Shown here: in pieces, positions 1-64,000 of the stretch | Numbering within the stretch: the stretch's first letter is position 1 | How the letters are laid out: each line of letters opens with the position of its first letter | Source: a virus | Direction: 5' to 3' (one strand) | Virus record (IMG/VR): IMGVR_UViG_3300029554_000001 | Length of the DNA stretch: 64,000 nt | Notes under the pieces: model-generated | Database searches by the model: none | What the model saw: only the letters and a program-made list of their open reading frames with translations | Told to the model about the DNA's origin: nothing | Translations under genes and position numbers: made by a program

Positions 1-190
1 TTCTATAATCCATTTTTCCATATTTTTCAAGTTTAAAACCATGCATCTTTTTCCAGTTATTGCTACAAAATAATAAAGCTTCATCATCAGTAATCTTATC
101 ATTTTGATAAGCAATACTCAACAAACGAACAAAAGGTCTATTATCATCTCTGGCTTTAATCTCAAAATACCTCTTAATAATATTATTCAT
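1..190 (-). CDS. hypothetical protein, truncated by the window edge
   Basis: ATG (rc) at 188-190, open to position 1 (MNNIIKRYFEIKARDD...). Last gene of the leftward module. Confidence 0.35.
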   Translation of the reverse strand, partial: MNNIIKRYFEIKARDDNRPFVRLLSIAYQNDKITDDEALLFCSNNWKKMHGFKLEKYGKMDYR

Positions 191-345
191 AATTTTTTAT
201 ACCTTGTTTTCATTTTATAAACAATTTATCTATAATTTCTTTCTGAATTCAATTCTTTATTTTGCCTATCAAATTACCTATCTTAATTATCCAAATTAAA
301 ATTAGTAAAACAAATATAAACAAATTATTTATAAATTAGCCCAAA

Positions 346-1173
346 TTATTCTTCAGGCATTCTATATACATCATTGTCTCCATCAGTAATAATAACAGGA
401 CAGTCAACCCAATCCATAGTGCCATCACCATTATTTTTATAGCATTTAACATTTACATTCTTAATATCATTAGCGTCTTTAGTACTATTAATATTACCAT
501 CAATTTTATTAGAAATATCATTCATACCAAGATTATTCTTTTCTTTCCCGCTCAAAATCTAACTATTCTTACTCCATTGATTCTTAATCCAATGACCTTC
601 ACTAATAATATTCTGAGCAAACTTGAAACTACGAATCATACACAAATGTTCAGTAATTCTTGTAGAAAGACATTTGCAATTAAAACGAAAATCGTATTCC
701 AAAATTAAATCTTCAATACAGTGTAAATTGGCAAAATCATATTCTTCGTTTTCAAAAGAAGCTATAATCTTATTAGCTTTACTCTTATAAATTTCATAAT
801 CTTTCCAGAAGAACTGAAAATTTTCATCAATATCTTCCCATGTGACATAACAATCTTCTTCAACACCCAAAATTTTCTTACCATCAAAGACAGCTACATC
901 ATTTTCGTGTTCCCTCTTATAACAATCCCATCCAATTCGAATTTCACGAACAGCTTCCAATTTATCACCTTGGTATTTTTCATTCAGATAACCAGCATCT
1001 TGAATATGTTTATCATTTTTAAGATAAACTTTTGCCTGATGAATGATACAATCAAAATCTACACAAAGATTATATCCAATTTCCAAAGCTCTATAAATAT
1101 CTTCCTGAATAGAAATTAATTTATCAAGTTTTTGACATTGCTTAATAACGTAATGCTTTTTAATAATGTTCAT
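346..1173 (-). CDS. hypothetical protein; two track ORFs joined by an in-frame TAG
   Basis: Track ORFs 559..1173 and 346..555 share one frame and are separated only by TAG (rc of 559-561). The joined ORF ends in TAA at 346-348. Confidence 0.5.
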
Positions 1174-1175
1174 TA

Positions 1176-1994
1176 TTACATACCTTCTTCATCACAGTCA
1201 CAACTATCATCATCACTGCATTCATTATTCTTGTACAGCTTAAAACTATCAAAGATATGGTAAATTCTGGCATAATCTCCACCATAGGTATTATCCAAGT
1301 TAAGATTTTCCAACATTTTTTCAAGCGTATCACAAGTAGCATCAATTAATCTAAGCATAGCTAAAGTACAGTTACCATGAATTTCGTTTACAAAGATATC
1401 GGTATAATAAACCTTCTTACCTACTTCTCTGTCATAATTTCCCCAAATATTAGCTGAAATAGTTACATTTTCATTGTGATTCATAAGATTACTTTTAAAA
1501 TTAATAGTAATTGTTGCTTCACGATTAGTTTCACTTTTAGAAGTAAATTTGATATCACAGTAATCCAGAATCAAATGTAATTCTTTTACCCAACAATGTT
1601 CATACAACATGTTAAGATTAGGATATTGTTTTTTCATTTGTTCACAAGTCATTTTATGAAAAGAAATAACTTTTTCTTTATTTTCTTCAATCATATTTTC
1701 AGTCTCACTTTCGATTTTTTTAGATTTCCAATCAAGCTCCCCACAAGAAACCCAATTTTCATATTGCCAATCAATATCACTTATCCAAATGAATTTATAA
1801 TATTTTCCATTATCATCATTTTTAACAACAGCAATATCGCCATTCTCTAATTCATTAGTAGGAATATTATCTAATTGTTTTACATCATGCAATCCATAAT
1901 AATATTTAATTTTTTTGCCAAAGTTGCTTTTTTCAGACATAACTAAATAAGGTTTACCATTAGCTTCGTATTTAGTTTTATTTTCATTTTTCAT
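1176..1994 (-). CDS. hypothetical protein
   Basis: 272-aa ORF tightly packed in the leftward operon; TAA stop. Confidence 0.6.
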   Translation of the reverse strand: MKNENKTKYEANGKPYLVMSEKSNFGKKIKYYYGLHDVKQLDNIPTNELENGDIAVVKNDDNGKYYKFIWISDIDWQYENWVSCGELDWKSKKIESETENMIEENKEKVISFHKMTCEQMKKQYPNLNMLYEHCWVKELHLILDYCDIKFTSKSETNREATITINFKSNLMNHNENVTISANIWGNYDREVGKKVYYTDIFVNEIHGNCTLAMLRLIDATCDTLEKMLENLNLDNTYGGDYARIYHIFDSFKLYKNNECSDDDSCDCDEEGM

Positions 1995-2627
1995 CGGAAT
2001 AAATCCTCTTTACATATAAAATTATTATAAACTTCTTTTGTCAAATCAACTTTTGTTCCATTATTGTCAATAACGTAATCATAAGTAATTCCTGATTTAC
2101 TTACACCATCATCAGCATGATTACCATATTTACTATTTTCATTTAAAACTTTTCTATTGATTTTAATTGTTTTACAATAAATTCCTTTTTTTACAACAAT
2201 ATTCTTTAATCCATGTAATATCTTTATCTTCTCTTGCATGTAAAAACAAAATTTTTCTACCAAAGGTGGTATAATTGTATAATACTGCTTCAATTTTTTC
2301 TTTGAGATATTTATAAGTTACATTATCCCAATAATCAAGCATATCTTTTAATTCACAAAGGAATCGTCTATCCATAGGTCGTTTAGTTTCTTCATCCCAA
2401 CCCATTAAAGAAGCCCACTTTTTAGCAGGAGCAGAAGTATAGTAGTTATGGACTAAACAATGAGGGTCAAAATTATCCATAGCTGTCCAAACTAAATTAC
2501 AAAAAGTGTCTTTACCAGACCCTCCAGAACCATTTATAATATAAACTTTAAAATAAGACATAATTTTTCTCCTTGTAAAATCCACAGATAAAATTTTTAA
2601 GTTGTTATTTATAATGGAAACACCCAA
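1991..2627 (-). CDS. P-loop deoxynucleoside-monophosphate kinase-like protein, reading frame broken at a homopolymer
   Basis: Walker A motif GSGGSGKDT lies in track ORF 2172..2627. The expected C-terminal part (GNHADDGV...YDYVIDNNGT) continues in track ORF 1991..2293. The frames switch at a T7/A7 run at 2186-2192. Confidence 0.55.
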
Positions 2628-2947
2628 TCTTTCGTTAAATGTTTAAGAAAATCTTGTTTTATTATGTTAGAAATAAAATAAGCAATTGTTTTCCAAGCTG
2701 GTTGACTAAGACTATAAACGCAAGGAACAAATAATTCTTCATAAATAAATGATTCATCTAAATGTTCGTGAAAAATCAAATCATTAAGAGTAGGAATCTT
2801 AAAAACAAAAGTAAATCCATCTCCTCTTGTCCAATTACAGTCAATTAAATTGTTAAAACAAAAAAAGGAAGAATCAGAATAATCTTGACTAATATCCTGA
2901 GTTAATTTATCAAAAAGTTCTTCACAAAAATCTAAATAATTCATCAT
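2609..2947 (-). CDS. hypothetical protein
   Basis: 112-aa ORF that overlaps both neighbouring genes. Confidence 0.55.
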   Translation of the reverse strand: MMNYLDFCEELFDKLTQDISQDYSDSSFFCFNNLIDCNWTRGDGFTFVFKIPTLNDLIFHEHLDESFIYEELFVPCVYSLSQPAWKTIAYFISNIIKQDFLKHLTKDWVFPL

Positions 2948-3585
2948 AATTTTATATCTTTCTTAATAACTTCTCTTTTACCATCAAGTCCAACAATAAT
3001 AACATCTTCATTCTTAGTATTAAGAATAACAAAAGGTCTTTGGACACCGCAACAATTCTTTTCAGCAGCTTCAAGAGCAGTAAGAATATGTTGTTCAGGA
3101 GTAAAATCTTTCATATATTTAGTAGTAGCATAAAGACTTCCTTTAGCAGTTACCTCACCACAACCGACAGCAGAATAACCAGTCAAAGGTTCAAGAACAG
3201 AATAATCATTCTGAATTTCATAAAGTTTTCCATCAATACCTACTAAGAAATTACCACCTTTATCTCCATTATCTTTAATACCATTTTCAAAAAGAGTAAT
3301 AATATTAGGAACAAAAGTAGTAACCATATATTCATGATTTACTTTAGTTTCACCAGAAGGAATTTTATATTTATCAATCTCAGGAAATAAAGTTTTACTA
3401 TATTTAAGCAAATCAATATGTCTAAAAGTAGAAGTACTACCCATAACAACATTTTTCAAAGTAGTATTTCTAAATACTTTAGGATTAGATTCGACATCTT
3501 GAGTATAACCATTACTACCAAGGCTATCTGCACCAATCCAAGTGACATTATTTTTCTTATCCGTAAAACCAACGATACAAGTCAT
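2944..3585 (-). CDS. Ntn-hydrolase, proteasome beta / HslV-like protease
   Basis: N-terminus MTCIVG places Thr directly after the initiator Met. Size of 213 aa and the GSTS and GCG segments fit the proteasome-type fold. Confidence 0.45.
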   Translation of the reverse strand: MTCIVGFTDKKNNVTWIGADSLGSNGYTQDVESNPKVFRNTTLKNVVMGSTSTFRHIDLLKYSKTLFPEIDKYKIPSGETKVNHEYMVTTFVPNIITLFENGIKDNGDKGGNFLVGIDGKLYEIQNDYSVLEPLTGYSAVGCGEVTAKGSLYATTKYMKDFTPEQHILTALEAAEKNCCGVQRPFVILNTKNEDVIIVGLDGKREVIKKDIKL

Positions 3586-3604
3586 AATTAATTTTTACCT
3601 CTAT

Positions 3605-4378
3605 TTAAGTATTTTTTAATTTATACAGAGTTTCTTTTTTTACAGTGTTTTTTTCAATCAATCCAAGTTCAATAAGAGCTTCTAAATATTTTCTTAAAGT
3701 AGTAGAAGATAAAGATGTTTTCTGTAATAGAAATTTTAAAGTAATAGCTTCTTTATATTTCCAACCATTAGGAAAAGTTTTGTTTAATGCTTGCCTTCTA
3801 TCAATAAGCATTTTAATTAAAAGATAAGTATTAAGTAAACTATCTACTTTAAGTTTAGATTTTGTTGTTTTATCTTTTAAACAATATTTCATAATTATTA
3901 AATAATCTTTAATACTTAAAGTAGTAAAATTATTAATAATAATTTCATCATAAAGTTCAATAGATAACATATATTGAGGAAATCTTTGATATTGTGTTAA
4001 AAGTTTTTCTTTTTGCAATTCAATATCTTTTTCACAAGTATTTATATCAAATTCACAACAATTAAAGTAATCTCCATATTTAGGAATATCAATAACTGAC
4101 TCAGAGATAATTTCTTTTTTTCTATTAACAATAGTATTTGATAGAAGATATAAAGATGATAGAATTTTACTAATTTTAGAAGCTTTAGTTTTTTGATTTT
4201 CCATGCTATCATCTACATAACATTCTTCTAAAAATAAAATACTACTATTTACTTTTCCAAGCATGTTTCTATTAATGGCTAAAAATAGATATGTTAAAGA
4301 AGTATATGAATTTACTCTGTTAGAAAGTTCTATTATTCCATTAGGAATCTTTACAAACAAAGAATCATATTTGCTCAA
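3605..4378 (-). CDS. hypothetical DNA-binding protein with a winged-helix-like C-terminus
   Basis: 257-aa ORF; the C-terminal TLRKYLEALIELGLIEK resembles a wHTH recognition region. Confidence 0.45.
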   Translation of the reverse strand: MSKYDSLFVKIPNGIIELSNRVNSYTSLTYLFLAINRNMLGKVNSSILFLEECYVDDSMENQKTKASKISKILSSLYLLSNTIVNRKKEIISESVIDIPKYGDYFNCCEFDINTCEKDIELQKEKLLTQYQRFPQYMLSIELYDEIIINNFTTLSIKDYLIIMKYCLKDKTTKSKLKVDSLLNTYLLIKMLIDRRQALNKTFPNGWKYKEAITLKFLLQKTSLSSTTLRKYLEALIELGLIEKNTVKKETLYKLKNT

Positions 4379-4463
4379 AAATATACTCCTACTTTCTTAT
4401 TTTATTTCAAAAGAAGAATACCATAATTATTTTTCCTTGTCAAGTCTTTTGATAAGCTTTTCT

Positions 4464-4760
4464 TTAAATTTTCAAAAATCTTTTAAATATAGAAAAATAA
4501 AGACTAAAGTGCATTGAATGCCAAGCCTTGATAAAGGCGCAGGCATATTGTCTTTCTTTGTTATATATAGAGTCTATATTAGAGTACCCCATAAAGGACG
4601 ATAATTTTTCCCTTAAATTCTCTATATTCTGGAGCATTTTACAATCGTCAAGAAATGTATGAGTAGTTTTAACATTTCCGTAAGATGCGTAAAATTTTGT
4701 ATGAGTAAAATTGACATTTTTAATTTTGAATATTTCTTCTGATGAAAGTATAACATACAA
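4464..4760 (-). CDS. doubtful ORF overlapping the leftward promoter
   Basis: 98-aa track ORF whose start codon overlaps the predicted -10 element. It may be a leader or regulatory region instead. Confidence 0.2.
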   Translation of the reverse strand: MYVILSSEEIFKIKNVNFTHTKFYASYGNVKTTHTFLDDCKMLQNIENLREKLSSFMGYSNIDSIYNKERQYACAFIKAWHSMHFSLYFSIFKRFLKI

Positions 4761-4776
4761 AACATAGAAAAGTCAA
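4747..4776 (-). promoter_or_regulatory. sigma70-type promoter for the leftward module
   Basis: On the minus strand: TTGACT, 18-nt spacer, TGtTATACT (extended -10). Confidence 0.45.
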
Positions 4777-4814
4777 GGGGTTTATGAACATCACTAAAAA
4801 ATTTTCGGAAATAG

Positions 4815-4843
4815 TTGACAGGAATAGAAACATGTGTTACAAT
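4815..4843 (+). promoter_or_regulatory. sigma70-type promoter for the rightward genes
   Basis: TTGACA (4815-4820), 17-nt spacer, TGt TACAAT (4838-4843). Confidence 0.6.
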
Positions 4844-4963
4844 TCAGACATGAAAGAAAAGCGGATGAATACCAATGAGAATTGTGAATTCGTCCAAAAA
4901 AATATAGAAAGAGAGGTACAACAATGTATAATTCTTAAGCAAAAAAGCAATGCAAAAGCATAG

Positions 4964-5701
4964 ATGAATACATTAAAGCAACCGATGGAGATTGTAAAAA
5001 ATATAGATATAGACCTTAATAAGAGGACAATTTTTTTAGATGTAGATGATGTTTTGTTAGATAGTTCAGCGGCAGTAGTAGCTATTTTAAATTAGCGTTA
5101 TGGTTTAAATAAGACTTTAGATGATTTGGTTGACTGGGGATACAAAAGTATTTATAGAAATTTAACTAAAGAACAAGTTAGTGAAATTTACGAATCAGAA
5201 AAATTTTGGTCATTAGTAAAGCCTAATGAAATATTAATGAAAGCTTTAGAAGATTCCGAAGAAGATGAACAAGGAATCTGGCGACAATATAATTGGATAT
5301 TACTTACCAAAGGCTCAAAAGAATCACTACAGAAGAAGCTTGATTATTTAAATAAGATTCCGTTTTTTAAACGTAATGAATCGAAATGGCGGTATTTTGG
5401 ATTAGGTCATGGAGAGAAGAAAGAAGATGTTCATATGTTAGGACGGATTCAAATTGATGATAATTATAGCTTTCTTAATAGAACTGATGCAGATTTAAAG
5501 ATTCTGGTAAGGAATGGTAAAGAGACAAGATTTAATCGACCTAAAGTTGAGACAGAAAATCTTGAAAATTTATATATTGTAGATAATATTTCACAAGTTT
5601 TTGAAATTTTAGAATTTATAACAAAATTAGATACTGAAGATATTGACCTTGATGGTTTTGATATTATGGATATGATTACTGAGGTTAGTCAAATTATTTA
5701 A
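4964..5701 (+). CDS. HAD-family 5'(3')-deoxyribonucleotidase-like protein
   Basis: DxDxV motif in FLDVDDVLLDS. One in-frame TAG (ILN-TAG-RYG) joins the N-terminus to track ORF 5126..5701. Confidence 0.6.
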
Positions 5702-5726
5702 AATTCCAGCGAAGGAAGGTAACTAA

Positions 5727-7735
5727 GTGCGTTTATTTTACACCGTTAAGCTTAACAGTGCATTAATTAAAGAAAACGGCTATAATTTAGACATTAGTTT
5801 TCAAGATTGTTTAAAGAGTAATCTAATTGTTTCTTTAGCAGATAGTCAAATGCTAAAGAGTATTCGTGATATAACTGGTTAGAAGATTGATAGAGTCCAG
5901 CTTGAGGAATGGTACTCTGAAAGAGATAAATTAAAAAAAGGAAAAAACAGCAAAAATAATAGGGATAGAATTAAAGAGCTACAAAGAAAAATCTATAACA
6001 TGATGTTTATACCACAGTATATTACTGTAAGCATGGAAAATGTTAAATCTTATCGAGATATCTATGAAAATGGTTTTTCTTTTACTATTGATTGTGGAGA
6101 GCCTATTATTAAAACTGTTAAAAATAAAGATGGTTTAAATGAAGACATAGTTATCGGTTACGAGAAAGTAACGTATCATTATAAACGTTTATCTTGTTCA
6201 GCATCTCAAGCACGAGTAAGCACAGTAGTTTTTTGTGAAGAAACTATTTTGTCAGAATTAAAGAGAAGGCTTGATAATGGACGTAATATGGATGATTACA
6301 AAATCGCCCCTAGTAAGTATAATGCATATTTTGGTTTATATTCGAGTGCAATAAAAGAAGTTACCAAACCAAGATTTTGTATAATTCCAGATTATTCAGA
6401 AGTAAGACCTGTTGATGTTGATTTTGTGATTGAACAACCAGCAGACCAAGATGATATTGTCGAAGAAAGAACAGTAGACGTTGAATTTAATATGGTCGAT
6501 GGTTCTGGTTTAATTAGTCCTCAAATGGCTGAACAATGGGGAAAAGACCTTGAAGAAGATTATACTCCTTGTCAATTTTGTATCCGCTGTGCTTTCACAA
6601 AAGGGGCTGTAAATGAATTTGATTTTGTTGACTGGTGTAAAGAACTTAACAACGAGAATTATTTAATTAAAGATGTTTACGGCAACTATGTAGATGTAAG
6701 AAATATTGATGTTATTCTTACAGAAGGTATGGCAAAACTTTGGAGTGCTTGGGGTTCTCAAGAAAGTTTTGAAGAAAATTGTCAAAAGAATGGTATCATT
6801 TGGGGAGTAACCAAATATGCTCCTAAACAAGACAAAGAAGTAAATACAGCAAATTATCAATTTTTGCAAACTTTAAATCTTACGCCAGAAATGGTAAAAG
6901 ATGTTTGTAAACTAACAGTTGATTATATTCAAGGTGTAAGTTATGATAATATTTATTACACTTTATTATTCCTTCTTGGCGAAAATTTGACTCAAGATAA
7001 TATTGAAAATTATATGAAATCAAGCGATAATTATTGGTTAAAGTCTCTTGTTTTAAATAATTCTTTGTTATATGATAAATATTCTAAAGAAAAAGTAAGA
7101 GATTTTATTATTAGAAAAATTGAACTTGCTTGTCTTGGAAAAATTATGGTTCATGGTAATTTTCAATGTATTGTAGTTGATGGGTATGCTTTTATGCAAG
7201 CTGCTACTGGTCAAAAAGTAACTGGTTTGTTAAATGCAGGAGAAATGTATTCGCAATTTTGGAATAAGAGAAATGTTACTAAAGTAGACACAATGCGTAG
7301 CCCACTCACTCATTTTAGCGAGCACTACCCTGTTGAATTAAAGAATACAGAAGAAATGAAAAAGTGGTACAAGTACAGTTATAGTGGAGTAATTGTTAAT
7401 TGCCACGATGCACATACAATGCATTGGGCAGGAAGTGACTATGACTATGACATTATATTTACTTGCGATAATCCAAATTTTATTAATGGTGTTTATCCAG
7501 ACCAAAGAGTAGTAACTTACAATGCTAAAAAACCTCACAAAAAGCCAGCGAGAGAAATGACTGATTTGGATTTGTATAATACTGATACATTCAGTTTTGG
7601 TACAAGAATTGGTCAAATTACCAATATTTGTTCTACATTTGTTGGTATGTTACCTTTGTTTGAAAAAGGTAGTAAAGAAGAAAAATTGTTGCAAGATAGA
7701 GTTAGGTCGTGTTGTGCGGCTCAATCGAGACAGAT
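5727..7735 (+). CDS. single-subunit RNA polymerase of the RdRP/YonO type, exon 1
   Basis: GTG start after the RBS GAAGGAAGG; in-frame TAG at 5880-5882. TMRSPLTHFSEH ... HWAGSDYDYDIIF matches the RNPxLHPGD ... DxDGD catalytic pattern of eukaryotic-type RdRPs and YonO. Confidence 0.6.
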
Positions 7736-8928
7736 TAATTAAATAGTCTGGCTATTTGGTAACAAATAGAAAAATTTACATGGTGAACCTATAAATATAG
7801 GGTGTCATTCTCACTTTTGGAATTATAGGAAATGATAATTAAGAGAATGGCTAACAGGGGAAGCCTAAGTTGTTTAATATGGTAATCCTGTGGTAGAAGA
7901 ATTGTTTAATTATAAAAGAAAGGAGGAAATTCAATGGGTGGATGGAATTTTATTGATAGAACTGGAATGACCTTTGGAAAATTAAAAGTACAAAAGTATT
8001 TAGGGAATAAAAAGTGGTTGTGTCACTGTGAGTGTGGAAATGATTGTATTGTTAATTCAGATAATCTTCCCATTAACGGCAAAAGAAGAATGACAAAATC
8101 TTGTGGCTGTTTGAAAGAAAGTCGCCTAATAAAGAATTTAGATTTCTTTGATGTTATTGATACTGAAGAAAAGGCTTATATTTTAGGATTTTTAGCCTCG
8201 GATGGGTGTGTTACTTATAATGAAGAAACAAAATCTTATTATATAAAAGTAGTTGTTAATTCAATTGATAGAGATTTACTAATACAATTCAAAAAAGCTT
8301 TTGGAACAAAAGCAGAAGTGAAAATTTTTAAAACATTTACACACTTACCCCAAGGTGGCGAATGTGAATCTGAAATGAGTAGTTTGTTATTATGCAGTAA
8401 GCATTTAACTAAACAATTAATAAAATATGGAGTAACACCAAAGAAAAGTTTAACTCTTGATATTGATTATTCTCTTGTTCCAGATAATTTAAAGAGACAC
8501 TTTTGGAGAGGCTTGTTTGATGGTGACGGAACTTTTGGGCTTTTTGGTAAGAAAAAACTTTTAGAGGTTAGTTTGACTACATCAAAAAATATGGCTGAAC
8601 ATACAAAAGAAGAAATCCTTAAGTTTTTTCCAGAAAGTAAAATTGGATGTTATTTAAGAAAAGAATGTTCTGGTAACACTTACAACATGATTTTCACTAC
8701 TCAAAAAGATGGGTTAAATTTTTTATCTTATATGTATGAAAATAGTAATATAAGATTAGAAAGAAAATATCAAAAATATTTAGAAATTAAAAACAATTCT
8801 TAAACTCAAACGACTATCCCGAGAGGGAGTACATTTAAGGTGAAATTCCTTATTTGGAAGTGCCATGCTCCTTGTTTACAAGGATGAAGATATAGTCTAG
8901 CCCTTTAAGGAAACTAAAGGTAGTAGCG
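7736..8928 (+). mobile_element. group I intron with a LAGLIDADG ORF inside the RNA polymerase gene
   Basis: P1: exon CAGAT (7731-7735) pairs with GTCTG (7746-7750), giving a U-G pair at the splice site. The core CTCAAACGACTATC ... GAGTAC ... GATATAGTCT follows the ORF. Splicing after G8928 restores the frame (...AAQSRQI-DKTKIGENVK...). Confidence 0.7.
7934..8803 (+). CDS. LAGLIDADG homing endonuclease, intron-encoded
   Basis: Two LAGLIDADG motifs (ILGFLASDGCV and WRGLFDGDGTF); own RBS AAAGGAGG. Confidence 0.85.
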   Translation: MGGWNFIDRTGMTFGKLKVQKYLGNKKWLCHCECGNDCIVNSDNLPINGKRRMTKSCGCLKESRLIKNLDFFDVIDTEEKAYILGFLASDGCVTYNEETKSYYIKVVVNSIDRDLLIQFKKAFGTKAEVKIFKTFTHLPQGGECESEMSSLLLCSKHLTKQLIKYGVTPKKSLTLDIDYSLVPDNLKRHFWRGLFDGDGTFGLFGKKKLLEVSLTTSKNMAEHTKEEILKFFPESKIGCYLRKECSGNTYNMIFTTQKDGLNFLSYMYENSNIRLERKYQKYLEIKNNS

Positions 8929-9835
8929 AGATAAAACCAAGATTGGCGAAAATGTTAAAGCAGAAGCAACAATTTGGAAACAATATCAACATATAAATCC
9001 AGAAGATTCTCCAGAAGAAATTAAAAGGAAAGAATTTCTTAATTCTCTCTTAGCTGATAAAAAGCCTTATTTTTTCCGATACAAATATAACACTTTAAGT
9101 AAAGAATACAATGAATTTGTTAAGAAAAACGACCAAGATTGCCAGCTTAGATTTGCTTGCTCTTTAAAAGAGTTGTTAGCTAAAGATGAGAATTTATTAA
9201 ATGAAAGTCAAAAAGAATTTATTAGATATTATAAACATTTTCTTCCTGTGGTTGATTCTAATTGTGTGATGAATCAAATTTGTAAATATATTGAAAATGT
9301 TGATTTCCATATTAGAGAAAAAGTACGTTCTTCTCAAAACTTTGATTATCATACTTTAATGTCTGATGGTTTTGTAATTAATAAAAAGATATATGAACAA
9401 ATTAACGATTTAGTATCAAGTAGAATTAAGGAATGGGCAGCTAAAAGAACAGAAAAAGTTCTTGACGGAGCATTTGCAAGTAAGACAGTAAATCCAAGCA
9501 AGGTTCTTGATAGAGATTTAGAATATAATATTTTAAGACAAGATTTATTAACTAATATTTGTTCTAATGAAGAACAATTAGCAAACCATTTAATATATTT
9601 ATTTTATGTAGATAAACAGTCTTATAACAAGAATATTCTTTGGGCTTTAGTTGGAAGACAAATATACGAGAATATAAGAAAAAAGACCTCTGTTTATTAT
9701 TTTCCTCAAAAGAATCCTAATGGTTCTTTAGAGTTTTTATATGAGAAGTATTCTATTGAAAGAGTGCTTGTAAGTCATGAAGAGGAAATTGAAGAAGAGG
9801 AAAAAGGTATAAAGGAGGAATCTTTTTATGATTGA
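8929..9835 (+). CDS. RdRP/YonO-type RNA polymerase, exon 2
   Basis: Open upstream of track ORF 9173..9835 back to the proposed 3' splice site; TGA stop. Confidence 0.55.
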
Positions 9836-10862
9836 CATTTATGATGAAGAGGGTTATATTCAGGAAGTTCTTTAGAATGGTTTTTCTCAAAAATGGTAGA
9901 GAGATGCTGCTTTATTGGTAAAGTATTTTAAAACAGAATATGCACTTGGAAATTAGCCTTCTTGGAATAAAGAATGGGTTAAAGAAACGATTAAAGAAAA
10001 GTGTAAAAAGTATGTACCAACTTATGACCCTAATGTAACTTTTAATAGAGTTAATAAGTTGGTAGATACAACTTGGAAGAATTGGAAAGTTGACCCTGAT
10101 AACCTAAAAGAATCATCTTAGCTTAGGAAAATAAAAGAGATAAAAATTCCCGAAGCGGTATTGAACTGGTTTTTAAATCTTGATACATATTATATAACAG
10201 ACGAAGAAGTAAAAGATATTAAATCAAGGCGTAAGAATGTTAGTGTAAAGAATCACCCAATTACAATGGCACGAGCTAAATATTTATTTACTTTATATGT
10301 ATGGACAAAAATTTAGGAAAACTATTTAAGTAGACCTAATATACATTATCTTGAGAAATATAATAAGAAGTTAAGAAATGATGCTGATTTAAAGCCAAGT
10401 TTTTCTCTCACGAAAGAAAGAAACGTATTATTTGATTTAGGATTCATAGATATAAATCATGGACTTGGAGTAACTCCTATATTTATGGACAAAGAGGATT
10501 TCAAAGAAGCGGAGAAAGATGAAAAGGTAATTTTATTGGGTCGGAATGACCTCTATTTGTGCGGAAAATGGCTTGAAATGAGGAAATTCGGAACTTTTAA
10601 GTGTCAAAAATGTCGGAAATTATTGCCACGTTCGGCAAATAAAAGAGGTTAGCCAAGAAAATATTGTGAAGAATGTGCAAAATCTTTGAAAACACATACT
10701 AACGAAAAATATTATTGCATTAATTGTGGAAAAGAAATTGAACATAATAGTGTAACATAGAGAATTCATAAACGTTGCGCAACTTGTCAAGACCTTTATC
10801 GTAAAATGAAAGACAGGGAAAGAAAAAGAAATTTGGAAAATTCCACAAATAAGGCGATTTAA
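9828..10862 (+). CDS. hypothetical Cys-rich (zinc-ribbon) protein with 7 in-frame TAG codons
   Basis: Its ATG overlaps the polymerase stop (ATGATTGA). A 344-codon frame has no TAA or TGA. C-terminal CxxC pairs are present (CQKCRK, CEEC, CINCG, CATCQ). The gene is invisible in the standard-code track. Confidence 0.6.
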
Positions 10863-10992
10863 TCGACTTGTGTTTTAACCATATAAAATAAGGCAAAAAC
10901 GACAACTTTTTAAAAAAATAATATCTGCGTAGGTGGAAGGAAGAATAGAAACGCTCCTTCCAAATTTAAAAATAAAAAGGATTGATTAATTT

Positions 10993-11427
10993 ATGATTAA
11001 GGTTTCTAAATACGAGCGTAAAGAATTAGAGAGAGTTGGTCTTCTTAAGAATAGACAGGTTGGTTTGAATCCACAGGATGCAAATTATACTGTTACTAAT
11101 AGAGAACATGTAGGTCGTGATAAGACAATTTATGTTGCTGAAGAACCTGAAATTATGCTTTTCTTGGGTAAGTATGATGATTTGAATCTTCAGAGAATTA
11201 GTGTTAATCAGTATAACAAGCTTGTTGAAAAGAAGATTTTGAATGATGCAAATACTCAGCGTTGGGGCGAATATAAAGTCAACGCTATTTGTTTTCAAGA
11301 TTCTTACGGTGTTTATCGTTGTAAGAAAATTTCTAAGATTATGCTTGAACTTGGTATTTGGAGCAACAACAAGTCTAAGGGGAGCTACAAACCCCACAAG
11401 GTTGTTGAAGTACATACTGAAGATTAA
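10993..11427 (+). CDS. hypothetical protein
   Basis: 144-aa ORF preceded by the RBS AAAGGA. Confidence 0.6.
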   Translation: MIKVSKYERKELERVGLLKNRQVGLNPQDANYTVTNREHVGRDKTIYVAEEPEIMLFLGKYDDLNLQRISVNQYNKLVEKKILNDANTQRWGEYKVNAICFQDSYGVYRCKKISKIMLELGIWSNNKSKGSYKPHKVVEVHTED

Positions 11428-11471
11428 TAGAAACTATTTCTAAAATTTACGAAAAAATTTTTCAAAAACTC

Positions 11472-11500
11472 TTGACAAGGATATAAAATTGTGTTATATA
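11472..11500 (+). promoter_or_regulatory. sigma70-type promoter upstream of the HU gene
   Basis: TTGACA (11472-11477), 17-nt spacer, TGt TATATA (11495-11500). Confidence 0.6.
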
Positions 11501-11593
11501 TAAAACAAGTCAAGGGGAAGCCTTGATAAATAAAGGTTTTAAAAGGTAATTTTAAAAATAAAATTTAAAAGATTTAAAGGAGTATTTAATATT

Positions 11594-11869
11594 ATGGTTA
11601 AGAATGAATTTATTGCTGCTATTAAGGACACTGAGGCTTGTGCAGATGTTTCCAAGAAGGATATTGAGGCTGTTATCAAGGGTATGAGCGAGGTTCTGCT
11701 TGATGTTATTGCTAAGAATGATGCAGTTAAGGTTGGCTCTGTAGTTACCATTGGTGGTAAGCATCGTGACGAGCGCGTTGGACACAACCCTGCGACTGGA
11801 GAAAAGCTTACCATTGCTGCTCGTGACGGGGTGCCCTACGCAAAATTTAGCTCTGTAGCAAAGGCCTAA
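11594..11869 (+). CDS. HU/IHF-family DNA-binding protein
   Basis: 91 aa. Typical HU pattern (FIAAI...KKDIEAVI...V.L.GFG-like...R.GRNP.TGE...I...P.F). No TAG codons; codon usage looks biased. Confidence 0.85.
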   Translation: MVKNEFIAAIKDTEACADVSKKDIEAVIKGMSEVLLDVIAKNDAVKVGSVVTIGGKHRDERVGHNPATGEKLTIAARDGVPYAKFSSVAKA

Positions 11870-11933
11870 TAGGAAAAATAATTTACAAAGTAGATTTCTT
11901 TCGAATAAAGAAATCTATATAAACTAAAAGAAT

Positions 11934-11969
11934 AGCTCCAAGTCATCTTATAGTGGCTTGGGGCTTTTT
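11934..11969 (+). terminator. rho-independent terminator
   Basis: GCTCCAAG...CTTGGGGC stem followed by TTTTT. A perfect 10-bp hairpin (AGATTTCTTT/AAAGAAATCT, 11892-11916) lies just upstream. Confidence 0.5.
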
Positions 11970-11983
11970 ATATAGGTGATACA

Positions 11984-12829
11984 ATGACAAGATTTAGATT
12001 GATTAAAGCAATTATGGAGGAAACAGGATATGATAAAGAAACTGTTTCTAATGTAATTGAATCTTTAGAATACAAAATCCTTGACACCATTGCAATGGAA
12101 GATTAGCTGGATTTTGTGTTTGGTTCTATTTATGGGACTACCAAACCATCTCATAAAATTACAGGATATGTTTCGATGCTCCCTGAAATTAGAAAACAAA
12201 AAGCTTGGTCTTCTGCCTTTTTAGGATATCCAATGATTAAGTTTAGTAGAGAGGCTAAGAATTGTGATAGAGTTTATGCAAATGAATTCTTTGCTTGGCC
12301 TGAAAATAGATATACTTCGTTAGCTAGGAAGTATAGACAAGATGTTGGAGACCCTGAAATTCCAGAATACGAAGGTTTATCTGAAGAAAAAATTCAAGAG
12401 TTGTGTCAAAAAGCGGATGAAGAGAAAAAAGGTCCTCAGTCTCCCCATCAAAAAGCAAGAGAGGCGAGCAACGAAAGAAAAAGGATTAAACATCAAGAAG
12501 CTCGTCATGCTTTAATGAGGCAAATGGACTTAGAAAAACAAAGAGAAAATGGAGTTCCCGAGGAAGATTTGATTGAGCGACCATTTGAAGATATTTTAGA
12601 AGACATGAAAGCTGAATGGTGGCAAACTCACGAAGATTTTCAAAAAAACTGGAAACCATATTTAGCCGACCCTGAAAAAGTCAAGGAAAGGCAAGCTGCT
12701 CGTTTGCAACATGCAAAAGAGCATAAAGAGTGGATGAAACGACAAGCTGAACTCAAAAATAAAAGAAACGAAGTTTGGCAAGGAGAAATTAACGATGACG
12801 GAATAGCAGTTGAGAAAAACGACGGTTGA
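11984..12829 (+). CDS. protein with an HU-like N-terminal domain and a K/E-rich tail
   Basis: The ATG at 11984 is in frame with track ORF 12116..12829 through one TAG (AMED-TAG-LDF). Confidence 0.5.
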
Positions 12830-13568
12830 ATGGTTTTATCGTTGGGTTGGTTTTAGCGTGGCCAATGGTAAACATAAATGGATTATTGATATTTATAATA
12901 GGATAATTCCCTTACCAGCAAACCATATGATGCTGTATACAGAACCTTGGTGTGCAGCTACCGTTTCTGCTCTTGGAGAGAGATTAAATTTGACGGAATA
13001 TATTTATCCTGAATGCAGTTGTAACAGGATGATAGCTCTTTACCAGAAGAATGGAAGATGGGAAGAAAGAGACAATTACAAACCTCAAATTGGAGATTTG
13101 TGTTTTTACGATTGGCAAGACAATGGAGTTGGAGAATGTGCTGGAGAAGCTGACCATGTTGGTATGGTTTGTGACGTAAGTGGAAATACCTTTAAAGTTT
13201 TAGAAGGAAATTATTCCAATGAAGTCAAGAGTCGCACAATGCAAATTGATGGTAAATATATTAGAGGTTTTGGTTTACCAAATTATGCTAAAGCTGCAAT
13301 CGGTTATAAAGCTCCAGTTGATAAAACCAATATTAGAACTATGGCTGGTCAAGTACCCTATTTAAACATAGATAATAATAACGAAGCTGTTAAAATGGTT
13401 AAGATTCTTTTTAATAGTTTAGGGTTTAATGCTGGGACAGATACAATTTTTGACGAATAGCTGGAAAATGTAGTAAAACAATACCAAAAGATGTATGGTT
13501 TGAGATAGAATGGAGTAATTAATAGAGATGTTTGGTTGTTGTTACTTTAGGGAAAGCCCAAAAAGTAA
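12810..13568 (+). CDS. CHAP-domain peptidoglycan hydrolase with a C-terminal PG-binding repeat
   Basis: Cys (PWCAATVS) and His (ADHVGMV) of the CHAP fold are present. Three in-frame TAGs extend the ORF to TAA at 13566-13568, completing a PG_binding_1-like end (VKQYQKMYGL..NGVI). Confidence 0.65.
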
Positions 13569-13598
13569 CTAATTATTAAGAGAAGGATGGTGAATTTT

Positions 13599-13802
13599 AT
13601 GGCGGGACCCACTCGCAGAAAATCTCTTAAAGCTATAATCAAAGAAGTGACAGTTGGATTAGCCAATACTTTCCGTAATAATATTAATGAAAATAACAAG
13701 AATATTGCAGAAACAGTGGATAATTTACCTGATATTGCTATCAGCAAAGAATAGCCAGTTGATTAGAAAGCAGGAGATTTCTGGTTTCAAATTGTAGATT
13801 AA
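13599..13802 (+). CDS. small protein ending in GDFWFQIVD
   Basis: RBS AGAAGGA; two in-frame TAGs. The C-terminal motif is shared with the 25045..25428 protein. Confidence 0.4.
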
Positions 13803-13843
13803 TTAAATATTTTTGAATTTAAAAGGTTTAGAAGGTGTGTTAA

Positions 13844-15487
13844 ATGGCTAAATTAACAAACAATAGGGCCAAAGCTACCATTGCTAAAGAATAGAAAAGA
13901 TTAGATGCCATTCAAAAGAAAATGGAGACACAAAGGAAAAAAGAAGAATTTGGAGAATCTTGGAAATATTCTTTAAAAGATGAGCATAAACAGGCTCTAA
14001 AAGAAATTGTTGGGGACTTTGGTACACCAAATCTTGTAGATTCTGTTGATTATAATAGTTTTTTTGACCCTATTAATTTTTATAAAGAAGAAGATGGAAG
14101 TGTAAGACAGCTTGATTATAAGAAATACTTGGAATATGAAGAAGCTTATCAAGAAGTTATTGATGATTGTGATAAAATTATAAATGATGAAATAGATACT
14201 TCTAATGATTCAGCTAAAGAGCAACTAAGTACCCATCTTACTAAAAAAACAGAAAAGAAAAAGAGTAAACCTAAGATACCCGAATATTTACAAAAGCTTT
14301 ATTAGAATTGGACAAAATATTTTAATAGGTTTGTTCCATTGTATGATAAATATGTATGTTCATGTTGTGGAAAAGCATTACCACAAGATAAATATTTCCT
14401 TGCATACAATGAGGGGAATTTGGGTAGAATAGAAGCTAATGGAAAAATGCACACGCATATTTGTATAGATTGTTGTAAAAATTTATACGAATATTTGTTT
14501 TATGAAAAAGCAGACAAAGATGGCGAAAAAGCAATGAAATGGCTTTGTAGTTATCTTAATATATATTATGATGATGTTAGTTATCTTAAAGCTAAAAAAA
14601 CAATGGAGGAGAAAGATAGAAAAACTCATATAGTTGAAGAATATATGAGTGTTATTTCTCGCAGTGCTACTTTAAAAGGAAAAGTTTTTTTGGAATCGCC
14701 CGATGTTGATGTGAATAAAAATAAAGGGGATTCAAAGGCTGATAAAATAATTAACAGCAATACAGGCAATGTGCCTGAAGATTTAGAAGAAGAATGGAGT
14801 AAAGCTGACCTCGAAGCAAAAAGACAAGTTATCAAGATGGTTGGTTATGACCCGTTTTATTTTGAAATTGAAAAAGATAGAAAAATTCTTTATAAAGATT
14901 TACTTGGTATGATGGAACAGGGTATGGAGCTTGATGGACTTAAAGTCCAAGCTGCTATTTAGATTGTCCTTTCTTTTAAAAATATTCGTGAATTAAATGA
15001 AAAATATAGAAAGAAAAGTGATGAAGATGCTCCTGTTTCAGAATTAAAAGCGTTATCTGAATTAAAGAAGAAAGAACTCGAAACAATTACAAGCTTTAGT
15101 AGAGATAACGGCTTTGGCGAACGTTACGCTATTAGTAAAGCCAAAGGTGAAAACACATTCTCTGGTATTATGGCTAAGATGAATGAAATGAAATATGAAA
15201 ATGCTATTCTTAATATGTATGATGTTGAGACTAGCAAGAGTATTAATCAAGCTGCTGATGCAAGTTTTGCAGCCATTTTCAATCAACTTAGCATGAGTGA
15301 AGCGGAAGTGTACAAAACTTGTCAAGATTAGCTTAAAAAATTGCTTTCGTTGCAGAGAGAAAACGCCACCCTTACTGAAAATTTAAGATTGGCTAAACGT
15401 GAATTAGCTGAGAAAAAATTGGAAGAAGAAAAACGTCAGTACGATAAAGAAAATGGTGATGATGGCGATAATTGGGGTGGTTATTAA
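13844..15487 (+). CDS. 547-aa protein upstream of the large terminase (possible small terminase / DNA-binding subunit)
   Basis: Track ORFs 13922..14305 and 14339..14962 and flanking sequence form one frame joined by four TAGs. It has a Cys4 cluster (CSCCGK...CIDCC). Its TAA overlaps the terminase ATG (TAATG). Confidence 0.5.
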
Positions 15488-16020
15488 TGATTAATGTTAT
15501 TTTTAATGATTTTAGTTATGAATTACTCCCTAAAAGAAAAGAAATTTTTGAAAAATATACCAAGATAATTTAGTGGGGAAGAGCAAACCCAACAAGATTT
15601 ATCGAAGATTTTTTTAAAATATAGCTAACTGATATGCAAAAGTATGTTTTGCTAAGTAGTTGGTGTCCTGCAAACTGCGTATGGCTTATGGGTCGTAACA
15701 GTGGTAAGTCATTTTTGGCTGCACCTTTTATGATGGCAAGAGCACTTTTATTACCAAATACTAATACATACATTATGGCTCCGAGTGGAGGTCAGTCTCA
15801 AGAAACATTTTAGAAGATGGAAGATATGGCGAAAGGTAATATTGCTTCTTTGCTTGGAACATCTTCTGTGTTCTTAGATGAGTGTATTAGAGCAAATACT
15901 TAGGCAGACCCGTTTACTCACCCTAAGAGTGGATATACAGTTAGCTTGTATAATGGTAGTACAATTAATACGTTAAATAGTGTAATAAAGAACATCGTAG
16001 GTATAAGAAGCAATTTCAGT
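15487..16020 (+). CDS. terminase large subunit, exon 1
   Basis: Walker A motif GRNSGKS; four in-frame TAGs. The exon ends ...GIRSNFS at the intron A splice site. Confidence 0.75.
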
Positions 16021-17061
16021 GAAATCCTTATGAAAACGCTGACGTTCATAGTGATATGTTCGAAAAAATACTCCTTTAACTGCTGGGAACTTCTAAGGCT
16101 TAATTAACTAAAGCGGAATATGAAAATATAAACGTAAAAGTTGCGAAAGCAGAAAAAATAATTAAGATGACTTATGGTTAAATCCTAAAAGTTGTAATAA
16201 TGAACAATCAGCAACCAAGCTCCTGTAAAATGGAGAAGGCTCAACGACTATCTCGAAAGAGAGTAGGGGAAACCCGAAATGGGGAGATTCTTTTAATAAG
16301 AATAAGATATAGTCTAATTAATTGAAAAGAAGTGATGTAAAATAGACGAAAAAGAATATACCGTATATTAGCATATAAACAAATTAAATCGGAAGCGATA
16401 CATTGGTATGACTAACTAGCCCGTAAATAAAAGATGGGGTAAAAATGGATAGCGGTATTTAAGATAGAACAAAAATGGGGAATACAATTAGCCAGCAATA
16501 GCAAGAGCTATTTTAAAATATGGCTGGGATAATTTTAGTCATGAAATTATAAGTTCTGGCTTAAGTGTGGAAGAAGCCTGTCAATTAGAATATGATTTGA
16601 TAGAAAAATATCACACAAGAGATTCTAACTATGGGTATAATTGTACTTATGGAGGTATATATCACACTAAAACAGAAGAGGAAAAAGAAAAAATAAGTAA
16701 AAGTAACAAAAAGTTCTATGAGAGTCATTAGCATCACATGAAAGGGACACATTTATCAGAAGAAACTAAAAAACGTCTAAGTGAAATATTTAAAGATAGA
16801 GTTTTTTCTGAAGAAACGAAACAAAAAATGTCCCAAAACCATTGCAATGTAAATGGAGCAAAGAATCCAAGAGCTAAAAAGGTTCGTTGTATTGAAACAG
16901 GAGAAATATTTGAAACAGCTAAAGAAGCTGGAGAGAAATATCATAATTGTCCCTCAAATCCTCGGTGTGGAATTAGAGATTGTTGTAGGGGAAGAAGAAA
17001 AACTTCTGGAGTAGATGAAAATGGAAATGGTTTACATTGGGAATGGGTCGATTAAAAACAG
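16021..17061 (+). mobile_element. group I intron A with a GIY-YIG ORF
   Basis: P1: exon TCAGT pairs with GCTGA (16038-16042) with a U-G pair. P2 hairpin has a GUGA tetraloop. Conserved core CTGCTGGGAA...GCGAAAGC...ATGGTTAAATCCTAA...AATCAGC...CTCAACGACTATC...GAGTAG...GATATAGTCT. A P10-like match supports the 3' splice site after G17061. Confidence 0.8.
16336..17055 (+). CDS. GIY-YIG homing endonuclease in intron A; no canonical start codon
   Basis: EYTVY-TAG-HINK..RYIGMTN...KRW...ILKYGW...YGYN. At least 6 in-frame TAGs. The frame opens directly after a TGA (16333-16335) with no in-frame ATG, GTG or TTG ahead of the GIY motif. Confidence 0.6.
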
Positions 17062-17418
17062 GTTTACGATGAGGCCGGAAAAATTGATAGGACATTCTTT
17101 GCCCTGTCTCGTCCTTTTACTGCACAGGATACAAACTTTATTACTGGTGATGGTATTAATACGGATATATATCCAAGACAGCTACCGAATAAAAAGTTAT
17201 TATTAAGTTCTGCTGAGGGTATTGACAGCGAACTTTTTGACCAATATAAAATGGCATTTGAAAAAATGTTATTAGGAGACCCAAATTATTTTGTATGTGA
17301 TATTAGTTGTGAGTTTTCATTACATCCTTTTATGAATGGTAAGCCTATGAAGCCACTGATTACATAGGATGAAGTTGATAACGCATTTGCTACTAATCCA
17401 TACAAAGCAGAACGTGAG
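17062..17418 (+). CDS. terminase large subunit, exon 2 (3' end approximate)
   Basis: Starts VYDEAGKIDRTFF (Walker B). The 5' splice site of intron B lies somewhere in 17415-17445. Confidence 0.65.
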
Positions 17419-18579
17419 CAAATCGAAAAGAAATACTCCGCACATTTAGTGATAAGTGTGTGCATCCCATTGAACTGCTGGGAGTTCTTAAAGGTTTTTG
17501 TACTACAGCATAATTATGAAATAAGAATAAGTGCGAATGTTACGAAAGTAAAAAGAAACAAAAACATGGTGCATGGTTAAATCCTAAACACTATATAATA
17601 GATAATCAGCAGCCAAGTCTTTAACAGAGAAAGGTTCAACGACTATCCCGTGACTGGGAGTAGGGGTTGTTAAAGAATAACAACTTCGAAGTGGTGGGAC
17701 ATCTTAATGAGATGATGATATAGTCTAAGCTTATATGAAAATATAAGAAGTAGGTTGTTTTTAAGGGCGACAAGGGAAGGCCATCCTTTATACATATCCG
17801 CAAAATATGTATATAGCCCTTTATATATTAAAAATACTTTTTGCGGGAGGTTTTTAATGAAAGATGATAGAAAATGGACAGTATATATTCATACTAATAA
17901 AGCAAATCAAAAGAAATATGTTGGAATAACTAGTACTTCTGTGATAGAAAGATGGCATCATGGACATGGCTATTTAACCAAAAAGAAAGATGGAAGTTTT
18001 TGTTAGCCAGCTATGGCTTATGCAGTATTAAAATATGGATGGGAAGGTTTTTCTCATGAAGTAATAGCTGAAAATTTGACTATGGAAGAGGCTTCTTAGA
18101 TGGAAAAAGAACTGATAGAAAAATATTAGTCTAATAACAAACATTTTGGATATAATATTAAAGAGGGTGGAATAGATGGATTGCCTTCTGAAGAATCAAT
18201 TCAAAAAGCTTTATAGACAAAACTTAAGAATGGATATCACCATAGTGAAGAAACTAAAAGGAAGATATCTGAAAGTAATATGGGTAAAACTCATACTGAT
18301 TCATCTAAAGAATTGTTAAGTAAAAGCCATAGTAAAACAAAACAGAGACCGAAGGAAGTAATTCCACGGAATGATACATATAATTAGGTTTATTGCCAAT
18401 GTGTAGAAACAGGAGAGTGTTTTCCCTCAATTTCTAACGCCGCTGTTAATACTGGCTCTTACAACCCAAATATAGTTAAATGTTTAAAAGGAACAAGAAA
18501 AAGAGCTGGCGGATATCATTGGAAAGAAATAACAAAAGAAGAATATGAAGAATACTGTGCCAACAACTGAAAATACTTG
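17419..18579 (+). mobile_element. group I intron B with a GIY-YIG ORF (junctions approximate)
   Basis: Same conserved core as intron A (17475-17730), including the GNRA-capped hairpin GCACATTT-AGTGAT-AAGTGTGTGC. I could not find a clean P1. Confidence 0.7.
17857..18570 (+). CDS. GIY-YIG homing endonuclease in intron B
   Basis: RBS GGGAGG. WTVYIHTN..KKYVGITS...ERW...VLKYGW...FGYN plus a C-terminal NUMOD-like region. Several in-frame TAGs; TGA stop. Confidence 0.8.
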
Positions 18580-19614
18580 TACAAGAATCGTTTTGACAGA
18601 GACGGCGGTGAAGATGTTTTTGTAAAACGTTCAACGATTTTACGAAATAGCTTTGCATACTATCCAGTATATGAAAATGACGGCGAGAAAAAATATATCG
18701 TCTGTTACGACCCTGCATCGAAATTAGATAATTCTATTGTTTTAATAGGAGAATTGTTCAGAGATAAAGAAAAGGGTTTAATGTTAAAAATAGTCAATTG
18801 TGAGAACTTGATTGAGCTTTTACCTAACGGTGATAAGGCAATAATTCAAAAGCCTCAGCAAATTGAAATGATAAAAGACCTTATTATAAATTATAATAGA
18901 GGTGCTTTAGATTATGATAATATTGAGCTTGTCTGTATTGATGCTGGTGCTGGCGGTGGAGGATTTGATATTTCTCAGTTCCTTTTAAATGATTGGGTAG
19001 GTTCTGATGGTAAACGTCATTTAGGTCTTATAGACGAAGAAGACCCATATATGAAATTACGCGCAGATGATTATCCTGCAAATATAAGAAAATTGCAGTT
19101 ATTCAATTTTAAACGTGATAAAGTTCAAGCTTATGAAAGAACTCAAGCTGCAATTAACCAAGGATTAGTAATGTTTCCAAAGAGTTTAAATGCTCGTAAC
19201 GAGATGGAAATTGAAGAAGTTGCTTCTGATGGAACAACTTCAATAAGATATGAAAAGGTTTCGTTTGATGAAATGAACTCTTTGATATAGATTGATTTAA
19301 CTAAAGAAGAGTTAGTTGGTATGCAAAAGCAAAAAAGACCAAACGGTACGATTGTTTTTGAACTTTCACCTGACGCCAAGCAAAAAAATATGCATGATGA
19401 CCGAGTTGACTGTGTAGCAATGATGTGTAATCATTTGATGGAATTGCGCGCTAAAGAAGTGTTGGAGTTGGAAGAAAAACCTAAGACGGAATTTAAAGAA
19501 ATGTTTGCAAAACAAAAGAGTGCAAACAAAAGTAATAGTTCTAATCCTTTCAACGGATTAGGACAGGTAAATCCACTTTCCACTAAATATAGGAGAGGTG
19601 GAAGGTTTGGTTGA
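18580..19614 (+). CDS. terminase large subunit, exon 3 (nuclease domain)
   Basis: YKNRFDRDGG...IVCYDPA...CIDAGAGGGG...HDDRVDC. Track ORFs 18577..19290 and 19321..19614 are joined by a TAG. Confidence 0.7.
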
Positions 19615-19653
19615 TATTAATGATTAATATAAGAAGAAAGGAGGAGTAGGATT

Positions 19654-20037
19654 TTGTTAAAAATAAATAACGGGGTAATTTCATTAACTCGTGGAGATGA
19701 TTGCATAATAGATTTACAGATTTATACTCCTGATAATTAGGAATACAGTCCAAGAGAAGGAGAAAAAGCAAGGTTTACAGTTAGAAAGCATCCTTTGTAC
19801 AATAACGCTACTCCTCCTTTAATCGAAAAAGATTTTGAATTTGTTGAGCTTGAAAGCACTTCTAAGAATGAAAAAGATGAAGAAAAGACGAAAGTTTGGC
19901 GAATTAAAATTAAAGGAATTGATACGAAATTTCTAACATACGGAGGATATTTGTACGACGTATAGTTTTGTGATATAAAAGGAAATATAACCACTGTTTG
20001 CAAAGGCAAATTTATATTGACATATGAAATTGGTTAA
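19654..20037 (+). CDS. hypothetical structural protein
   Basis: TTG start after AAGGAGG; two in-frame TAGs; TAA stop. Confidence 0.5.
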
Positions 20038-20078
20038 TACTCCTTATTAAAAGAAGTGAAAGGAGAGTTTTATTTACG

Positions 20079-20357
20079 ATGGTAAGAAGAGATTATAGTG
20101 GAATGACACTGATAACGCCTGATTCTCCTAATTATAACAGAGGAGTATTATATGGTGTATTAAATGCTGGAATTGAAGAAATTCCTGCAAAAGATATGAA
20201 GCTTGAAGATTTAAAAGATGTAAAGATATCTGAAAGTGAAGTAGAAGATAAAGATATTCTCATGTATAATAAAGAGAATGAAGCATGGGAAAATAAGAAT
20301 ATGGATAAGTATTTGGAAGATAACTTGGTAGATGGTGGTGGAGTCCCACGGCTCTAA
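20079..20357 (+). CDS. small protein ending in DGGGVPRL
   Basis: 92-aa ORF just upstream of a fibre gene. The C-terminal DGGG(V/A)P motif is shared with 21912..22280. Confidence 0.55.
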   Translation: MVRRDYSGMTLITPDSPNYNRGVLYGVLNAGIEEIPAKDMKLEDLKDVKISESEVEDKDILMYNKENEAWENKNMDKYLEDNLVDGGGVPRL

Positions 20358-20455
20358 GAAGTCTTTTTCAAATAAATAGTTGCAGAATATGCAACAAGTT
20401 AAAATTTTTTGCAAAACATTTTAATTAAGTGAATAAGGAGGTGTAAAGGAGAAGA

Positions 20456-21895
20456 ATGGCTGATATTAATAAGCTGCAAACGCTCATCCAATTGCGTCGT
20501 GGTTTTCAGGCGCAGTGGGATACAGTAGCTAATACTTACATTCCTAAAGCTGGTGAACCTTGTGTAACTCTTGATGGTAAGAACAAGGGTTAGATTAAGA
20601 TTGGTGATGGCACTTCCACATGGGGAGAACTCAAGTATGTTGGTGTCAATGAAGGTGCTATGCATTTTATTGGTACTGTTGCTACGAAGGCTGAACTTCC
20701 TGAAAGTGCCGAAACTGGTGACATTTATCAAGTAACTGAAGATAGCAAACTGTATATTTGGGATGGCGATAGCTGGGAGATTTTTCATGCTGTTGACCTG
20801 AGTAATTATTACACCAAAGAAGAGACTACTAATCTTGTAACTGTTGAGATTGGTAAGGTTAATGAAAAAGTAACTGCTAATACCAATAAACTTAACGAAG
20901 TAGAAACTAAAGTTAACGAAACTAATTCCAAACTTGAAAGTCTTGGAACAGAGCTTGCCAAGGATTATGCTCTGAAAGCTGACCTTGATGTTATTAAGGT
21001 TTATGGCGATACTACATCTGATACTTCCATGGAAGTTAATGGACAAAAGTATAATACTGCCAGTGAAGCTATTGCGGCTGTAAGCGCTGGTGGCACGATT
21101 AAATTGAGTGGTGGTCTTGGTGCAGATGAAGTTATTAATGCTGACAAGCAGTTTACTCTTGATATGAACAATGCGGTTATTGTTGATAATGAGAAGACTC
21201 CTGTTAATGTTAGTGTTAATGGTGCTTTGACTCTCACTGGTAATGGCAGTGTTGAATGTAATAAGAATGGTAAACCCGCTATTAACAATAATGGTAACTT
21301 GATTATTGAGAATGGCAGTTATACTCGTAGCGTTGATGAGAAGGGTAATTCTTATTATACCATGGTCAACCATGGTAATATTGTGATTAATGATGGTATT
21401 TTCCAAGCTCCTCGGATTGTTTCGAGTATGATTTCCAATGGTTATTGGGATTACACACAGGATTACAAAGCTGGCGAAATGGCAGAATATCCTGAATTGA
21501 CTATCAATGGTGGCACATTTATTAACGCTTTCTATGTTATTAAGAATGATGACAATGGTAAGCTTTATATTAATGGTGGTAACTTCTACGGTACTATTTT
21601 CAACAATGGTTACGAAATGGTTGTTAAAGGTGGTAATTTCAAAGTTACTGATGGGACTTACAATATTGGTATGCGCAAGTTAAATGATGTAATGAACTCT
21701 GGTAAGTTACTCATTGAAGGCGGTACATTCTACAGCAATGGCGAAGTTAACTTTAAGCACAACGGTGGTGGCGAAGAGCCTGAAGTTGTTATTAAAGGTG
21801 GTAAGTTTAGTGCTGTTGTACCTGAGAAATATATTGCAGCAGGCTATGAATAGAAGTACATAGATGGTTACTATGTTGTAAGTGCAAAAGCTTAA
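20456..21895 (+). CDS. tail fibre/spike with an Mtd_N/HylP-like N-terminus and beta-helix-like repeats
   Basis: N-terminus LQTLIQLRRGFQAQW...GEPCV...IKIGDGTSTWGELKY; repeated NGG.F / GNGS segments. Two in-frame TAGs (one extends the C-terminus). Confidence 0.65.
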
Positions 21896-21911
21896 GGAAG
21901 GAGGATGACTA

Positions 21912-22280
21912 ATGTTTAAATTAGCGTATGTAGACAAGGCAAAAATTGAAAATAGCATTGCACAGCAAGTCATCCCCGAAGAGAGCTTGATTGTGACTAA
22001 CAGTGAAGCAAACAATGCTGAACTGAGCTATTATGATGAAAAAGGTAATTTGAAGAGCATTGTAAAAAAGACTCAATTTGAGAGTTCTGCTGAAGCTCAA
22101 TATTGGATTGCTAAATATGGTAACTACGAAGGTGAGACCATATCTGTACTGGAGAATGGTAAATGGAACACATACACTGTCAATAAAGATGGTGAAATGA
22201 ACCAGATAGTTTATCAACAGGATATGGTGTCTCTGTTGGACGATTTAATTATTGATGGTGGCGGTGCTCCTGAAGCCTAA
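21912..22280 (+). CDS. small protein ending in DGGGAPEA
   Basis: 122-aa ORF with an RBS; position-equivalent to 20079..20357. Confidence 0.55.
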   Translation: MFKLAYVDKAKIENSIAQQVIPEESLIVTNSEANNAELSYYDEKGNLKSIVKKTQFESSAEAQYWIAKYGNYEGETISVLENGKWNTYTVNKDGEMNQIVYQQDMVSLLDDLIIDGGGAPEA

Positions 22281-22304
22281 TAATTAAGGAAGGGAGGACT
22301 ACCA

Positions 22305-22823
22305 ATGGCAAAAGTGATTAATACTGTTATTAAGCTTCGTAAGGATAAAGAAGTAAATTATCAAAAAGTAGAGAATAGTTTTATTCCTGCTAATGGTGAA
22401 GTATGTCTTGTAGATACTGAAGAATATGGTTTGAGAGTTAAGGTTGGTAATGGTGTAGACAACTTTAAAACTTTGTCCTATCAAGATAATAACAACAATG
22501 TAGTTTTGAATGGTTATTTCCTGAATAACAAATTCTATACCGATAGTACCTATACAAAGGAATTAGAGAAAGGAATTAACCATTTATATATTGATAAAAA
22601 TTCTAATAGCAGTATCTTTGTTTGGACTGGTACTGAATTTAGAAATGTAGCTCCCGAAGCTACGGATACTATTGCGGGTATCATGAAATTGTACCAAGAA
22701 GCTGGAAATAATTCAGATGGTACAATTTCGCAAAAAATTATTACCGAGGGTGTCAATTCCATTGCTCTTAAGCTTAATGATTCTGATACAGAATGTTTGG
22801 AATTAGATTTACCTTGGGATTAA
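22305..22823 (+). CDS. tail-fibre-like protein with an Mtd_N-like N-terminus
   Basis: VIKLRKD...IPANGEVCLVDT...RVKVGNGVDNFKTLSY. Confidence 0.5.
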   Translation: MAKVINTVIKLRKDKEVNYQKVENSFIPANGEVCLVDTEEYGLRVKVGNGVDNFKTLSYQDNNNNVVLNGYFLNNKFYTDSTYTKELEKGINHLYIDKNSNSSIFVWTGTEFRNVAPEATDTIAGIMKLYQEAGNNSDGTISQKIITEGVNSIALKLNDSDTECLELDLPWD

Positions 22824-22902
22824 TAAATAAACAATTAAGCAATTTAATTTGTTTTTAAATCTTTGATTATGAAATCTTTGATTATGAAAAGGAGATTTTA
22901 TT

Positions 22903-24582
22903 ATGGCTGATATTTCTAAAATTAAGCTTGCAAATGGCACTACTGTAACTATTAAGGATGCTCAGGGTCGTGCTGATATGACTACTATTCTTGGTGGTCA
23001 CGCTCTTGAAGCTCTTGGTGCTGCCGCATGGCAAGCTATGGCTGCTAGTATTTCTGATGCTGGTATTGCTGACGCTGCTACTGTTAAGGCTTATGTTGAT
23101 TCTCAGGTTGGTCAGATTCATAACTTTGATGTTGTAATTGACCCTACTGGTACTACCGCTGGTCCTTCTGTAGTTGCTTCTGCCGATACTATGTACAAAA
23201 TTTATCTTGTTCCTTCTGAGGATGCAGCAGCGGGTGGCTATATTGAATATATTACTATTCGTTCTGGCGCAGAGGGTGCTTATACTTACACTTGGGAAGC
23301 TATTGGTAATACAAAGGTAAGCCTTACTGGTTATGTTCCTACTACGACCACTATTGCTACCATTGCTCTCGACCACAATATTACTGTTGCTGAACTTCAG
23401 ACTGCTCTTAAGCTTGGTGCAATGGCCTATGCTGATAAGGCTTCTGGTTCTGGCACTCTTCAGACTATTGACAGTATCACCATGAAGGAAGTTACTGTTG
23501 CTGGTAACGCCGCTGTTACTTCTAAGGCTGCTGATGCTACTCTTACTAAGGCTAACTATACCCCTGCTGGTAAGGTTACTGGCTCGGCAATTTCTGATGG
23601 TTCTATTAATGTTACTTTGAAGGATTCTGCTACTAAGACCGAGGCAACTCTTAGCACCTCTGAGTTCACTCCTGCTGGTACTATCGCCGCTAAGGAGGGT
23701 GGTTCTTTCTCCGCCCTGAAGACTGCTGCTTTTGGTGCTGCTGAGGACGGTGTTCAGATTGAGGGTACTGTCAGTGCTCCTGCAATTTCTCTTACTGCTG
23801 CTGATAAGACTTTTGCTACTGGTTTGACTGGTGGTAAGGCTGCTTCCTTTACTGAGGGTGCTTTTACTCCTGCTGCAATTCAGGACGGTTTCTATACTGC
23901 TGGTAAGGCTGCTGCTTGGACTGGTGCTGATTATACTGCTCCTACCATGGGTGAGGCTTCTAAGGCAAAATTCGCTTCCGAGGGTATTGTTGTCGATGTT
24001 GGTTCTGGTGATGACGCTGAAACTTTGATTTTCTCTGCCGCTGGTACTGCTGATGCTGTTACCGCTCAGGGCGCCTTTAACGCTGGTAATGTCGATTTTG
24101 GTACTTTCAATGGCGGTTCTGCTACTGTTATTGATACTACTAAGTTCTCTGGTGGTTCTAAGGCTGCTGACACCTTCACTCCTAATGAACTTCAGTCCGT
24201 TACTACTGGCAAGGTAAGCGAAGTTTCTGCTGCTGAGCTTGCCAATGCTCCTGTATTCACTGGTAGCAAGTATGCTGTTGCTACTACGGCCGATACCGCT
24301 CTCAAGGATGTTGCCTTCACTGCTACTAATAGTGCTACTATTGTTGACAAGGTTGAGTATGTTAAGCCTGAGATTGATGCTGCTACCTTCACTGGTACTG
24401 CTGCTACTCTTGGCTTTGTTGGTACTGAGGTTGTTGATGCTCTTGTCACTGGTGTTAAGTACGATAAGGCTGATGCTACTGCTGCCTTTAGCGTTGCTGT
24501 CACTCCCGAGACTGACGTTATCACTAAGACTGCTAAGACTGTTGAGATTGAGGTCTCTCCTGTCGCTAAGGCTGGCGAGTAA
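22903..24582 (+). CDS. Ala/Thr/Gly-rich fibre protein with an N-terminal ISKIKL module
   Basis: 559 aa with no TAG. Repeated (F/Y)TPAG motifs and strongly biased composition, which creates spurious overlapping ORFs. Confidence 0.65.
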   Translation: MADISKIKLANGTTVTIKDAQGRADMTTILGGHALEALGAAAWQAMAASISDAGIADAATVKAYVDSQVGQIHNFDVVIDPTGTTAGPSVVASADTMYKIYLVPSEDAAAGGYIEYITIRSGAEGAYTYTWEAIGNTKVSLTGYVPTTTTIATIALDHNITVAELQTALKLGAMAYADKASGSGTLQTIDSITMKEVTVAGNAAVTSKAADATLTKANYTPAGKVTGSAISDGSINVTLKDSATKTEATLSTSEFTPAGTIAAKEGGSFSALKTAAFGAAEDGVQIEGTVSAPAISLTAADKTFATGLTGGKAASFTEGAFTPAAIQDGFYTAGKAAAWTGADYTAPTMGEASKAKFASEGIVVDVGSGDDAETLIFSAAGTADAVTAQGAFNAGNVDFGTFNGGSATVIDTTKFSGGSKAADTFTPNELQSVTTGKVSEVSAAELANAPVFTGSKYAVATTADTALKDVAFTATNSATIVDKVEYVKPEIDAATFTGTAATLGFVGTEVVDALVTGVKYDKADATAAFSVAVTPETDVITKTAKTVEIEVSPVAKAGE

Positions 24583-24621
24583 TTAGGAATTTCAATTACA
24601 AGTAGCTTAAGGAATTAAGCT

Positions 24622-24738
24622 ATGGACATTTCTAAGATAAAGCTTCCAGATGGTTCTACCTATGAGATAAAAGATGAGTATTTGCGTCATGCAATTATGG
24701 TGCTTTTAGGATTAGAAGAACCTAATTCTGAAAAATGA
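24622..24738 (+). CDS. 38-aa stub sharing the ISKIKL N-terminal module
   Basis: MDISKIKLPDGSTYEIKD... matches the N-termini of the 22903 and 25045 genes. Ends in TGA just before a terminator. Confidence 0.35.
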   Translation: MDISKIKLPDGSTYEIKDEYLRHAIMVLLGLEEPNSEK

Positions 24739-24742
24739 TACA

Positions 24743-24780
24743 ATACCGAGAGAGAGATGGAATGTCTTTCTCTCGGTATT
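24743..24780 (+). terminator. rho-independent terminator
   Basis: ATACCGAGAGAG...CTCTCTCGGTAT stem followed by an A/T-rich tract. Confidence 0.65.
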
Positions 24781-25044
24781 AAAACAATAAAAACAATTTT
24801 TTATTATTACAATTTAACAAAGAAACAAAAAGAGCTGTATTTATGAAATCTATCTTTTTAAATTTAGATTTTATAAATATGCTCTTTTTATGTTATATAC
24901 ATACATTTATAATATAAATTGATATACATGTAATATAAGAAGAACATAAAATTAACCTAACCAATTAGTAATACTGGTTAGATTTTTGATTTGTCTACGA
25001 TGTACAGGTGGATAAATTTGAAAAACATTAGAAAGGAGACAATA

Positions 25045-25428
25045 ATGGCTAATATTAGTAAAATCAAATTACCGAATGTGGGTACTCCATATAACATAGC
25101 TGATAGTACTGCTCGTAGTACTGCTGTTCAAGCAGCAACAGATGCTGAAACAGCTCTAACAACTGCTAATGAAGCTAAAACTGCGGCCTCTAATGCCCAA
25201 AGCACTGCTGATAGTAAAACAGCGAATTCTATTACTATGAATGGTAGTTCTAATGCTAATCCTACTTTCTATGCACCAACAACCGCTGGTACAAACGGTT
25301 ATTTTTTAAAAAGCAATGGCTCTGGAGCTCCAACGTGGGAGGCAATGAGTAGTGGTCCAGACATTGTAGTTAGTAGCTCTCAGCCCTCTGGTCAGAAGAA
25401 CGGAGATTTTTGGTATCAAATAGTTTGA
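25045..25428 (+). CDS. fibre-like protein (ISKIKL N-terminus, GDFWYQIV C-terminus)
   Basis: ATG after AAAGGAGA, internal to track ORF 24991..25428. Confidence 0.55.
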   Translation: MANISKIKLPNVGTPYNIADSTARSTAVQAATDAETALTTANEAKTAASNAQSTADSKTANSITMNGSSNANPTFYAPTTAGTNGYFLKSNGSGAPTWEAMSSGPDIVVSSSQPSGQKNGDFWYQIV

Positions 25429-25536
25429 TATAAATTAAAAAGACATTACTATAATTAAATGTAATTCTACTTTCGTTTATTATGGGCGTTTACACGAAAT
25501 TATATTTATTTATAAAGAAAGGAGTGACAGCTTTTA

Positions 25537-25821
25537 ATGGTATTTAGGAAAGAAAAAGTAGTCTTTACCGCTGGTGGAATAAGAGAATTTCATGTTCCAT
25601 CCTCAGTTAGCATGGTTAAGCTTGAAGTTAAATCTGGAAGCGTAACGGTAGAAGGAAGGTTAACTCAAGATAGTGACTATGTTTAGATTTCAGGTGTTAA
25701 AGCCGATTTAACTAAGTCAGCGGTCGCTCCCTAGGGAATTACTTCTTTTGAAGTTGCACGGTATCATCAAATACGTTTATCTTATAGCGGTACTGACCCA
25801 GTAATTAGCGTAATGTTATAA
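25537..25821 (+). CDS. hypothetical protein
   Basis: RBS AAAGGAG; two in-frame TAGs; TAA stop. Confidence 0.45.
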
Positions 25822-25835
25822 GGGAGGGCTGAATT

Positions 25836-26423
25836 ATGGCAAACGAAGCTATCTCTAATATTGCTTTACTGTATAGTATGGCAGCGCTATCTGGTGAAGG
25901 TGGTTCGGGCGGTGGAAGTGGTGGAACCGTATCCGTAAAGGTTCATGCTACATATACTATAGAATCCACAGAAGAAGCGCGAGTAGAAAACGTAGGTACA
26001 GAAAAAGAAGTACAACTTGATTTTTATATTCCTAGGGGATTAGATGGAAAATCCTCTTAGTGGTACATTTCTGATGGCAAACCTCGGTCTGCTGTCGAGG
26101 GAAGTACAGAGGGAGATTTAATTTTATATACTACAGGAGATGTTTATAAAGTAATAAATGGAGTTCCTGTAGACCAGCATCTTAGTTTAAATGTAGGACA
26201 AAGTGATGGTCCATACACTTATGCTGTAAAAGCTGGATTCAAAGGTAGTGAAGAAAAATTCCAAGAACTCTGGTTAGCATCGTTAAATAGTGGATATACC
26301 AACTCCATACTGGACGGTGGCGAAAGCGATTTCTCTGAATTTAATGTTCAGAATGACGGCGGTGAAGGAGACAGCAAGACTCATCATCTCAGAGTAGACG
26401 GAATAAATGAATTGGACGATTGA
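25836..26423 (+). CDS. hypothetical structural protein with a Gly-rich linker
   Basis: Track ORF 25836..26060 continues through a TAG to TGA at 26421-26423. Confidence 0.5.
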
Positions 26424-26790
26424 TAAGTGACTGTGTAATTGTTCTATGAAGGCATGAGGTACAGATAAGTACAGTTTTGAAGTCTGAGAACAATAAGCAC
26501 GAATCTTTCGATGAACAAGTATTTATATATTGAGTAAGAATAGTTAGATATTTTTAACAATTGTTAAGAATTAAAAACGTGATTTTATTTGGTTATAAAC
26601 CACAAGATATAGGGGTGTTAATTTTACAACAATACCATATATGGTAGTCATCGCGTCTGACAATTTCTTGCTCAAAAATATTTGTATTATTATTTATAAA
26701 CCTATGAATATAGTAGGTTTGTTTGTGTATTCTTATACACGCAAAGCCCATTACACAGGGGCTTTAATATTAATGGGAGACCTCCAATTA

Positions 26791-26806
26791 TGCAAGAAAT
26801 CTTGCA
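26791..26806. repeat. left copy of the 16-bp site TGCAAGA-AA-TCTTGCA
   Basis: 7-bp perfect inverted arms around a central AA. It is the exact reverse complement of the site at 33061-33076. Confidence 0.6.
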
Positions 26807-26868
26807 GAAATAGGGCATGATTGGGGGTAAATAGATGCGTTTTCGTTGCAGGAAAACGCCGATTAAAC

Positions 26869-27354
26869 ATGAGTGTTCAAGTTGTTAACTCTGGAGGGTC
26901 TGACCCGAAATTGGGCGCATTCAGTGTAAAGTCAACGAAAATAATAGCAACATAGCTCGCTTCTTCATATAATCTTGAGGGTTTTAGTCAAGTAACCGTG
27001 AATCCAGTACAAATTTATAATGTAATTAGCACCGCAACTTATAGCACAGACGCATGGAATTCTTATAAAGCAACATGTACTCTTCCATATTAGGTGACTA
27101 AAAACTCAATTTGGCGGATTTTTTGGAGCTTTTGGGGAAAGGTAACTGTTTCTTCCTATGAAACAAACCAAGTTTGTGGTATTTTCATCCCTGACTCAAA
27201 TATTAATATATCTGTTATGAGTTGGGGCAGTATGGGGTTTAATTCCATTTATATGGCTAATGGATATACCAATAGTTTTACTATAAATGTAGTCAATAAC
27301 GGTACAATGTAGGTAGAAAGTGGCAATAACACCTTTGTTTATGTAATATATTAA
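26869..27354 (+). CDS. MSVQV-family cassette protein E (putative receptor-binding / fibre tip)
   Basis: MSVQVVNSGGSDPKL...; three in-frame TAGs; no SD sequence. Confidence 0.55.
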
Positions 27355-27375
27355 CGTTGCGTCCAATTGCCAATA

Positions 27376-27660
27376 TGCGTGTCAGTTCAGGTAGTCAATT
27401 TTAGTGGAGCTGGAGCGGATGAAATTTTAACTATTAATGATATTGAGCCAAGTGGTAGTATGCGTTCTTTTACTAGTAAAAACGGAGGGTACAGTAAAGT
27501 TATTATTCCAAAAAGTACACTTCCTCTTTTTTCTTTGGTTAATAGTTATTCTAATAACAATATTAATTATTCTAGTCTTTTATGCAATATAACAGAAAAT
27601 AATTATATTGTCATTCGGTCATACGGTGACTGTTATTGCTTTTTTAATAATAAATTATAG
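27376..27660 (+). CDS. MSVQV-family cassette protein F (short)
   Basis: GTG start giving (M)SVQVVNFSGAG...; no SD sequence. Confidence 0.45.
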   Translation, partial: CVSVQVVNFSGAGADEILTINDIEPSGSMRSFTSKNGGYSKVIIPKSTLPLFSLVNSYSNNNINYSSLLCNITENNYIVIRSYGDCYCFFNNKL

Positions 27661-27681
27661 CTTACAAAACTGTCTAATGAA

Positions 27682-28449
27682 ATGCCAGAAATAAAAGATA
27701 TTTCAGCATGGATTTATGGTCAAGCAGTAGCATTTGGAAATGGTAAAATTGTTATTACATTAAGGATGTCTCCTTTTAGTGGAGGAGATAGTGAATATCT
27801 CGGAATAGTTATTTTTAATTATAATTCTTCTACTGGTTTTTCTTTTTACAAAAGTTATAAACATACATCATTAGGTGGACAAGGAATACACCGCCTTTGT
27901 TATTTTAATAATAAATTTTATATGTCTGTTGATTCAACTTATAAATTATACTCTTCCAACAACGGGGAAAATTTTTCAGAAGTATCCGCAATTACTGAAA
28001 ATTGTTTAAATTTAGATTGCAATTCTTCTTATTTGTTTGTCAGAACACCATATGGGCTAAATTATTCTACTGATGGAACCTCGTTTTCTTTGTTAAGTAA
28101 TACTAATAATATGTATATTAATAATGTAATTTGTAGCGATATTGTTGCCGTAGAAGTGAGAGAAAACGACATGTCTGTGTGGAAACAATTTCAAAATGGA
28201 ACTTTAACTAATATTTTATATTCATACAATGGATATTACCATGAATTTAGATAGTATGGGAATTATTAGTTAATATTTATTACAAATCAATATTTTTTAA
28301 TAATTAAAAACAAAAATACTGGCGAATCAATACAAAAAAATTATATGTATGGCAATTTTGCTACAACTCCTGTAATAAATAATAAAATTTTTTTTGCTTA
28401 TGGTTCCAGAGGAATATCAGTGTTAGATTTAAGCTTTATGCAAATATAA
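27682..28449 (+). CDS. hypothetical protein, possibly a beta-propeller-like repeat protein
   Basis: Track ORF 27682..28254 extends through two TAGs to TAA at 28447-28449. Recurrent Y.S.(N/D)G..F segments. Confidence 0.5.
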
Positions 28450-28471
28450 TGTAGCAATAAAATGCCAGTAT

Positions 28472-29113
28472 GTGAGCGTACAGGTAAAATCATCAGGTTC
28501 ATCACCAACATTGCAATCTCGTACTGTTACTCCTTCAAGTTCTACTCAATATATTACACCTCAAAGTCGGTATGACGCTTTGAATTAGGTTACTGTATAG
28601 GGAGATAGTAATTTGGTTAGCTCTAATATTAAGAGTGGCGTTAGTATATTTGGAGTTAGTGGAAGTTTAACACAAGGGAAACAAGTTTTTGTAACAAATA
28701 ATTCTAATGCCTCTACTGCTATGTAGGAAAACATTACTTTTACATTTGATTATAATTTAGCACAATTTTCTAGCAGTATTCCTTATTATATAGGAGTAAA
28801 CCGTCAAGCGGCTGCATCGTTTGTTCGGTCAACAAGCCCAGATGATTTAACAGTTGAAAGTTTTTCTTACTTAGGATTTGAAGTTTCTCCTTATGTAACG
28901 GGGTGTTTATTAACAACAGTAGCTCAATATAATCCACAAACAACTTACATTGAAACTCATATTATAGGACGGACTCTAAACTCTTTAGAATGGACAATAA
29001 ATAATTACACTTTAACTTTAAAAATAGCAAATTACACTCCTTCTACAAAATTGTTATTTTTAGATAATAAACTTACTAAAAATTCTTCTTATATATGTAC
29101 ATTAATTTTTTAA
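28472..29113 (+). CDS. MSVQV-family cassette protein G
   Basis: GTG start; (M)SVQVKSSGSSPTLQSRTVTPSSSTQYITPQSRYDALN-TAG-VTV-TAG-GDSNLVSSNIKSGVSIFGVSG. Confidence 0.55.
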
Positions 29114-29137
29114 TTTGAAAGGAGGAATATACGACAT

Positions 29138-29461
29138 ATGGCAACAACTAAAAACATTCTCATGAAGCAAAAAAATTCTTCTGATTATGATACTATTTAT
29201 CCTATTACAGAAGAAACTTATACAAATGTTACCATGACTAGTGGCGGTTGGAGTAGCTCTTAGTATAGCTTTGAGGATACTTATCCTAATGCAAAGTATA
29301 ATATTTCTGTATCCGTGGCAAGTACGGCAAGTTCTGCTCAATTCGATGCTTTCGGTAAAGCTAAAATTGTTGGTAATGCAACTACTAATGTCGTTAAAGC
29401 TTTGGGAACAGTTCCTACTGTTGATATACCTGTAATGTTAAAGATTACTAGGAAGGGTTAA
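29138..29461 (+). CDS. small protein S1, paralogue of S2
   Basis: Strong RBS GAAAGGAGG. ...VASTASSAQFDAFGKAKI... aligns with S2. Confidence 0.6.
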
Positions 29462-29546
29462 GATTTTTTGGGTTTTTAATATTACTTTGCAAACTATAGT
29501 TTTAAAAATGATACTATAGTTTAATTAAAATTTTAATTAAATTATA

Positions 29547-29589
29547 AAGCCTAGGAGTTATTGTTCTTGCGATGGTAACTCTTAGGCTT
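29547..29589. terminator. bidirectional hairpin between the convergent cassette blocks
   Basis: AAGCCTAGGAGTTA ... TAACTCTTAGGCTT. A 20-nt perfect palindrome TTAATTAAAATTTTAATTAA lies at 29521-29540. Confidence 0.5.
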
Positions 29590-29623
29590 GAAAAATAAAT
29601 AATAAACAAGTAATTTAAAGATA

Positions 29624-30364
29624 TTAATTTGTTACTATGGCATATAAATAAGTCATTTCTCCTCCAAATGTATAATACCCAGAATAATTCACCGTAAGAA
29701 TACCATCTGATAATTGATAACTAAATTCTATTCCAAAGGATATTGCCTCATCCCGTTTTGCCATAAAAAATTTATTAGAACCTGAAACAACAGAAGAATA
29801 ACCAGCTACTATAAGTTCTCCATCATAAGGTTTTTCTTGCGCTAAAAGTACAACAAATAATATATTTTCATTAGAAGTAATGCCAGAAACGGGAATTGTC
29901 AAACTTGTTGAGCTATTACTATTAAAATAGGCTCCGTAATATCCTTTTTGTCCAGTTCCGCCACTAGATAGACTTCCATTCACGCCAAATATACTAATAC
30001 CAGATTTAATATTTTCTGAGATTAGATTGGAATCTCCATACACATACACCCCACTTAATCCACTATATCCAGAAGAAGGTGTAATGTTTTGCGGGTAAGA
30101 AGCGGGAGTTACATATTGGGTTGATTGATTATTTGTTCTGGCTGTAACAGAAGATAGTCCACTATACCCTGAATCTGGAGACACTGTGGCAGAACTTGAA
30201 GAAAGAGTTACAGATTTACTCTGTAAATTAGGTTTTACAGTTATAGAAGACATTCCATCATAACCAGATTGCGGTGAAAATGTAGTTGCTGAGGTAGATG
30301 TAAGACTAACGCTTCTTGATTGAAGATTAGCTCCTCCACCTTGAGTAAGGACTTCTACGCTCAT
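29624..30364 (-). CDS. MSVQV-family cassette protein D, with three tandem LQSK..GYDGLS repeats
   Basis: MSVEVLTQGGGANLQSRSV...SGYDGMSSITV / NLQSKSV...SGYSGLSSVT / ...SGYSGLSGVYVYGDSNLISENIKSGISIFGVNG. Its ATG overlaps the S2 stop (ATGA). Confidence 0.7.
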   Translation of the reverse strand: MSVEVLTQGGGANLQSRSVSLTSTSATTFSPQSGYDGMSSITVKPNLQSKSVTLSSSSATVSPDSGYSGLSSVTARTNNQSTQYVTPASYPQNITPSSGYSGLSGVYVYGDSNLISENIKSGISIFGVNGSLSSGGTGQKGYYGAYFNSNSSTSLTIPVSGITSNENILFVVLLAQEKPYDGELIVAGYSSVVSGSNKFFMAKRDEAISFGIEFSYQLSDGILTVNYSGYYTFGGEMTYLYAIVTN

Positions 30365-30690
30365 ACTTTATTCACCACCTTTAAAACAACGGGAATGTCT
30401 GTTGAGATTGGAACTGTGCCTAAAGCTTTAATTGTATTAGAAGTAGATGAACTTCCAATTTTAGCCTTTGTAAAAGCATCAAACTATGTAGATGTAGCTG
30501 TAGATGATACAGAGATGGATAAATTATATTTGGAATTCGGATAGTCGGATTCAAAACTATATGCTCCACTTGACCAAGATGCTCCATAGAGTGTGTAATT
30601 AACATATTGAACTGGTGGGCTGAATGGATATAATTTATCGTAAGACCGAGAATCATTCTTCTGTTGGATGAGAACATTCTTGTCAGCCAT
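30361..30690 (-). CDS. small protein S2, paralogue of S1
   Basis: RBS GAAAGGAG. Track ORF 30484..30690 continues through TAG (rc of 30484-30486) to TGA. Confidence 0.6.
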
Positions 30691-30856
30691 AATTGACTCC
30701 TTTCTATGTATATAAGTATAGAATTAAAAAGTATTATTAGTTTGATAGTTTTTAATTTTATAATATTAAATGCATATATTAAAATAAATGATATTAATGG
30801 GAAAACAGGTGCGTTTTGTGCTATATTTAATTGGGCAGTTTAAAGCAACTCATCTT

Positions 30857-31474
30857 TTAAATAAATAAAGTCATTTCAACCTAGCTCGCTGTTATTGTAT
30901 TGTAATACCAAGTATTATAAATTCCCCTACTTTCAAAACTAAGTATTATACCATTATCAGTAAGCTATCCCCGTTTGTATATGACAGACATAATAGCTTG
31001 TAAATTAGTATAACTATAATCATATAAGGGATAATTGGTATATATTCCCGATGGTGTTAAATTTCCAGTGCCAGAATCATTATACAACCCACAATTAATA
31101 CCAGAATACATTAATATTCCACTTTTTATTGGAGAGCTTGGAAAAGCCACAAATAGAGCAATCCCGCACAATTTCTTAATATATGATAAATAACTATTAT
31201 CCCAAGCATATTGATAGTTACTACCCGTTGATTGAGTTCCATTATTAAAGTTTAATGTTGGGGTTTTATAATAATTAGACCCATCATAAGTAAAAGTAAC
31301 GTTCTTAAAAGAGAAAAACGTATAGCCATAACTATTACTCTATAAACTAACACTAGATAAACCATCATAACCAGAATCAGGTTGTATAAATTGCGAATAT
31401 AAAAAACTAGAGTATGCTACTTTTGATTGTAATTTAGGTTCAGAACCACCAGAACTAGCAACCTAAACACTCAT
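30857..31474 (-). CDS. MSVQV-family cassette protein C
   Basis: ATG AGT GTT TAG GTT gives MSV-TAG-V. Includes ...QPDSGYDGLSSVSL... and four in-frame TAGs. Confidence 0.55.
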
Positions 31475-31502
31475 TTAGATTTAGGCATTAATAGACAACT
31501 AT

Positions 31503-32171
31503 TTATATATAAAAATAAGCAGTTCCTGTTCTTTGAAGAGAAGAAAAATTGGCAAATTGCTAATACATATCAGTAGACATACCCCAAGAAAATGACAAAG
31601 TAGAAGAGGGCAAAGAAGAAATGGATATGCCTGTATCAAGTCCGTAATAAACAGTCGTATTATTGTTAATAGTAGCATTAATACCACAATTTCCAGAATG
31701 GATTGCCGTGAGAATCGAACCTGACTCTATCCAAGCAACATCCCATTCACAAGCATAAAAACCAAATGCACTAAAGCTTGTACTATTACTTTGTTGCCAC
31801 AATGAAATTGTAGCAGCATAGACAAAAGGGAAATAAGAAGTTGTGAAAGAATAAGGAATAGGTATAGATATAGAAACCATATACATCTATCCAAACCGAT
31901 TTAAATTTTCTTGCTAAACTGTTTCTTGCGAAGAAGTCCAAGATAAATCTGTTTTCAGTTTTTCTACTCCTTTGTAATTACCTATCACACCAAAAATATT
32001 CACATCAGATTTAATATTACTACTAATCAAGTTACTACTTCCGTTTATAGTGACCTGACTTAATCCATCGTAACTTGAATCAGGCTTTATATATTGTGTA
32101 CTTGAGGATGGTGTAATAGTTTTAGACTATAACTGAGGACTTCCACCAATTGTTTTTACCTAAATAGACAC
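31503..32171 (-). CDS. MSVQV-family cassette protein B
   Basis: GTG TCT ATT TAG GTA start. ...SPQL-TAG-SKTITPSSSTQYIKPDSSYDGLSQVTINGSSNLISSNIKSDVNIFGV... Confidence 0.55.
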
Positions 32172-32208
32172 ATCTTGGGCGTTAAAATGCTTCTTTTATA
32201 TTTTAAAA

Positions 32209-32832
32209 TTAAATTATTTTAAATAAATAGCAATCTGTAAGAGTGTAAGTATTCCAAACGAAAGCTCTAAAATAAGAGCCAAGCGCCCACAATCTGTATT
32301 GAATTGTCATGCCAGTAGAAGAAATAGCGGTTATTTTATTTTCATCGTCATGAGCAAAACCCCAAATTGGGTCAACAATATTGAAATCGCCTGTGGAGGG
32401 AGTATATTCTCCTAAATAAAACCGATAATAATTTTGTGTATTTGGCATAGATAATTTAGTAGTATTATTAATATTATTATATTTAAAATAATATTGGTAA
32501 AAAATCTAAAATCTACTTGAGGTACTTTCAGAAGAATATCCCAATAAAAATTGGAGTAAATAATTTCTATTCTCCCAATTTTGGTTCTAATAAAAAGAAA
32601 CGGACAAAGTAGACAATGCGGTATTTCCAGATGCTTGTTCTACTTTTAAAGTGGTTGGAGATTTCACAAATAAATTTTCATATGTTATAGAATTTGTATA
32701 AGCAGAAACAATAACGTTACTTAATCCATCATATCCAGAATCAGCCGTAATGGTCTAGCTATATGTCTAAGGAGATACGGTTTTACTTTGTAATTTGGGA
32801 GAACTGCCTGTAGAAAGACATTGTATGCTCAA
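32209..32832 (-). CDS. MSVQV-family cassette protein A
   Basis: TTG start; (M)SIQCLSTGSSPKLQSKTVSP-TAG-TYS-TAG-TITADSGYDGLSNVIV... Confidence 0.5.
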
Positions 32833-32939
32833 TTATTTGGCATTTGGAAGCAACATGCTTTTTGAGAATTGTTTTGAGAACCTAAATTAAAAAAATTTAG
32901 ATTTTCAAAAGACCGCTCAAATACGCCCACTTTACTTAA

Positions 32940-33060
32940 GTAAAGCTGTTGCGTTAGCATCGAAAAATGCAACAAAAAAGATGCAAGTTGCGCGAAATTC
33001 TCAATTAAATGCAACTTTGAGAAAAATGTGATTTGTTGCACGAAACACCATCAAAAAATG
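32940..33060. promoter_or_regulatory. cluster of TGCAAC/GTTGCA and TTGAGAA half-sites
   Basis: GTTGC-16nt-GCAAC, TGCAAG-TTGCG, TGCAAC-22nt-GTTGCA, plus ATTCTCAA/TTGAGAA repeats, all next to the right 16-bp site. Confidence 0.4.
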
Positions 33061-33076
33061 TGCAAGATTTCTTGCA
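33061..33076. repeat. right copy of the 16-bp site TGCAAGA-TT-TCTTGCA
   Basis: Reverse complement of 26791-26806. Lies 72 nt upstream of the holin-like gene. Confidence 0.6.
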
Positions 33077-33148
33077 CGATGAAATTAGATGCTGCTGTGA
33101 GATAAATATGATAAATATTTGCTACTTGTGAAAGGAAGGAGAATAATT

Positions 33149-33490
33149 ATGGGAAAAACAAAAATTTCATTGTTTGAAAGATTTAAGCGAGCCATGGAGA
33201 AAACTCCGACCATGAAAAAGTGGGGAATTATCTCTTGGATTGCTACTATAAGCTTGACTGTGCTGTTCGTCATGTATATATTTTTTGGTCCAGTTGGTGC
33301 TGATACCACCTCTTTTGCTACCGTGGTCGGTTTGTCTTGGGGTGAGGTTGCTGTATATAATGCGTGCTATTGTTTTAAAGAGCGTGCAGAAAATAGAATG
33401 AAGATAAGTCTGGCATTTATAAATCAATTGGCAGATAAATATGGTATAGAAGCAATTACTCCTATTATTCAAAGTATTATTTAGGAGTAA
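33149..33490 (+). CDS. holin-like membrane protein
   Basis: RBS GGAAGGAG; two hydrophobic segments (WGIISWIATISLTVLFVMYIFF and FATVVGLSWGEVAVY); sits directly upstream of the endolysin. Confidence 0.55.
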
Positions 33491-33511
33491 AAATTAAAAG
33501 GAGAAAAAAGA

Positions 33512-34555
33512 ATGAAATTATTAAAATGTCTTTTTACATAGAATAGATGTTATAAAAATGGGGTGAGAATTACTCCAAAAGGGATTATGGTTCATAGTAC
33601 TGGCTGTAACAATCCTAATTTGAAAAGATATGTGCAACCCTCTATTAATGATGCTAATTATAAAACACTGATTTCATAGCTTGGTAAGAATAATGGTGGT
33701 ACAGCTTGGAATAATTCTAATGCAAATGTATGTGTACATGCGTTTATTGGTAAACTTGCTAATGGCGAAATTGCTACTGTTCAAACTTTGCCTTGGAATT
33801 ATAAAGGATGGCATTGTGGTAAGGGAAATAAAGGCAGTCGGAATTCTTCTCATATAAGCTTTGAGATTTGCGAGGACGCGCTGACAGATGCTACTTATTT
33901 TAATAAAGTATATAAAGAGGCTGTTGAGTTCGCAGCTTATCTTTGCCAGCTTTACAATTTCGACCCATTAAAAGACGGAGTAATTATTGGACATTATGAA
34001 GGACACCAAAGAGGTATCGCTTCTAATCATGCCGACCCTCGTAATTGGTTTCCTCGTTTTGGCAAGAGTATGGACATTTTTAGACAAGATGTTGCTGCTA
34101 AGATGGGTAAAAAGGTAGCTCCTACTACCCACACTAATACTGAAACTACTGTGTCTTATTCTGGTATTGTTACCGCTTCTGTTTTGAGAATTCGTAAAGG
34201 TCCTTCTGTTTCTTCTTCTATTGCTGGAACTCTTAAAAAGGGAACGGGGGTCTCTATTATTCTTGAAGATAATGGTTGGGGTAAGTTGGCTGATGGTAGT
34301 GGTTGGGTAAGTTTAACTTATATTAAAAAGAATTCCATTCCAACTAGCACATTTAAAAGTTACCGAGGTAAAATTACAGCATCTTCTGGTGTTAATATAA
34401 GAACTGGTGCTGGTACTAACTACAGTAAAAATGGAGCTTTAACTTATAATTCTGTCGTAACTATTGTTAACGAGAAAAAAGTTTCTGGTATAACTTGGGG
34501 TAAGTTAGCCGATGGTAGAGGTTGGATTAGCCTTGCTTATTTAAAAAAGATTTAA
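33512..34555 (+). CDS. endolysin: N-acetylmuramoyl-L-alanine amidase (Amidase_2/PGRP type) with two SH3b repeats
   Basis: GIMVHSTG...HISFEIC...HADP motifs and a duplicated GWGKLADGSGWVSL / TWGKLADGRGWISL. Two in-frame TAGs in the N-terminal part. Confidence 0.8.
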
Positions 34556-34569
34556 TTTACGATATAAAA

Positions 34570-34596
34570 AGAGGGAGAGTGTTTAACCCTCCCTCT
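34570..34596. terminator. bidirectional terminator hairpin
   Basis: AGAGGGAG ... CTCCCTCT between the convergent endolysin and recombinase genes. Confidence 0.6.
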
Positions 34597-34612
34597 TGCA
34601 GTTTAATTTTAT

Positions 34613-35320
34613 TCAATCTTCTTCATCAAGCTTAAGAAGTCTATCTTTATATTCTTTTTCAATGCGTTCGCGTTCTAACTTCTCTGCTTTGCGCTGATTT
34701 TTCTCTACAATACTGGGTCTAAAATACCCTCTTTTATCACAAAAACGTTTCATTGTAGAACGATTAACATGAAAAAGTTTTGCTACATCTGCGTAACAGT
34801 TGTCTTGTTCAACAATCAATGCCTTAATGGTCTCTTCGTATTGAGTTAACTTTGTACTTTCTCCTAAAGAACCTTTCGGTCTACCAAGCTTTACTCCACT
34901 TGCTTTTCTCATCGCAAGTGCTTCCTTGGTTCTCTGACTAATAAGATTACGTTCAATTTCAGCAGAAAGTCCAAAAGCAAATGCTAAGACTTTGCTCTGA
35001 ATATCATCGCCTAATACAAATCCATCTTTGATTGTTCTTACTTGACAGCCTTTTTCCATACACAAAGAAAGAATGTCCATAATCATATAAAGACTTCTAC
35101 CAAGACGAGAAATCTCAGAGCAAATAATGATATCTCCACTTTGTACCTTTTTAAGAAGTTTTCCTAACTTACGCTTTTCGGGATTCTTTGTGCCAGAAAT
35201 CGTTTCTTCAATCCAGCCATCAATTTTCATGCCGTGCTTTTCACAATATTGGTTGATTTCAAAACGCTGGTTCTCAACAGTCTGCTGGTCAGTACTTACT
35301 CGAATGTAACCAAAAGTCAT
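34613..35320 (-). CDS. small serine recombinase (resolvase/invertase family)
   Basis: YIRVSTDQQ catalytic Ser motif, ...SRLGRS..., and a C-terminal HTH (HVNRSTMKRF). 235 aa, no TAG codons. Confidence 0.85.
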   Translation of the reverse strand: MTFGYIRVSTDQQTVENQRFEINQYCEKHGMKIDGWIEETISGTKNPEKRKLGKLLKKVQSGDIIICSEISRLGRSLYMIMDILSLCMEKGCQVRTIKDGFVLGDDIQSKVLAFAFGLSAEIERNLISQRTKEALAMRKASGVKLGRPKGSLGESTKLTQYEETIKALIVEQDNCYADVAKLFHVNRSTMKRFCDKRGYFRPSIVEKNQRKAEKLERERIEKEYKDRLLKLDEED

Positions 35321-35466
35321 AATTAAAAATCTCCTTGTTTATGGTATTTTTTAATTGGATTGTAAATTGATGATACCATAGAGGGGTGAAAAATTCAACA
35401 ACTTAATAGGGAAATAATATGTCTTGTTTGTGCAGATTAATCAATTTTTTGTCGAAATTATCAATT

Positions 35467-35490
35467 GTTAATATTAATTTTAATATTAAC
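35467..35490. repeat. 24-bp palindrome G-TTAATATTAA-TT-TTAATATTAA-C
   Basis: 11-bp perfect arms around a central TT, in the divergent region upstream of the recombinase gene. A further half-site ATTAATATT follows. Confidence 0.5.
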
Positions 35491-35540
35491 ATGATTAATA
35501 TTCATTATAGAGGACATATTTTAATATAAGGAGTATAACT

Positions 35541-35996
35541 ATGGTCTATAAAATAATCGGTGATTTCAATACCGATAATTTTGAAAATATGCTTTCTAAA
35601 ATTGGAAAGTATTATAAATTTATCTATCAAGATGATAACCTCTATCTTGCTTTGGCTCAATATAAATTTAGAGATGAAGCTTATGCAACTTTAAAAAAAT
35701 CTTTAAAACCAACTCGTAATTTTATTATCAGAGAAGTCAATGAGAAAAATATTATGAATGAAAATGATTTTGTTGTTGAATGGTGTAGAGACAATTTAGT
35801 TGCAATAGAAAAACAAAGATACGAAATAGAAAAGCAACAGAAATTGAGAGATACTATGAAAGTTCTCGATAATTTCGAACATATTTTAGCTGAACAAGAA
35901 AAAGCTAAAAAGTCTGTTAAGACTACAGATATTAATAAGAAGGGAGGAAATAATATTGGATAGTCCAAAAAAAAGAGGAAGACCCAAAAAGGTTGA
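35541..35996 (+). CDS. hypothetical protein
   Basis: Track ORF 35541..35963 extends through a TAG to TGA at 35994-35996. Confidence 0.5.
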
Positions 35997-37146
35997 ATCG
36001 CCTAAAGCTGTTGTAAATGAAGAAGCTAAAATGATTACTATGACTTAGGATAAACCTGAAGAAGATGTTTCATTGAAGGCTATTCAGCAAAGATGGGCTA
36101 CTATTTTTGGTAAATACGCTTCTACTGGTTTTGACAACTTGGCTGGCGCTTGGGCTATGTCTTGGAGTCAATTAAATAATCCGTTTTTGCAGAATCAACG
36201 TATTAAACAAGTTAACGCTAAGGCTCAAAAAGTTCAATCAGAAGACCTTCAAAATGCTTTAAACAATCCAGAAAACTCTGAAATGACTTTTTAGAGAATC
36301 AGTATGTGGCTGTATTATACTAATTATGTTTACAATATTTTAGTAAAACTTAATAGAGATACTCCCTTATTTAATTATTATTATATCCCAGAGTATGTTG
36401 ACTCGAAAGATATGTCTACCGAAGCTTTTAAAAAAGAAAGTCAAAAAGTCGATAAGATTTTAAAAGCTTTTAAACCAAATTTAACTTTAAAAACTATTAC
36501 TACTCAGGTGAGTTTGGAAGGTAAATCTTCTTATTTACCTCGTACAAGCTATGATAAGAATGATGTTAATTTTTTTGTCATGCAGAAACTTAATACTGAT
36601 ATGGTTAAATTGATTGGTTTTGGTAGTAAACAGTAGTTTACTATTGCTTTTAATATGGCAATTTTCCTTCAACCAGCTTATGATGTTAGTCAGTATCCTC
36701 AATTTATTCAGGATGTCTGGAATCAAATGCTGGAAACAGGAATTGTTGTTATAGATTAGAAAACTAAGAAAAAGAGAATTTCTCCTAAAGCGAAACTTCC
36801 CGATGGTCACATCTTGGAAAGCAATGGAGAAAATTATATGTATTGGGTAAGATTGCCTCAAGATTTGTGTTATACATTCTATTTTGATGGCTCTCATCCT
36901 AATGCATTCCCTGATACAATTGGCTTGTTTGATGATTTGACAGACTTGGATGACTATAAATGGTTGCAAGCAAATTTATTAAGTAAAGGTGTTAATAGTG
37001 TTTTAACTGCTGAGGTTCCTATTACGAAGGATGCCAAGGCCCGGTCCGACTCTACTGTTATTACTCCTGATACAATTCTTGGTTATCAGGATTTCTTTGC
37101 GGAGAATATTTCAGGTAATATATTGCCTTTCTTCGCACCATTTAGT
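35956..37146 (+). CDS. portal protein, exon 1
   Basis: TTG start after GGGAGG. Track ORFs 36073, 36304 and 36814 share one frame, joined by four TAGs. Portal assignment rests on size and position. Confidence 0.6.
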
Positions 37147-38465
37147 TAAGAATTTATATGAATTATAAACGAATAGCTAACGTTCACAGTAATGTGTTCG
37201 AAAAAGCGACAAATTGAATTGCTGGGAAATCCTAAAGTTGATTCAACTACAACGTAATTATGAAATATGAATAAGCGTGAATGTTGCGAAAGCAGAAAAA
37301 ATGAATCAAATATTTACATGGTTAAATCCTAAATAAATATAAATGGGTAATCAGCCGCTAAGTTCTGAAAAAGAAAAAGTTCAACGACTATCTCTGTTAA
37401 AGAGAGTAGAACCAAGTGGTTCGAAGTGGTTTGCCCCTTTTAATTAAGGGTGAAGATATAGTCTGTGCTTTATAGAAATATAAAGAAGTTCATAAGAGAA
37501 CTGCTTAAGTGTAACGAACTTAAGTGACCAATGTTTATTAATAAATTATATTATCAAAAGACATAAAATTTTTTAAAGAAAGGAGGGATAGAATGATTCT
37601 TCACGAAGAAGTGGATATTAATATAAATAACAGAAATATTACTTATTATAAGAATAAAGGATATGATTGTAAATCTGGAGATACATTGAAAGTAAAAGAA
37701 AAAGATATCCTTCCAACAAGCCCTTTAAAAGAAGAAAGAAAATGCGATGTTTGTGGACAAAACTTCATAAGAAGAAGAGATAATAATATTGAATCTTTTA
37801 ATAGATTTGGGAAAGATGTTTGTCCTCATTGTTTTAAAACTAATAAAAATATTAAAGATATAGTTCAACAAAAGAGAGAAAAAACTTTTATAAACAACTA
37901 TGGAGTAAATAATCCTATGTTTGTTCCAGAGTTTGTTGATAAAATTGGAGATACCTTAGAAGAAAAATATGGGGCAAGGAATCCATCTCAAATAGAAGAG
38001 TTTAAAATTAAACAAGAAGAATCTATGTTGGAAAAATATGGTGCTCGTAAAGCTTTGCAAGTAAAGCAGTTTCAAGAAAAATTTATAAAAACCATAAGTG
38101 AGAATTATTCTGTGAAGACCTCTTCTCAATAGGTTGCTTGTTTTAATATGTTAAAAGAGCGTGGATATAATGTTGAATTAAATTATCCTTATTCTACTTG
38201 TTCTTTAGATATTTTAATTATTATGCCAGATGGGACAAAAATTGACTTTGAATATGATGGAAGTCATTGGCATGATGATGAATAGAAAAAAAGAGATAGA
38301 AAACGTGACGAGTTTTTAAAAGGACAGGGTTTTAAAATAATTAGAATGGAATCTAAAAGAAGTATTCCCTCTTGGGAACAAATTGAAGATGAGATAAATT
38401 ATTTAATGGAAAAACCAGAAAGAAAATTTGCTCATTTATGTATTGATAATATAAACAATTGATAG
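37147..38465 (+). mobile_element. group I intron C with a Vsr/EDxHD-like endonuclease ORF
   Basis: P1: exon TTAGT pairs with GCTAA (37176-37180) with a U-G pair. P2 has a GUAA tetraloop and the core matches introns A, B, D and E. Splicing after G38465 gives ...FAPFS-TQEFELHTLENQ... Confidence 0.8.
37593..38462 (+). CDS. intron-encoded homing endonuclease, Vsr-like/EDxHD (I-Bth0305I-like) family
   Basis: RBS AAAGGAGGG. Repeated (E)KYGxxNP modules, then LDILII...IDFEYDGSHWHDDE-TAG-KKRDRKRDEFLKGQGFKIIRME. Two in-frame TAGs. Confidence 0.6.
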
Positions 38466-39176
38466 ACACAGGAATTCGAATTACACACCTTAGAAAATCA
38501 GCCCGAAGCAATGGATATCATTTATGATAGAACTAGAGATTTAATCGCTACTTCTGGTAATTCTGCTCTTATGAGTATTACTGATAAACCTTCTATCGCT
38601 TCTGTTAAGGCTGCTCAATATATTTAGGCTGCTAGAATTGATTACCTTACCAGACAGTACGAAAGTTTCTTAAATGAAATGATTAATAAGAATTTTGATT
38701 TGAAATTCCAATGGAAAATTTCTCTTTGGGGTGATATCTTTAATATTCGCGAGGATATCAAAATTCTTAGAGAATAGGTTGTGTCTGGTTTAGAAGGTTT
38801 TATTCCTAAACTTCTGTCGGCTAATGGTATGACTGTTGATGATTATCAACAAGCTAAAGCTTACCTTAAAGCTTTAGATATTAAAGTTGAAAAAGTCTTA
38901 GACCAAGAAAATTTAATCGCTAACCCTGTTGGTAGACCAAAGTTGAACGATGATGAGATTACCAACGATAACACTGGTAACTCTTCCAATGCTGGAACTA
39001 ATGTTTCAGACATTAAGGAGTTTTCATATAATATCAAAAAGTGCCAAATTTGCGGAAAAGAACTGAATGAAGATGAAGATGTAATTTGTAACGAATGCTT
39101 GGAAGAAATGTATGAGTCTCGTATTAATGATATGAGTACTTTTACTCACATGATTCCAAAGAAAGTAAAGGATTGA
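38466..39176 (+). CDS. portal protein, exon 2
   Basis: Open frame upstream of track ORF 38781..39176, joined by two TAGs. A C-terminal CxxC...CxxC is present. Confidence 0.55.
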
Positions 39177-39180
39177 AAGT

Positions 39181-39411
39181 GTGAATTTGATTAAAACATT
39201 TAAAGAAAAAAAGTGGTGTATTAAAAAAGACCACACAAATTCTGAACCTTGTTGTAATCATAATCCTTTAGACTCTAATACCACGTTGCAAAAAAGCACG
39301 AAAAAATTAATGGTTTCTCCTGATAAATAGTTTTACATTTGTTCGCAATGTCAAAAATGTTTCGTCTTTAATACAGACGAAAAGGGAGAATTAATAATTG
39401 AGAAAGCTTGA
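39181..39411 (+). CDS. small Cys-rich protein
   Basis: GTG start, one in-frame TAG, CC...CSQCQKC. Confidence 0.35.
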
Positions 39412-39453
39412 TTGTTCCCTTTTTTCAGTCTTTCGTAAAGGAGGTCGATTAAA

Positions 39454-39714
39454 TTGGACCCTACAATTATAATTGCTATAATTTCCTTTATCGGAACTTG
39501 TGTTGGTACTATTGGTGGTATCATTACTACCAATAAATTAACCAATTATAAAATCGAGCAGTTGCAACGAAAAGTAGATGCTCACAATAATCTAATTACT
39601 CGTACCTACGAGTTGGAAAAGAATATGGGAATTGTTTTCCAGAAAATAGAGGAAAATAAATCTGATATTCAGGATATTAAAAAAGATGTCAAAGGAATTA
39701 TGGAGAAACTATAA
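39454..39714 (+). CDS. small membrane protein with a coiled-coil tail
   Basis: TTG start after AAAGGAGG; N-terminal hydrophobic helix IIIAIISFIGTCVGTIGGIITT. Confidence 0.55.
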   Translation: MDPTIIIAIISFIGTCVGTIGGIITTNKLTNYKIEQLQRKVDAHNNLITRTYELEKNMGIVFQKIEENKSDIQDIKKDVKGIMEKL

Positions 39715-39738
39715 AAAGGAAAGTGAGAGGACAATAAT

Positions 39739-40251
39739 ATGGTAAGTAATAATTATACGCCAGAGATTGTCGAAGCTTTAAATGATTTGTTGAGAAGCTT
39801 CTTTTAGATGAATTCTATTGCAGATAATATGGCTTATTCTCTTGATTGCGAATTGAACTGCCCATAGGCTAGCGAAATTTTTCATCATAAGTTCGCGCAC
39901 GTTTTTCCAAGCGATACTTTTGCTGACAAGTTAAGCGAAATAATGGTTCAAGAAGGCGTTCGTCCTATTCGTAAATCTCTTGAGGCTAATGTGGATATTT
40001 ATGATAATATCGAATTGCTGTTTAATGATGCCTACACAGAAATGGAAAGACTTAAAAAGAAGATTCTTGATGTTATTGAATTTTTAGATTACAACAAGTC
40101 ATGTAAGGTTTTTGTAATTGTTCTGGAAAATATGGCTGAAGTAGCTGGTTCTTTGCTCCATCAGTGTGATACTTGGAGACAAAAAGCTAGACTGTACAGT
40201 ACTTCACCAGAGTTGTTTGACGCTAATTTTGAAGGATTTACAAAAATCTGA
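39739..40251 (+). CDS. hypothetical protein
   Basis: The ATG at 39739 is in frame with track ORF 39943..40251 through two TAGs. Confidence 0.5.
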
Positions 40252-40273
40252 AATATATATAGGTAACTATATA

Positions 40274-40612
40274 ATGGGCTATGTTTATTTTATAACAAAT
40301 GGGGAAAATATTAAAATAGGATATACTAAAAATTCAGTTCAGAAAAGACTAAAACAATTAAATACTGGCAGTGATAAGCAATTATATATCTTAGGATATA
40401 TGAAAGGCACTATGGCTGATGAGGAAAACCTTCATTCTAAATTTTAGCAATATAAAATTAGAAATAATGGAGAATGGTTTGAGCCATCAGATGATATATT
40501 GGACTATATTAATATAGTTAACCTTGTTCCTAATTGCTACGTTCGGAAGAACGAGGCTTGGAATAACAAAGTAATGGCTATGACTTCTGTGCCATTGTCA
40601 TTTACATCATAA
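40274..40612 (+). CDS. T5orf172/MUG113 (GIY-YIG-like) domain protein
   Basis: GYVYFITNGENIKIGYTKNSVQKRLKQLNTG....LGY...E..LH.KF-TAG-...GEWFE. One in-frame TAG. Confidence 0.6.
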
Positions 40613-40634
40613 GGAGAAAGGAGGAAGAAAAATA

Positions 40635-42548
40635 TTGGATAAAAAAGTTCTGAAATTTGAACTTTCTCCGCAAAGTTTGAAAATTAAGAATGTGTTAAAA
40701 AATGACTTTATTGCTATCGACGTTTACGCGATTTCTGATGTCTACCCTAATAGAAATAATAGCTATTTCCCTGTGTCTGCTATGCAAGACGCTAAACCTA
40801 CCTTTTATAATAAACCCGCTCTTGGTGCTTTTGATACTACTCATGATGACTTTAAAGCTCATGAAATGGAATATAGATGGGATAATGAGTTACAACAAGA
40901 TTACTTTGACTTTACTAATGGTAAATGTGAAGTCCCACTTGGCGTAATTCGTGGCGAAGATTTGGTTGAAATTGTCGAACATGACGGTCAAACTTGGGTA
41001 CATTTTACTTGCGTTCTTTGGGCTAAATATGCTTATAAACAAGTTAAAAGATTGCTTAAGGATACTAAAAAGAAAATTTCTGTAGAAATAGAAGTCCTTG
41101 AAAGTCATATAGATGAAAATAAAGTCGAAGTAATAGATAGATTCATTTTTGATGGATTTACTATTCTTGGTTCTGCTGTTACTGAAGCTATCCCTAATGC
41201 ACATTTAACCATTCTTGATAAAATTAATGACGCTGTTTATCAGAAACAGGAAAAATGCTTATCTTTCGCTTATAAAGAGTTGGAAGATAATAACAATAAA
41301 GATAAAAATTCTGGCTCTGATACAGATAATAAAAATGAGGATTTCGATTCCATTATTCCTGATAACGGAATTGTTAATGAAAAAGTGGACGAAATCACGA
41401 TGGATAATGAACAAAGAGGGGAGGAACCAAAAACAATGACCTATGAAGAGAAAAGACAACTTCTCGAATCTTTTCTGAATAGCGGTCTTGATGAGAATGC
41501 TTCTCATTACAGTGTCACGGAAATTAACGACAATGTTGTTTGCTTTAGCCTTGATGATGAAAATTTTAAAGCTACTTATAGCATCAACGAAGAAAATGTC
41601 GCTAATGTTGATATGGACGCTAAAGAAAAGATTGTACTCTCTAAGGATGAAAATCCTGAAGATGAGAGTGGTAAAGAGACTGAATCCAAGGAATGTGAAT
41701 CTGAAGACGGCAAGTGCGAAGTCTGCGGTAACAACCCTTGCACTTGTGCGCATGAAGATGACGATGGTAATAAGGATGACGGTCATAAAGAGAATGAGTC
41801 TGAAGATGACAAAAATGATGATGACCACGACCATGATGATGATAATGATGATAACGACGATGATGATGGCAAAAAGGAAACCGAGGCTGAGGATAACGAT
41901 GGTGAAAAGAAAATCGAAAATTGCGAAGACCCCGCTCAGTTTGCCGCTACTGATGTAACTGTCGATGAATCTCATGCTGACCATGGACAGATTGAAGGTG
42001 AAGAGCTTGGTTCTCCTAAAGTTGATACTGATATCCTCAAAGAACATGATGATGGCAGTATTTTAGTCGGCCAACCTTCTGGTGAAAGTAATGTTATTCA
42101 GGATACCCACTATGCTGTCGGTGATGAACAACTTACTGCTGATGAACTTTATGAGAGATTCAATACTCTTAATACCTCTTTCGCTGAACTGACTGAAAAG
42201 TATAACGCTCTTAATGCTCAGTTTAACGCAAAGAAAAATGCCGAACTTTATGCTTTGGCTTGTTCTTTGGTTGATTCTGAAGAAGATTTGACTGAGGAAA
42301 ATGCTACTAATATTAAGGCATTTATGAAAGAAAATTGTGATAACAGTACTTATGCTTCCGATGAGGAACTTAATGAGGCTGTTGACCATAAAATTGCAGA
42401 TGCTCTTTATGCTCAGAAGAAACTTAGTAGAAAAGCTAAGGAGAAAGAGTTTTCTGCTGATATCGTTAAGGATAAACCTGTTGTTACTGAAGTGAACGAC
42501 AGCGCAAATAACCTTAAAAATGCAATGAAAAATCTTAATAAGATTTAA
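40635..42548 (+). CDS. scaffold-like protein with an N-terminal globular (possibly protease) domain and an extremely acidic linker
   Basis: 637 aa, located just upstream of the decoration-like and capsid genes. D/E/N/H-rich tract (DDDHDHDDDNDDNDDDDG) and a C-terminal coiled coil. Confidence 0.5.
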   Translation: MDKKVLKFELSPQSLKIKNVLKNDFIAIDVYAISDVYPNRNNSYFPVSAMQDAKPTFYNKPALGAFDTTHDDFKAHEMEYRWDNELQQDYFDFTNGKCEVPLGVIRGEDLVEIVEHDGQTWVHFTCVLWAKYAYKQVKRLLKDTKKKISVEIEVLESHIDENKVEVIDRFIFDGFTILGSAVTEAIPNAHLTILDKINDAVYQKQEKCLSFAYKELEDNNNKDKNSGSDTDNKNEDFDSIIPDNGIVNEKVDEITMDNEQRGEEPKTMTYEEKRQLLESFLNSGLDENASHYSVTEINDNVVCFSLDDENFKATYSINEENVANVDMDAKEKIVLSKDENPEDESGKETESKECESEDGKCEVCGNNPCTCAHEDDDGNKDDGHKENESEDDKNDDDHDHDDDNDDNDDDDGKKETEAEDNDGEKKIENCEDPAQFAATDVTVDESHADHGQIEGEELGSPKVDTDILKEHDDGSILVGQPSGESNVIQDTHYAVGDEQLTADELYERFNTLNTSFAELTEKYNALNAQFNAKKNAELYALACSLVDSEEDLTEENATNIKAFMKENCDNSTYASDEELNEAVDHKIADALYAQKKLSRKAKEKEFSADIVKDKPVVTEVNDSANNLKNAMKNLNKI

Positions 42549-42572
42549 TTAAAAAAGGAGGATAACTTTATT

Positions 42573-43100
42573 ATGAAATTTATTGAGAAGATTTTGATGG
42601 CTTCTGAAGATGTTAAAAGCTATCTGGTTTCTGGCGTTTGCAAAGACAAGGAACTCGCTGATGGTTCTTTGGTTGAAATTGGCGACCTCATCGACCATGA
42701 GGTTTATAAGGGTCTGAAGGATATGAATACTCGTGAGATTAAGCCTTACGCTGGTACTGGTCGTGTCGGTATCGTTGACTATGTTGGCGTTTCTAAGGGC
42801 GAAATCATGGGCGTTGTCTACAGTGAGGGTGTTAAGACTTGCGGTCTTCCTTGCCCTGCTGGTGCTCATACTCGCGTTCGTTGCCCCAAGCTTGGTGACG
42901 AGTTCTATCTCGGTGAAGATAACTTTGAGTCTGCTCCTACGGCTGGTCAGTTCGCTGTTGCTGGTTCTGATGGTCAGTGGGCTCCTGCTGCTGTTGCTGC
43001 TGCTGACAAGCTCTGTGTTAAGGTCGAGTTTGGCAAGGATAAGATTATCGGTGTCAAGAACGAGGGTAAGAAGTTCTATTGCACCGTTGTCCACGAGTAA
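42573..43100 (+). CDS. head decoration-like or other abundant capsid-associated protein
   Basis: 175 aa, no TAG, biased codon usage, located between the scaffold and the major capsid gene. Confidence 0.45.
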   Translation: MKFIEKILMASEDVKSYLVSGVCKDKELADGSLVEIGDLIDHEVYKGLKDMNTREIKPYAGTGRVGIVDYVGVSKGEIMGVVYSEGVKTCGLPCPAGAHTRVRCPKLGDEFYLGEDNFESAPTAGQFAVAGSDGQWAPAAVAAADKLCVKVEFGKDKIIGVKNEGKKFYCTVVHE

Positions 43101-43208
43101 TTTTAAATTGTTCTTGAATAATTGTTCTTGAATAACTTGAATAGTTTAAAAAAATATTGATATTTACTTTATGATTTTTATAAATTAATTAAGGAGGATT
43201 TTGTTATT

Positions 43209-43704
43209 ATGAAACAAATTTTTAGTTATAACAAATTCAACGAAGATGTCGCTGATGGTCTCGTTGAAACTTGCTATTCTTTGGCTCAGAAGTCCATTGA
43301 GGGTAAGAACAACACCCCTGAGTATATTGAAGCTAATAAGACCTTTAACCAAGAGTTTATGAAGTATTGTGTTGAGAACGCTGGCATGAAGTGGAGCGGT
43401 CTCGATATGATTAAGAATCCTATGGTCTACAAGAAGAGTAACTTCCTTGAGACTTTTGATACCATTCTTGCTGGTGCTATCACTCCTGTTGTTCCTACTG
43501 TTGCTGCGTCTGGTTATGAACAGCTTTATGATGTCACTCAGGTTGGTTTCGGTGATGTTGCTAAGTATGAAGTCGATAGCAATGAGCTCTTCATTGTGAA
43601 TAGCCTTGCTGAAGGCATTGCTCGTGGTGGTGTTCAGACTGCTTCTAACACTGAGTATACTATTTCTGCTAAGAGAGAGCAGATTTCTCTCTATGTTGAC
43701 TGGT
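43209..43704 (+). CDS. major capsid protein, exon 1
   Basis: Strong RBS AAGGAGG, biased codon usage, position after the scaffold gene. Ends ...ISLYVDW plus the first nt of a Tyr codon. Confidence 0.65.
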
Positions 43705-45151
43705 TAAATATAAGTACGTTATAAATAGCTAGGGCGTATAGTAATATGCGTAAAAATATTTCCATTTAATTGCTGGAATACCGTAAAGACAATCAAACTA
43801 CAACGCAAAATTGAAATAGATTTAATCGTGATAGTTGCGAAAGCAGAAAAAATTGATTGTATGATATAAGGTTAAACCCTAAGTATCTTAAAAATTGGTA
43901 ATCAGCAGCCAAGCTTCGAAAAGAAGAAGGTTCAACGACTATCCTCGTAAGAGGAGTAGGAATATAGTCAATAAATTATTCCGAAATGGTGGACATCCTA
44001 TAGGGATGAAGATATAGTCTAAGCTTGTGTGAAAATACAAGAATCCGAAAGGGTTAGAGCGAATTGACGATTCGAAAAATTTAGTGTTTAAATAAAATAA
44101 AAAGGAGGTTTGTATGTTAAAAGAAAATCAATTGATTGAAATTCCTTGGACACAAACCGCTTAGAAATATTTCAATGAAAAAGGTTATAGTCTTTTTAAA
44201 GGGAAGACTATTCATGTTAAACCAGAAGAATTACCAGAAGGAAGCCATAGAGAAGTTGTGGCTGTTTGTGATTTTTGTGGAAAAGAAATAACGGTTCAAT
44301 ACAAAAAATATTTAAAAAGAATAGAAAAGCATGATGGTAAATATTGTTGTAGAGATTGTTGGGGAAAGAATAAAGAGCTAATAGCTCAAAGAAATAATAA
44401 GTCTATAAAAACAAATTTAGAAAAATATGGAGTAGATAATCCTGCTAAAAGTGAAGAAATTAAGGATAAATCTAAAAAGACTTTAAATGAAAAATATGGG
44501 GTGGATAATCCTCGGTAGATTAAGGAAGGTCAAGAAAAAGCAAAACAGACTTGTTTGAAAAAATATGGAGTTGAATATCCAATTTTAACAAAAGAAGCAA
44601 AAGAAAAAGCTGTTAAAACTTGTTTGGAAAAATATGGAGATGTAAATCCTTTTTCGAATAAAGAAGTAAGAGCTAAAGCTATCAACACTTGCAGGGAAAA
44701 ATACGGTTGTGATTATCCCGTACAAAATCCAGAAGTGCGAAAAAGAATGCAAGAAGCATTAGCTAATAAAAAAGAATTAATTCCATGTTCTTCACAACAG
44801 TTAAAAATTTATGAAATGCTTTTAGATGAATATAAAGTAGAGTTGAACTACCCTTTAAGTCAACTCAATTTAGATGTAGCTATTTTTATTGGAGATATTA
44901 AAATAGATTTGGAATATGATGGTTGGTATTGGCATCAAGACCAGTAGAAAGATATAAAAAGAGATAGAGTAGTTCAAAAAATGGGTTACAAAGTCTTAAG
45001 AATAAAAGGAGACCATTCTATTCCAGAAAAACAAGAAATAATTGACAAGATAAATTGGCTATTAAAAGATAATAATTATTATGCTGAAATAATTTTAAAA
45101 GATTATGAATAGCAAAAAGCTAAAAACACTAAATAACTCTTAATATAACTG
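43705..45151 (+). mobile_element. group I intron D with a Vsr/EDxHD-like endonuclease ORF
   Basis: P1: exon CTGGT pairs with GCTAG (43728-43732) with a U-G pair. P2 has a GUAA tetraloop and the core is conserved. Splicing after G45151 gives ...VDW-Y-HVASGRQDWG... in frame. Confidence 0.8.
44114..45136 (+). CDS. intron-encoded homing endonuclease, Vsr-like/EDxHD family (paralogue of 37593..38462)
   Basis: RBS AAAGGAGG. Five KYG(V/C)(D/E)(N/Y)P repeats, then LDVAIF..IDLEYDGWYWHQDQ-TAG-KDIKRDRVVQKMGYKVLRI. Four in-frame TAGs. Confidence 0.6.
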
Positions 45152-45768
45152 ACCACGTGGCATCGGGTCGCCAAGATTGGGGTAAGCTTCTCCAGAAGAT
45201 TGGTGCTTCTTTTGCCGCTTATATTCAGGCTCGTCTTGCTAAGGTAATGGCTTCTATTATTACCAATAACACTGACGTTGCCACTAACAATCAAGATGGT
45301 ATCGCTGGCTATATGGCTAACGGTCTTACTGATGAAAACTGGCTCAAAGTTGCACGTTTGGTAAAACTTGCTAATGGCGGTGCTGATGTTTATGCTCTTG
45401 GTACTTCTATTGCTCTCGCTTCTGTCCTTCCTGACAGTGCAAAGGGTTTCCGTTATGGTGAGGATAGCGCTATTGTTAGAGATGGCTTCCTGCCTGATTA
45501 CAAGAATGTTCCTATGATTGAACTGGGTAACGCTCTTGTTCCTAACACCATCAATGGTGAGCCTGAAGTCGTTCTTCCTGATGATATTATTTACATGCTT
45601 CCTCTTGGTATGAATAAGCCTATCAAGGTTGTCATGGAAGGTAATACCGTTTCTGTTGAGAAGGACCCCTTGTTTGCTGCTGACCATACTTACGGTTTCA
45701 CCGTTGACATGCGTATGGGTATGGACGCTATTGTAGGTAGCAAGATTGGTGCTATTACTCTTAACTAA
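45152..45768 (+). CDS. major capsid protein, exon 2
   Basis: Continues track ORF 45157..45768; no TAG codons. Confidence 0.65.
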
Positions 45769-45876
45769 TATCAAATTATAATCTAATTATAAGTAATTAA
45801 TTATAATAATTAGTTAATTTCGTAAATTCTGGTTGCTCCAGATATGTTTAAAAGGTTTAAAAGGAGATTGTAAAAA

Positions 45877-46725
45877 ATGGCTGTAAATAAGAAAACTATT
45901 AAAAATACAGAAGAAGTTGTAAACGAAACTAATAAGGAACAAATTGCTGAGAATGCGGAGACTTCTGTTAAGGAGTCTCCTGCTACTCAGTCTTCTATCT
46001 CGTTAGAAGATATTCAAGCTATGATGGCAAAGTTCCAGTCTACGATTGAATCTTTGAGTAGTGAACTCAAGGAAGAGAAAGCAAAGAACGAAAAGTTGGC
46101 AGAAGCAATCAAAGAATCTACTTTGAATGATAGAGAGGGCGATACAGAAAGTTCTTTTAAGGCAAAAGAAGTACAGGATAATACTTCTAATACAACAGAA
46201 AGACTTTTGGAAATTCTTGGCAATAGAAAGAGTGACAAGGAAATTGTTATTGTTCATAATCGTGAGTTGCTTGGTGGTCTTTCAACCGCTATTCAGCTTA
46301 CTGGTTTGACTATTAATTTCCATACTCTCGGAGAACAGCGTGTTCTTAGTTGGCAACAGTTTGAGGAATGTGTTTCCAAATATCGTAAGTGGTTCGATAA
46401 AGAAATTATTCTTTTGGCTCCCGAATTCGCTGATGTTGCGGAACGCTATAATGTTTCCTGTTTAAAGAGAGAGGGTCATGCTGTTGTTACGAAGGGAGAC
46501 CTCGTAAATATTTACAAGAAGAGTGAGCGTGAACTTGAGGATTACATGAATTCTTTGACTGAAGCTGATAAAGACTTTATTTGTTCTTATTGGCTTGGAA
46601 AGTGCTATGAAAATGATGCTAAATATCGTGTTAGAAGTAAAGTTGAGCTTCTGAACAGAATTTCTAACAAGGGTGTTTTTGACAATCTGTTGGCTCAAAT
46701 GAATTTTGATTCAATAAGACATTAA
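45877..46725 (+). CDS. hypothetical head-associated protein
   Basis: 282-aa ORF with the RBS AAAGGAG. Confidence 0.6.
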   Translation: MAVNKKTIKNTEEVVNETNKEQIAENAETSVKESPATQSSISLEDIQAMMAKFQSTIESLSSELKEEKAKNEKLAEAIKESTLNDREGDTESSFKAKEVQDNTSNTTERLLEILGNRKSDKEIVIVHNRELLGGLSTAIQLTGLTINFHTLGEQRVLSWQQFEECVSKYRKWFDKEIILLAPEFADVAERYNVSCLKREGHAVVTKGDLVNIYKKSERELEDYMNSLTEADKDFICSYWLGKCYENDAKYRVRSKVELLNRISNKGVFDNLLAQMNFDSIRH

Positions 46726-46744
46726 ACAAATAAGGAGGGTTTAA

Positions 46745-47452
46745 ATGGGCATTTTGTTTAGTGATGTCTATCGAAAAGCAATAGCCTTATTTGATGACCC
46801 AAGGATTACGACAGCGTATGAGACTAATCCTTTGCAATTTAATAAGATAATGTACACCTATTTGCAAAATGCAATATCTATGTTTAACAACCCTCTAAGC
46901 GTTTCTTTACGTTTATCTCAATATAAAGAACCAAAAGGTATCATGCAAGTTTTTGAAGGGGATGGTAAGAATAATAAATTCGAACTTGACCCTGAGTTTG
47001 AGATTCAGGATAATTCAGTATATAATTATATTGAGGGAGAATTATTGGTGCAAGGCTCGATTGATAAAGAAGCTCACACTGTAGAATTCCCTGATGTGTT
47101 ACCTGAAGGCAAGCAATATGCAGTTGAGCAATATTATGTTGGTGAATTTACTGACAATTTTGAAGGCTTAACTAATAAAAATGTAAATGGTACAAGTTTA
47201 GTGGTAGGTTATGTTAAAGATATTCTTGCTCGTTTGCTTGTAAAAGCATGGGGAGAAGAAGAGCGCAATTTGTTATTAGATATTCGCAATTTAATGCAAG
47301 ACAGCGATTTCAAGATTATGTCTAATGACCGTATCTTAAAAGCAAAAAACGAATGGGTAGACCAACTTGATTCAGAAATATACAATTATCAAAATAGACT
47401 TGCGTGGCAAATCCGTTTTATGGGTGGTAGTAAGTTTATAGGAAGGGGGTAA
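46745..47452 (+). CDS. hypothetical head-tail joining region protein
   Basis: 235-aa ORF with the RBS AAGGAGGG. Confidence 0.6.
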   Translation: MGILFSDVYRKAIALFDDPRITTAYETNPLQFNKIMYTYLQNAISMFNNPLSVSLRLSQYKEPKGIMQVFEGDGKNNKFELDPEFEIQDNSVYNYIEGELLVQGSIDKEAHTVEFPDVLPEGKQYAVEQYYVGEFTDNFEGLTNKNVNGTSLVVGYVKDILARLLVKAWGEEERNLLLDIRNLMQDSDFKIMSNDRILKAKNEWVDQLDSEIYNYQNRLAWQIRFMGGSKFIGRG

Positions 47453-47454
47453 AG

Positions 47455-47790
47455 ATGGATAAAGACGAAAAGAACTTCAAAGTAGTTTTATCTATTAATG
47501 AGAAAATTATATGCTTAGAAGAAATAGTTTCAAAATTGAAGAAAGTTCTTTATGTATATGACAAATCTCAAGAACCCGATTCCACTTATAATTACCGTGT
47601 GTATTGTGGTGGAATAATGATGTATGTTTCGTCAAGTAATATTCTTTTTGATGGTGAATTAGTAAGTATTATAATTAATATCAATGCTATTTTAACGAAT
47701 CAATTAGATAAAGGACAGATTAAGAAGTTAATATTTGAATCAATCAATTATGCAGAGTATTTATTAAAGAAATACAAAAACGAAGGTTAA
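47455..47790 (+). CDS. hypothetical protein
   Basis: 111-aa ORF tightly coupled to the upstream gene. Confidence 0.55.
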   Translation: MDKDEKNFKVVLSINEKIICLEEIVSKLKKVLYVYDKSQEPDSTYNYRVYCGGIMMYVSSSNILFDGELVSIIININAILTNQLDKGQIKKLIFESINYAEYLLKKYKNEG

Positions 47791-47807
47791 GGAGATTATG
47801 GATTAAA

Positions 47808-49031
47808 ATGGCGATTTTAAATACTACCGATATTGTTGATAGCAGTATCATGCTCAAAGCTCGTTTAAAGCATAACATGGTTGGAGATAATTATTACATT
47901 CAAAATCTGCAACATAAACGCAATTAGGATTGGGAGTATAGATATAATGTAGTTGATATAGAAGAAGAAAGAGACCGACAAATAGAATATACAACAAAGA
48001 TGCCTGAATATACAGCCTTAGATAGCGTAGTTATAAGGAATGTAAAAGGTGAGCGTGGAGAGGATTTGGGAACAGATTGGGCTGAGATTTCTTTTAGAGA
48101 TTTAAAATATCCAAATCCACTGGGAAAAAGGTATCGTTTTTCTTTGGCGTTTCCTGATATGAAAGAGATGTCAGAAGAAGAAAAACATTATGATACTAGT
48201 GTCTGGATTGCTATTAATAAAGCTCCTATAAATCCACGGAACTCTTGTGTTGTGCGTAGATGCAATGCGAATATTGCGCTACTCGGGTCTCCGACAAACA
48301 ATCAAACCGATGCTACTGAGATAAGGTACGAGCCTATTGTACTGGAAAATGAATTGAAATATATGAACCAGTATTATAACAAAACTTTGGTAATACCTCA
48401 AGCTGAGTGGTATGTTACGATGCAATTAAATTATTTCTCTAACGCTGTTAAGATTAATAGCCGAGTTATTCTTGGTGGAACAAATTAGCAGGATATAGAA
48501 AATAATGCTATATATAAAGTTAAAGCTGTTATAAAGAGTACATCTACAAAAACTTTTGCAAAAAGTGGTTTTACAGGGTTGGAAGACATACCTTTCGTAG
48601 TCTTGGCTTTGGATAAAGACATGTGGAGTGCAGAAGACAATGCGATTACTCGTGTTGCTAATAATGCGCCATTGTATTTTATTCCAAAAAAGGAAGACCT
48701 TCATGATGAGGAGTACCATATTACTCTTAAAAATTGTGATGATTATAAAATAATTCTTGGCAATAGTCAAGAATATGAAACTGAATTAAGTTTCAAAGGT
48801 GGTACGCTTCCTACTCAATTTGAGTATAAAGTTGTGTTAAATGGTATAAAAGAGGAAAACTGGAGCAAATATTATGAGTTTAAACAAACTGGTGACAATA
48901 CTTTTGTTATTAAAAATCTAAAAACCTGTAATAGAGGAACATTGGATGTAATTGCTATATGTGCTGACCCAGATATAGCGGGAGTTACCATTAGTGAAAT
49001 TTTTAGCTTTAAGTTAGGAGGTTTTTATTAA
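47808..49031 (+). CDS. hypothetical structural protein (407 aa)
   Basis: The ATG at 47808 and track ORFs 48000..48488 and 48579..49031 share one frame, joined by two TAGs. Confidence 0.55.
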
Positions 49032-49687
49032 TGATTGATTCTAGTTACGCACCTTCAGCTTTTAATAGGTTTGTTAACTTAGATGGAGTAGAAGATAGAA
49101 TAATTTATTATTTGTTATCTCCTAATAAAAAAACCCCCGAAGAATTGGAACAAACTCATATTATTTGGAAACTTTTGTATTATAATGATGCAGATGCTCT
49201 TAATAGAGAATTGCCTACATATCAATAGATTACTTCTTTGATATGTTCTGATGATATAACACAAACCGACAAACGTATTTTTAGAAGTCCTCATTTTGAA
49301 GATGCTTGGACGGTTGAAAGTACATTATTAAAAATTTATATCGACCAAATTATTCCTACAGATAGATACAAAGCTGTTGTTAATTTTGGAATTGATATAA
49401 TTACACATAATAAATGTATTAATATCAATCCAAGTGATGATGATAAAACTTATCCTGTTGATACAGTTGATGGGGTTGAAATTCCTATTACTGGAAAAAG
49501 TCGTGTTTCTACTTTGTTAAAAGCTGTTTTGTTTTTGCTCAATGGCGCTCATGTATAGGGTGTTGGCAATTTAGAGTTTTCAACAATGATGAGTAGATTC
49601 CAATAGGCTCAATATGGAATTTGGAACAACAGAAATTTTGAAGGAATTAAAGTTGTATTAGGATGCTATATGAGTGGGGTGTCTTAA
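49031..49687 (+). CDS. hypothetical structural protein
   Basis: Track ORFs 49031..49228 and 49238..49558 share one frame and extend through TAGs to TAA at 49685-49687. Confidence 0.5.
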
Positions 49688-50695
49688 TTGGCAATATCTA
49701 AAGAGTTACAAGCTAAAATGGAAATGTACGAACAAGCCTATTTCGGTCTGGATTTACCAGTGCCATTTAAAGGCTTGTTAATTTATCCAGTTTTAACGAA
49801 AGATTACTATAATTTTTATGCTAATTTATCTTGTTTTACTCAAGATAAAAATATTAAAGAAATAAAAGTTGTAGATGAAAATGGAATAGAAACTACTAAA
49901 AAAGTGGCTAATCCTGAAGGTATTGGTATGTCTTATATGGCATATTTAATATAGAATATGGAAAACCAAGAATATGGACCTATGGTTACTTCTTAGGTAA
50001 TTAATATGTTCGAACTTGTGCTCCATGAAAAAAATGGTTTGTTTTGTCCTCATTGTGGATTCAAACGAACTTAGTTTGAAGTTATCAAAGAATATGCTAA
50101 ATTCCAAGAAACATTACCTGATAATTTAAGCGAAACTGAAAAGAAAGTTAAAGCTCTTGAGTTTATTAATAATTATGCTATATGTCCAGAATGTAAAAAC
50201 AAAATGAGAGATATCTATGGAATTCAAACGGGTGCTAATGGCGTGAAAAAATTATATATATACGATATAGTTTTAGAACCAAAAGAACTTGATGAATTTA
50301 TAGCTATTATTACACACCAAAATATTTTGGATTACGATGGAGATAGGTATATCGACCCCAATTTAAGAGAAGAAATGGAATTAAAGGCGAGGATGCAGAA
50401 CAAGAATTACACATCTCCAAGTTTGGAAAAATAGCTTGTCTGTATATCCATTAGTTCTCCATACACTATGGAGATGTTAAAAGAACAAGTAAGTTTGAGA
50501 AAACTTTCTTTAATGCTAAAAACCATTGATGCTAAGGGGTATTATTACGCTTAGATTTAGGGTGCTATGTCTCGGATGGTTTAGTTTAAGGATGGAGACA
50601 TTCACCATTGGATATTTACTGATAACAAGAAGGATATGTCTAAGGAAATTATGACAATGAATGATTTCCAAAAGAAGTTTGCTTCTGTTACATAA
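49688..50695 (+). CDS. hypothetical protein with a CxxC...CxxC zinc ribbon
   Basis: TTG start. Track ORFs 49688 and 50204 share one frame, joined by about 7 TAGs. The TAA overlaps the next ATG. Confidence 0.5.
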
Positions 50696-51501
50696 TGGAG
50701 AGAAAAGTGGAAAAATTTACGACTGAAGAAAAACAAAATATTATAAAAGAATATGAGTCTGGATTGTCTTCTGGATAGCTGGCAGAAAAATATCGGTGTA
50801 ATAAATCGACAATTTGCGACATTCTTAAAAAGAATGGAGTTAAAGCAAGAGATGGACATTTTAAGAGATAGTATTCTTTTAATGAACATTATTTTGACAA
50901 AATTGATTCAGAAGATAAAGCTTATTTTTTGGGTTTGTTATTTGCTGATGGATGTAATTTAAAAGAAAGAAATGTAGTTTGTATTGAGTTGGTAAAAACT
51001 GATTCTGCTATATTAGAAAAATTTGCTGAAGTAACTGAAAATAATAGACCATTGTATGATTATAATCACAAAAATGGTTAGACTTCTACAAAATTAAGTT
51101 TTACTAGTAAATATTTTTGTGAAATTCTTGATAAACTTGGATGTGTACCAAGGAAGTCTTTGGTATTGCAATTTCCAGATTATTTAGACAAATCTCTTTT
51201 AAGACATTTTCTTAGAGGATATTTTGATGGAGATGGAAGTATTACTTTATATAGAGGTAAAAGTACGATTAATCGGCAAGCTTCTGTAGTAAGTAGTAAA
51301 GATTTTATAGAATCTCTTAAAGAAAAAATAAACCAAATTAACCCGAACATACATTACATTACTAGGTCAACTGGTAATGGAAGTAGTTTGGTTTTATGTA
51401 GGAAAGATTCTATTAAAGAATTTTTATCTTATATTTATGAAGACTGTTCTATATATTTAGAAAGAAAATTTCTAAGATATCAAGAACTAATAAATAAATA
51501 A
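50695..51501 (+). CDS. free-standing LAGLIDADG homing endonuclease with an N-terminal HTH
   Basis: LGLLFADGCN and LRGYFDGDGSI motifs; three in-frame TAGs. TAATG overlap with the upstream gene. Ends 15 nt before the tail tube start codon. Confidence 0.75.
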
Positions 51502-51515
51502 GGAGGATATATATT

Positions 51516-51522
51516 ATGTTAT
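51516..51522 (+). CDS. major tail tube protein, exon 1 (7 nt: ATGTTAT)
   Basis: RBS AAGGAGG then ATG. P1: GTTAT (51518-51522) pairs with GTAAC (51556-51560), which abuts P2 exactly as in introns A, C and D. Confidence 0.5.
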
Positions 51523-51910
51523 CGGATGCCGAGTCCGCATTTGCTTGGCTAAAGAGTAACCGTATACAGTGATGTGTATGTAAAAATAGTCTTTGAATTG
51601 CTGGAATTCCCTAAAGCTGTTTATGCTACAACAAAAGGATGAAATATGCCTAATTGTGAATGCTACGAAAGTAAAAAGAAATAAACAGATGATATATGGT
51701 TAAATCCTAAGTGTTGAATAATGGGTAATCAGCCGCTAAGTCTTGAATAAAGAAAAGTTCAACGACCATTTCGAAAGGAAGTATACCACAAGTGATTGGT
51801 GGTAGAAGTGGAGACTGCCTTTTAATAAAAGGTAATGATATGGTCTAATCTTATATGAAAATATAAGGCGAAAGCAAAATAAGAGTAGCGTCTTATTTTA
51901 AATTAAAATG
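51523..51910 (+). mobile_element. group I intron E, without an ORF
   Basis: Same core as introns A-D (TTGCTGGAATT...GCTACGAAAGT...ATGGTTAAATCCTAA...AATCAGCCGCTAAG...GTTCAACGACCATT...GATATGGTCT). P10: TTGGCTAAAG pairs with the exon 2 start TTTTAGCTGG. The omega G is at 51910. Confidence 0.75.
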
Positions 51911-52938
51911 TTTTAGCTGGTGTAGGCCGCGCCACTCTTCTCGATGGCGAGCGCCTTGTTGCTACTGCAAATACTCTGATTGATTCTAGTATTACTATTG
52001 GAATCAGCTTCGAGGACCTGCGTGCTGGTATGGGCAATAAGCTTTATGGTCGTTATGCGCATACTTCTACTTTTGACCTCAAGCTGACCGATGCCATGTT
52101 CTCTCTTGAGTATCTTGCCATGAATACTGGTTCTGAGGTTGAACTCGGTGGTGACGCTATGAAAGACGAGAAGCTCACTGCTGATGCTACTGGTAAGGTT
52201 ACTTTGTCTTATAAGGCTGTTCCTATGGTTGGTAATACTAATGTTTATGCTTATATTAAGAAGTCTGGCACCGACGAAGGCTATCAGCGTTATGCTGTTG
52301 CTGGCGATGGTGTAAATGAAGTTTCTCTTGGTGAGGCAATGAAGGATGCCGAAGTTTGTGTTCGTTATATGTATCATAATGATATTGCTTCTAAGATTAC
52401 CATTAGCGCTAACTTCATTCCTAAGACTCTGACTTGCATTCTTGAGGCTAATCTTTACAACGGTGGTTCTTGTGATGTTGAGACCTCTACCCTCGCTGGT
52501 AAGGTTATCATTAAGGTTCCTCGTTTCATGCTCAACGGTTCTCAAGAACTCAGCATGAGCGCTTCTGGTGTTTCTAACACTTCTATTGAAGGTTCTGCTC
52601 TTGCTTCTGGTTGTGCTGGCTGCGACGGCGACGGCGTTTATGCTGAAATCGTTCAGGTTCTTGAAAACAAGACCGCCGCTGACATGTTCGCTAGCATTGT
52701 TATTGAGGATAAAAACCAGACCGCAAAGGCTGGCGATAAGATTGAACTTAACGTCTATGCTTGCCCTGTTGATGGTGCTCCTATTAAGTTGAATCCTGAC
52801 CAGTATACGGTTGCTGTTACCACTGGTGCTAGCACTTATGCTAATGGTGTCGTTACCGTTGTGGATACTAGTGTCGTTACTGTTAAGTTTGTCCCTAATG
52901 ATAAGCTTTCCGACACTATGAATATTACTGTTGCTTAA
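51911..52938 (+). CDS. major tail tube protein, exon 2, with a C-terminal Ig-like (Big_2-type) domain
   Basis: The spliced product reads MLF-LAGVGRATLLDGERL... The frame is open upstream of track ORF 52030..52938, has no TAG, and shows biased codon usage. The C-terminal KAGDKIELNVYA...VTVKFVP resembles Ig-like domains of tail tube proteins. Confidence 0.6.
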
Positions 52939-52967
52939 TTTAATTAACGAACAGGAGATTAAAATAA

Positions 52968-53135
52968 ATGCTTTGCAGTAATGCACAGCAGGAAAATGGT
53001 GGAAGAATAACGTGCAGAGTCGATGGGAAAGAACCTCATCGGCTCTGTCCTTATCAAAAATATTGTCATTAGAAGTGTGCATGGGAAAATTCTCCTGCCA
53101 TGACGAGCTGTGAGAGGAGATTAAGAAATGGATGA
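52968..53135 (+). CDS. small Cys-rich protein
   Basis: 55 aa with one TAG. Overlaps the next gene by 8 nt. Confidence 0.35.
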
Positions 53136-53499
53136 AATGAACAGCGCTTTTGATATTGAAGTTTCTCCTAAGAAAGAAAACAAGGAGAAGCAGATTCAAT
53201 ATAAGAAGTATGACAAAAACAAGCACAACAAGGGAATTGTAAAAGAAGAAATTGTTGAGTCTGTTAAGCAGGAGTTAGAAAGTGTCGCTGAAGAAGAAGT
53301 TAAGCCTATTGCCGAAAAGTCAAAATTAAAAGAAGGTTGGGCAAGAGGGATTGTACATAGTAAGTGGAAGACTTCTGCTTGGGTAATTCTTGAAAATGGG
53401 AAAGGTCTCACGATGAATAATTTTGGTAAATACTCTATTGGTGAGACTGTTGAATTTGAATTACCTTCTTGGTACAAAGATTTACCGAAGAGTAAGTAA
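53128..53499 (+). CDS. hypothetical protein
   Basis: 123-aa track ORF. Confidence 0.55.
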   Translation: MDEMNSAFDIEVSPKKENKEKQIQYKKYDKNKHNKGIVKEEIVESVKQELESVAEEEVKPIAEKSKLKEGWARGIVHSKWKTSAWVILENGKGLTMNNFGKYSIGETVEFELPSWYKDLPKSK

Positions 53500-53513
53500 T
53501 GACAAATAAACTG

Positions 53514-53541
53514 AGGATGGGGTTAATCCCATCCTCTTTTT
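53514..53541 (+). terminator. rho-independent terminator
   Basis: GAGGATGGG-GTTAA-TCCCATCCTC followed by TTTTT. Confidence 0.8.
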
Positions 53542-53550
53542 AGACGCGAA

Positions 53551-53562
53551 AGAGAATAAAAA
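53551..53562 (+). repeat. left copy of the 12-bp direct repeat AGAGAATAAAAA
   Basis: Identical to 60960-60971. Lies 10 nt after the terminator. Confidence 0.5.
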
Positions 53563-53670
53563 GTGAATTTTATTTGGTGAAACAGGTGTGTTTTTCCCTT
53601 TAAAATCAAGGATTTTGAAAAGTATCTTTTTGATGAAGATTTTATTCGGTAAAGATTTTTCTCAAAGTCC

Positions 53671-53699
53671 TTGACAAAAATTCAAACATTTGGTATATT
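53671..53699 (+). promoter_or_regulatory. sigma70-type promoter
   Basis: TTGACA (53671-53676), 17-nt spacer, TGg TATATT (53694-53699). Confidence 0.6.
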
Positions 53700-53833
53700 A
53701 AATATGAAAAATATTAAATGGAGGAAGTGAAGGCGAATCTACAACATGAGTTGTATATACTTATATTAATTGTTAATTATTGAAGGTAATAATTAAAAAA
53801 TATAAGTTCCTATAATAAAGTAGGGGGTTAATT

Positions 53834-55282
53834 ATGAGTAAAAGCAAAGACAAGATTAGAGTAAGTTTTAAAAATTCTGGAGCGGCAGAAGATGTAACAG
53901 GTTCTTGTACTGTTATTACATGGGGAAAGCCAGAACGAACAATTCTTGTCGATTGTGGATTGGTACAAGGTAATCAAAGTCTTTTGAAAGAATATCAGGC
54001 TAATAGTGCAAGATTTACATTTAAAGAGAAGAATGTAGATTATGTATTTGTGACCCATTCGCATGTTGACCATTCAGGTCGTTTAAGCCTTTTAACCAAA
54101 AGAGGATTTGATGGAAAAATTATTGTGCCTGATGGTAATAAAGATTTAATTCGAGAATTGCAATTAGATAGTGCTAAGATTATGTTAAGAGATGTTGAAG
54201 ATTTGTCTCGAAAACTTAAAAGGGAATATTCTCCGATTTATGAAGAATCTGATGTAAAAGATATGCTTACTCATATTGAAGAATATCCTTTTAAGGAAAG
54301 AATTAAATTAGACGATGATGTAACATTTGAGTTTATTCCTTCTGGACATATTGTTGGTGCTGCTCAATTGATTCTATATATCAAAAATGGTAGTGTTACC
54401 CGTAAAATAGCGTTTACTGGTGATTTAGGTAATATTAGAACCGAAACTTATTATGCAAATAAGTTTGAACCTATTCAAAATGCAAATTTGTTAGTGGGTG
54501 AATCTACTTATGCCAGCAAAGAAAAAAGTGCTAAAGCAAAAGATAGAGAAAAAGATTTAGAAAAGATTAAAACTTTTGTGTATGATGTTTGTATTGATGG
54601 AAAAGGAAAGTTACTTTTTCCTTCTTTCTCTTTAATGAGAAGTCAAGTAATTTTAACCATTCTTTACGAAATGTTTAAAGATGACGAGAATTTTAATATT
54701 CCTGTTTATGTTGGCTCTCCTTTAACTTGTAAAATTAATAAAATTTTTAATGAAATTTTAGAGGGTGAGCAACTTAAGAGATGGATTGAAGCTTCTTCAT
54801 GGGATAAGGTTAAATTTATCAATAATTATGAAGAGATTGAGCAAATTTTAGTAAAGCCTGACCCAGCAATTTTTATTTCTAGTGCAGGAATGCTTAACGC
54901 TGGTTTTGCTGTAGGTATTGCTGAAAAGCTCCTTCCAAGTGCTAAGAATGGAATTGCATTTATTGGGTATTCTGTTGAAGGGTCTTTGGCTTGGAAAATT
55001 AAACAAAAGAAGACTAAGACCGTTGCCATTAATGGAAAACAAATCCTGAGTCGTTGTAGAGTAATTAACTTAAATAGTTTTTCAAGTCACATGCAAAGAG
55101 ATGAGCTTTGCGATTATTACAGCGGTGGTCTTGGAACTAGCGGTTATGGTAAAGTTGTCCTTCAACATGGTAATATGAAAGATAGAGTTGAACTGAGTAA
55201 AACTTTATCGGAGCTTATTAGTAAAAGAAATAGAACAGACAAAGTTGTTGTAGCTAATAAATCAACAGAAATTTTATTGTAA
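53834..55282 (+). CDS. metallo-beta-lactamase-fold / beta-CASP nuclease (RNase J / CPSF / SNM1-like)
   Basis: HSHVDHSG (HxHxDH) motif; 482 aa; C-terminal SSH...motif region; no TAG codons. Confidence 0.75.
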   Translation: MSKSKDKIRVSFKNSGAAEDVTGSCTVITWGKPERTILVDCGLVQGNQSLLKEYQANSARFTFKEKNVDYVFVTHSHVDHSGRLSLLTKRGFDGKIIVPDGNKDLIRELQLDSAKIMLRDVEDLSRKLKREYSPIYEESDVKDMLTHIEEYPFKERIKLDDDVTFEFIPSGHIVGAAQLILYIKNGSVTRKIAFTGDLGNIRTETYYANKFEPIQNANLLVGESTYASKEKSAKAKDREKDLEKIKTFVYDVCIDGKGKLLFPSFSLMRSQVILTILYEMFKDDENFNIPVYVGSPLTCKINKIFNEILEGEQLKRWIEASSWDKVKFINNYEEIEQILVKPDPAIFISSAGMLNAGFAVGIAEKLLPSAKNGIAFIGYSVEGSLAWKIKQKKTKTVAINGKQILSRCRVINLNSFSSHMQRDELCDYYSGGLGTSGYGKVVLQHGNMKDRVELSKTLSELISKRNRTDKVVVANKSTEILL

Positions 55283-55296
55283 TTAAATAATTGTAT

Positions 55297-55318
55297 AAAA
55301 AGCTTCACAAAGCTTTTT
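55297..55318 (+). terminator. rho-independent terminator
   Basis: AAAAAGCTT-CACA-AAGCTTTTT. Confidence 0.7.
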
Positions 55319-55319
55319 A

Positions 55320-55818
55320 AATAAACCTATTGACACAAGAGGTCAGGGTTGCCAGAGAAGTTGTATATTGGGCTACCATCCAGTGATGCAATGGAGGCTT
55401 ATTAGGGTTGTCAGGTTTCCACAGGGTAGCAATTAAAACTGTCCGACCAACATACTTTCATGCGTGGTTTCAAACGGAAGAGAAAGGCGTTTTAAGGTGT
55501 CGGCATAAACCTTATCATCTTATATACCATGTTGTATATTTAGACCAGCTACGAGGCATAGTCTTGCAGCTTTTTAATGTGGTGTCCATGAGCACAGGAT
55601 AAGGACTTAAAGAAGACCAAATTTACGGGTTCGTAAAACGGGTCTGAGCCATATATCTCATGTACCATGTGTACAAGGAGTTCCTTAAGACGTTAGAGTT
55701 TAGCTTTAGCGTTTTATGCAATGAAAAAGGTGAGACAGGGAGTAGCTACCTTTTGTTTTGCCCCAACAAAACAATTATCATCTTTTTCATTTTTAATTAA
55801 GACTTGGGGGTTTTAGTT
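55320..55818 (+). ncRNA. candidate large structured noncoding RNA, family not recognised
   Basis: About 500 nt with no credible ORF and visibly more G+C than the surroundings. Nested hairpins include AGACC-AAAT-TTACG-GGTT-CGTAA-AACG-GGTCT, GTCCGACC...GGTGTCGG, GCTACC...GGTAGC, AAAAGGT...ACCTTTT and GTTTTG-CCCCAA-CAAAAC. Confidence 0.4.
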
Positions 55819-57069
55819 ATGGGAATACAAGAATTTAATACTGAAACAAAGTTAACTTGTGCGTAGATTAGAGATGGGGAAACTCTATTTTATTCTAAAA
55901 AGACAGGTAATAGAAAACCTATTATATGGGGAGTATATTTTATTAGAAATATGCAAAATAATAAGGTTTATGTAGGTTCCTCCAATGATATAGTTAGAAG
56001 ATGGAAAAACCATTGTAGTGATTTAATTTATTAGAATCATATAAATAAGCATCTATCTGCGGCATGGTTAAAATATGGGCAAGATAGTTTTGTTTTTGAA
56101 TTAAAAGAAATTTATGAACCAAATGATAAATTTGATAAAAAAGAAAATTTAGATTGTCTTCGTAAAAGAGAACAGTATTATATAAATTTATATGATACTA
56201 GTAATAATAAAAAGGGGTATAATGAAAGCAATTTAGCGACAAATCCTTCTATTAATGTTACTGAAAAACTCCTTAATGGAGAACGAGCAATATCTCCGTA
56301 GCAGTTTTACAAAGTTGTTGATTTACTTTTGAATTCTGAGTTGAATTTAAGAGAAATTTCAGATGAAACTGGAGTAAAATATACTACTGTTAAAGATATA
56401 TATTAGAAAAGAGAGTATAAAGAATTATTAACTGGTTATAATTTTCCTGTAAGAAGTAATGATAAAACTGATAAGTTAAAGCGAGAGCATTGGAATGATA
56501 TAATGAATTTATATAATTTGGGAATGCCCGCTGAACAAATCAGCAGAGAAATTAATTGTGGAATTAGCGTGCTAAAAAATCTTTTAAGAAAAGAGGGTAT
56601 TCCGTTTGGTGTGAATAAGCCTCGTTATTTTATTTTTGATTTATATGGTAATTTAATTGGAAGTTATTTTAGTTCTTCTGACGCTGGAAAATTAATTGGA
56701 TAGAAAAGTTAGACTATTGTATCAGCGGCAAATCATGGTTGTTTGGTTGATAAAAAATATAAAATTTCAAAAAATCCAGAACCACCATCTTTCACTGAAA
56801 CAGAAAAAATATTTGGTCATTATATTTCATCTTTTGGGAAAAGTATCATTGCTGTTGCTTATAAAAATGGTAAGCCAGACAAGGTTTATAACGGCATAAG
56901 ACCAACTTTTTCAGATAAAGATGCAGAAAAAATTATAGATGCTTTAAAACAAAATAGCAATGAAGAAATTTTTGGTTATACTTGGAAACGTCTTGAAGAT
57001 GTTCCCGATTTAGACAAATAGATTTTAATGAATAAAAATTTAAAGGTTAAAAAAGGTGTTTTAAAATGA
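55819..57069 (+). CDS. free-standing GIY-YIG homing endonuclease with C-terminal DNA-binding modules
   Basis: GVYFIRN..NKVYVGSSNDIVRRW..H...YGYN-like core. Track ORFs 56503 and 56743 are in frame. About 7 in-frame TAGs. The TGA overlaps the ClpP-like ATG. Confidence 0.65.
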
Positions 57070-57725
57070 GTACTGACAAGTGCAAGAACGATAGTTTGTC
57101 AAATTTAGTTGAACTTATTGATATTGAACCAGAAGGTAATCTTTAGCTTCCAACTCCCTCTCTTCTGCAATATTATTTAGACAGAAAAGAAAGAGTTATT
57201 TGGATTGATAAAGACATTGATGATGATTTGTTTAATGAAATTAGACAAATTATTCAGTATAATAGAGAAGATGAAAAAAATAACATTCCCGTAGAAAACC
57301 GTAAAATTTGTAAAATAATGCTTTAGTCTTATGGAGGAACTTTGGATTCTTGCTTTGCTTTGCTGGATGTAATGAAGATTTCTAAAACTCCTATTTATAC
57401 TTATAATTTAAATGCTTGTATGAGTGCAGCAGCATTAATTTATCTGAATGGACATAAGCGTTTTGCAATGCCAAAATCTACTGTTCTTATTCATGCTGGT
57501 CAGGGAGGTAGCGTTGGTCGGTATGATGCTGTGTTGGCGCAAACAGAAAATTATAAGAGATTAATGGATATGCTTAAAGAAAATGTGCTTGAACATACCA
57601 AAATTGGAAAAGCTTTCTTAAATAAGCAGATGAAGAAAGAATGGTATATTTACATTGATGACCAGATTAAGTATGGAATCACTGATGAAATCATTACTGA
57701 CATTACTCAGATTGTAGGAGAATAA
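57066..57725 (+). CDS. ClpP-family serine protease-like protein
   Basis: ...SYGGTLDS..., NACMSAAALI (Ser) and VLIHAGQGG (His) match the ClpP pattern. Two in-frame TAGs. Confidence 0.6.
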
Positions 57726-57727
57726 AA

Positions 57728-59038
57728 ATGGCTTTAGTTACAGATAAAGTACCCGAAGGTTATCTTCGTGAAATGCGTCAATTAATGATGGATATTTCAA
57801 ATGGTGACGCAACTTGGAGTAATGCAAACGATATTCGTAAAAAGTACGGTTTGCCTTCTCTGACTATTGATACAATTCGTAGAGGTGCGCTGCTTTATTC
57901 TGAATTTAATGCTTCAGGATGGGTTAACGAACCTGTTAATAAAAATATTCCTACTAAGAATACTACTACTTTAGATAGGAACGGTGTGAGAACGAGTGAG
58001 AAATTCGTAGCTTTGTCAGAAGATGAGCTTACGGATAAAACTGCTCTTTTAAAAGCACATGGTTATAATCCCGTTCAGTTTGAATTGCTTAATGCTAAGA
58101 ATAGTATTTGGCAACAAGGTGATGGCAAAGGTGGTTTGAAGAATCTTTATTCTTCTCGTATTACTGTAAAGCCTACCGATTGTGGCTTGGATTTAGAAGA
58201 GCTAAGAAAATATTTCGAAGGTTTTAAATCTCCTCGTAAGACAGAACATATTAGAGGAGATATTAGCAACAAACCTAATGTAGTTTTCTTCAGTCATCTT
58301 GATGTACATTTTGGTAGAATTTCTCAGCCTTATGAAACAGGAGTTGAGTATAATATGGAAATTGCAAGATAGAATATGCTTTCTACCACTAAGAAGATGA
58401 TTGATTCTGTTCATTGGAATAATGTGGGAAAGATTATTTATATGGTTGGTAACGATTATCTTAACAGTAGCTTTACTGGTTACACAACAAGTCAATCTCA
58501 CATGCAGGATAACGAAGGAACTTTTAATACTATCTTCAAAAAAGGCACAGAAGCTTTGATTGAAGTTATAGATATGCTTAGTAGAGTGGCGCAAGTAGAA
58601 GTTGTATTTGTTTCTCGGAATCACTCTCGATTTGAAGAATTTGCGTTAATGCAGATAATTGAAGCGTATTATAAAAATGTAGAAGAAATTAAAGTTGATG
58701 CAAGTCCTTTCCCAAGAAAATATATTAGAGTTGGCAAGACTCTTCTTGGTTTGACTCATGGTAGTGATGAAAAAGACCGTATTAATGGTTTGATGCAGAC
58801 CGAAGCTAAAGAAGATTGGGGGCAGACATCTTATCATTATTGGTTGTGTGGTCATTTACATCACAATGATTGGGCTTTAAGAGAAAATTATGGTGTTTCT
58901 ATTTTCATTCTTTCCGCCATGACAAAGATGGATAATTGGACTACAAAGAGTGGATATACTATGGCTGATGCTGGATGCATTGCTTTTGTTTTTGATTATG
59001 ATAAAGGACTTAGTGATATTAAGTTCTATTATGTTTAA
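57728..59038 (+). CDS. calcineurin-like metallophosphoesterase with an N-terminal extension
   Basis: Motif I (HLDVHFG) lies before, and motifs GNDY, SRNHS and CGHLHH after, an in-frame TAG at 58370-58372 that joins track ORFs 57728..58372 and 58376..59038. Confidence 0.7.
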
Positions 59039-59058
59039 CTAAAAATAAGAGAGAATTT

Positions 59059-59283
59059 ATGGGTAAGAAAAATAAAAATTAGGCTTTTGATTAGTACAGA
59101 GATGATGAATCTGAGGAGAGAAAGCCGTCTAAGAAAAAATAGATAGTGAAGAAGAAAAAAGAAGAAGAGATTTTTGAATTCGAAGAGGATTACGAAAAGA
59201 CTCGAAACAGAAATAGATATGAAAACCGTAAAAAGAAAAAGAAGCATTATGAAGATAATGACTACTATGACGGTTGGAATTAA
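59059..59283 (+). CDS. small highly charged (K/E/R-rich) protein
   Basis: 74 codons, three in-frame TAGs, TAA stop. Confidence 0.35.
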
Positions 59284-59356
59284 TTGCCCTTACTTAAAGT
59301 TTGTGGTTTAAAAAAGTTTTGAATGATTGAACTGGATAATCAACGTTCATGGGAAA

Positions 59357-59398
59357 GGAGATAGCTTAACTGAGTAAGGTTGGGCTATCTCTTTTTTT
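59357..59398 (+). terminator. rho-independent terminator
   Basis: GGAGATAGC...GCTATCTC followed by TTTTTTT. Confidence 0.7.
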
Positions 59399-59429
59399 CC
59401 CATTCCAAAAAGGTTAAAAGAGGTGAAAG

Positions 59430-59966
59430 ATGAATAAAGGAAAAGCTTTTGAAAAGGATTTTCAAGAAGCGGCTAAGAATGATGAGCTGTTTGTGTTAAG
59501 GTTACATGATACTTCTTTATCTTGGCAGCATGAAAAAACTTCAAGGTTTCAACCTGAGAACCCCTGTGATTTTTTGGTATATGAACTTCCCAATTTATTT
59601 GCTATTGAGTGTAAAAGCACTTGTTATAAATCTTTGACTATACAGAGAGATATAAAAGATAAAGCTTCTAAGATGATTAAAGCTCATTAGATTAACAGTC
59701 TGGTGAAATTTGCTCAATAGGAGGGGGTATTTGCTGGTTTTTTATTTAATTTTAGAGATGATGAAGACATTTCAAATAATGTAACTTACTGGTTATCTAT
59801 ATAGAATTTTAGTAAATTTTTATGTGAAAATGATAAACAATCCATTAATAAATTAGATTGTATTCAATATGGAGCAATTATAATTGAACAAAAAATAAAG
59901 AGAACTCATTATACTTATAATATAAAGAAAATGCTTGAAGATATTAGAAAGGAGGAAATTAAATAA
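59430..59966 (+). CDS. RecU-like PD-(D/E)xK Holliday-junction resolvase
   Basis: ...PCDFLVYE...LFAIECKS... nuclease motif. Three in-frame TAGs extend track ORF 59430..59690. Confidence 0.6.
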
Positions 59967-60946
59967 TGTATAATAAAATTTTTGATGAAGAAAAGTGGAA
60001 ACAAGTAAATTAGGAAAATAAAACCATTATGGAAGATTTTCTTCTTGAATACAAAGCGAGAAAAATGAAAGATTCTACTTTGAAATAGTATAAAAATGAT
60101 TGCAGAATTATTCTTTTGTTTGTATTAGATAATTGTGGTAATAGACCCCTCACAGAATTAAGAAAGAAAGATTTTCGTAATTTAAGTTTGTGGTTAAGTG
60201 ATACTTTAGGGGTATCTAATGCTCGTACTAATAGATTGATGTCATGTTGTCGCTCAATGCTTACATATGTTGAAGAAGATGATGATTATGATTATGATAA
60301 TAATTTAGCAGCTAAAGTAAAAGGTCTTCCCAAGGAACATGTAAGAGATATTGTTTTTTTAGATGATAGTGTTATTTTAGAACTTGTTGATAAGTTAATG
60401 GAAAAGAAAGATTACAAGAAAGCTACATTAGTTGCTTTACTTTACGATTGTGGTTCTCGTAAAAATGAAATTGCGCAAGTCGAAAAAGAAAGTTTTTACG
60501 ATGAAAGCAAAAATCTTACTAACAAACTGATTGGAAAGCGTGGCAAAATTTATAGGGCAGTTTATCATTCTTTAACTAAGAAATGCGTCAAGAAATATTT
60601 AGAAGAGCGTGGAGAAGATGATGTAAAAGAACTGTTTATTACAGAGGGTGGTTTCCCTGCAAGGGCAGAGGTACTTTATGATTGGATTATTTCTTTAAGA
60701 CCAATAGTTGAGGAAATTACTGGTAAGCCTTCAAATCTCAACGTTCATACGTTTCGCCATAGCTTTATTCAGAATTTATCGGATGGAACGCATTATTTAT
60801 GTAGGGAATAGAATTTAGGTAAAGTACCTCTTGATAAAATTAAATTATTAGTGAATCATTCTGATATTTCCACTACAGATTCTTATAGAAAAGATACCAG
60901 TCTTGAAGAGATTGGTGAACTGTTTGGAATTGACATGGATGAATAA
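59966..60946 (+). CDS. tyrosine recombinase / integrase
   Basis: N-terminal SAM-like STLK-TAG-YKNDCRI; catalytic HTFRHSF and ...NHSDISTTDSY. Three in-frame TAGs. TAATG overlap with the RecU-like gene. Confidence 0.75.
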
Positions 60947-60959
60947 AAGGATTAAAAGG

Positions 60960-60971
60960 AGAGAATAAAAA
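60960..60971 (+). repeat. right copy of the 12-bp direct repeat AGAGAATAAAAA
   Basis: Lies 14 nt after the integrase stop and overlaps the RBS and start of the next gene. Confidence 0.5.
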
Positions 60972-61693
60972 TGGCAGATGAAAACAAACTTTTATCTGAT
61001 GAAAAACAGGTCGATTTGACTCAAAATGAACAGAAAAATGACGAAAAAGTTGAGAAAATTACTCTGGAAGAGCTGATTTACAACGCTTCTAAAATTATTT
61101 CTGGCAAAATTAAACAAGAAGATTTAAATGCTTTTGGAAATAAATTAACAGTTCGTACTTATCTTCCAATTCTTGATAAGATGAGAGCAATGATGACTCT
61201 TATTTTTGATATGAATAATCAAGATGTTGAAATGGAAGAAATTAGAGTTGTATCATTAAGAAAGAATATGTTCTTTAATGTTCTTCTTGCCGAGTATGCA
61301 ATGATTGATGTTTCTAATAAAGATTTACAAACTTATCAAACTTATGATTTACTTTATCCAATTTTTGCTCCTTTTATTTTGCAATATTGCGAAAAAGATT
61401 ATAATGAGATGAAAGAAATGATTCAAGAATCTTTAAATATTTATGCAATGAAAGATTTGGATAGCTTGTTGAATAATATTAATTATCAGACACTTGCGGA
61501 ATCCGCGAAGAAGAATGAAGAGCTTTTAAATAAGATGGCAAGTGATAAAGAAGCTCTTAAGGAAATTAGAGAACTTTATGAAGCATTAAGTAAGTCTCAA
61601 AACGCAGATAAAGCTACAGAAGCTATTAAAAAGTTGACTCAATTAGAAGCTATTAGAACTGATAAAGAGAAAAAAGCAAATAAAAAGGATTAA
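60971..61693 (+). CDS. hypothetical protein (possible tail assembly chaperone)
   Basis: 240-aa ORF with the RBS AAAGGAGAG; coiled-coil C-terminus. Confidence 0.5.
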   Translation: MADENKLLSDEKQVDLTQNEQKNDEKVEKITLEELIYNASKIISGKIKQEDLNAFGNKLTVRTYLPILDKMRAMMTLIFDMNNQDVEMEEIRVVSLRKNMFFNVLLAEYAMIDVSNKDLQTYQTYDLLYPIFAPFILQYCEKDYNEMKEMIQESLNIYAMKDLDSLLNNINYQTLAESAKKNEELLNKMASDKEALKEIRELYEALSKSQNADKATEAIKKLTQLEAIRTDKEKKANKKD

Positions 61694-61744
61694 GCCACAT
61701 TAAATTGTGGTTCTCTAGCTAGAGATACATATTATATATCTAAA

Positions 61745-61772
61745 AGAGGGAAGTAAAACGCTTCCCTCTTTA
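61745..61772 (+). terminator. hairpin / weak terminator
   Basis: AGAGGGAAG-TAAAACG-CTTCCCTCT followed by TTTAAT. Confidence 0.5.
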
Positions 61773-61796
61773 ATAGTTTAAAGAAAGGAAAAGAAT

Positions 61797-62438
61797 ATGA
61801 GTGATTTATCAAATACAGTTTCAAAAGCATTTGAAGATGCTTGTAAAGAAATTGTAAAGAAAATAGAAAAACAAATGCCTCAAAGAATGGCAACTATTAA
61901 GAATGAAGTTTCTTTTGAATATATGTCTTTAGTCAAAAATGTTTTTGAAAGTGTTTTTGATAATTATTACGGGGACAATTATGATAAAGATAGTTTAATG
62001 GATTCTTTGTTTTTTGTTCCGAGTACAAAAAATTTGTGGCCTGATTTAACTTATAATAAAAACAAATTAAAATTTTTAAAGCCTATAGAAAAAGAAAAGA
62101 AAGCATTTAATAAAAATGCAGTAAGAGAATCTACAATAAAACAATTTGGCGATACAGATTTAGTTTTTGATATGGCTACAACTTTATTTAATGAGGCAGA
62201 ATTCGAAGAGGATTTTGCGGGTTTTGATTCATTATCTTAGTGGGATGAAGTGCAAGAATTAACATTCGATTTTTGGAATATGACAAGAGCAAATAATAAT
62301 AGAAACAATTTAAGTCTTTCTCCTATTGAAGAGACTTATAAAATAGCTTATACACGAAGTCAACGAGAATTTGAAAAGCGTTTTAATAAATAGATTAAAC
62401 CGAAAATGCTACAAAAATATGGTATTAAATTAGGATAA
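61797..62438 (+). CDS. hypothetical protein
   Basis: Track ORF 61797..62240 extends through two TAGs to TAA at 62436-62438. Confidence 0.5.
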
Positions 62439-62452
62439 GGAGGAGATTGAAA

Positions 62453-64000
62453 ATGGCTCAAAATCAATACGAAGTAGAAATAAAGCTTGGCTTGGACAAA
62501 AGTACTTAGCTTTTAGACCGAGAAATTGAGAAAATAGATAAAACACTTACTGATAAAATGAGTAAGTTGAATAAACAATTTGAAGAATCTATCAAAGGAT
62601 AGAATTTAACTGCACAAGAAAGATTCGCAAGAAGGTCAGATTTCTTACAAAAAAACAATAGTTCTACTTAGTCTTTACAGTCACAAAAAGAGACTCTTCT
62701 TAGTAAAAAAGCCCAAATTTCTAAAATGTCTGGTGAAATTTCCAATATTGGAAGTGTAAATAGTCAATTTGACACTATTGGAAAATATTTAGCCGAAAGA
62801 GTTGATTTTATTAAACAATTAGATTCTTGGATTGGGCAATATACTAAACAAATCACAGAATTTAAGCCTGTTATTGTTGCTGCCGAGCAACAAAAAGCCT
62901 ATCAACAAAAAATAAAGAAAGAAAGAGAAAAAGCAGCGAAAACAGGCAAAGTAGACTATAAAGCTGAAACCATGGCAAAAAGGAATTTAACTGAGGAATA
63001 GTATAATAAAGAAATTGATGCCATGAGTAAATATTATGAAGCTAACGCAAAAACTAATTAGGCGGAAGAAGATAAAATTACTCGACAGAAAGAGGCTCGT
63101 TTTGCTGAGGAAATGAAAAGGATTGTAACTTAGCAAAAGAAATCTAAAATGTCGGATACGGAGTTTGAGAAACGCCGTCCACAGATAGAAAAAGATGTCA
63201 AAGCATATGTAGATAAGACTCATGCTGGTGGCATAAAAACTTTAGCTGGTTCTGATAAATGGGGTCGAAAAATAGAAGTTAGAGGCTTCCAAGAAGGTTT
63301 TGTAAAAGATTCAGATGACCACTATGTTGATGCTAAAGGCCGTGTTGTAAAAGGTACTGACACTTCTGTTTTAAGAACTACTGCATTTGCTCCTTTTATT
63401 AATAAAGAAGGTGAGTATGTTTCCGCGACTAATTCTGAAGGGCGGCTTAAAAAGTCTATTAGAGTTTATGACCCACGTTTAGCAAATATAGGAAATGTTG
63501 GACAGGTTGGAGATTTAAGAAACCAAACCTATACAGGAATAGAAAATGCATATAATTCTTTGTTGAATCAGCTTAAGATTTTAGAAAGTGGTGGAAAACA
63601 AGGAACTGAGGAATACCAAAAGATTTCTCAACTAGCTTCTTTGATTCCTGAAGTGATTAAAGATGCTTATGCCAATACTTCTTCCAAGGAAATTAAAGCT
63701 GCTTTTGAAGAAGCTTTAACTGGAATGAAAAGTGGTATTACCTCTCTTGAATCTGAGGAGTCCTCGATTGGAGGAGCTTTATATAAAAATAGTGAACTTA
63801 GCGGTGTTTTAAGAGAGCAATTAAAATTAAAAGGTAAAGTATCTAAGATTCAACGGTGGGAAGTGGGGGAGTTACCTGAAATTCCCACACAAGATAAAAC
63901 TGATAGAACAGATGAAAAGCAAATAAAGAGAGACCAAATTAGTGCTAAACAGCAAGAAGTTATTGACCAAAAACATAAAGATGAACTTTGGCATTCAATA
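62453..64000 (+). CDS. large coiled-coil protein (possible tape measure), runs off the window
   Basis: RBS AAGGAGGAG. The frame is open to position 64000 once about 6 TAGs are read as sense. The sequence is K/E/Q-rich. Confidence 0.55.

Follow-up and report, generated by a model that had tools for sequence, protein, structure and literature searches.

The window analysed here is a stretch of viral DNA of 64,000 nucleotides (IMG/VR record IMGVR_UViG_3300029554_000001) in which a tail tube gene is interrupted by a group I intron close to its start codon and is preceded by a gene for a LAGLIDADG homing endonuclease (HEG-1) that occupies an intergenic slot. The features of the locus are as follows.

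49688–50695, plus strand: upstream gene, 335 aa, with seven in-frame TAG codons; retained ahead of the slot in every relative.
50695–51501, plus strand: HEG-1, gene for a free-standing LAGLIDADG homing endonuclease with two motifs, 268 aa (Pfam and PHROG matches; missing from empty alleles).
50716–50838, plus strand: predicted N-terminal helix-turn-helix DNA-binding region of HEG-1 (Pfam CENP-B_N, 1e-5; HTH_23).
50923–50952, plus strand: LAGLIDADG motif 1, YFLGLLFADG.
51208–51237, plus strand: LAGLIDADG motif 2, FLRGYFDGDG.
51500–51506, plus strand: ribosome-binding site (RBS) AAGGAGG of the tail tube gene, overlapping the HEG-1 stop codon; native, being present also in empty alleles.
51516–51522, plus strand: exon 1 of the tail tube gene, ATGTTAT (empty-site allele; P1 covariation).
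51523–51910, plus strand: ORF-less group I intron, 388 nt, with omega-G at 51910 (Rfam RF00028; empty allele; compensatory changes).
51545–51554, plus strand: P10 guide (UUGGCUAAAG); its partner strand is the first 10 nt of exon 2.
51556–51560, plus strand: 3′ strand of P1, or internal guide sequence (GUAAC), with G51556 paired to U51522.
51911–52938, plus strand: exon 2 of the tail tube gene (YomU-type major tail protein).
51987–52047, plus strand: 10 clustered SNPs that distinguish the window from the near-isogenic empty genome L029, presumed to be a co-conversion tract.

The boundaries of the intron were fixed by comparison with intron-less relatives. The allele L001 reads ...AAGGAGGATATATATTATGTTAT/TTTTAGCTGG... 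(the slash marks the junction, which was given a second time as ...GGAGGATATATATTATGTTAT/TTTTAGCTGGTGTAGG...), and the boundaries at 51523 and 51910 are therefore exact. They cannot slide, because the intron begins with C and ends with G, whereas both flanks are T. The insertion point falls between nucleotides 7 and 8 of the coding sequence, which starts at the ATG at 51516. The uninterrupted sequence ATGTTATTTTTAGC is present in L001 and 11 other alleles, so that precise removal of the intron restores the reading frame. The spliced message would begin ATG TTA TTT TTA GCT... (MLFLAGVG), and the predicted N-terminus, MLFLAGVGRATLL, is that of uninterrupted homologues.

A match to RF00028 at 51556–51867 spans the full model (1–253) and scores 58.4 bits (E=3e-12), compared with a gathering score of 50 bits; the orthologous intron of L026 scores 67.7 bits. 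P1 (GUUAU/GUAAC) consists of four Watson–Crick pairs and a U.G pair at the splice site (U51522.G51556). Its 5′ strand is formed by bases 51518–51522, so the G of the AUG lies within P1. P10 (UUUUAGCUGG/UUGGCUAAAG) has 10 pairs, six of which are Watson–Crick. Between the two phage clades P1 covaries (GUUAU/GUAAC versus GGUAU/GUACC) and P10 has two compensatory positions, with both helices tracking the exon sequence in the second clade. RNAalifold analysis of 23 distinct introns gave 85 consensus pairs, 30 with changes on both sides, including pairs in P2, P4–P6, P7, P8 and P9; for P1 and P10 the unaligned sequences were used instead, because MAFFT misaligned the first 45 columns of this alignment. 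On this evidence 51523–51910 is a group I intron, with its removal from the RNA predicted at these exact boundaries.

No credible ORF was found inside the intron, in which the longest sense frame is 39 codons, and no remnant of one is visible in its 388 nt. The 3′ region consists of short conserved hairpins, and the ORF-less form is kept at 386–390 nt in both clades. An antisense frame across the intron (109 codons inside, 145 in total) was rejected, as it needs six TAG read-throughs and has no PHROG or family match. A local fold of 51495–51580 in which the spacer and AUG pair instead with the 3′ strand of P2 is not significant (z=-1.8) and was set aside. The initial annotation had placed the splice sites after ATGTTAT and after G51910, had described the intron as ORF-less and had assigned the tube gene a strong RBS, an ATG at 51516 and the product MLF-LAGVG. 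Each of these agrees with the L001 allele, P1, the frames described above, the AAGGAGG found at 51500–51506 and the N-terminus of the uninterrupted homologues, with P10 here counted as 10 pairs. We note that the window also contains four paralogous group I cores (70–77% identical), each with an endonuclease ORF between the core and exon 2.

Exon 2 has no TAG codons and a GC content of 40–47%, compared with 26–33% in the adjoining sequence. The uninterrupted homologue P0001 (344 aa, representative of 636 member sequences) is 98% identical to the tube protein. The family name YomU_Tube comes from precomputed matches on homologues of this protein; a Pfam scan of the protein itself gave no matches. 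The closest tube proteins, at 34–37% identity, are major tail proteins of Enterocloster phage, and a megablast search of 49688–53000 against GenBank phages gave no matches, so that no annotated close relative was found there. The host of the locus is a gut phage.

HEG-1 matches Pfam LAGLIDADG_3 (1.5e-11, 44.8 bits; cut-off 22.5) and phrog_4645, 'endonuclease' (1e-61). Purifying selection on the gene is shown by a dN/dS of 0.09–0.12 at a dS of about 0.28. Because the aspartates of both motifs are retained, dN/dS is low and the ORF is intact across all complete loci, it is plausible that the enzyme is active. An intron-encoded annotation is frequent among its relatives in other phages, for example in Staphylococcus phages and Bacillus phage 0305phi8-36. 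Among solved structures HEG-1 has no sequence relative, and hence its target site cannot be deduced from a characterized enzyme. As the initial annotation had stated, this LAGLIDADG gene lies outside the intron; the last base of its stop codon is 51501, 15 nt upstream of the tail tube ATG. The 21 nt from the stop codon to the 5′ splice site comprise the native RBS, the spacer and ATGTTAT, which are also found in empty alleles. At its other end the TAA of the upstream gene (50693–50695) overlaps the HEG-1 ATG, and the TAATG on which a claim of translational coupling had been based is indeed present at 50693–50697. Coupling is plausible but not secure, because an extra A in four related loci shifts the overlapping ATG out of frame and leaves a GTG (window position 50707), preceded by GGAGAG, as the HEG-1 start.

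HEG-1 contains in-frame TAG codons at 50776, 50869 and 51079 and is an open frame only because the phage reads TAG as sense. Opposite the first of these codons the L026 orthologue has CAG (Q) and L005 has AAG (K). Read-through of TAG is seen across the whole window: the six-frame sum of frames of at least 100 codons, a figure that counts overlapping and antisense frames, is 59.1 kb with TAG as a stop and 78.7 kb with TAG as sense. We found no suppressor tRNA within the 64-kb window.

Allelic variation at the locus was surveyed in 78 related loci in addition to the window; a contig scan and a HEG-1 scan of viral contigs added no further loci. The initial annotation had proposed such a survey of alleles with and without the intron and the endonuclease gene, and the following states were found among the 78. 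The slot is empty, accompanied by the intron only (L020, L035, L041, L046 and L048), occupied by HEG-1 together with the intron, or occupied by one of two other endonuclease families with or without the intron. From the stop codon of the upstream gene to a marker in exon 2, empty alleles measure 82 nt and those with HEG-1 and the intron 1220 nt. HEG-1 takes the place of about 47 bp of intergenic spacer (GGGGATTAATTTCTCCAACTGATTTAAATCAGAAAAAAATGATTAA) directly upstream of the tube RBS. HEG-2, a second LAGLIDADG lineage that is a 38%-identical paralogue of HEG-1, and HEG-3 each replace the same spacer, with a common right-hand junction, ..ATAAATAAGGAGG. To judge from these alleles the locus involves more than a pair of partners, with three endonuclease families apparently competing for one intergenic slot.

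HEG-1 or its orthologue in the second clade (HEG-1b; 48% protein identity) is accompanied by the intron in 23 of 23 loci from two clades. Neither was found beside an uninterrupted tube gene, a junction that would read ...CAAGAACTAATAAATAAATAAGGAGGATATATATTATGTTATTTTTAGC. HEG-2 has the intron beside it in five of 15 loci and lacks it in the other ten. Fisher's exact test for this difference in intron association gives 6e-6, or 6e-4 without duplicate sequences, for loci which are not phylogenetically independent and several of which are duplicates. Both HEG-2 and HEG-3 coexist with an intact intron insertion site; HEG-2 must therefore cut elsewhere. An identical 387-nt intron variant occurs beside HEG-1, HEG-2, HEG-3 or nothing, which indicates that recombination between slot and intron is common. 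Among alleles in which the flanking exon sequence is just 81–96% identical the intron is 98–99% identical. The putative target AATAAATAAGGAGGATATATATTATGTTATTTTTAGCTGGTGT is invariant in 20 of 20 intron-less alleles of the close clade.

Two near-isogenic genomes carry patches of divergent sequence. The window and L029 differ over 4.1 kb by HEG-1, the intron and the patch of 10 SNPs, and by nothing else: there are no SNPs in the 2,530 nt upstream, and the 10 SNPs in about 1.6 kb downstream all lie between +77 and +137 from the insertion site. This pattern is consistent with co-conversion, the direction (gain or loss) and mechanism of which cannot be read from the sequence. A conversion patch is also present in the HEG-2 genome L010, which lacks the intron, within the initial ~135 nt of the tube gene. 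The intron is not tied to any one exon-2 haplotype, the gene being mosaic at its 5′ end.

In our view, these observations probably reflect two separate selfish elements, HEG-1 and the intron, which lie 21 bp apart and spread by collaborative (trans) homing. The intron would leave the mRNA by means of P1, P10 and its terminal G, restoring the MLFLAGVG frame. HEG-1 would cleave tube alleles lacking the intron, at or beside its insertion site, within the invariant sequence of the RBS, start codon and codons 2–6, and genomes with HEG-1 would be protected by the intron, which splits this target. Repair from a donor with both elements would always copy the intron and usually the endonuclease gene, while short repair tracts would leave intron-only alleles, themselves immune. 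The absence of HEG-1 beside an intact site in 23 loci, despite common recombination between slot and intron, favours this interpretation. Against it, the 21-bp linkage and a shared origin could yield the same association, HEG-1 might, by homology with HEG-2, cut elsewhere too, and the conversion patch in the window starts 77 nt from the insertion site. The likeness to collaborative homing proposed in the initial annotation gains from the 23 of 23 association, the intron-only alleles and the L029 patch, but not in the form of a simple two-partner system.

We suggest more tentatively that the intron may be an immunity element in the three-way contest for the slot, with the RBS and start of the tube gene as the HEG-1 target. 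Only intron-bearing genomes would then tolerate HEG-1, and intron-only alleles would spread as 'vaccinated'. Because P1 holds part of the AUG, ribosome loading and docking of the 5′ splice site would be mutually exclusive on the pre-mRNA, and tail-tube synthesis would be coupled to folding of the ribozyme. The earlier statement that translation depends on splicing is true, but every intron within a coding sequence has this effect; the peculiarity of this one is that P1 takes in the G of the AUG.

The principal alternative to collaborative homing, which is unlikely, is that HEG-1, as HEG-2 and HEG-3 may do, targets the spacer, or some other site close by, and removes it by inserting, the intron being an independent resident that hitch-hikes 21 bp away. 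In its favour, all three families replace the same spacer with an identical right-hand junction, the uninterrupted insertion site beside HEG-2 and HEG-3 means that these must cut elsewhere, and the patch in L010 accompanies HEG-2. Such hitch-hiking nevertheless predicts recombinants with HEG-1 and no intron, as seen for HEG-2 in ten of 15 loci, and none was found in 23 loci from two clades; the 21-bp linkage is often broken, identical intron variants being found beside four slot states. A less probable alternative is endonuclease turnover, raised by Barth et al. 2023 (PMC10448857), in which the intron lost its own endonuclease gene and is now mobilized or accompanied by a later free-standing one. 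The endonuclease ORFs of the four paralogous introns and the turnover among three families in the slot fit this history, whereas the lack of a visible ORF remnant, the conserved hairpins of the 3′ region and the retention of the ORF-less form in both clades do not. Turnover concerns origin and is compatible with collaborative homing today; if true, it would make the arrangement a late stage of a mobile intron and not a precursor.

Some LAGLIDADG proteins are maturases, and a requirement for HEG-1 in splicing would explain its adjacency to the intron. This explanation (one LAGLIDADG maturase is mentioned in PMC3984707) is very improbable and was rejected on account of the five intron-only alleles; the same intron also occurs with HEG-2 or HEG-3 instead, in long, apparently complete phage contigs, and HEG-1 keeps both catalytic aspartates.

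The partnership of a separate homing gene with an intron is known but rarely documented. According to PMC3984707 and PMC10448857, the cases include the psbA intron of cyanophage S-PM2 with F-CphI and the DNA polymerase intron of T3/T7-like phages, next to which lies an HNH gene (Zeng, Bonocora & Shub 2009; Bonocora & Shub 2009), for both of which cleavage of the insertion site has been demonstrated. As at the present locus, intron-less and intron-containing alleles occur naturally. The differences are that the endonuclease here is of the LAGLIDADG class rather than Endo VII-like or HNH, that HEG-1 lies upstream, 21 bp from an intron at nucleotide 7 of the coding sequence, that its ORF requires TAG recoding and that its cleavage of the insertion site is a prediction. 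The most favoured account of how the first composite mobile introns arose from endonuclease-free ribozymes and free-standing endonucleases is collaborative homing; it rests on very few natural cases, to which this locus adds a candidate with a LAGLIDADG enzyme. Public metagenomes already hold all of its predicted intermediates, together with near-isogenic pairs that expose conversion tracts.

Free-standing endonucleases also adjoin intron-bearing essential genes, as here, in the trans-homing of the T4 nrdB intron by mobE (PMC2790892) and in the Vibrio phage ICP1 terminase intron with its adjacent T5orf172 gene (PMC10448857). These systems share with ours the clustering of several endonuclease genes round essential genes ('HEG islands') and the co-conversion of neighbouring DNA, which at our locus is presumed. 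They involve other enzyme families and host genes, whereas the single slot of our locus is filled by any of three endonuclease families and every slot/intron combination described above is visible in metagenomes.

At this locus a highly expressed structural gene accommodates a group I intron 7 nt into its coding sequence, with part of the start codon in P1, and the synthesis of a homing endonuclease would be gated by stop-codon recoding. Introns within a few bases of a start codon are also found in the c-di-GMP-controlled group I ribozyme of C. difficile and in the synthetic SIBR td intron placed immediately after an ATG (PMC8565351, PMC3984707), and in each case splicing and initiation share one short stretch of RNA. 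In contrast to these, no aptamer or regulatory ligand is evident in the present intron, and the RBS and AUG remain in exon 1, so that splicing creates no initiation site; a regulatory role would be speculation.

The T4 td/I-TevI intron and the introns of Staphylococcus Twort/K-like and Bacillus Bastillevirinae phages (PMC3984707, PMC11878797) belong to the same ribozyme class as the present intron and share its phage-type core with P7.1/P7.2-like helices. They differ in having an embedded endonuclease gene, the usual form, which is also that of the four paralogues in the window, whereas the gene here lies outside the intron. Twort orf142 is an earlier example of a tail-tube gene that hosts such an intron.

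We delimited a group I intron seven nucleotides into the coding sequence of the tail tube gene and, directly upstream, a free-standing LAGLIDADG homing endonuclease gene (HEG-1) in the slot, the spacer separating the tail tube gene from the gene at 49688–50695. In other genomes the slot holds a different endonuclease gene (HEG-2 or HEG-3) or is empty.

Features at the locus
50695–51501: HEG-1 ORF (268 aa; N-terminal helix-turn-helix, two LAGLIDADG motifs, aspartates in both)
51523–51910: group I intron, exact extent from the empty allele L001 (388 nt)
51556–51867: full-length Rfam group I intron match (58.4 bits; gathering score 50)
L010:1964–2986: HEG-2, equivalent to window 50696–51499
L022:2101–2940 and L034:1690–2499: HEG-3, equivalent to window 50696–51499

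The uninterrupted allele L001 reads ...AAGGAGGATATATATTATGTTAT|TTTTAGCTGGTGTAGGCCGCGCC..., and the window carries the same sequence split between T51522 and T51911, so the intron extent has no freedom to slide and the splice sites lie where the initial annotation put them, after ATGTTAT and after G51910. The spliced N-terminus that it predicted is identical to MLFLAGVGRATLL, the start of the uninterrupted homologues of 340–344 aa. P1 (GUUAU/GUAAC, including U51522.G51556) and P10 (exon UUUUAGCUGG paired with UUGGCUAAAG at 51545–51554, 10 bp) also agree with the original description, and we detected no credible ORF in the intron, which had been called ORF-less. In a second clade, with a tail tube protein only 67% identical, the intron occupies the same place, after ATGGTAT; P1 there is GGUAU/GUACC, and two positions of P10 have changed in a compensatory way. 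When 23 distinct introns are compared, compensatory changes are seen at 30 of the 85 consensus pairs.

HEG-1 lies outside the intron, as annotated: the 21 nt from its stop codon to the 5′ splice site also occur in the empty alleles and comprise the tail tube gene's own ribosome-binding site, spacer and ATGTTAT. Compared with those alleles, HEG-1 takes the place of an intergenic spacer of ∼47 nt, and its ATG (in TAATGG) and last codons (ATAAATAA) are made of sequence that the empty site already contains. HEG-1, HEG-2 and HEG-3 share one end junction (...ATAAATAAGGAGG). By domain assignment, HEG-3 is a GIY-YIG/NUMOD3 enzyme and HEG-2 (340 aa), which has an additional C-terminal helix-turn-helix and is 38% identical to HEG-1, represents another LAGLIDADG lineage; depending on the genome, the slot holds one of three endonuclease genes that are unrelated or only distantly related.

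The survey of alleles that had been proposed was run on 78 fetched loci, the last four of which (L075–L078) duplicate contigs already among them. Loci were classed by tblastn, blastn and junction sequence, and empty, intron-only and combined states were all present.

States of the slot and intron in related loci
Close clade, empty: 12 loci
Close clade, HEG-1 and intron: 12 complete and 4 partial loci
Close clade, intron only: 3 loci (L020, L035, L041)
Close clade, HEG-2, no intron: 7 loci
Close clade, HEG-2 and intron: 2 loci
Close clade, HEG-3, no intron: 1 locus
Close clade, HEG-3 and intron: 1 locus
Distant clade, HEG-1 orthologue and intron: 7 loci
Distant clade, HEG-2-like and intron: 3 loci
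Distant clade, HEG-2-like, no intron: 3 loci
Distant clade, intron only: 2 loci
Distant clade, HEG-3, no intron: 1 locus

In collaborative homing, the site at which an ORF-less intron inserts is the target of a free-standing endonuclease; carriers of the intron are protected, and repair copies either the intron alone or the intron together with the endonuclease gene (PMC3984707; PMC10448857). We favour this reading for the HEG-1/intron pair, with some reserve; cleavage by HEG-1 at the insertion site is its prediction. The intron-only by-products that it predicts are present among the surveyed loci, and HEG-1 next to an uninterrupted site, a state that it excludes, was not found in the 23 loci with HEG-1 or its orthologue. 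The candidate target, a 43-nt stretch from the ribosome-binding site to codon 9, shows no variation among the 20 intron-less alleles of the close clade.

The main rival explanation, which we consider rather improbable, has HEG-1 cutting within the spacer that it replaces, as HEG-2 and HEG-3 would, with the intron a mere hitch-hiker. HEG-2 and HEG-3 lend it some support, since both coexist with an intact insertion site and, to judge from these alleles, must cut elsewhere. However, the intron accompanies HEG-1 or its orthologue in 23 of 23 loci and HEG-2 in five of 15 (Fisher 6e-6, or 6e-4 with duplicate sequences removed; these values are descriptive because the loci are not independent samples). 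One 387-nt intron variant is found beside HEG-1, HEG-2, HEG-3 and nothing, so exchange between slot and intron is evidently common and the HEG-1 pattern is harder to dismiss as linkage. As to origin, the arrangement may be either a result of endonuclease turnover (PMC10448857) or a precursor of a composite intron. A maturase role for HEG-1 is unlikely, since the intron occurs without it.

The intron is 98–99% identical in all close-clade loci, compared with only 81–96% for the initial 100 nt of exon 2. Upstream of the slot, the empty locus L029 and the window share 2,530 nt without a difference; beyond the intron site, only ten positions differ in ∼1.6 kb, all within 51987–52047. What separates the two is therefore HEG-1, the intron and a small patch of exon 2, which is consistent with one gene-conversion event across all three. 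The near-isogenic HEG-2 genome L010 has a separate patch at 51930–52047. After 1.5 kb of identity, closely spaced SNPs and short indels set the window abruptly apart from L029 again at 53589–53830, in the intergenic stretch that precedes the beta-CASP gene; this suggests another recombination boundary.

HEG-1 is under purifying selection (dN/dS 0.09–0.12 at dS ∼0.28). The TAATG overlap from which translational coupling to the preceding gene had been proposed is present in the window, but an A4-to-A5 homopolymer change directly after ATGGAGAG puts the ATG out of frame in L017, L018, L030 and L031 (window 50695–50710), and the distant-clade orthologue has its own ribosome-binding site and no overlap; coupling is therefore only possible. 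In those four loci the sole remaining start is a GTG (window 50707) preceded by GGAGAG, so that either this is the real start or the copies are defective or mis-assembled. Three in-frame TAG codons, omitted from the initial annotation, also occur in the HEG-1 ORF. They would hold back HEG-1 synthesis until TAG is decoded, by analogy with a delay that has been proposed for the recoded endonuclease of an intron in a different group of phages (bioRxiv 10.1101/2021.08.26.457843). A further ORF of the LAGLIDADG type, with 31% identity to HEG-1 (tblastn 5.5e-24), lies at 7961–8794 (+).

That tail tube translation depends on splicing is true of this intron, but is nothing special, as it holds for every intron in a coding sequence. 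What sets this intron apart is that P1 takes in the last base of the AUG, G51518, and the four that follow, so that a docked P1 would occupy RNA also covered by a ribosome that starts at 51516. If left unspliced, the mRNA codes for a peptide of 18 residues ending at UGA 51570 inside P2; in the distant clade the in-frame stop comes 43 codons in. We found no evidence of regulation, and a local fold was not significant. A position this near the start codon is workable, since a synthetic td intron directly after ATG splices in bacteria (PMC8565351).

Arrangements of this kind are already known (S-PM2 psbA/F-CphI, T3-like phages, T4 mobE and ICP1 terminase), and no published description of this locus was found in the literature searched, the coverage of which was incomplete. 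New in this case are the LAGLIDADG partner, the tail-tube host gene, the insertion 7 nt into the coding sequence, the stop-codon recoding, and one population showing all intermediate states plus rival endonucleases.

The source of the window is an uncultured phage; contigs related to it (210–223 kb) are from human-gut assemblies. The tail tube gene belongs to the Pfam family YomU_Tube (precomputed) and has a YomW-family gene upstream; its product matches PHROG 2729 ('virion structural protein') and is 34–37% identical to major tail proteins of Enterocloster phages. Many genes on the plus strand have an open frame only with TAG read as sense, and frames of at least 100 codons, summed over all six reading frames with overlapping and antisense frames included, increase from 59.1 to 78.7 kb once TAG is read through. 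No tRNA genes were found within the 64-kb window. In-frame TAG is frequent in most plus-strand genes (for example, seven each in 49688–50695, 9813–10862 and 55801–57069) and absent from the tail tube gene, the capsid-like genes (40584–43724, 45133–47790) and the genes at 53125–55282; the TAG-free genes checked have 40–47% G+C, compared with 26–33%.

At least four further group I intron cores, 70–77% identical to the tail tube intron, interrupt capsid-like, terminase-like and portal-like genes, each followed, before the next exon, by an endonuclease-like ORF.

Further group I cores and the ORFs that follow them
43710–44041 (65.2 bits with Rfam, permissive filters only): ORF 44096–45136
16050–16265: ORF 16336–17055
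17470–17747 (37.3 bits at 17505–17747, under the gathering score): ORF 17719–18570
37186–37483: ORF 37545–38462
L059:∼2040–2340 and L060:∼2050–2350: related core in the upstream gene

The last entry is from a more distant clade (tail tube protein 46–48% identical), in which the core lies in the 3′ part of the upstream gene, not in the tail tube gene. In other alleles a group II intron of ∼1.8 kb interrupts the tail tube gene near codon 232 (L037:3297–5103; Rfam RF02004, 89.7 bits; RF00029, 54.7 bits). The same site is occupied in L023, L024, L025, L038, L041, L050, L051 and L058, and both intron types are present in L024, L038 and L041. Just downstream of the beta-CASP/metallo-beta-lactamase gene (53834–55282), a match to the Rfam 'drum' RNA lies at 55350–55446 (+), scoring 43.6 bits (gathering score 43).

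Follow-up and report, generated by a model that had tools for sequence, protein, structure and literature searches.

Drum RNAs (Rfam RF02958; Weinberg et al. 2017, PMC5737381) form a family of structured RNAs for which a Rho-independent terminator at the 3′ end and an association with a nearby protein family have been reported (PMC5737381). Drums also occur, with ROOL and GOLLD, in phage tRNA/ncRNA arrays, and Kienbeck et al. (2024, PMC10879173) described minimal HDV-like (theta) ribozymes at phage tRNA 3′ ends. The DNA analysed here, a 64,000-nt stretch of viral sequence (IMG/VR record IMGVR_UViG_3300029554_000001, hereafter the window), comes from a TAG-recoded gut jumbo phage and contains a gap of ∼500 bases (55283–55818) that is non-coding and RNA-structured. 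A preliminary description had suggested that this interval might be a large structured RNA. In its place we find a known drum followed by several other conserved RNA modules, one of which recurs in phages of both Gram-positive and Gram-negative hosts.

The interval had been judged non-coding and richer in G+C than its surroundings, and both observations hold. On the plus strand there is no ORF of 70 aa or more, whether read with code 11 or with TAG as Gln, and the 64-aa ORF at 55408–55602 is interrupted by TGA and TAA in the relative L003, has its substitutions concentrated at codon position 2 (33, versus 12 and 17 at the other positions) and is mostly missing from L008–L010, which retain only window positions 55443–55532. 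G+C content is 0.40–0.425 over 55300–55699, compared with 0.28–0.36 in the flanks. The plus strand of 55321–55800 gave a folding z of −2.62 (1/100 shuffles as good), the minus strand one of −0.63.

Using cmscan with Rfam 15, over the whole window at gathering scores and over 55200–55900 at E up to 10, drum was the only match in this region once chance-level matches to TarB and PVT1 had been discarded. ROOL and GOLLD, which had been proposed as candidates, were matched in neither search, while the ROOL model recovered a 328.8-bit match in L057 as a positive control; OLE and other large Rfam RNAs were likewise unmatched in the window and region. As had been noted by eye, the interval lacks a group I core (RF00028), the sole match in the window being at 51556–51867. 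ARAGORN found no tRNA or tmRNA gene in the window, and Rfam matched no member of the tRNA clan in the region. A sigma-70 promoter scan gave nothing convincing 5′ of the drum, where no −10 box stands at usable spacing from the TTGACA at 55331. The upstream nuclease gene is followed by T0, a weak terminator-like hairpin read from the sequence (AAAAAGCUU-CACA-AAGCUUUUU; 55297–55318, plus strand), whose loop is changed in L003 and L007 to give a perfect palindrome. Considering that T0 has only two G-C pairs, transcriptional read-through is plausible.

The drum, a known family for a module that had been left unnamed, occupies 55350–55446 on the plus strand and corresponds to the short form, 97 nt long and lacking the optional internal hairpin. 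The match is full-length (model positions 1–112), with E-values of 7.3e-5 for the whole window and 8e-7 for 701 nt, and its 43.6 bits exceed the gathering score of 43 by a thin margin. Scores in relatives range from 41.9 to 44.7 bits and reach the gathering score in five of the six close relatives, L003 having 41.9; the same short form is carried by L053 and L057 at 50–53 bits. As can be seen in the cmscan alignment, the P1 and long P2 helices are present together with the GAA, GGAG, GGGUUGU, ACCNCAA and AAAAC blocks. Pairs in P2 survive one-sided changes (U-G to U-A in L004, G-U to A-U in L012), and one G of GGAG is altered in L004. The drum alone folds no better than shuffled sequences (z 0.86).

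The Rfam model does not score a pseudoknot, and we inferred one here by comparison with bona fide drums. The P2 loop GCUACC (55372–55377, plus strand) is complementary to GGUAGC (55425–55430), a helix that the preliminary description had correctly picked out. Among five full-length drum lineages, cognate duplexes between loop and 3′ tail measured 6 bp (window), 5 bp (L047), 6 bp (L048), 4 bp (L052) and 7 bp (L057), compared with 2–4 bp for non-cognate combinations of the same five, consistent with each loop being complementary only to its own partner; the 5′-truncated copy in L043 was uninformative. We conclude that the window copy is a true drum.

No terminator lies directly 3′ of this drum, which ends at 55446 while the next module, element A, begins at 55445; a hairpin with a U run is first met ∼100 nt downstream, at T1 (55547–55575). 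Short-form drums in tRNA arrays (L053, L057) likewise have no evident terminator immediately 3′. With regard to the reported protein association, Pfam searches on the neighbours of three other drums gave AAA_21, HD and HTH, respectively, with no family in common. DUF3800, described in the literature as having an RNase H-like fold and a link to defence, was not found within ∼10 kb in the window.

Element A (55445–55513, plus strand) consists, in the RNAalifold consensus, of three hairpins with nearly invariant loop sequences: H1 (55445–55469; GACCA/UGGUU plus CAU/AUG), H2 (55472–55492; AAACG/CGUUU) and H3 (55494–55513; AAGGU/ACCUU). In 15 distinct sequences, 270 of 270 cells are paired and four pairs show compensatory changes; none of 500 shuffles matched this score, and slid controls paired in only 25–52% of cells. 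This fold competes with the GTCCGACC/GGTGTCGG helix proposed earlier, which is present in the single-sequence MFE fold but on comparison has no compensatory pair and two breaks. Element A folds no better than shuffles (z −0.08) and is known, from viral, genome and local scans, only from this phage family. It could not be identified as a CRISPR-repeat mimic: its core 20-mer, compared against 185,579 species genomes, gave one chance match and the phage contig itself, which is binned as ‘uncultured Clostridium sp.’.

The gene upstream (53834–55282, plus strand) encodes a beta-CASP metallo-beta-lactamase nuclease of the CPSF73/TTHA0252/IntS11 type, associated with RNA 3′-end processing, as assigned by Pfam (Beta-Casp, 9.7e-19; Lactamase_B, 8.7e-13) and by phmmer against the PDB, in which CPSF3, ribonuclease TTHA0252 and Integrator 11 were the best matches (E 1e-38 to 1e-29). 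Element A is ∼90% identical in relatives whose nucleases are 71–81% identical. In relatives fetched by way of this gene, element A is found 3′ of it, with a homing-endonuclease gene in between in L016 and L017. The beta-CASP link is one of adjacency within a single phage family; in L032, SPbeta and P1, the HP element described below has no beta-CASP gene nearby. The nuclease showed no relationship to SPbeta YonJ, and a 436-aa phosphoesterase-like protein of the window reaches only 21% identity to YonJ at E 0.014; both candidate relationships were dropped.

The two direct repeats reported previously, AGGGTTG(C/T)CAG and GTTGTATATT, both exist, and by our own estimate an 11-mer repeat with one mismatch is close to chance expectation in 536 nt. 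More telling is the repeat ATCTTATATACCATGT (55517) / ATCTCATGTACCATGT (55655), by which two copies of a single element, termed HP, can be recognised. The canonical copy (55655–55719, plus strand; 70.1 bits with model R1) comprises HP1 (55657–55680; CUC-A-UGUAC-CAUGU-GUACA-AG-GAG), which is nearly invariant (28 nt), and HP2 (55686–55716), which varies in sequence and is here terminator-like by virtue of the U run that follows it. It folds with a z of −3.82, is 93% identical to SPbeta-type phages over 44–46 nt and has no match in Rfam 15 at E up to 10. We collected at least 60 distinct sequences; in 60 of them, pairing is kept in 97.7% of cells, compensatory changes affect 10 of 15 pairs and 0/500 shuffles reach the score, with the counts from this alignment (A8) leaning towards the model. 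Since instances were gathered with an exact 22–23-nt pattern, the invariance of HP1 in this set is partly a matter of ascertainment. The HP1 stems of diverged copies covary, UGUAC/GUACA being replaced by UCUGC/GCAGA, UCUAC/GUAGA or UAUAC/GUAUA while the CAUGU loop and the CUC/GAG flanks are unchanged. Resemblances of HP1 to a CsrA site, an anti-Shine-Dalgarno sequence and a Cas12a repeat were seen by eye and are unsupported.

A degenerate HP copy (55517–55575, plus strand) reads AUCUUA-UAUAC-CAUGUU-GUAUA and continues into the T1 hairpin (55547–55571) and a U5 run. In a search of 733 kb, model R1 matched 55517–55567 with 14.5 bits (E 0.16), and, independently of the model, 55517–55532 repeats 55655–55670 with 88% identity. 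T1 is the sole terminator-like site in a consensus scan; its four substitutions in relatives all keep or improve pairs, and the segment is missing from L077, L097 and L092. Between the two copies lies a less constrained structured spacer, the V domain (55577–55654, plus strand; z −2.58), in which an outer helix (55577–55583 with 55648–55654) encloses two inner hairpins. V has more substitutions per site than the drum or element A, and changes in its outer helix are consistent in three cases and inconsistent in one. In the helix AGACC...GGTCT (55614–55645) noted here before, the inner hairpin admits wobble changes only, and the outer stem is broken in several relatives. V is present without T1 in L092 and missing from L010, L077 and L097.

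In other phages the HP element is oriented in one constant way with respect to tRNA genes. It begins 0 nt past a tRNA 3′ end in L094, L104 and L083 and 2–4 nt past one in L070, L076 and L067, and in L083, L067 and L064 a further tRNA begins a few nucleotides beyond HP2. In tRNA arrays (L053, L057–L059) it lies 24 nt upstream of the drum, the array of L057 carrying an HP element, drum, tRNAs, ROOL and further tRNAs in series. It has its own predicted promoter in L069 (TTGACA-17-TATATT, 5 nt upstream), and in L032, an unrelated phage with HP element, unit 3 (see below) and drum all inside 4 kb, it forms the end of a predicted ∼290-nt RNA driven by TTGACA-17-TGnTATAAT. Among cultured phages, R1 matched Vibrio phage 1.084.O with 50.8 bits, P1 with 42.1 bits and, twice, Rhizobium phage TM30 (42.0 and 27.4 bits). 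The P1 copy lies at about 52,912–52,977 of NC_005856 and the SPbeta copy at about 59,538–59,595 of NC_001884, both on the complement strand. In P1, SPbeta and the window a U tail follows HP2; the P1 copy closes the pmgF transcription unit and has a U5 run behind it. Judged by eye, roughly one in two HP elements, those within tRNA arrays among them, lacks a U run, which argues that termination is not the core role of the element. We conclude that HP is a widespread phage element that starts exactly where a tRNA 3′ end, element A, the V domain or a terminator ends. Our literature searches found no tRNA-array hairpin motif of this type, the ∼10,000-candidate viral RNA catalogue (PMC10690425) lying outside the comparison, and nothing relevant on yonN/yonK.

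The last module, unit 3 (55725–55795, plus strand), is a terminator-like three-way junction with a U-rich tail, formed by P1 (55725–55733 with 55778–55786), P2 (55737–55739 with 55749–55751) and P3 (55753–55759 with 55768–55774), with conserved junctions GACAGGGAGUAGCUACCUUU and AAUUA. In 13 distinct copies, 15 of the 19 predicted pairs show compensatory changes; the folding z is −2.66, and there is no Rfam match at E up to 10. Of the helices previously read in this part, GTTTTG/CAAAAC is real and covaries, but AAAAGGT/ACCTTTT is probably not a functional pairing, the covarying alternative being AAAAGGUGA (55725–55733) with UCAUCUUUU (55778–55786). Extra copies of unit 3 occur elsewhere in relatives and in L032. 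Directly after unit 3 lies a GIY-YIG homing-endonuclease gene (55819–57069, plus strand; Pfam 5.7e-13 on the TAG=Gln translation) with seven in-frame TAG codons, which among the aligned close relatives is shared by L012 only; in the others unit 3 runs into the next gene, that for ClpP in the window gene order. By Pfam, unit 3 stands directly 5′ of homing-endonuclease genes in the window (GIY-YIG) and in L032 (HNH/NUMOD3), and a GIY-YIG-type motif was read by eye after it in L008 and L016. Its sequence differs between genomes with and without the endonuclease.

Comparison of relatives shows that these modules are gained and lost independently and that each is conserved for structure. L009 has element A only, L010 A and HP, L008 A and unit 3, L092 A, V and HP, and both L077 and L097 drum, A, HP and unit 3; the complete set of the window occurs as well. 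Such differing combinations indicate independent small RNA domains and not one large ornate RNA. Of the original proposal, plus-strand RNA structure and its conservation stand, with compensatory changes in four separate modules, whereas a single molecule of the GOLLD/ROOL type does not, the modules being differently combined in relatives. On balance, we regard the interval as probably a phage stable-RNA island, a tRNA-less counterpart of tRNA/ROOL/drum arrays, with its transcripts, promoters, RNA ends and processing predicted from sequence. Small, separately folding modules would lie head-to-tail on the plus strand, between the beta-CASP RNase gene and the homing-endonuclease/ClpP block, in the order drum, element A, degenerate HP with T1, V, canonical HP (HP2 doubling as terminator) and unit 3. 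Rightward transcription could enter from the nuclease gene, passing its weak terminator, or start at a phage promoter that is not recognisable here; the transcript would be cut into small stable RNAs that, like those of tRNA/ROOL/drum arrays, act in trans on the RNA metabolism of host or phage. The HP element might mark off each stable RNA at its 3′ boundary, the invariant hairpin being recognised by a partner that Gram-positive and Gram-negative hosts have in common, and in hosts that rely on intrinsic terminators HP2 may also end transcription. A candidate for the processing enzyme is the adjacent beta-CASP RNase.

Considering that no sigma-70-like promoter is seen 5′ of the drum and that there is no room for one between modules, the whole row may be a single long primary transcript or indeed a single functional RNA. 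A composite RNA of ∼370–450 nt (55345–55716, or to 55795), with drum, A, V and HP as domains, would be a weaker form of the original idea, and we consider it rather unlikely. No inter-module promoter is recognisable and the modules abut within a few nucleotides, element A passes straight into the HP element in L010, L077 and L097, the HP element of L032 lies at the end of a promoter-driven RNA of ∼290 nt, and the plus strand as a whole folds well. However, the modules occur in many combinations, each also alone or in unrelated contexts, the terminator-like T1 sits in mid-interval, the supported helices are all local with none bridging modules, and no large Rfam RNA is matched. A mainly cis-acting role is less probable still, in which T0, T1, HP2 and unit 3 would form a terminator/attenuator cascade insulating the nuclease gene from the ClpP/phosphoesterase block or metering read-through into it, with unit 3 as a homing-endonuclease landing pad or expression control. 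The four hairpins in series on the coding strand, each with a U run, the position of unit 3 immediately before homing-endonuclease genes (window, L032 and, by eye, L008 and L016), its variation with endonuclease presence and the closure of the pmgF unit of P1 by an HP element with U5 run all fit such a cascade, but the near-invariant loops of drum and element A, the pseudoknot and the folding z values of 0.86 and −0.08 are unlike simple terminators, U runs are missing from HP elements in tRNA arrays, and in L069 the element is driven by its own promoter.

Two further readings have very little probability. HP1 is palindromic as DNA (TGTAC...GTACA, CATG), the HP-bearing non-coding region of SPbeta and L032 adjoins HU-like and metallophosphoesterase genes, and the P1 copy lies near rlfB/rlfA, annotated as possibly linked to lytic replication, all of which would suit a replication origin, as raised in the preliminary description, or some other site acting at the DNA level, for instance a recombination site or a palindrome bound by a protein. 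Against this, the interval has no iterons or repeat arrays, its short repeats being two-copy only; its G+C is raised rather than lowered; neither G+C nor A+T skew changes there, the cumulative skew climbing steadily; folding is strand-specific; the orientation of HP to tRNA genes is fixed; and compensatory and G-U-tolerant changes with a 1-nt loop insertion suit RNA hairpins over protein half-sites, so that we find an origin highly improbable. A small protein, either the 64-aa ORF or an 11–30-aa basic peptide from ATG 55460 in element A (MRGFKRKRKAF...), seems the least probable of all, although that ATG and the next 10 codons are largely conserved and three distant-relative substitutions look synonymous or conservative (CAA/CAG, GTC/ATC). 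The 64-aa ORF is stopped in L003 with a substitution peak at codon position 2, while the short ORF lacks a purine-rich ribosome-binding site, stops at codon 12 in the window family and after 20–30 codons elsewhere, and undergoes R-to-C and R-to-W changes in close relatives, its varying positions being exactly those that covary in the element A hairpins.

Beyond the stable-RNA island, a tentative reading, which we hold to be possible rather than probable, is that HP represents an undescribed, very widespread class of phage RNA that marks the 3′ boundaries of stable RNAs through a common host partner. Its consensus would be A-[G/U]-CUC-A-UNUNC-CAUGU-GNANA-AR-GAG followed by a variable hairpin topped by C-G/G-C pairs, its range would take in P1 of E. 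coli, SPbeta of B. subtilis, phages of Vibrio and Rhizobium and the jumbo phages of the gut, and the bounded RNAs would include tRNAs, drum, Y-RNA-like RNAs and element A. It could act, for example, as a processing, 3′-end-protection or decoy signal, standing in for theta ribozymes at the 3′ ends of tRNAs. If so, element A and unit 3 would be two more new RNA families, the latter tied to homing-endonuclease insertion, and a processing or decoy role would bear on how phages mature and protect their own tRNAs and stable RNAs in the contest over host translation. The analysis brings out a short RNA element, absent from Rfam 15 and common to phages of Gram-positive and Gram-negative hosts, which shares its tRNA 3′-end position with the recently described theta ribozymes; its presence in the genetically tractable P1 and SPbeta makes deletion, RNA-seq and pull-down work immediately possible. 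To our knowledge, drum RNAs, described in 2017, still lack a known function, and a drum fused to conserved modules beside an RNA 3′-end-processing nuclease gene, in a TAG-reassigning phage, offers a concrete setting for testing them.

Set against the described drums (RF02958; Weinberg et al. 2017, PMC5737381), the window copy shares the conserved blocks, including CCACA, the P1/P2 helices, the pseudoknot between loop and 3′ tail and the occurrence in phages of Firmicutes-type gut communities, but it is a short form with a threshold score and has element A fused to its 3′ end. Like the phage tRNA/ncRNA arrays with ROOL, GOLLD and drum, the window island is a dense one-strand row with little or no spacer, and HP and drum modules occur in both; unlike them, it has no tRNA, ROOL or GOLLD and has element A and a beta-CASP RNase neighbour. 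With theta ribozymes the HP element shares the niche and position, 0–4 nt from tRNA 3′ ends and in TAG-recoded gut phage, but it is made of two simple hairpins, lacks the P3/L3 ACC-U-CC-NCGY-GGU, P1.1 GG, J4/2 CUAA and the 3′ P2 strand, and the C after HP2 is not conserved. Assignment as an HDV-like or theta ribozyme was rejected, all parts of the descriptor example being absent by eye and the 22-mer being absent from the supplementary lists of PMC10879173. A further parallel is YrlA (RF02553) beside Ro60/TROVE genes: a non-coding block of TM30, just upstream of a TROVE gene, holds two HP elements together with YrlA-like matches (below gathering score) and a tRNA-like RNA, and so forms a cluster of stable RNAs connected with RNA quality control, whereas the window has neither a YrlA match nor a TROVE gene and HP has no Ro-binding stem or tRNA-like domain. 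Finally, T0, T1, HP2 and P1 of unit 3 each resemble Rho-independent terminators in being a hairpin with a U run, but HP1, with its 28 nearly invariant nucleotides, and the junctions of unit 3 are conserved far beyond what a terminator needs.

The interval between a nuclease gene and a GIY-YIG gene (window positions 55283–55818) contains no ORF of at least 70 aa on the plus strand under either genetic code. TGA and TAA codons break up the 64-aa ORF in the relative L003, and codon position 2 takes most of its substitutions. The G+C content is 0.40–0.425, compared with 0.28–0.36 in the flanks, and the plus strand folds better than shuffled sequences (z = −2.62), while the minus strand does not (z = −0.63). 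The lack of an ORF, the raised G+C and the strand-specific folding thus confirm the preliminary description of a non-coding, hairpin-rich region. The RNA reads left to right, in the same direction as the genes, and protein coding is unlikely. A replication origin, which had also been suggested, is unlikely from checks of skew and repeats.

An Rfam scan of the region, proposed earlier as a check on one large GOLLD- or ROOL-like RNA, gave a single match, to drum RNA (RF02958; 55350–55446; 43.6 bits versus a gathering score of 43). Six close relatives score 41.9–44.7 bits. Because the margin is thin, we examined a pseudoknot that the model does not score, using comparison drums obtained by pattern scan and confirmed by Rfam at 86.8, 80.9, 70.6, 52.7 and 50.3 bits. 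In these bona fide drums the P2 loop can pair with the tail 3' of ACCNCAA; the window drum retains the pairing in a sequence of its own, GCUACC (55372) with GGUAGC (55425), the first helix listed in the preliminary description. Cognate loop–tail duplexes measure 4–7 bp versus 2–4 bp for non-cognate ones, and the drum assignment is therefore sound. Whereas a terminator is described at the 3' end of the family (PMC5737381), none directly follows the window drum. This drum adds a member to a known family, in a fused setting that is unusual. In L048 (10445–11886), a high-scoring drum (80.9 bits) immediately precedes a same-strand gene for an AAA_21 (AbiEii-like) ATPase.

Judging from sequence comparison with relatives, the interval beyond the drum is divided into separate parts. 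L008–L010, whose nuclease is 71–81% identical, lack the drum and retain 55443–55532 at 88–92% identity. In the metagenome relatives L077 and L097, the drum and a set of three hairpins (element A) are joined directly to a pair of hairpins (the HP element), and a further one, L092, has element A, domain V and the HP element without T1, the second hairpin of a degenerate HP copy (55547–55571). Element A is followed only by another hairpin in L009, and by a three-way junction (unit 3) and an endonuclease gene in L008.

RNAalifold predicts the three hairpins of element A at 55445–55513. Across 15 distinct sequences 270 of 270 cells are paired, with compensatory changes in four pairs (A-U/C-G, C-G/U-A, A-U/G-C and G-C/A-U) and nearly invariant loops; none of 500 shuffles reached this pairing score, and slid controls pair at 25–52%. 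Viral, genome and local scans found element A in this phage family only. A previously listed CCGAC/GUCGG helix overlaps H1 and H3 of element A. It shows no compensatory changes, L006 and L008 disrupt it, and it was not upheld.

The HP element occurs as a canonical copy at 55655–55719 and a degenerate one at 55517–55575. With blastn against cultured phages, 44–46 nt matched SPbeta-type Bacillus phages at ∼93% identity, inside the unannotated 1.7-kb yonN–yonK gap, with a DUF3800-VIII RNA match 60–80 nt downstream. A shared peptide is excluded, since there is a 1-nt insertion between identical flanks. By pattern scan, 26 viral and 42 metagenome stretches (G+C 31–51%) contain the motif, and in every case a hairpin whose sequence varies comes after it. 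The window copy reaches 70.1 bits with the covariance model R1; in 60 distinct sequences 97.7% of cells are paired and 10 of 15 pairs show compensatory changes, counts on which the fitting of this alignment to R1 bears, and the score was reached by 0 of 500 shuffles. In diverged copies (the second SPbeta copy, a Vibrio phage and P1), UGUAC/GUACA becomes UCUGC/GCAGA or UCUAC/GUAGA, and the degenerate window copy has UAUAC/GUAUA (55517–55543), while the loop CAUGU of the first hairpin (HP1) and the CUC/GAG flanks stay constant; HP1 is therefore also an RNA helix. A repeat finder independently paired 55517–55532 with 55655–55670, and all four T1 substitutions in relatives keep or improve pairs. 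Rfam 15 gave no match to the HP element. Theta/HDV-like ribozymes share its position at phage tRNA 3' ends, but their architecture does not fit.

As located by ARAGORN, a tRNA 3' end lies 0 nt before the HP element in L094, L104 and L083 and 2–4 nt before it in L070, L076 and L067; a tRNA 5' end follows within a few nucleotides in L083, L067 and L064. Within tRNA arrays of L053 and L057–L059, a drum follows the element after 24 nt, and the array of the unrelated phage L057 (306–6748) holds, in series, an HP element, a drum, tRNAs, a ROOL RNA (2811–3404; 328.8 bits) and more tRNAs. A promoter (TTGACA-17-TATATT) ends 5 nt before the element in L069, and in L032 the element closes an RNA of ∼290 nt with the promoter TTGACA-17-TGnTATAAT. 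In a non-coding block of Rhizobium phage RHph_TM30 (L105 1138–1672), which immediately precedes a TROVE (Ro60-like) gene, two HP elements lie between a tRNA-like RNA and two YrlA-like matches that fall short of the gathering score. In P1 (L107 1499–1564, NC_005856 about 52,912–52,977 complement; R1 42.1 bits), an unannotated copy followed by a U5 run ends the pmgF unit, between pmgF and rlfB and next to rlfA, annotated as a DUF3800 protein. The SPbeta gap (L001 1767–3447), G+C-rich and non-coding, holds two tandem elements (2946–2998 and 3005–3062) and the DUF3800-VIII match (3126–3191; 47.5 bits). Of the by-products of this work, the HP element holds the greatest interest, given its occurrence in P1 and SPbeta. 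Within ∼2 kb of the HP-bearing region, the window, L032 and SPbeta each have a metallophosphoesterase-like gene (57728–59038, 2307–3488 and yonJ, respectively), and an HU-like gene is also nearby in the latter two; the arrangement may reflect a conserved neighbourhood or no more than a common early or DNA-metabolism module.

Unit 3 (55725–55795) has 19 pairs, 15 with compensatory changes among 13 distinct copies, and conserved junction strands GACAGGGAGUAGCUACCUUU and AAUUA. The GTTTTG/CAAAAC hairpin recognized earlier is its P3; AAAAGGT/ACCTTTT would compete with P1, a helix that covaries, and is probably not the pairing in use. Conserved ACAGGG (55734–55742) may form a pseudoknot with the P3 loop (55760–55765), the candidate partner being UCCUGU, UCUUGU or CUCCC in relatives, with only GGG/CCC in the window. 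Relatives carry copies at other sites too, as does the unrelated L032. Unit 3 sits immediately before homing-endonuclease genes (Pfam: GIY-YIG in the window, HNH/NUMOD3 in L032); a GIY-YIG-type motif is readable after unit 3 in L008 and L016. Within the close family, endonuclease-plus and endonuclease-minus genomes carry different versions. In the relatives L016 (8360–8440) and L017 (1330–1410), an extra copy with another apparent GIY-YIG gene (motif by eye) replaces the nuclease-gene terminator, so unit 3 and the endonuclease may travel together as one cassette; alternatively, the endonuclease may target unit 3.

This phage reads TAG as a sense codon, a code-15-like recoding. When TAG is allowed, the summed plus-strand ORF length of the window rises from 9,376 to 14,937 aa; in-frame TAGs occur in most long plus-strand genes (seven each in, for example, 55819–57069, 9828–10862 and 49718–50695). 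No tRNA gene was found in the 64-kb window, which therefore encodes no suppressor tRNA. Close relatives are ∼215-kb contigs in IMG/VR and human-gut assemblies, one binned as an 'uncultured Clostridium sp.' genome. Upstream of the interval, Pfam identifies a 482-aa beta-CASP metallo-beta-lactamase nuclease (53834–55282); its nearest solved relatives, CPSF73/CPSF3, ribonuclease TTHA0252 and Integrator 11 (E 1e-38 to 1e-29), are RNA 3'-end enzymes. A canonical promoter, TTGACA-17-TGgTATATT (53670–53700), precedes this gene, so the phage relies on sigma-70-type promoters of the host for at least some of its genes. There is an ordinary terminator near 53513–53540. Downstream, the GIY-YIG gene (55819–57069) is followed by ClpP and the phosphoesterase-like gene. 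A group I intron (RF00028; 51556–51867; 58.4 bits), preceded by a LAGLIDADG-type gene (50695–51501), also occurs in L002, L006 and L008, and is replaced by a group II intron in L010/L011.

No Rfam family corresponds to element A, the HP element or unit 3, and we found no description of them in the literature, a search that did not cover a large 2023 catalogue of candidate viral RNAs. A single long RNA covering the modules is less likely but would fit the lack of a visible promoter between them. On our analysis, the pieces behave rather as separate RNA domains in a row. The interval is probably a tRNA-less stable-RNA island whose products would act in trans; the HP element would mark 3' boundaries and also terminate in hosts that use intrinsic terminators. 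In L032, unrelated to the window phage, a 4-kb stretch has a drum as well as an HP element and unit 3, indicating that the modules travel in the same kind of island. Such an arrangement would resemble the tRNA/ROOL/drum arrays of other phages, in which separate RNA domains are likewise strung together.
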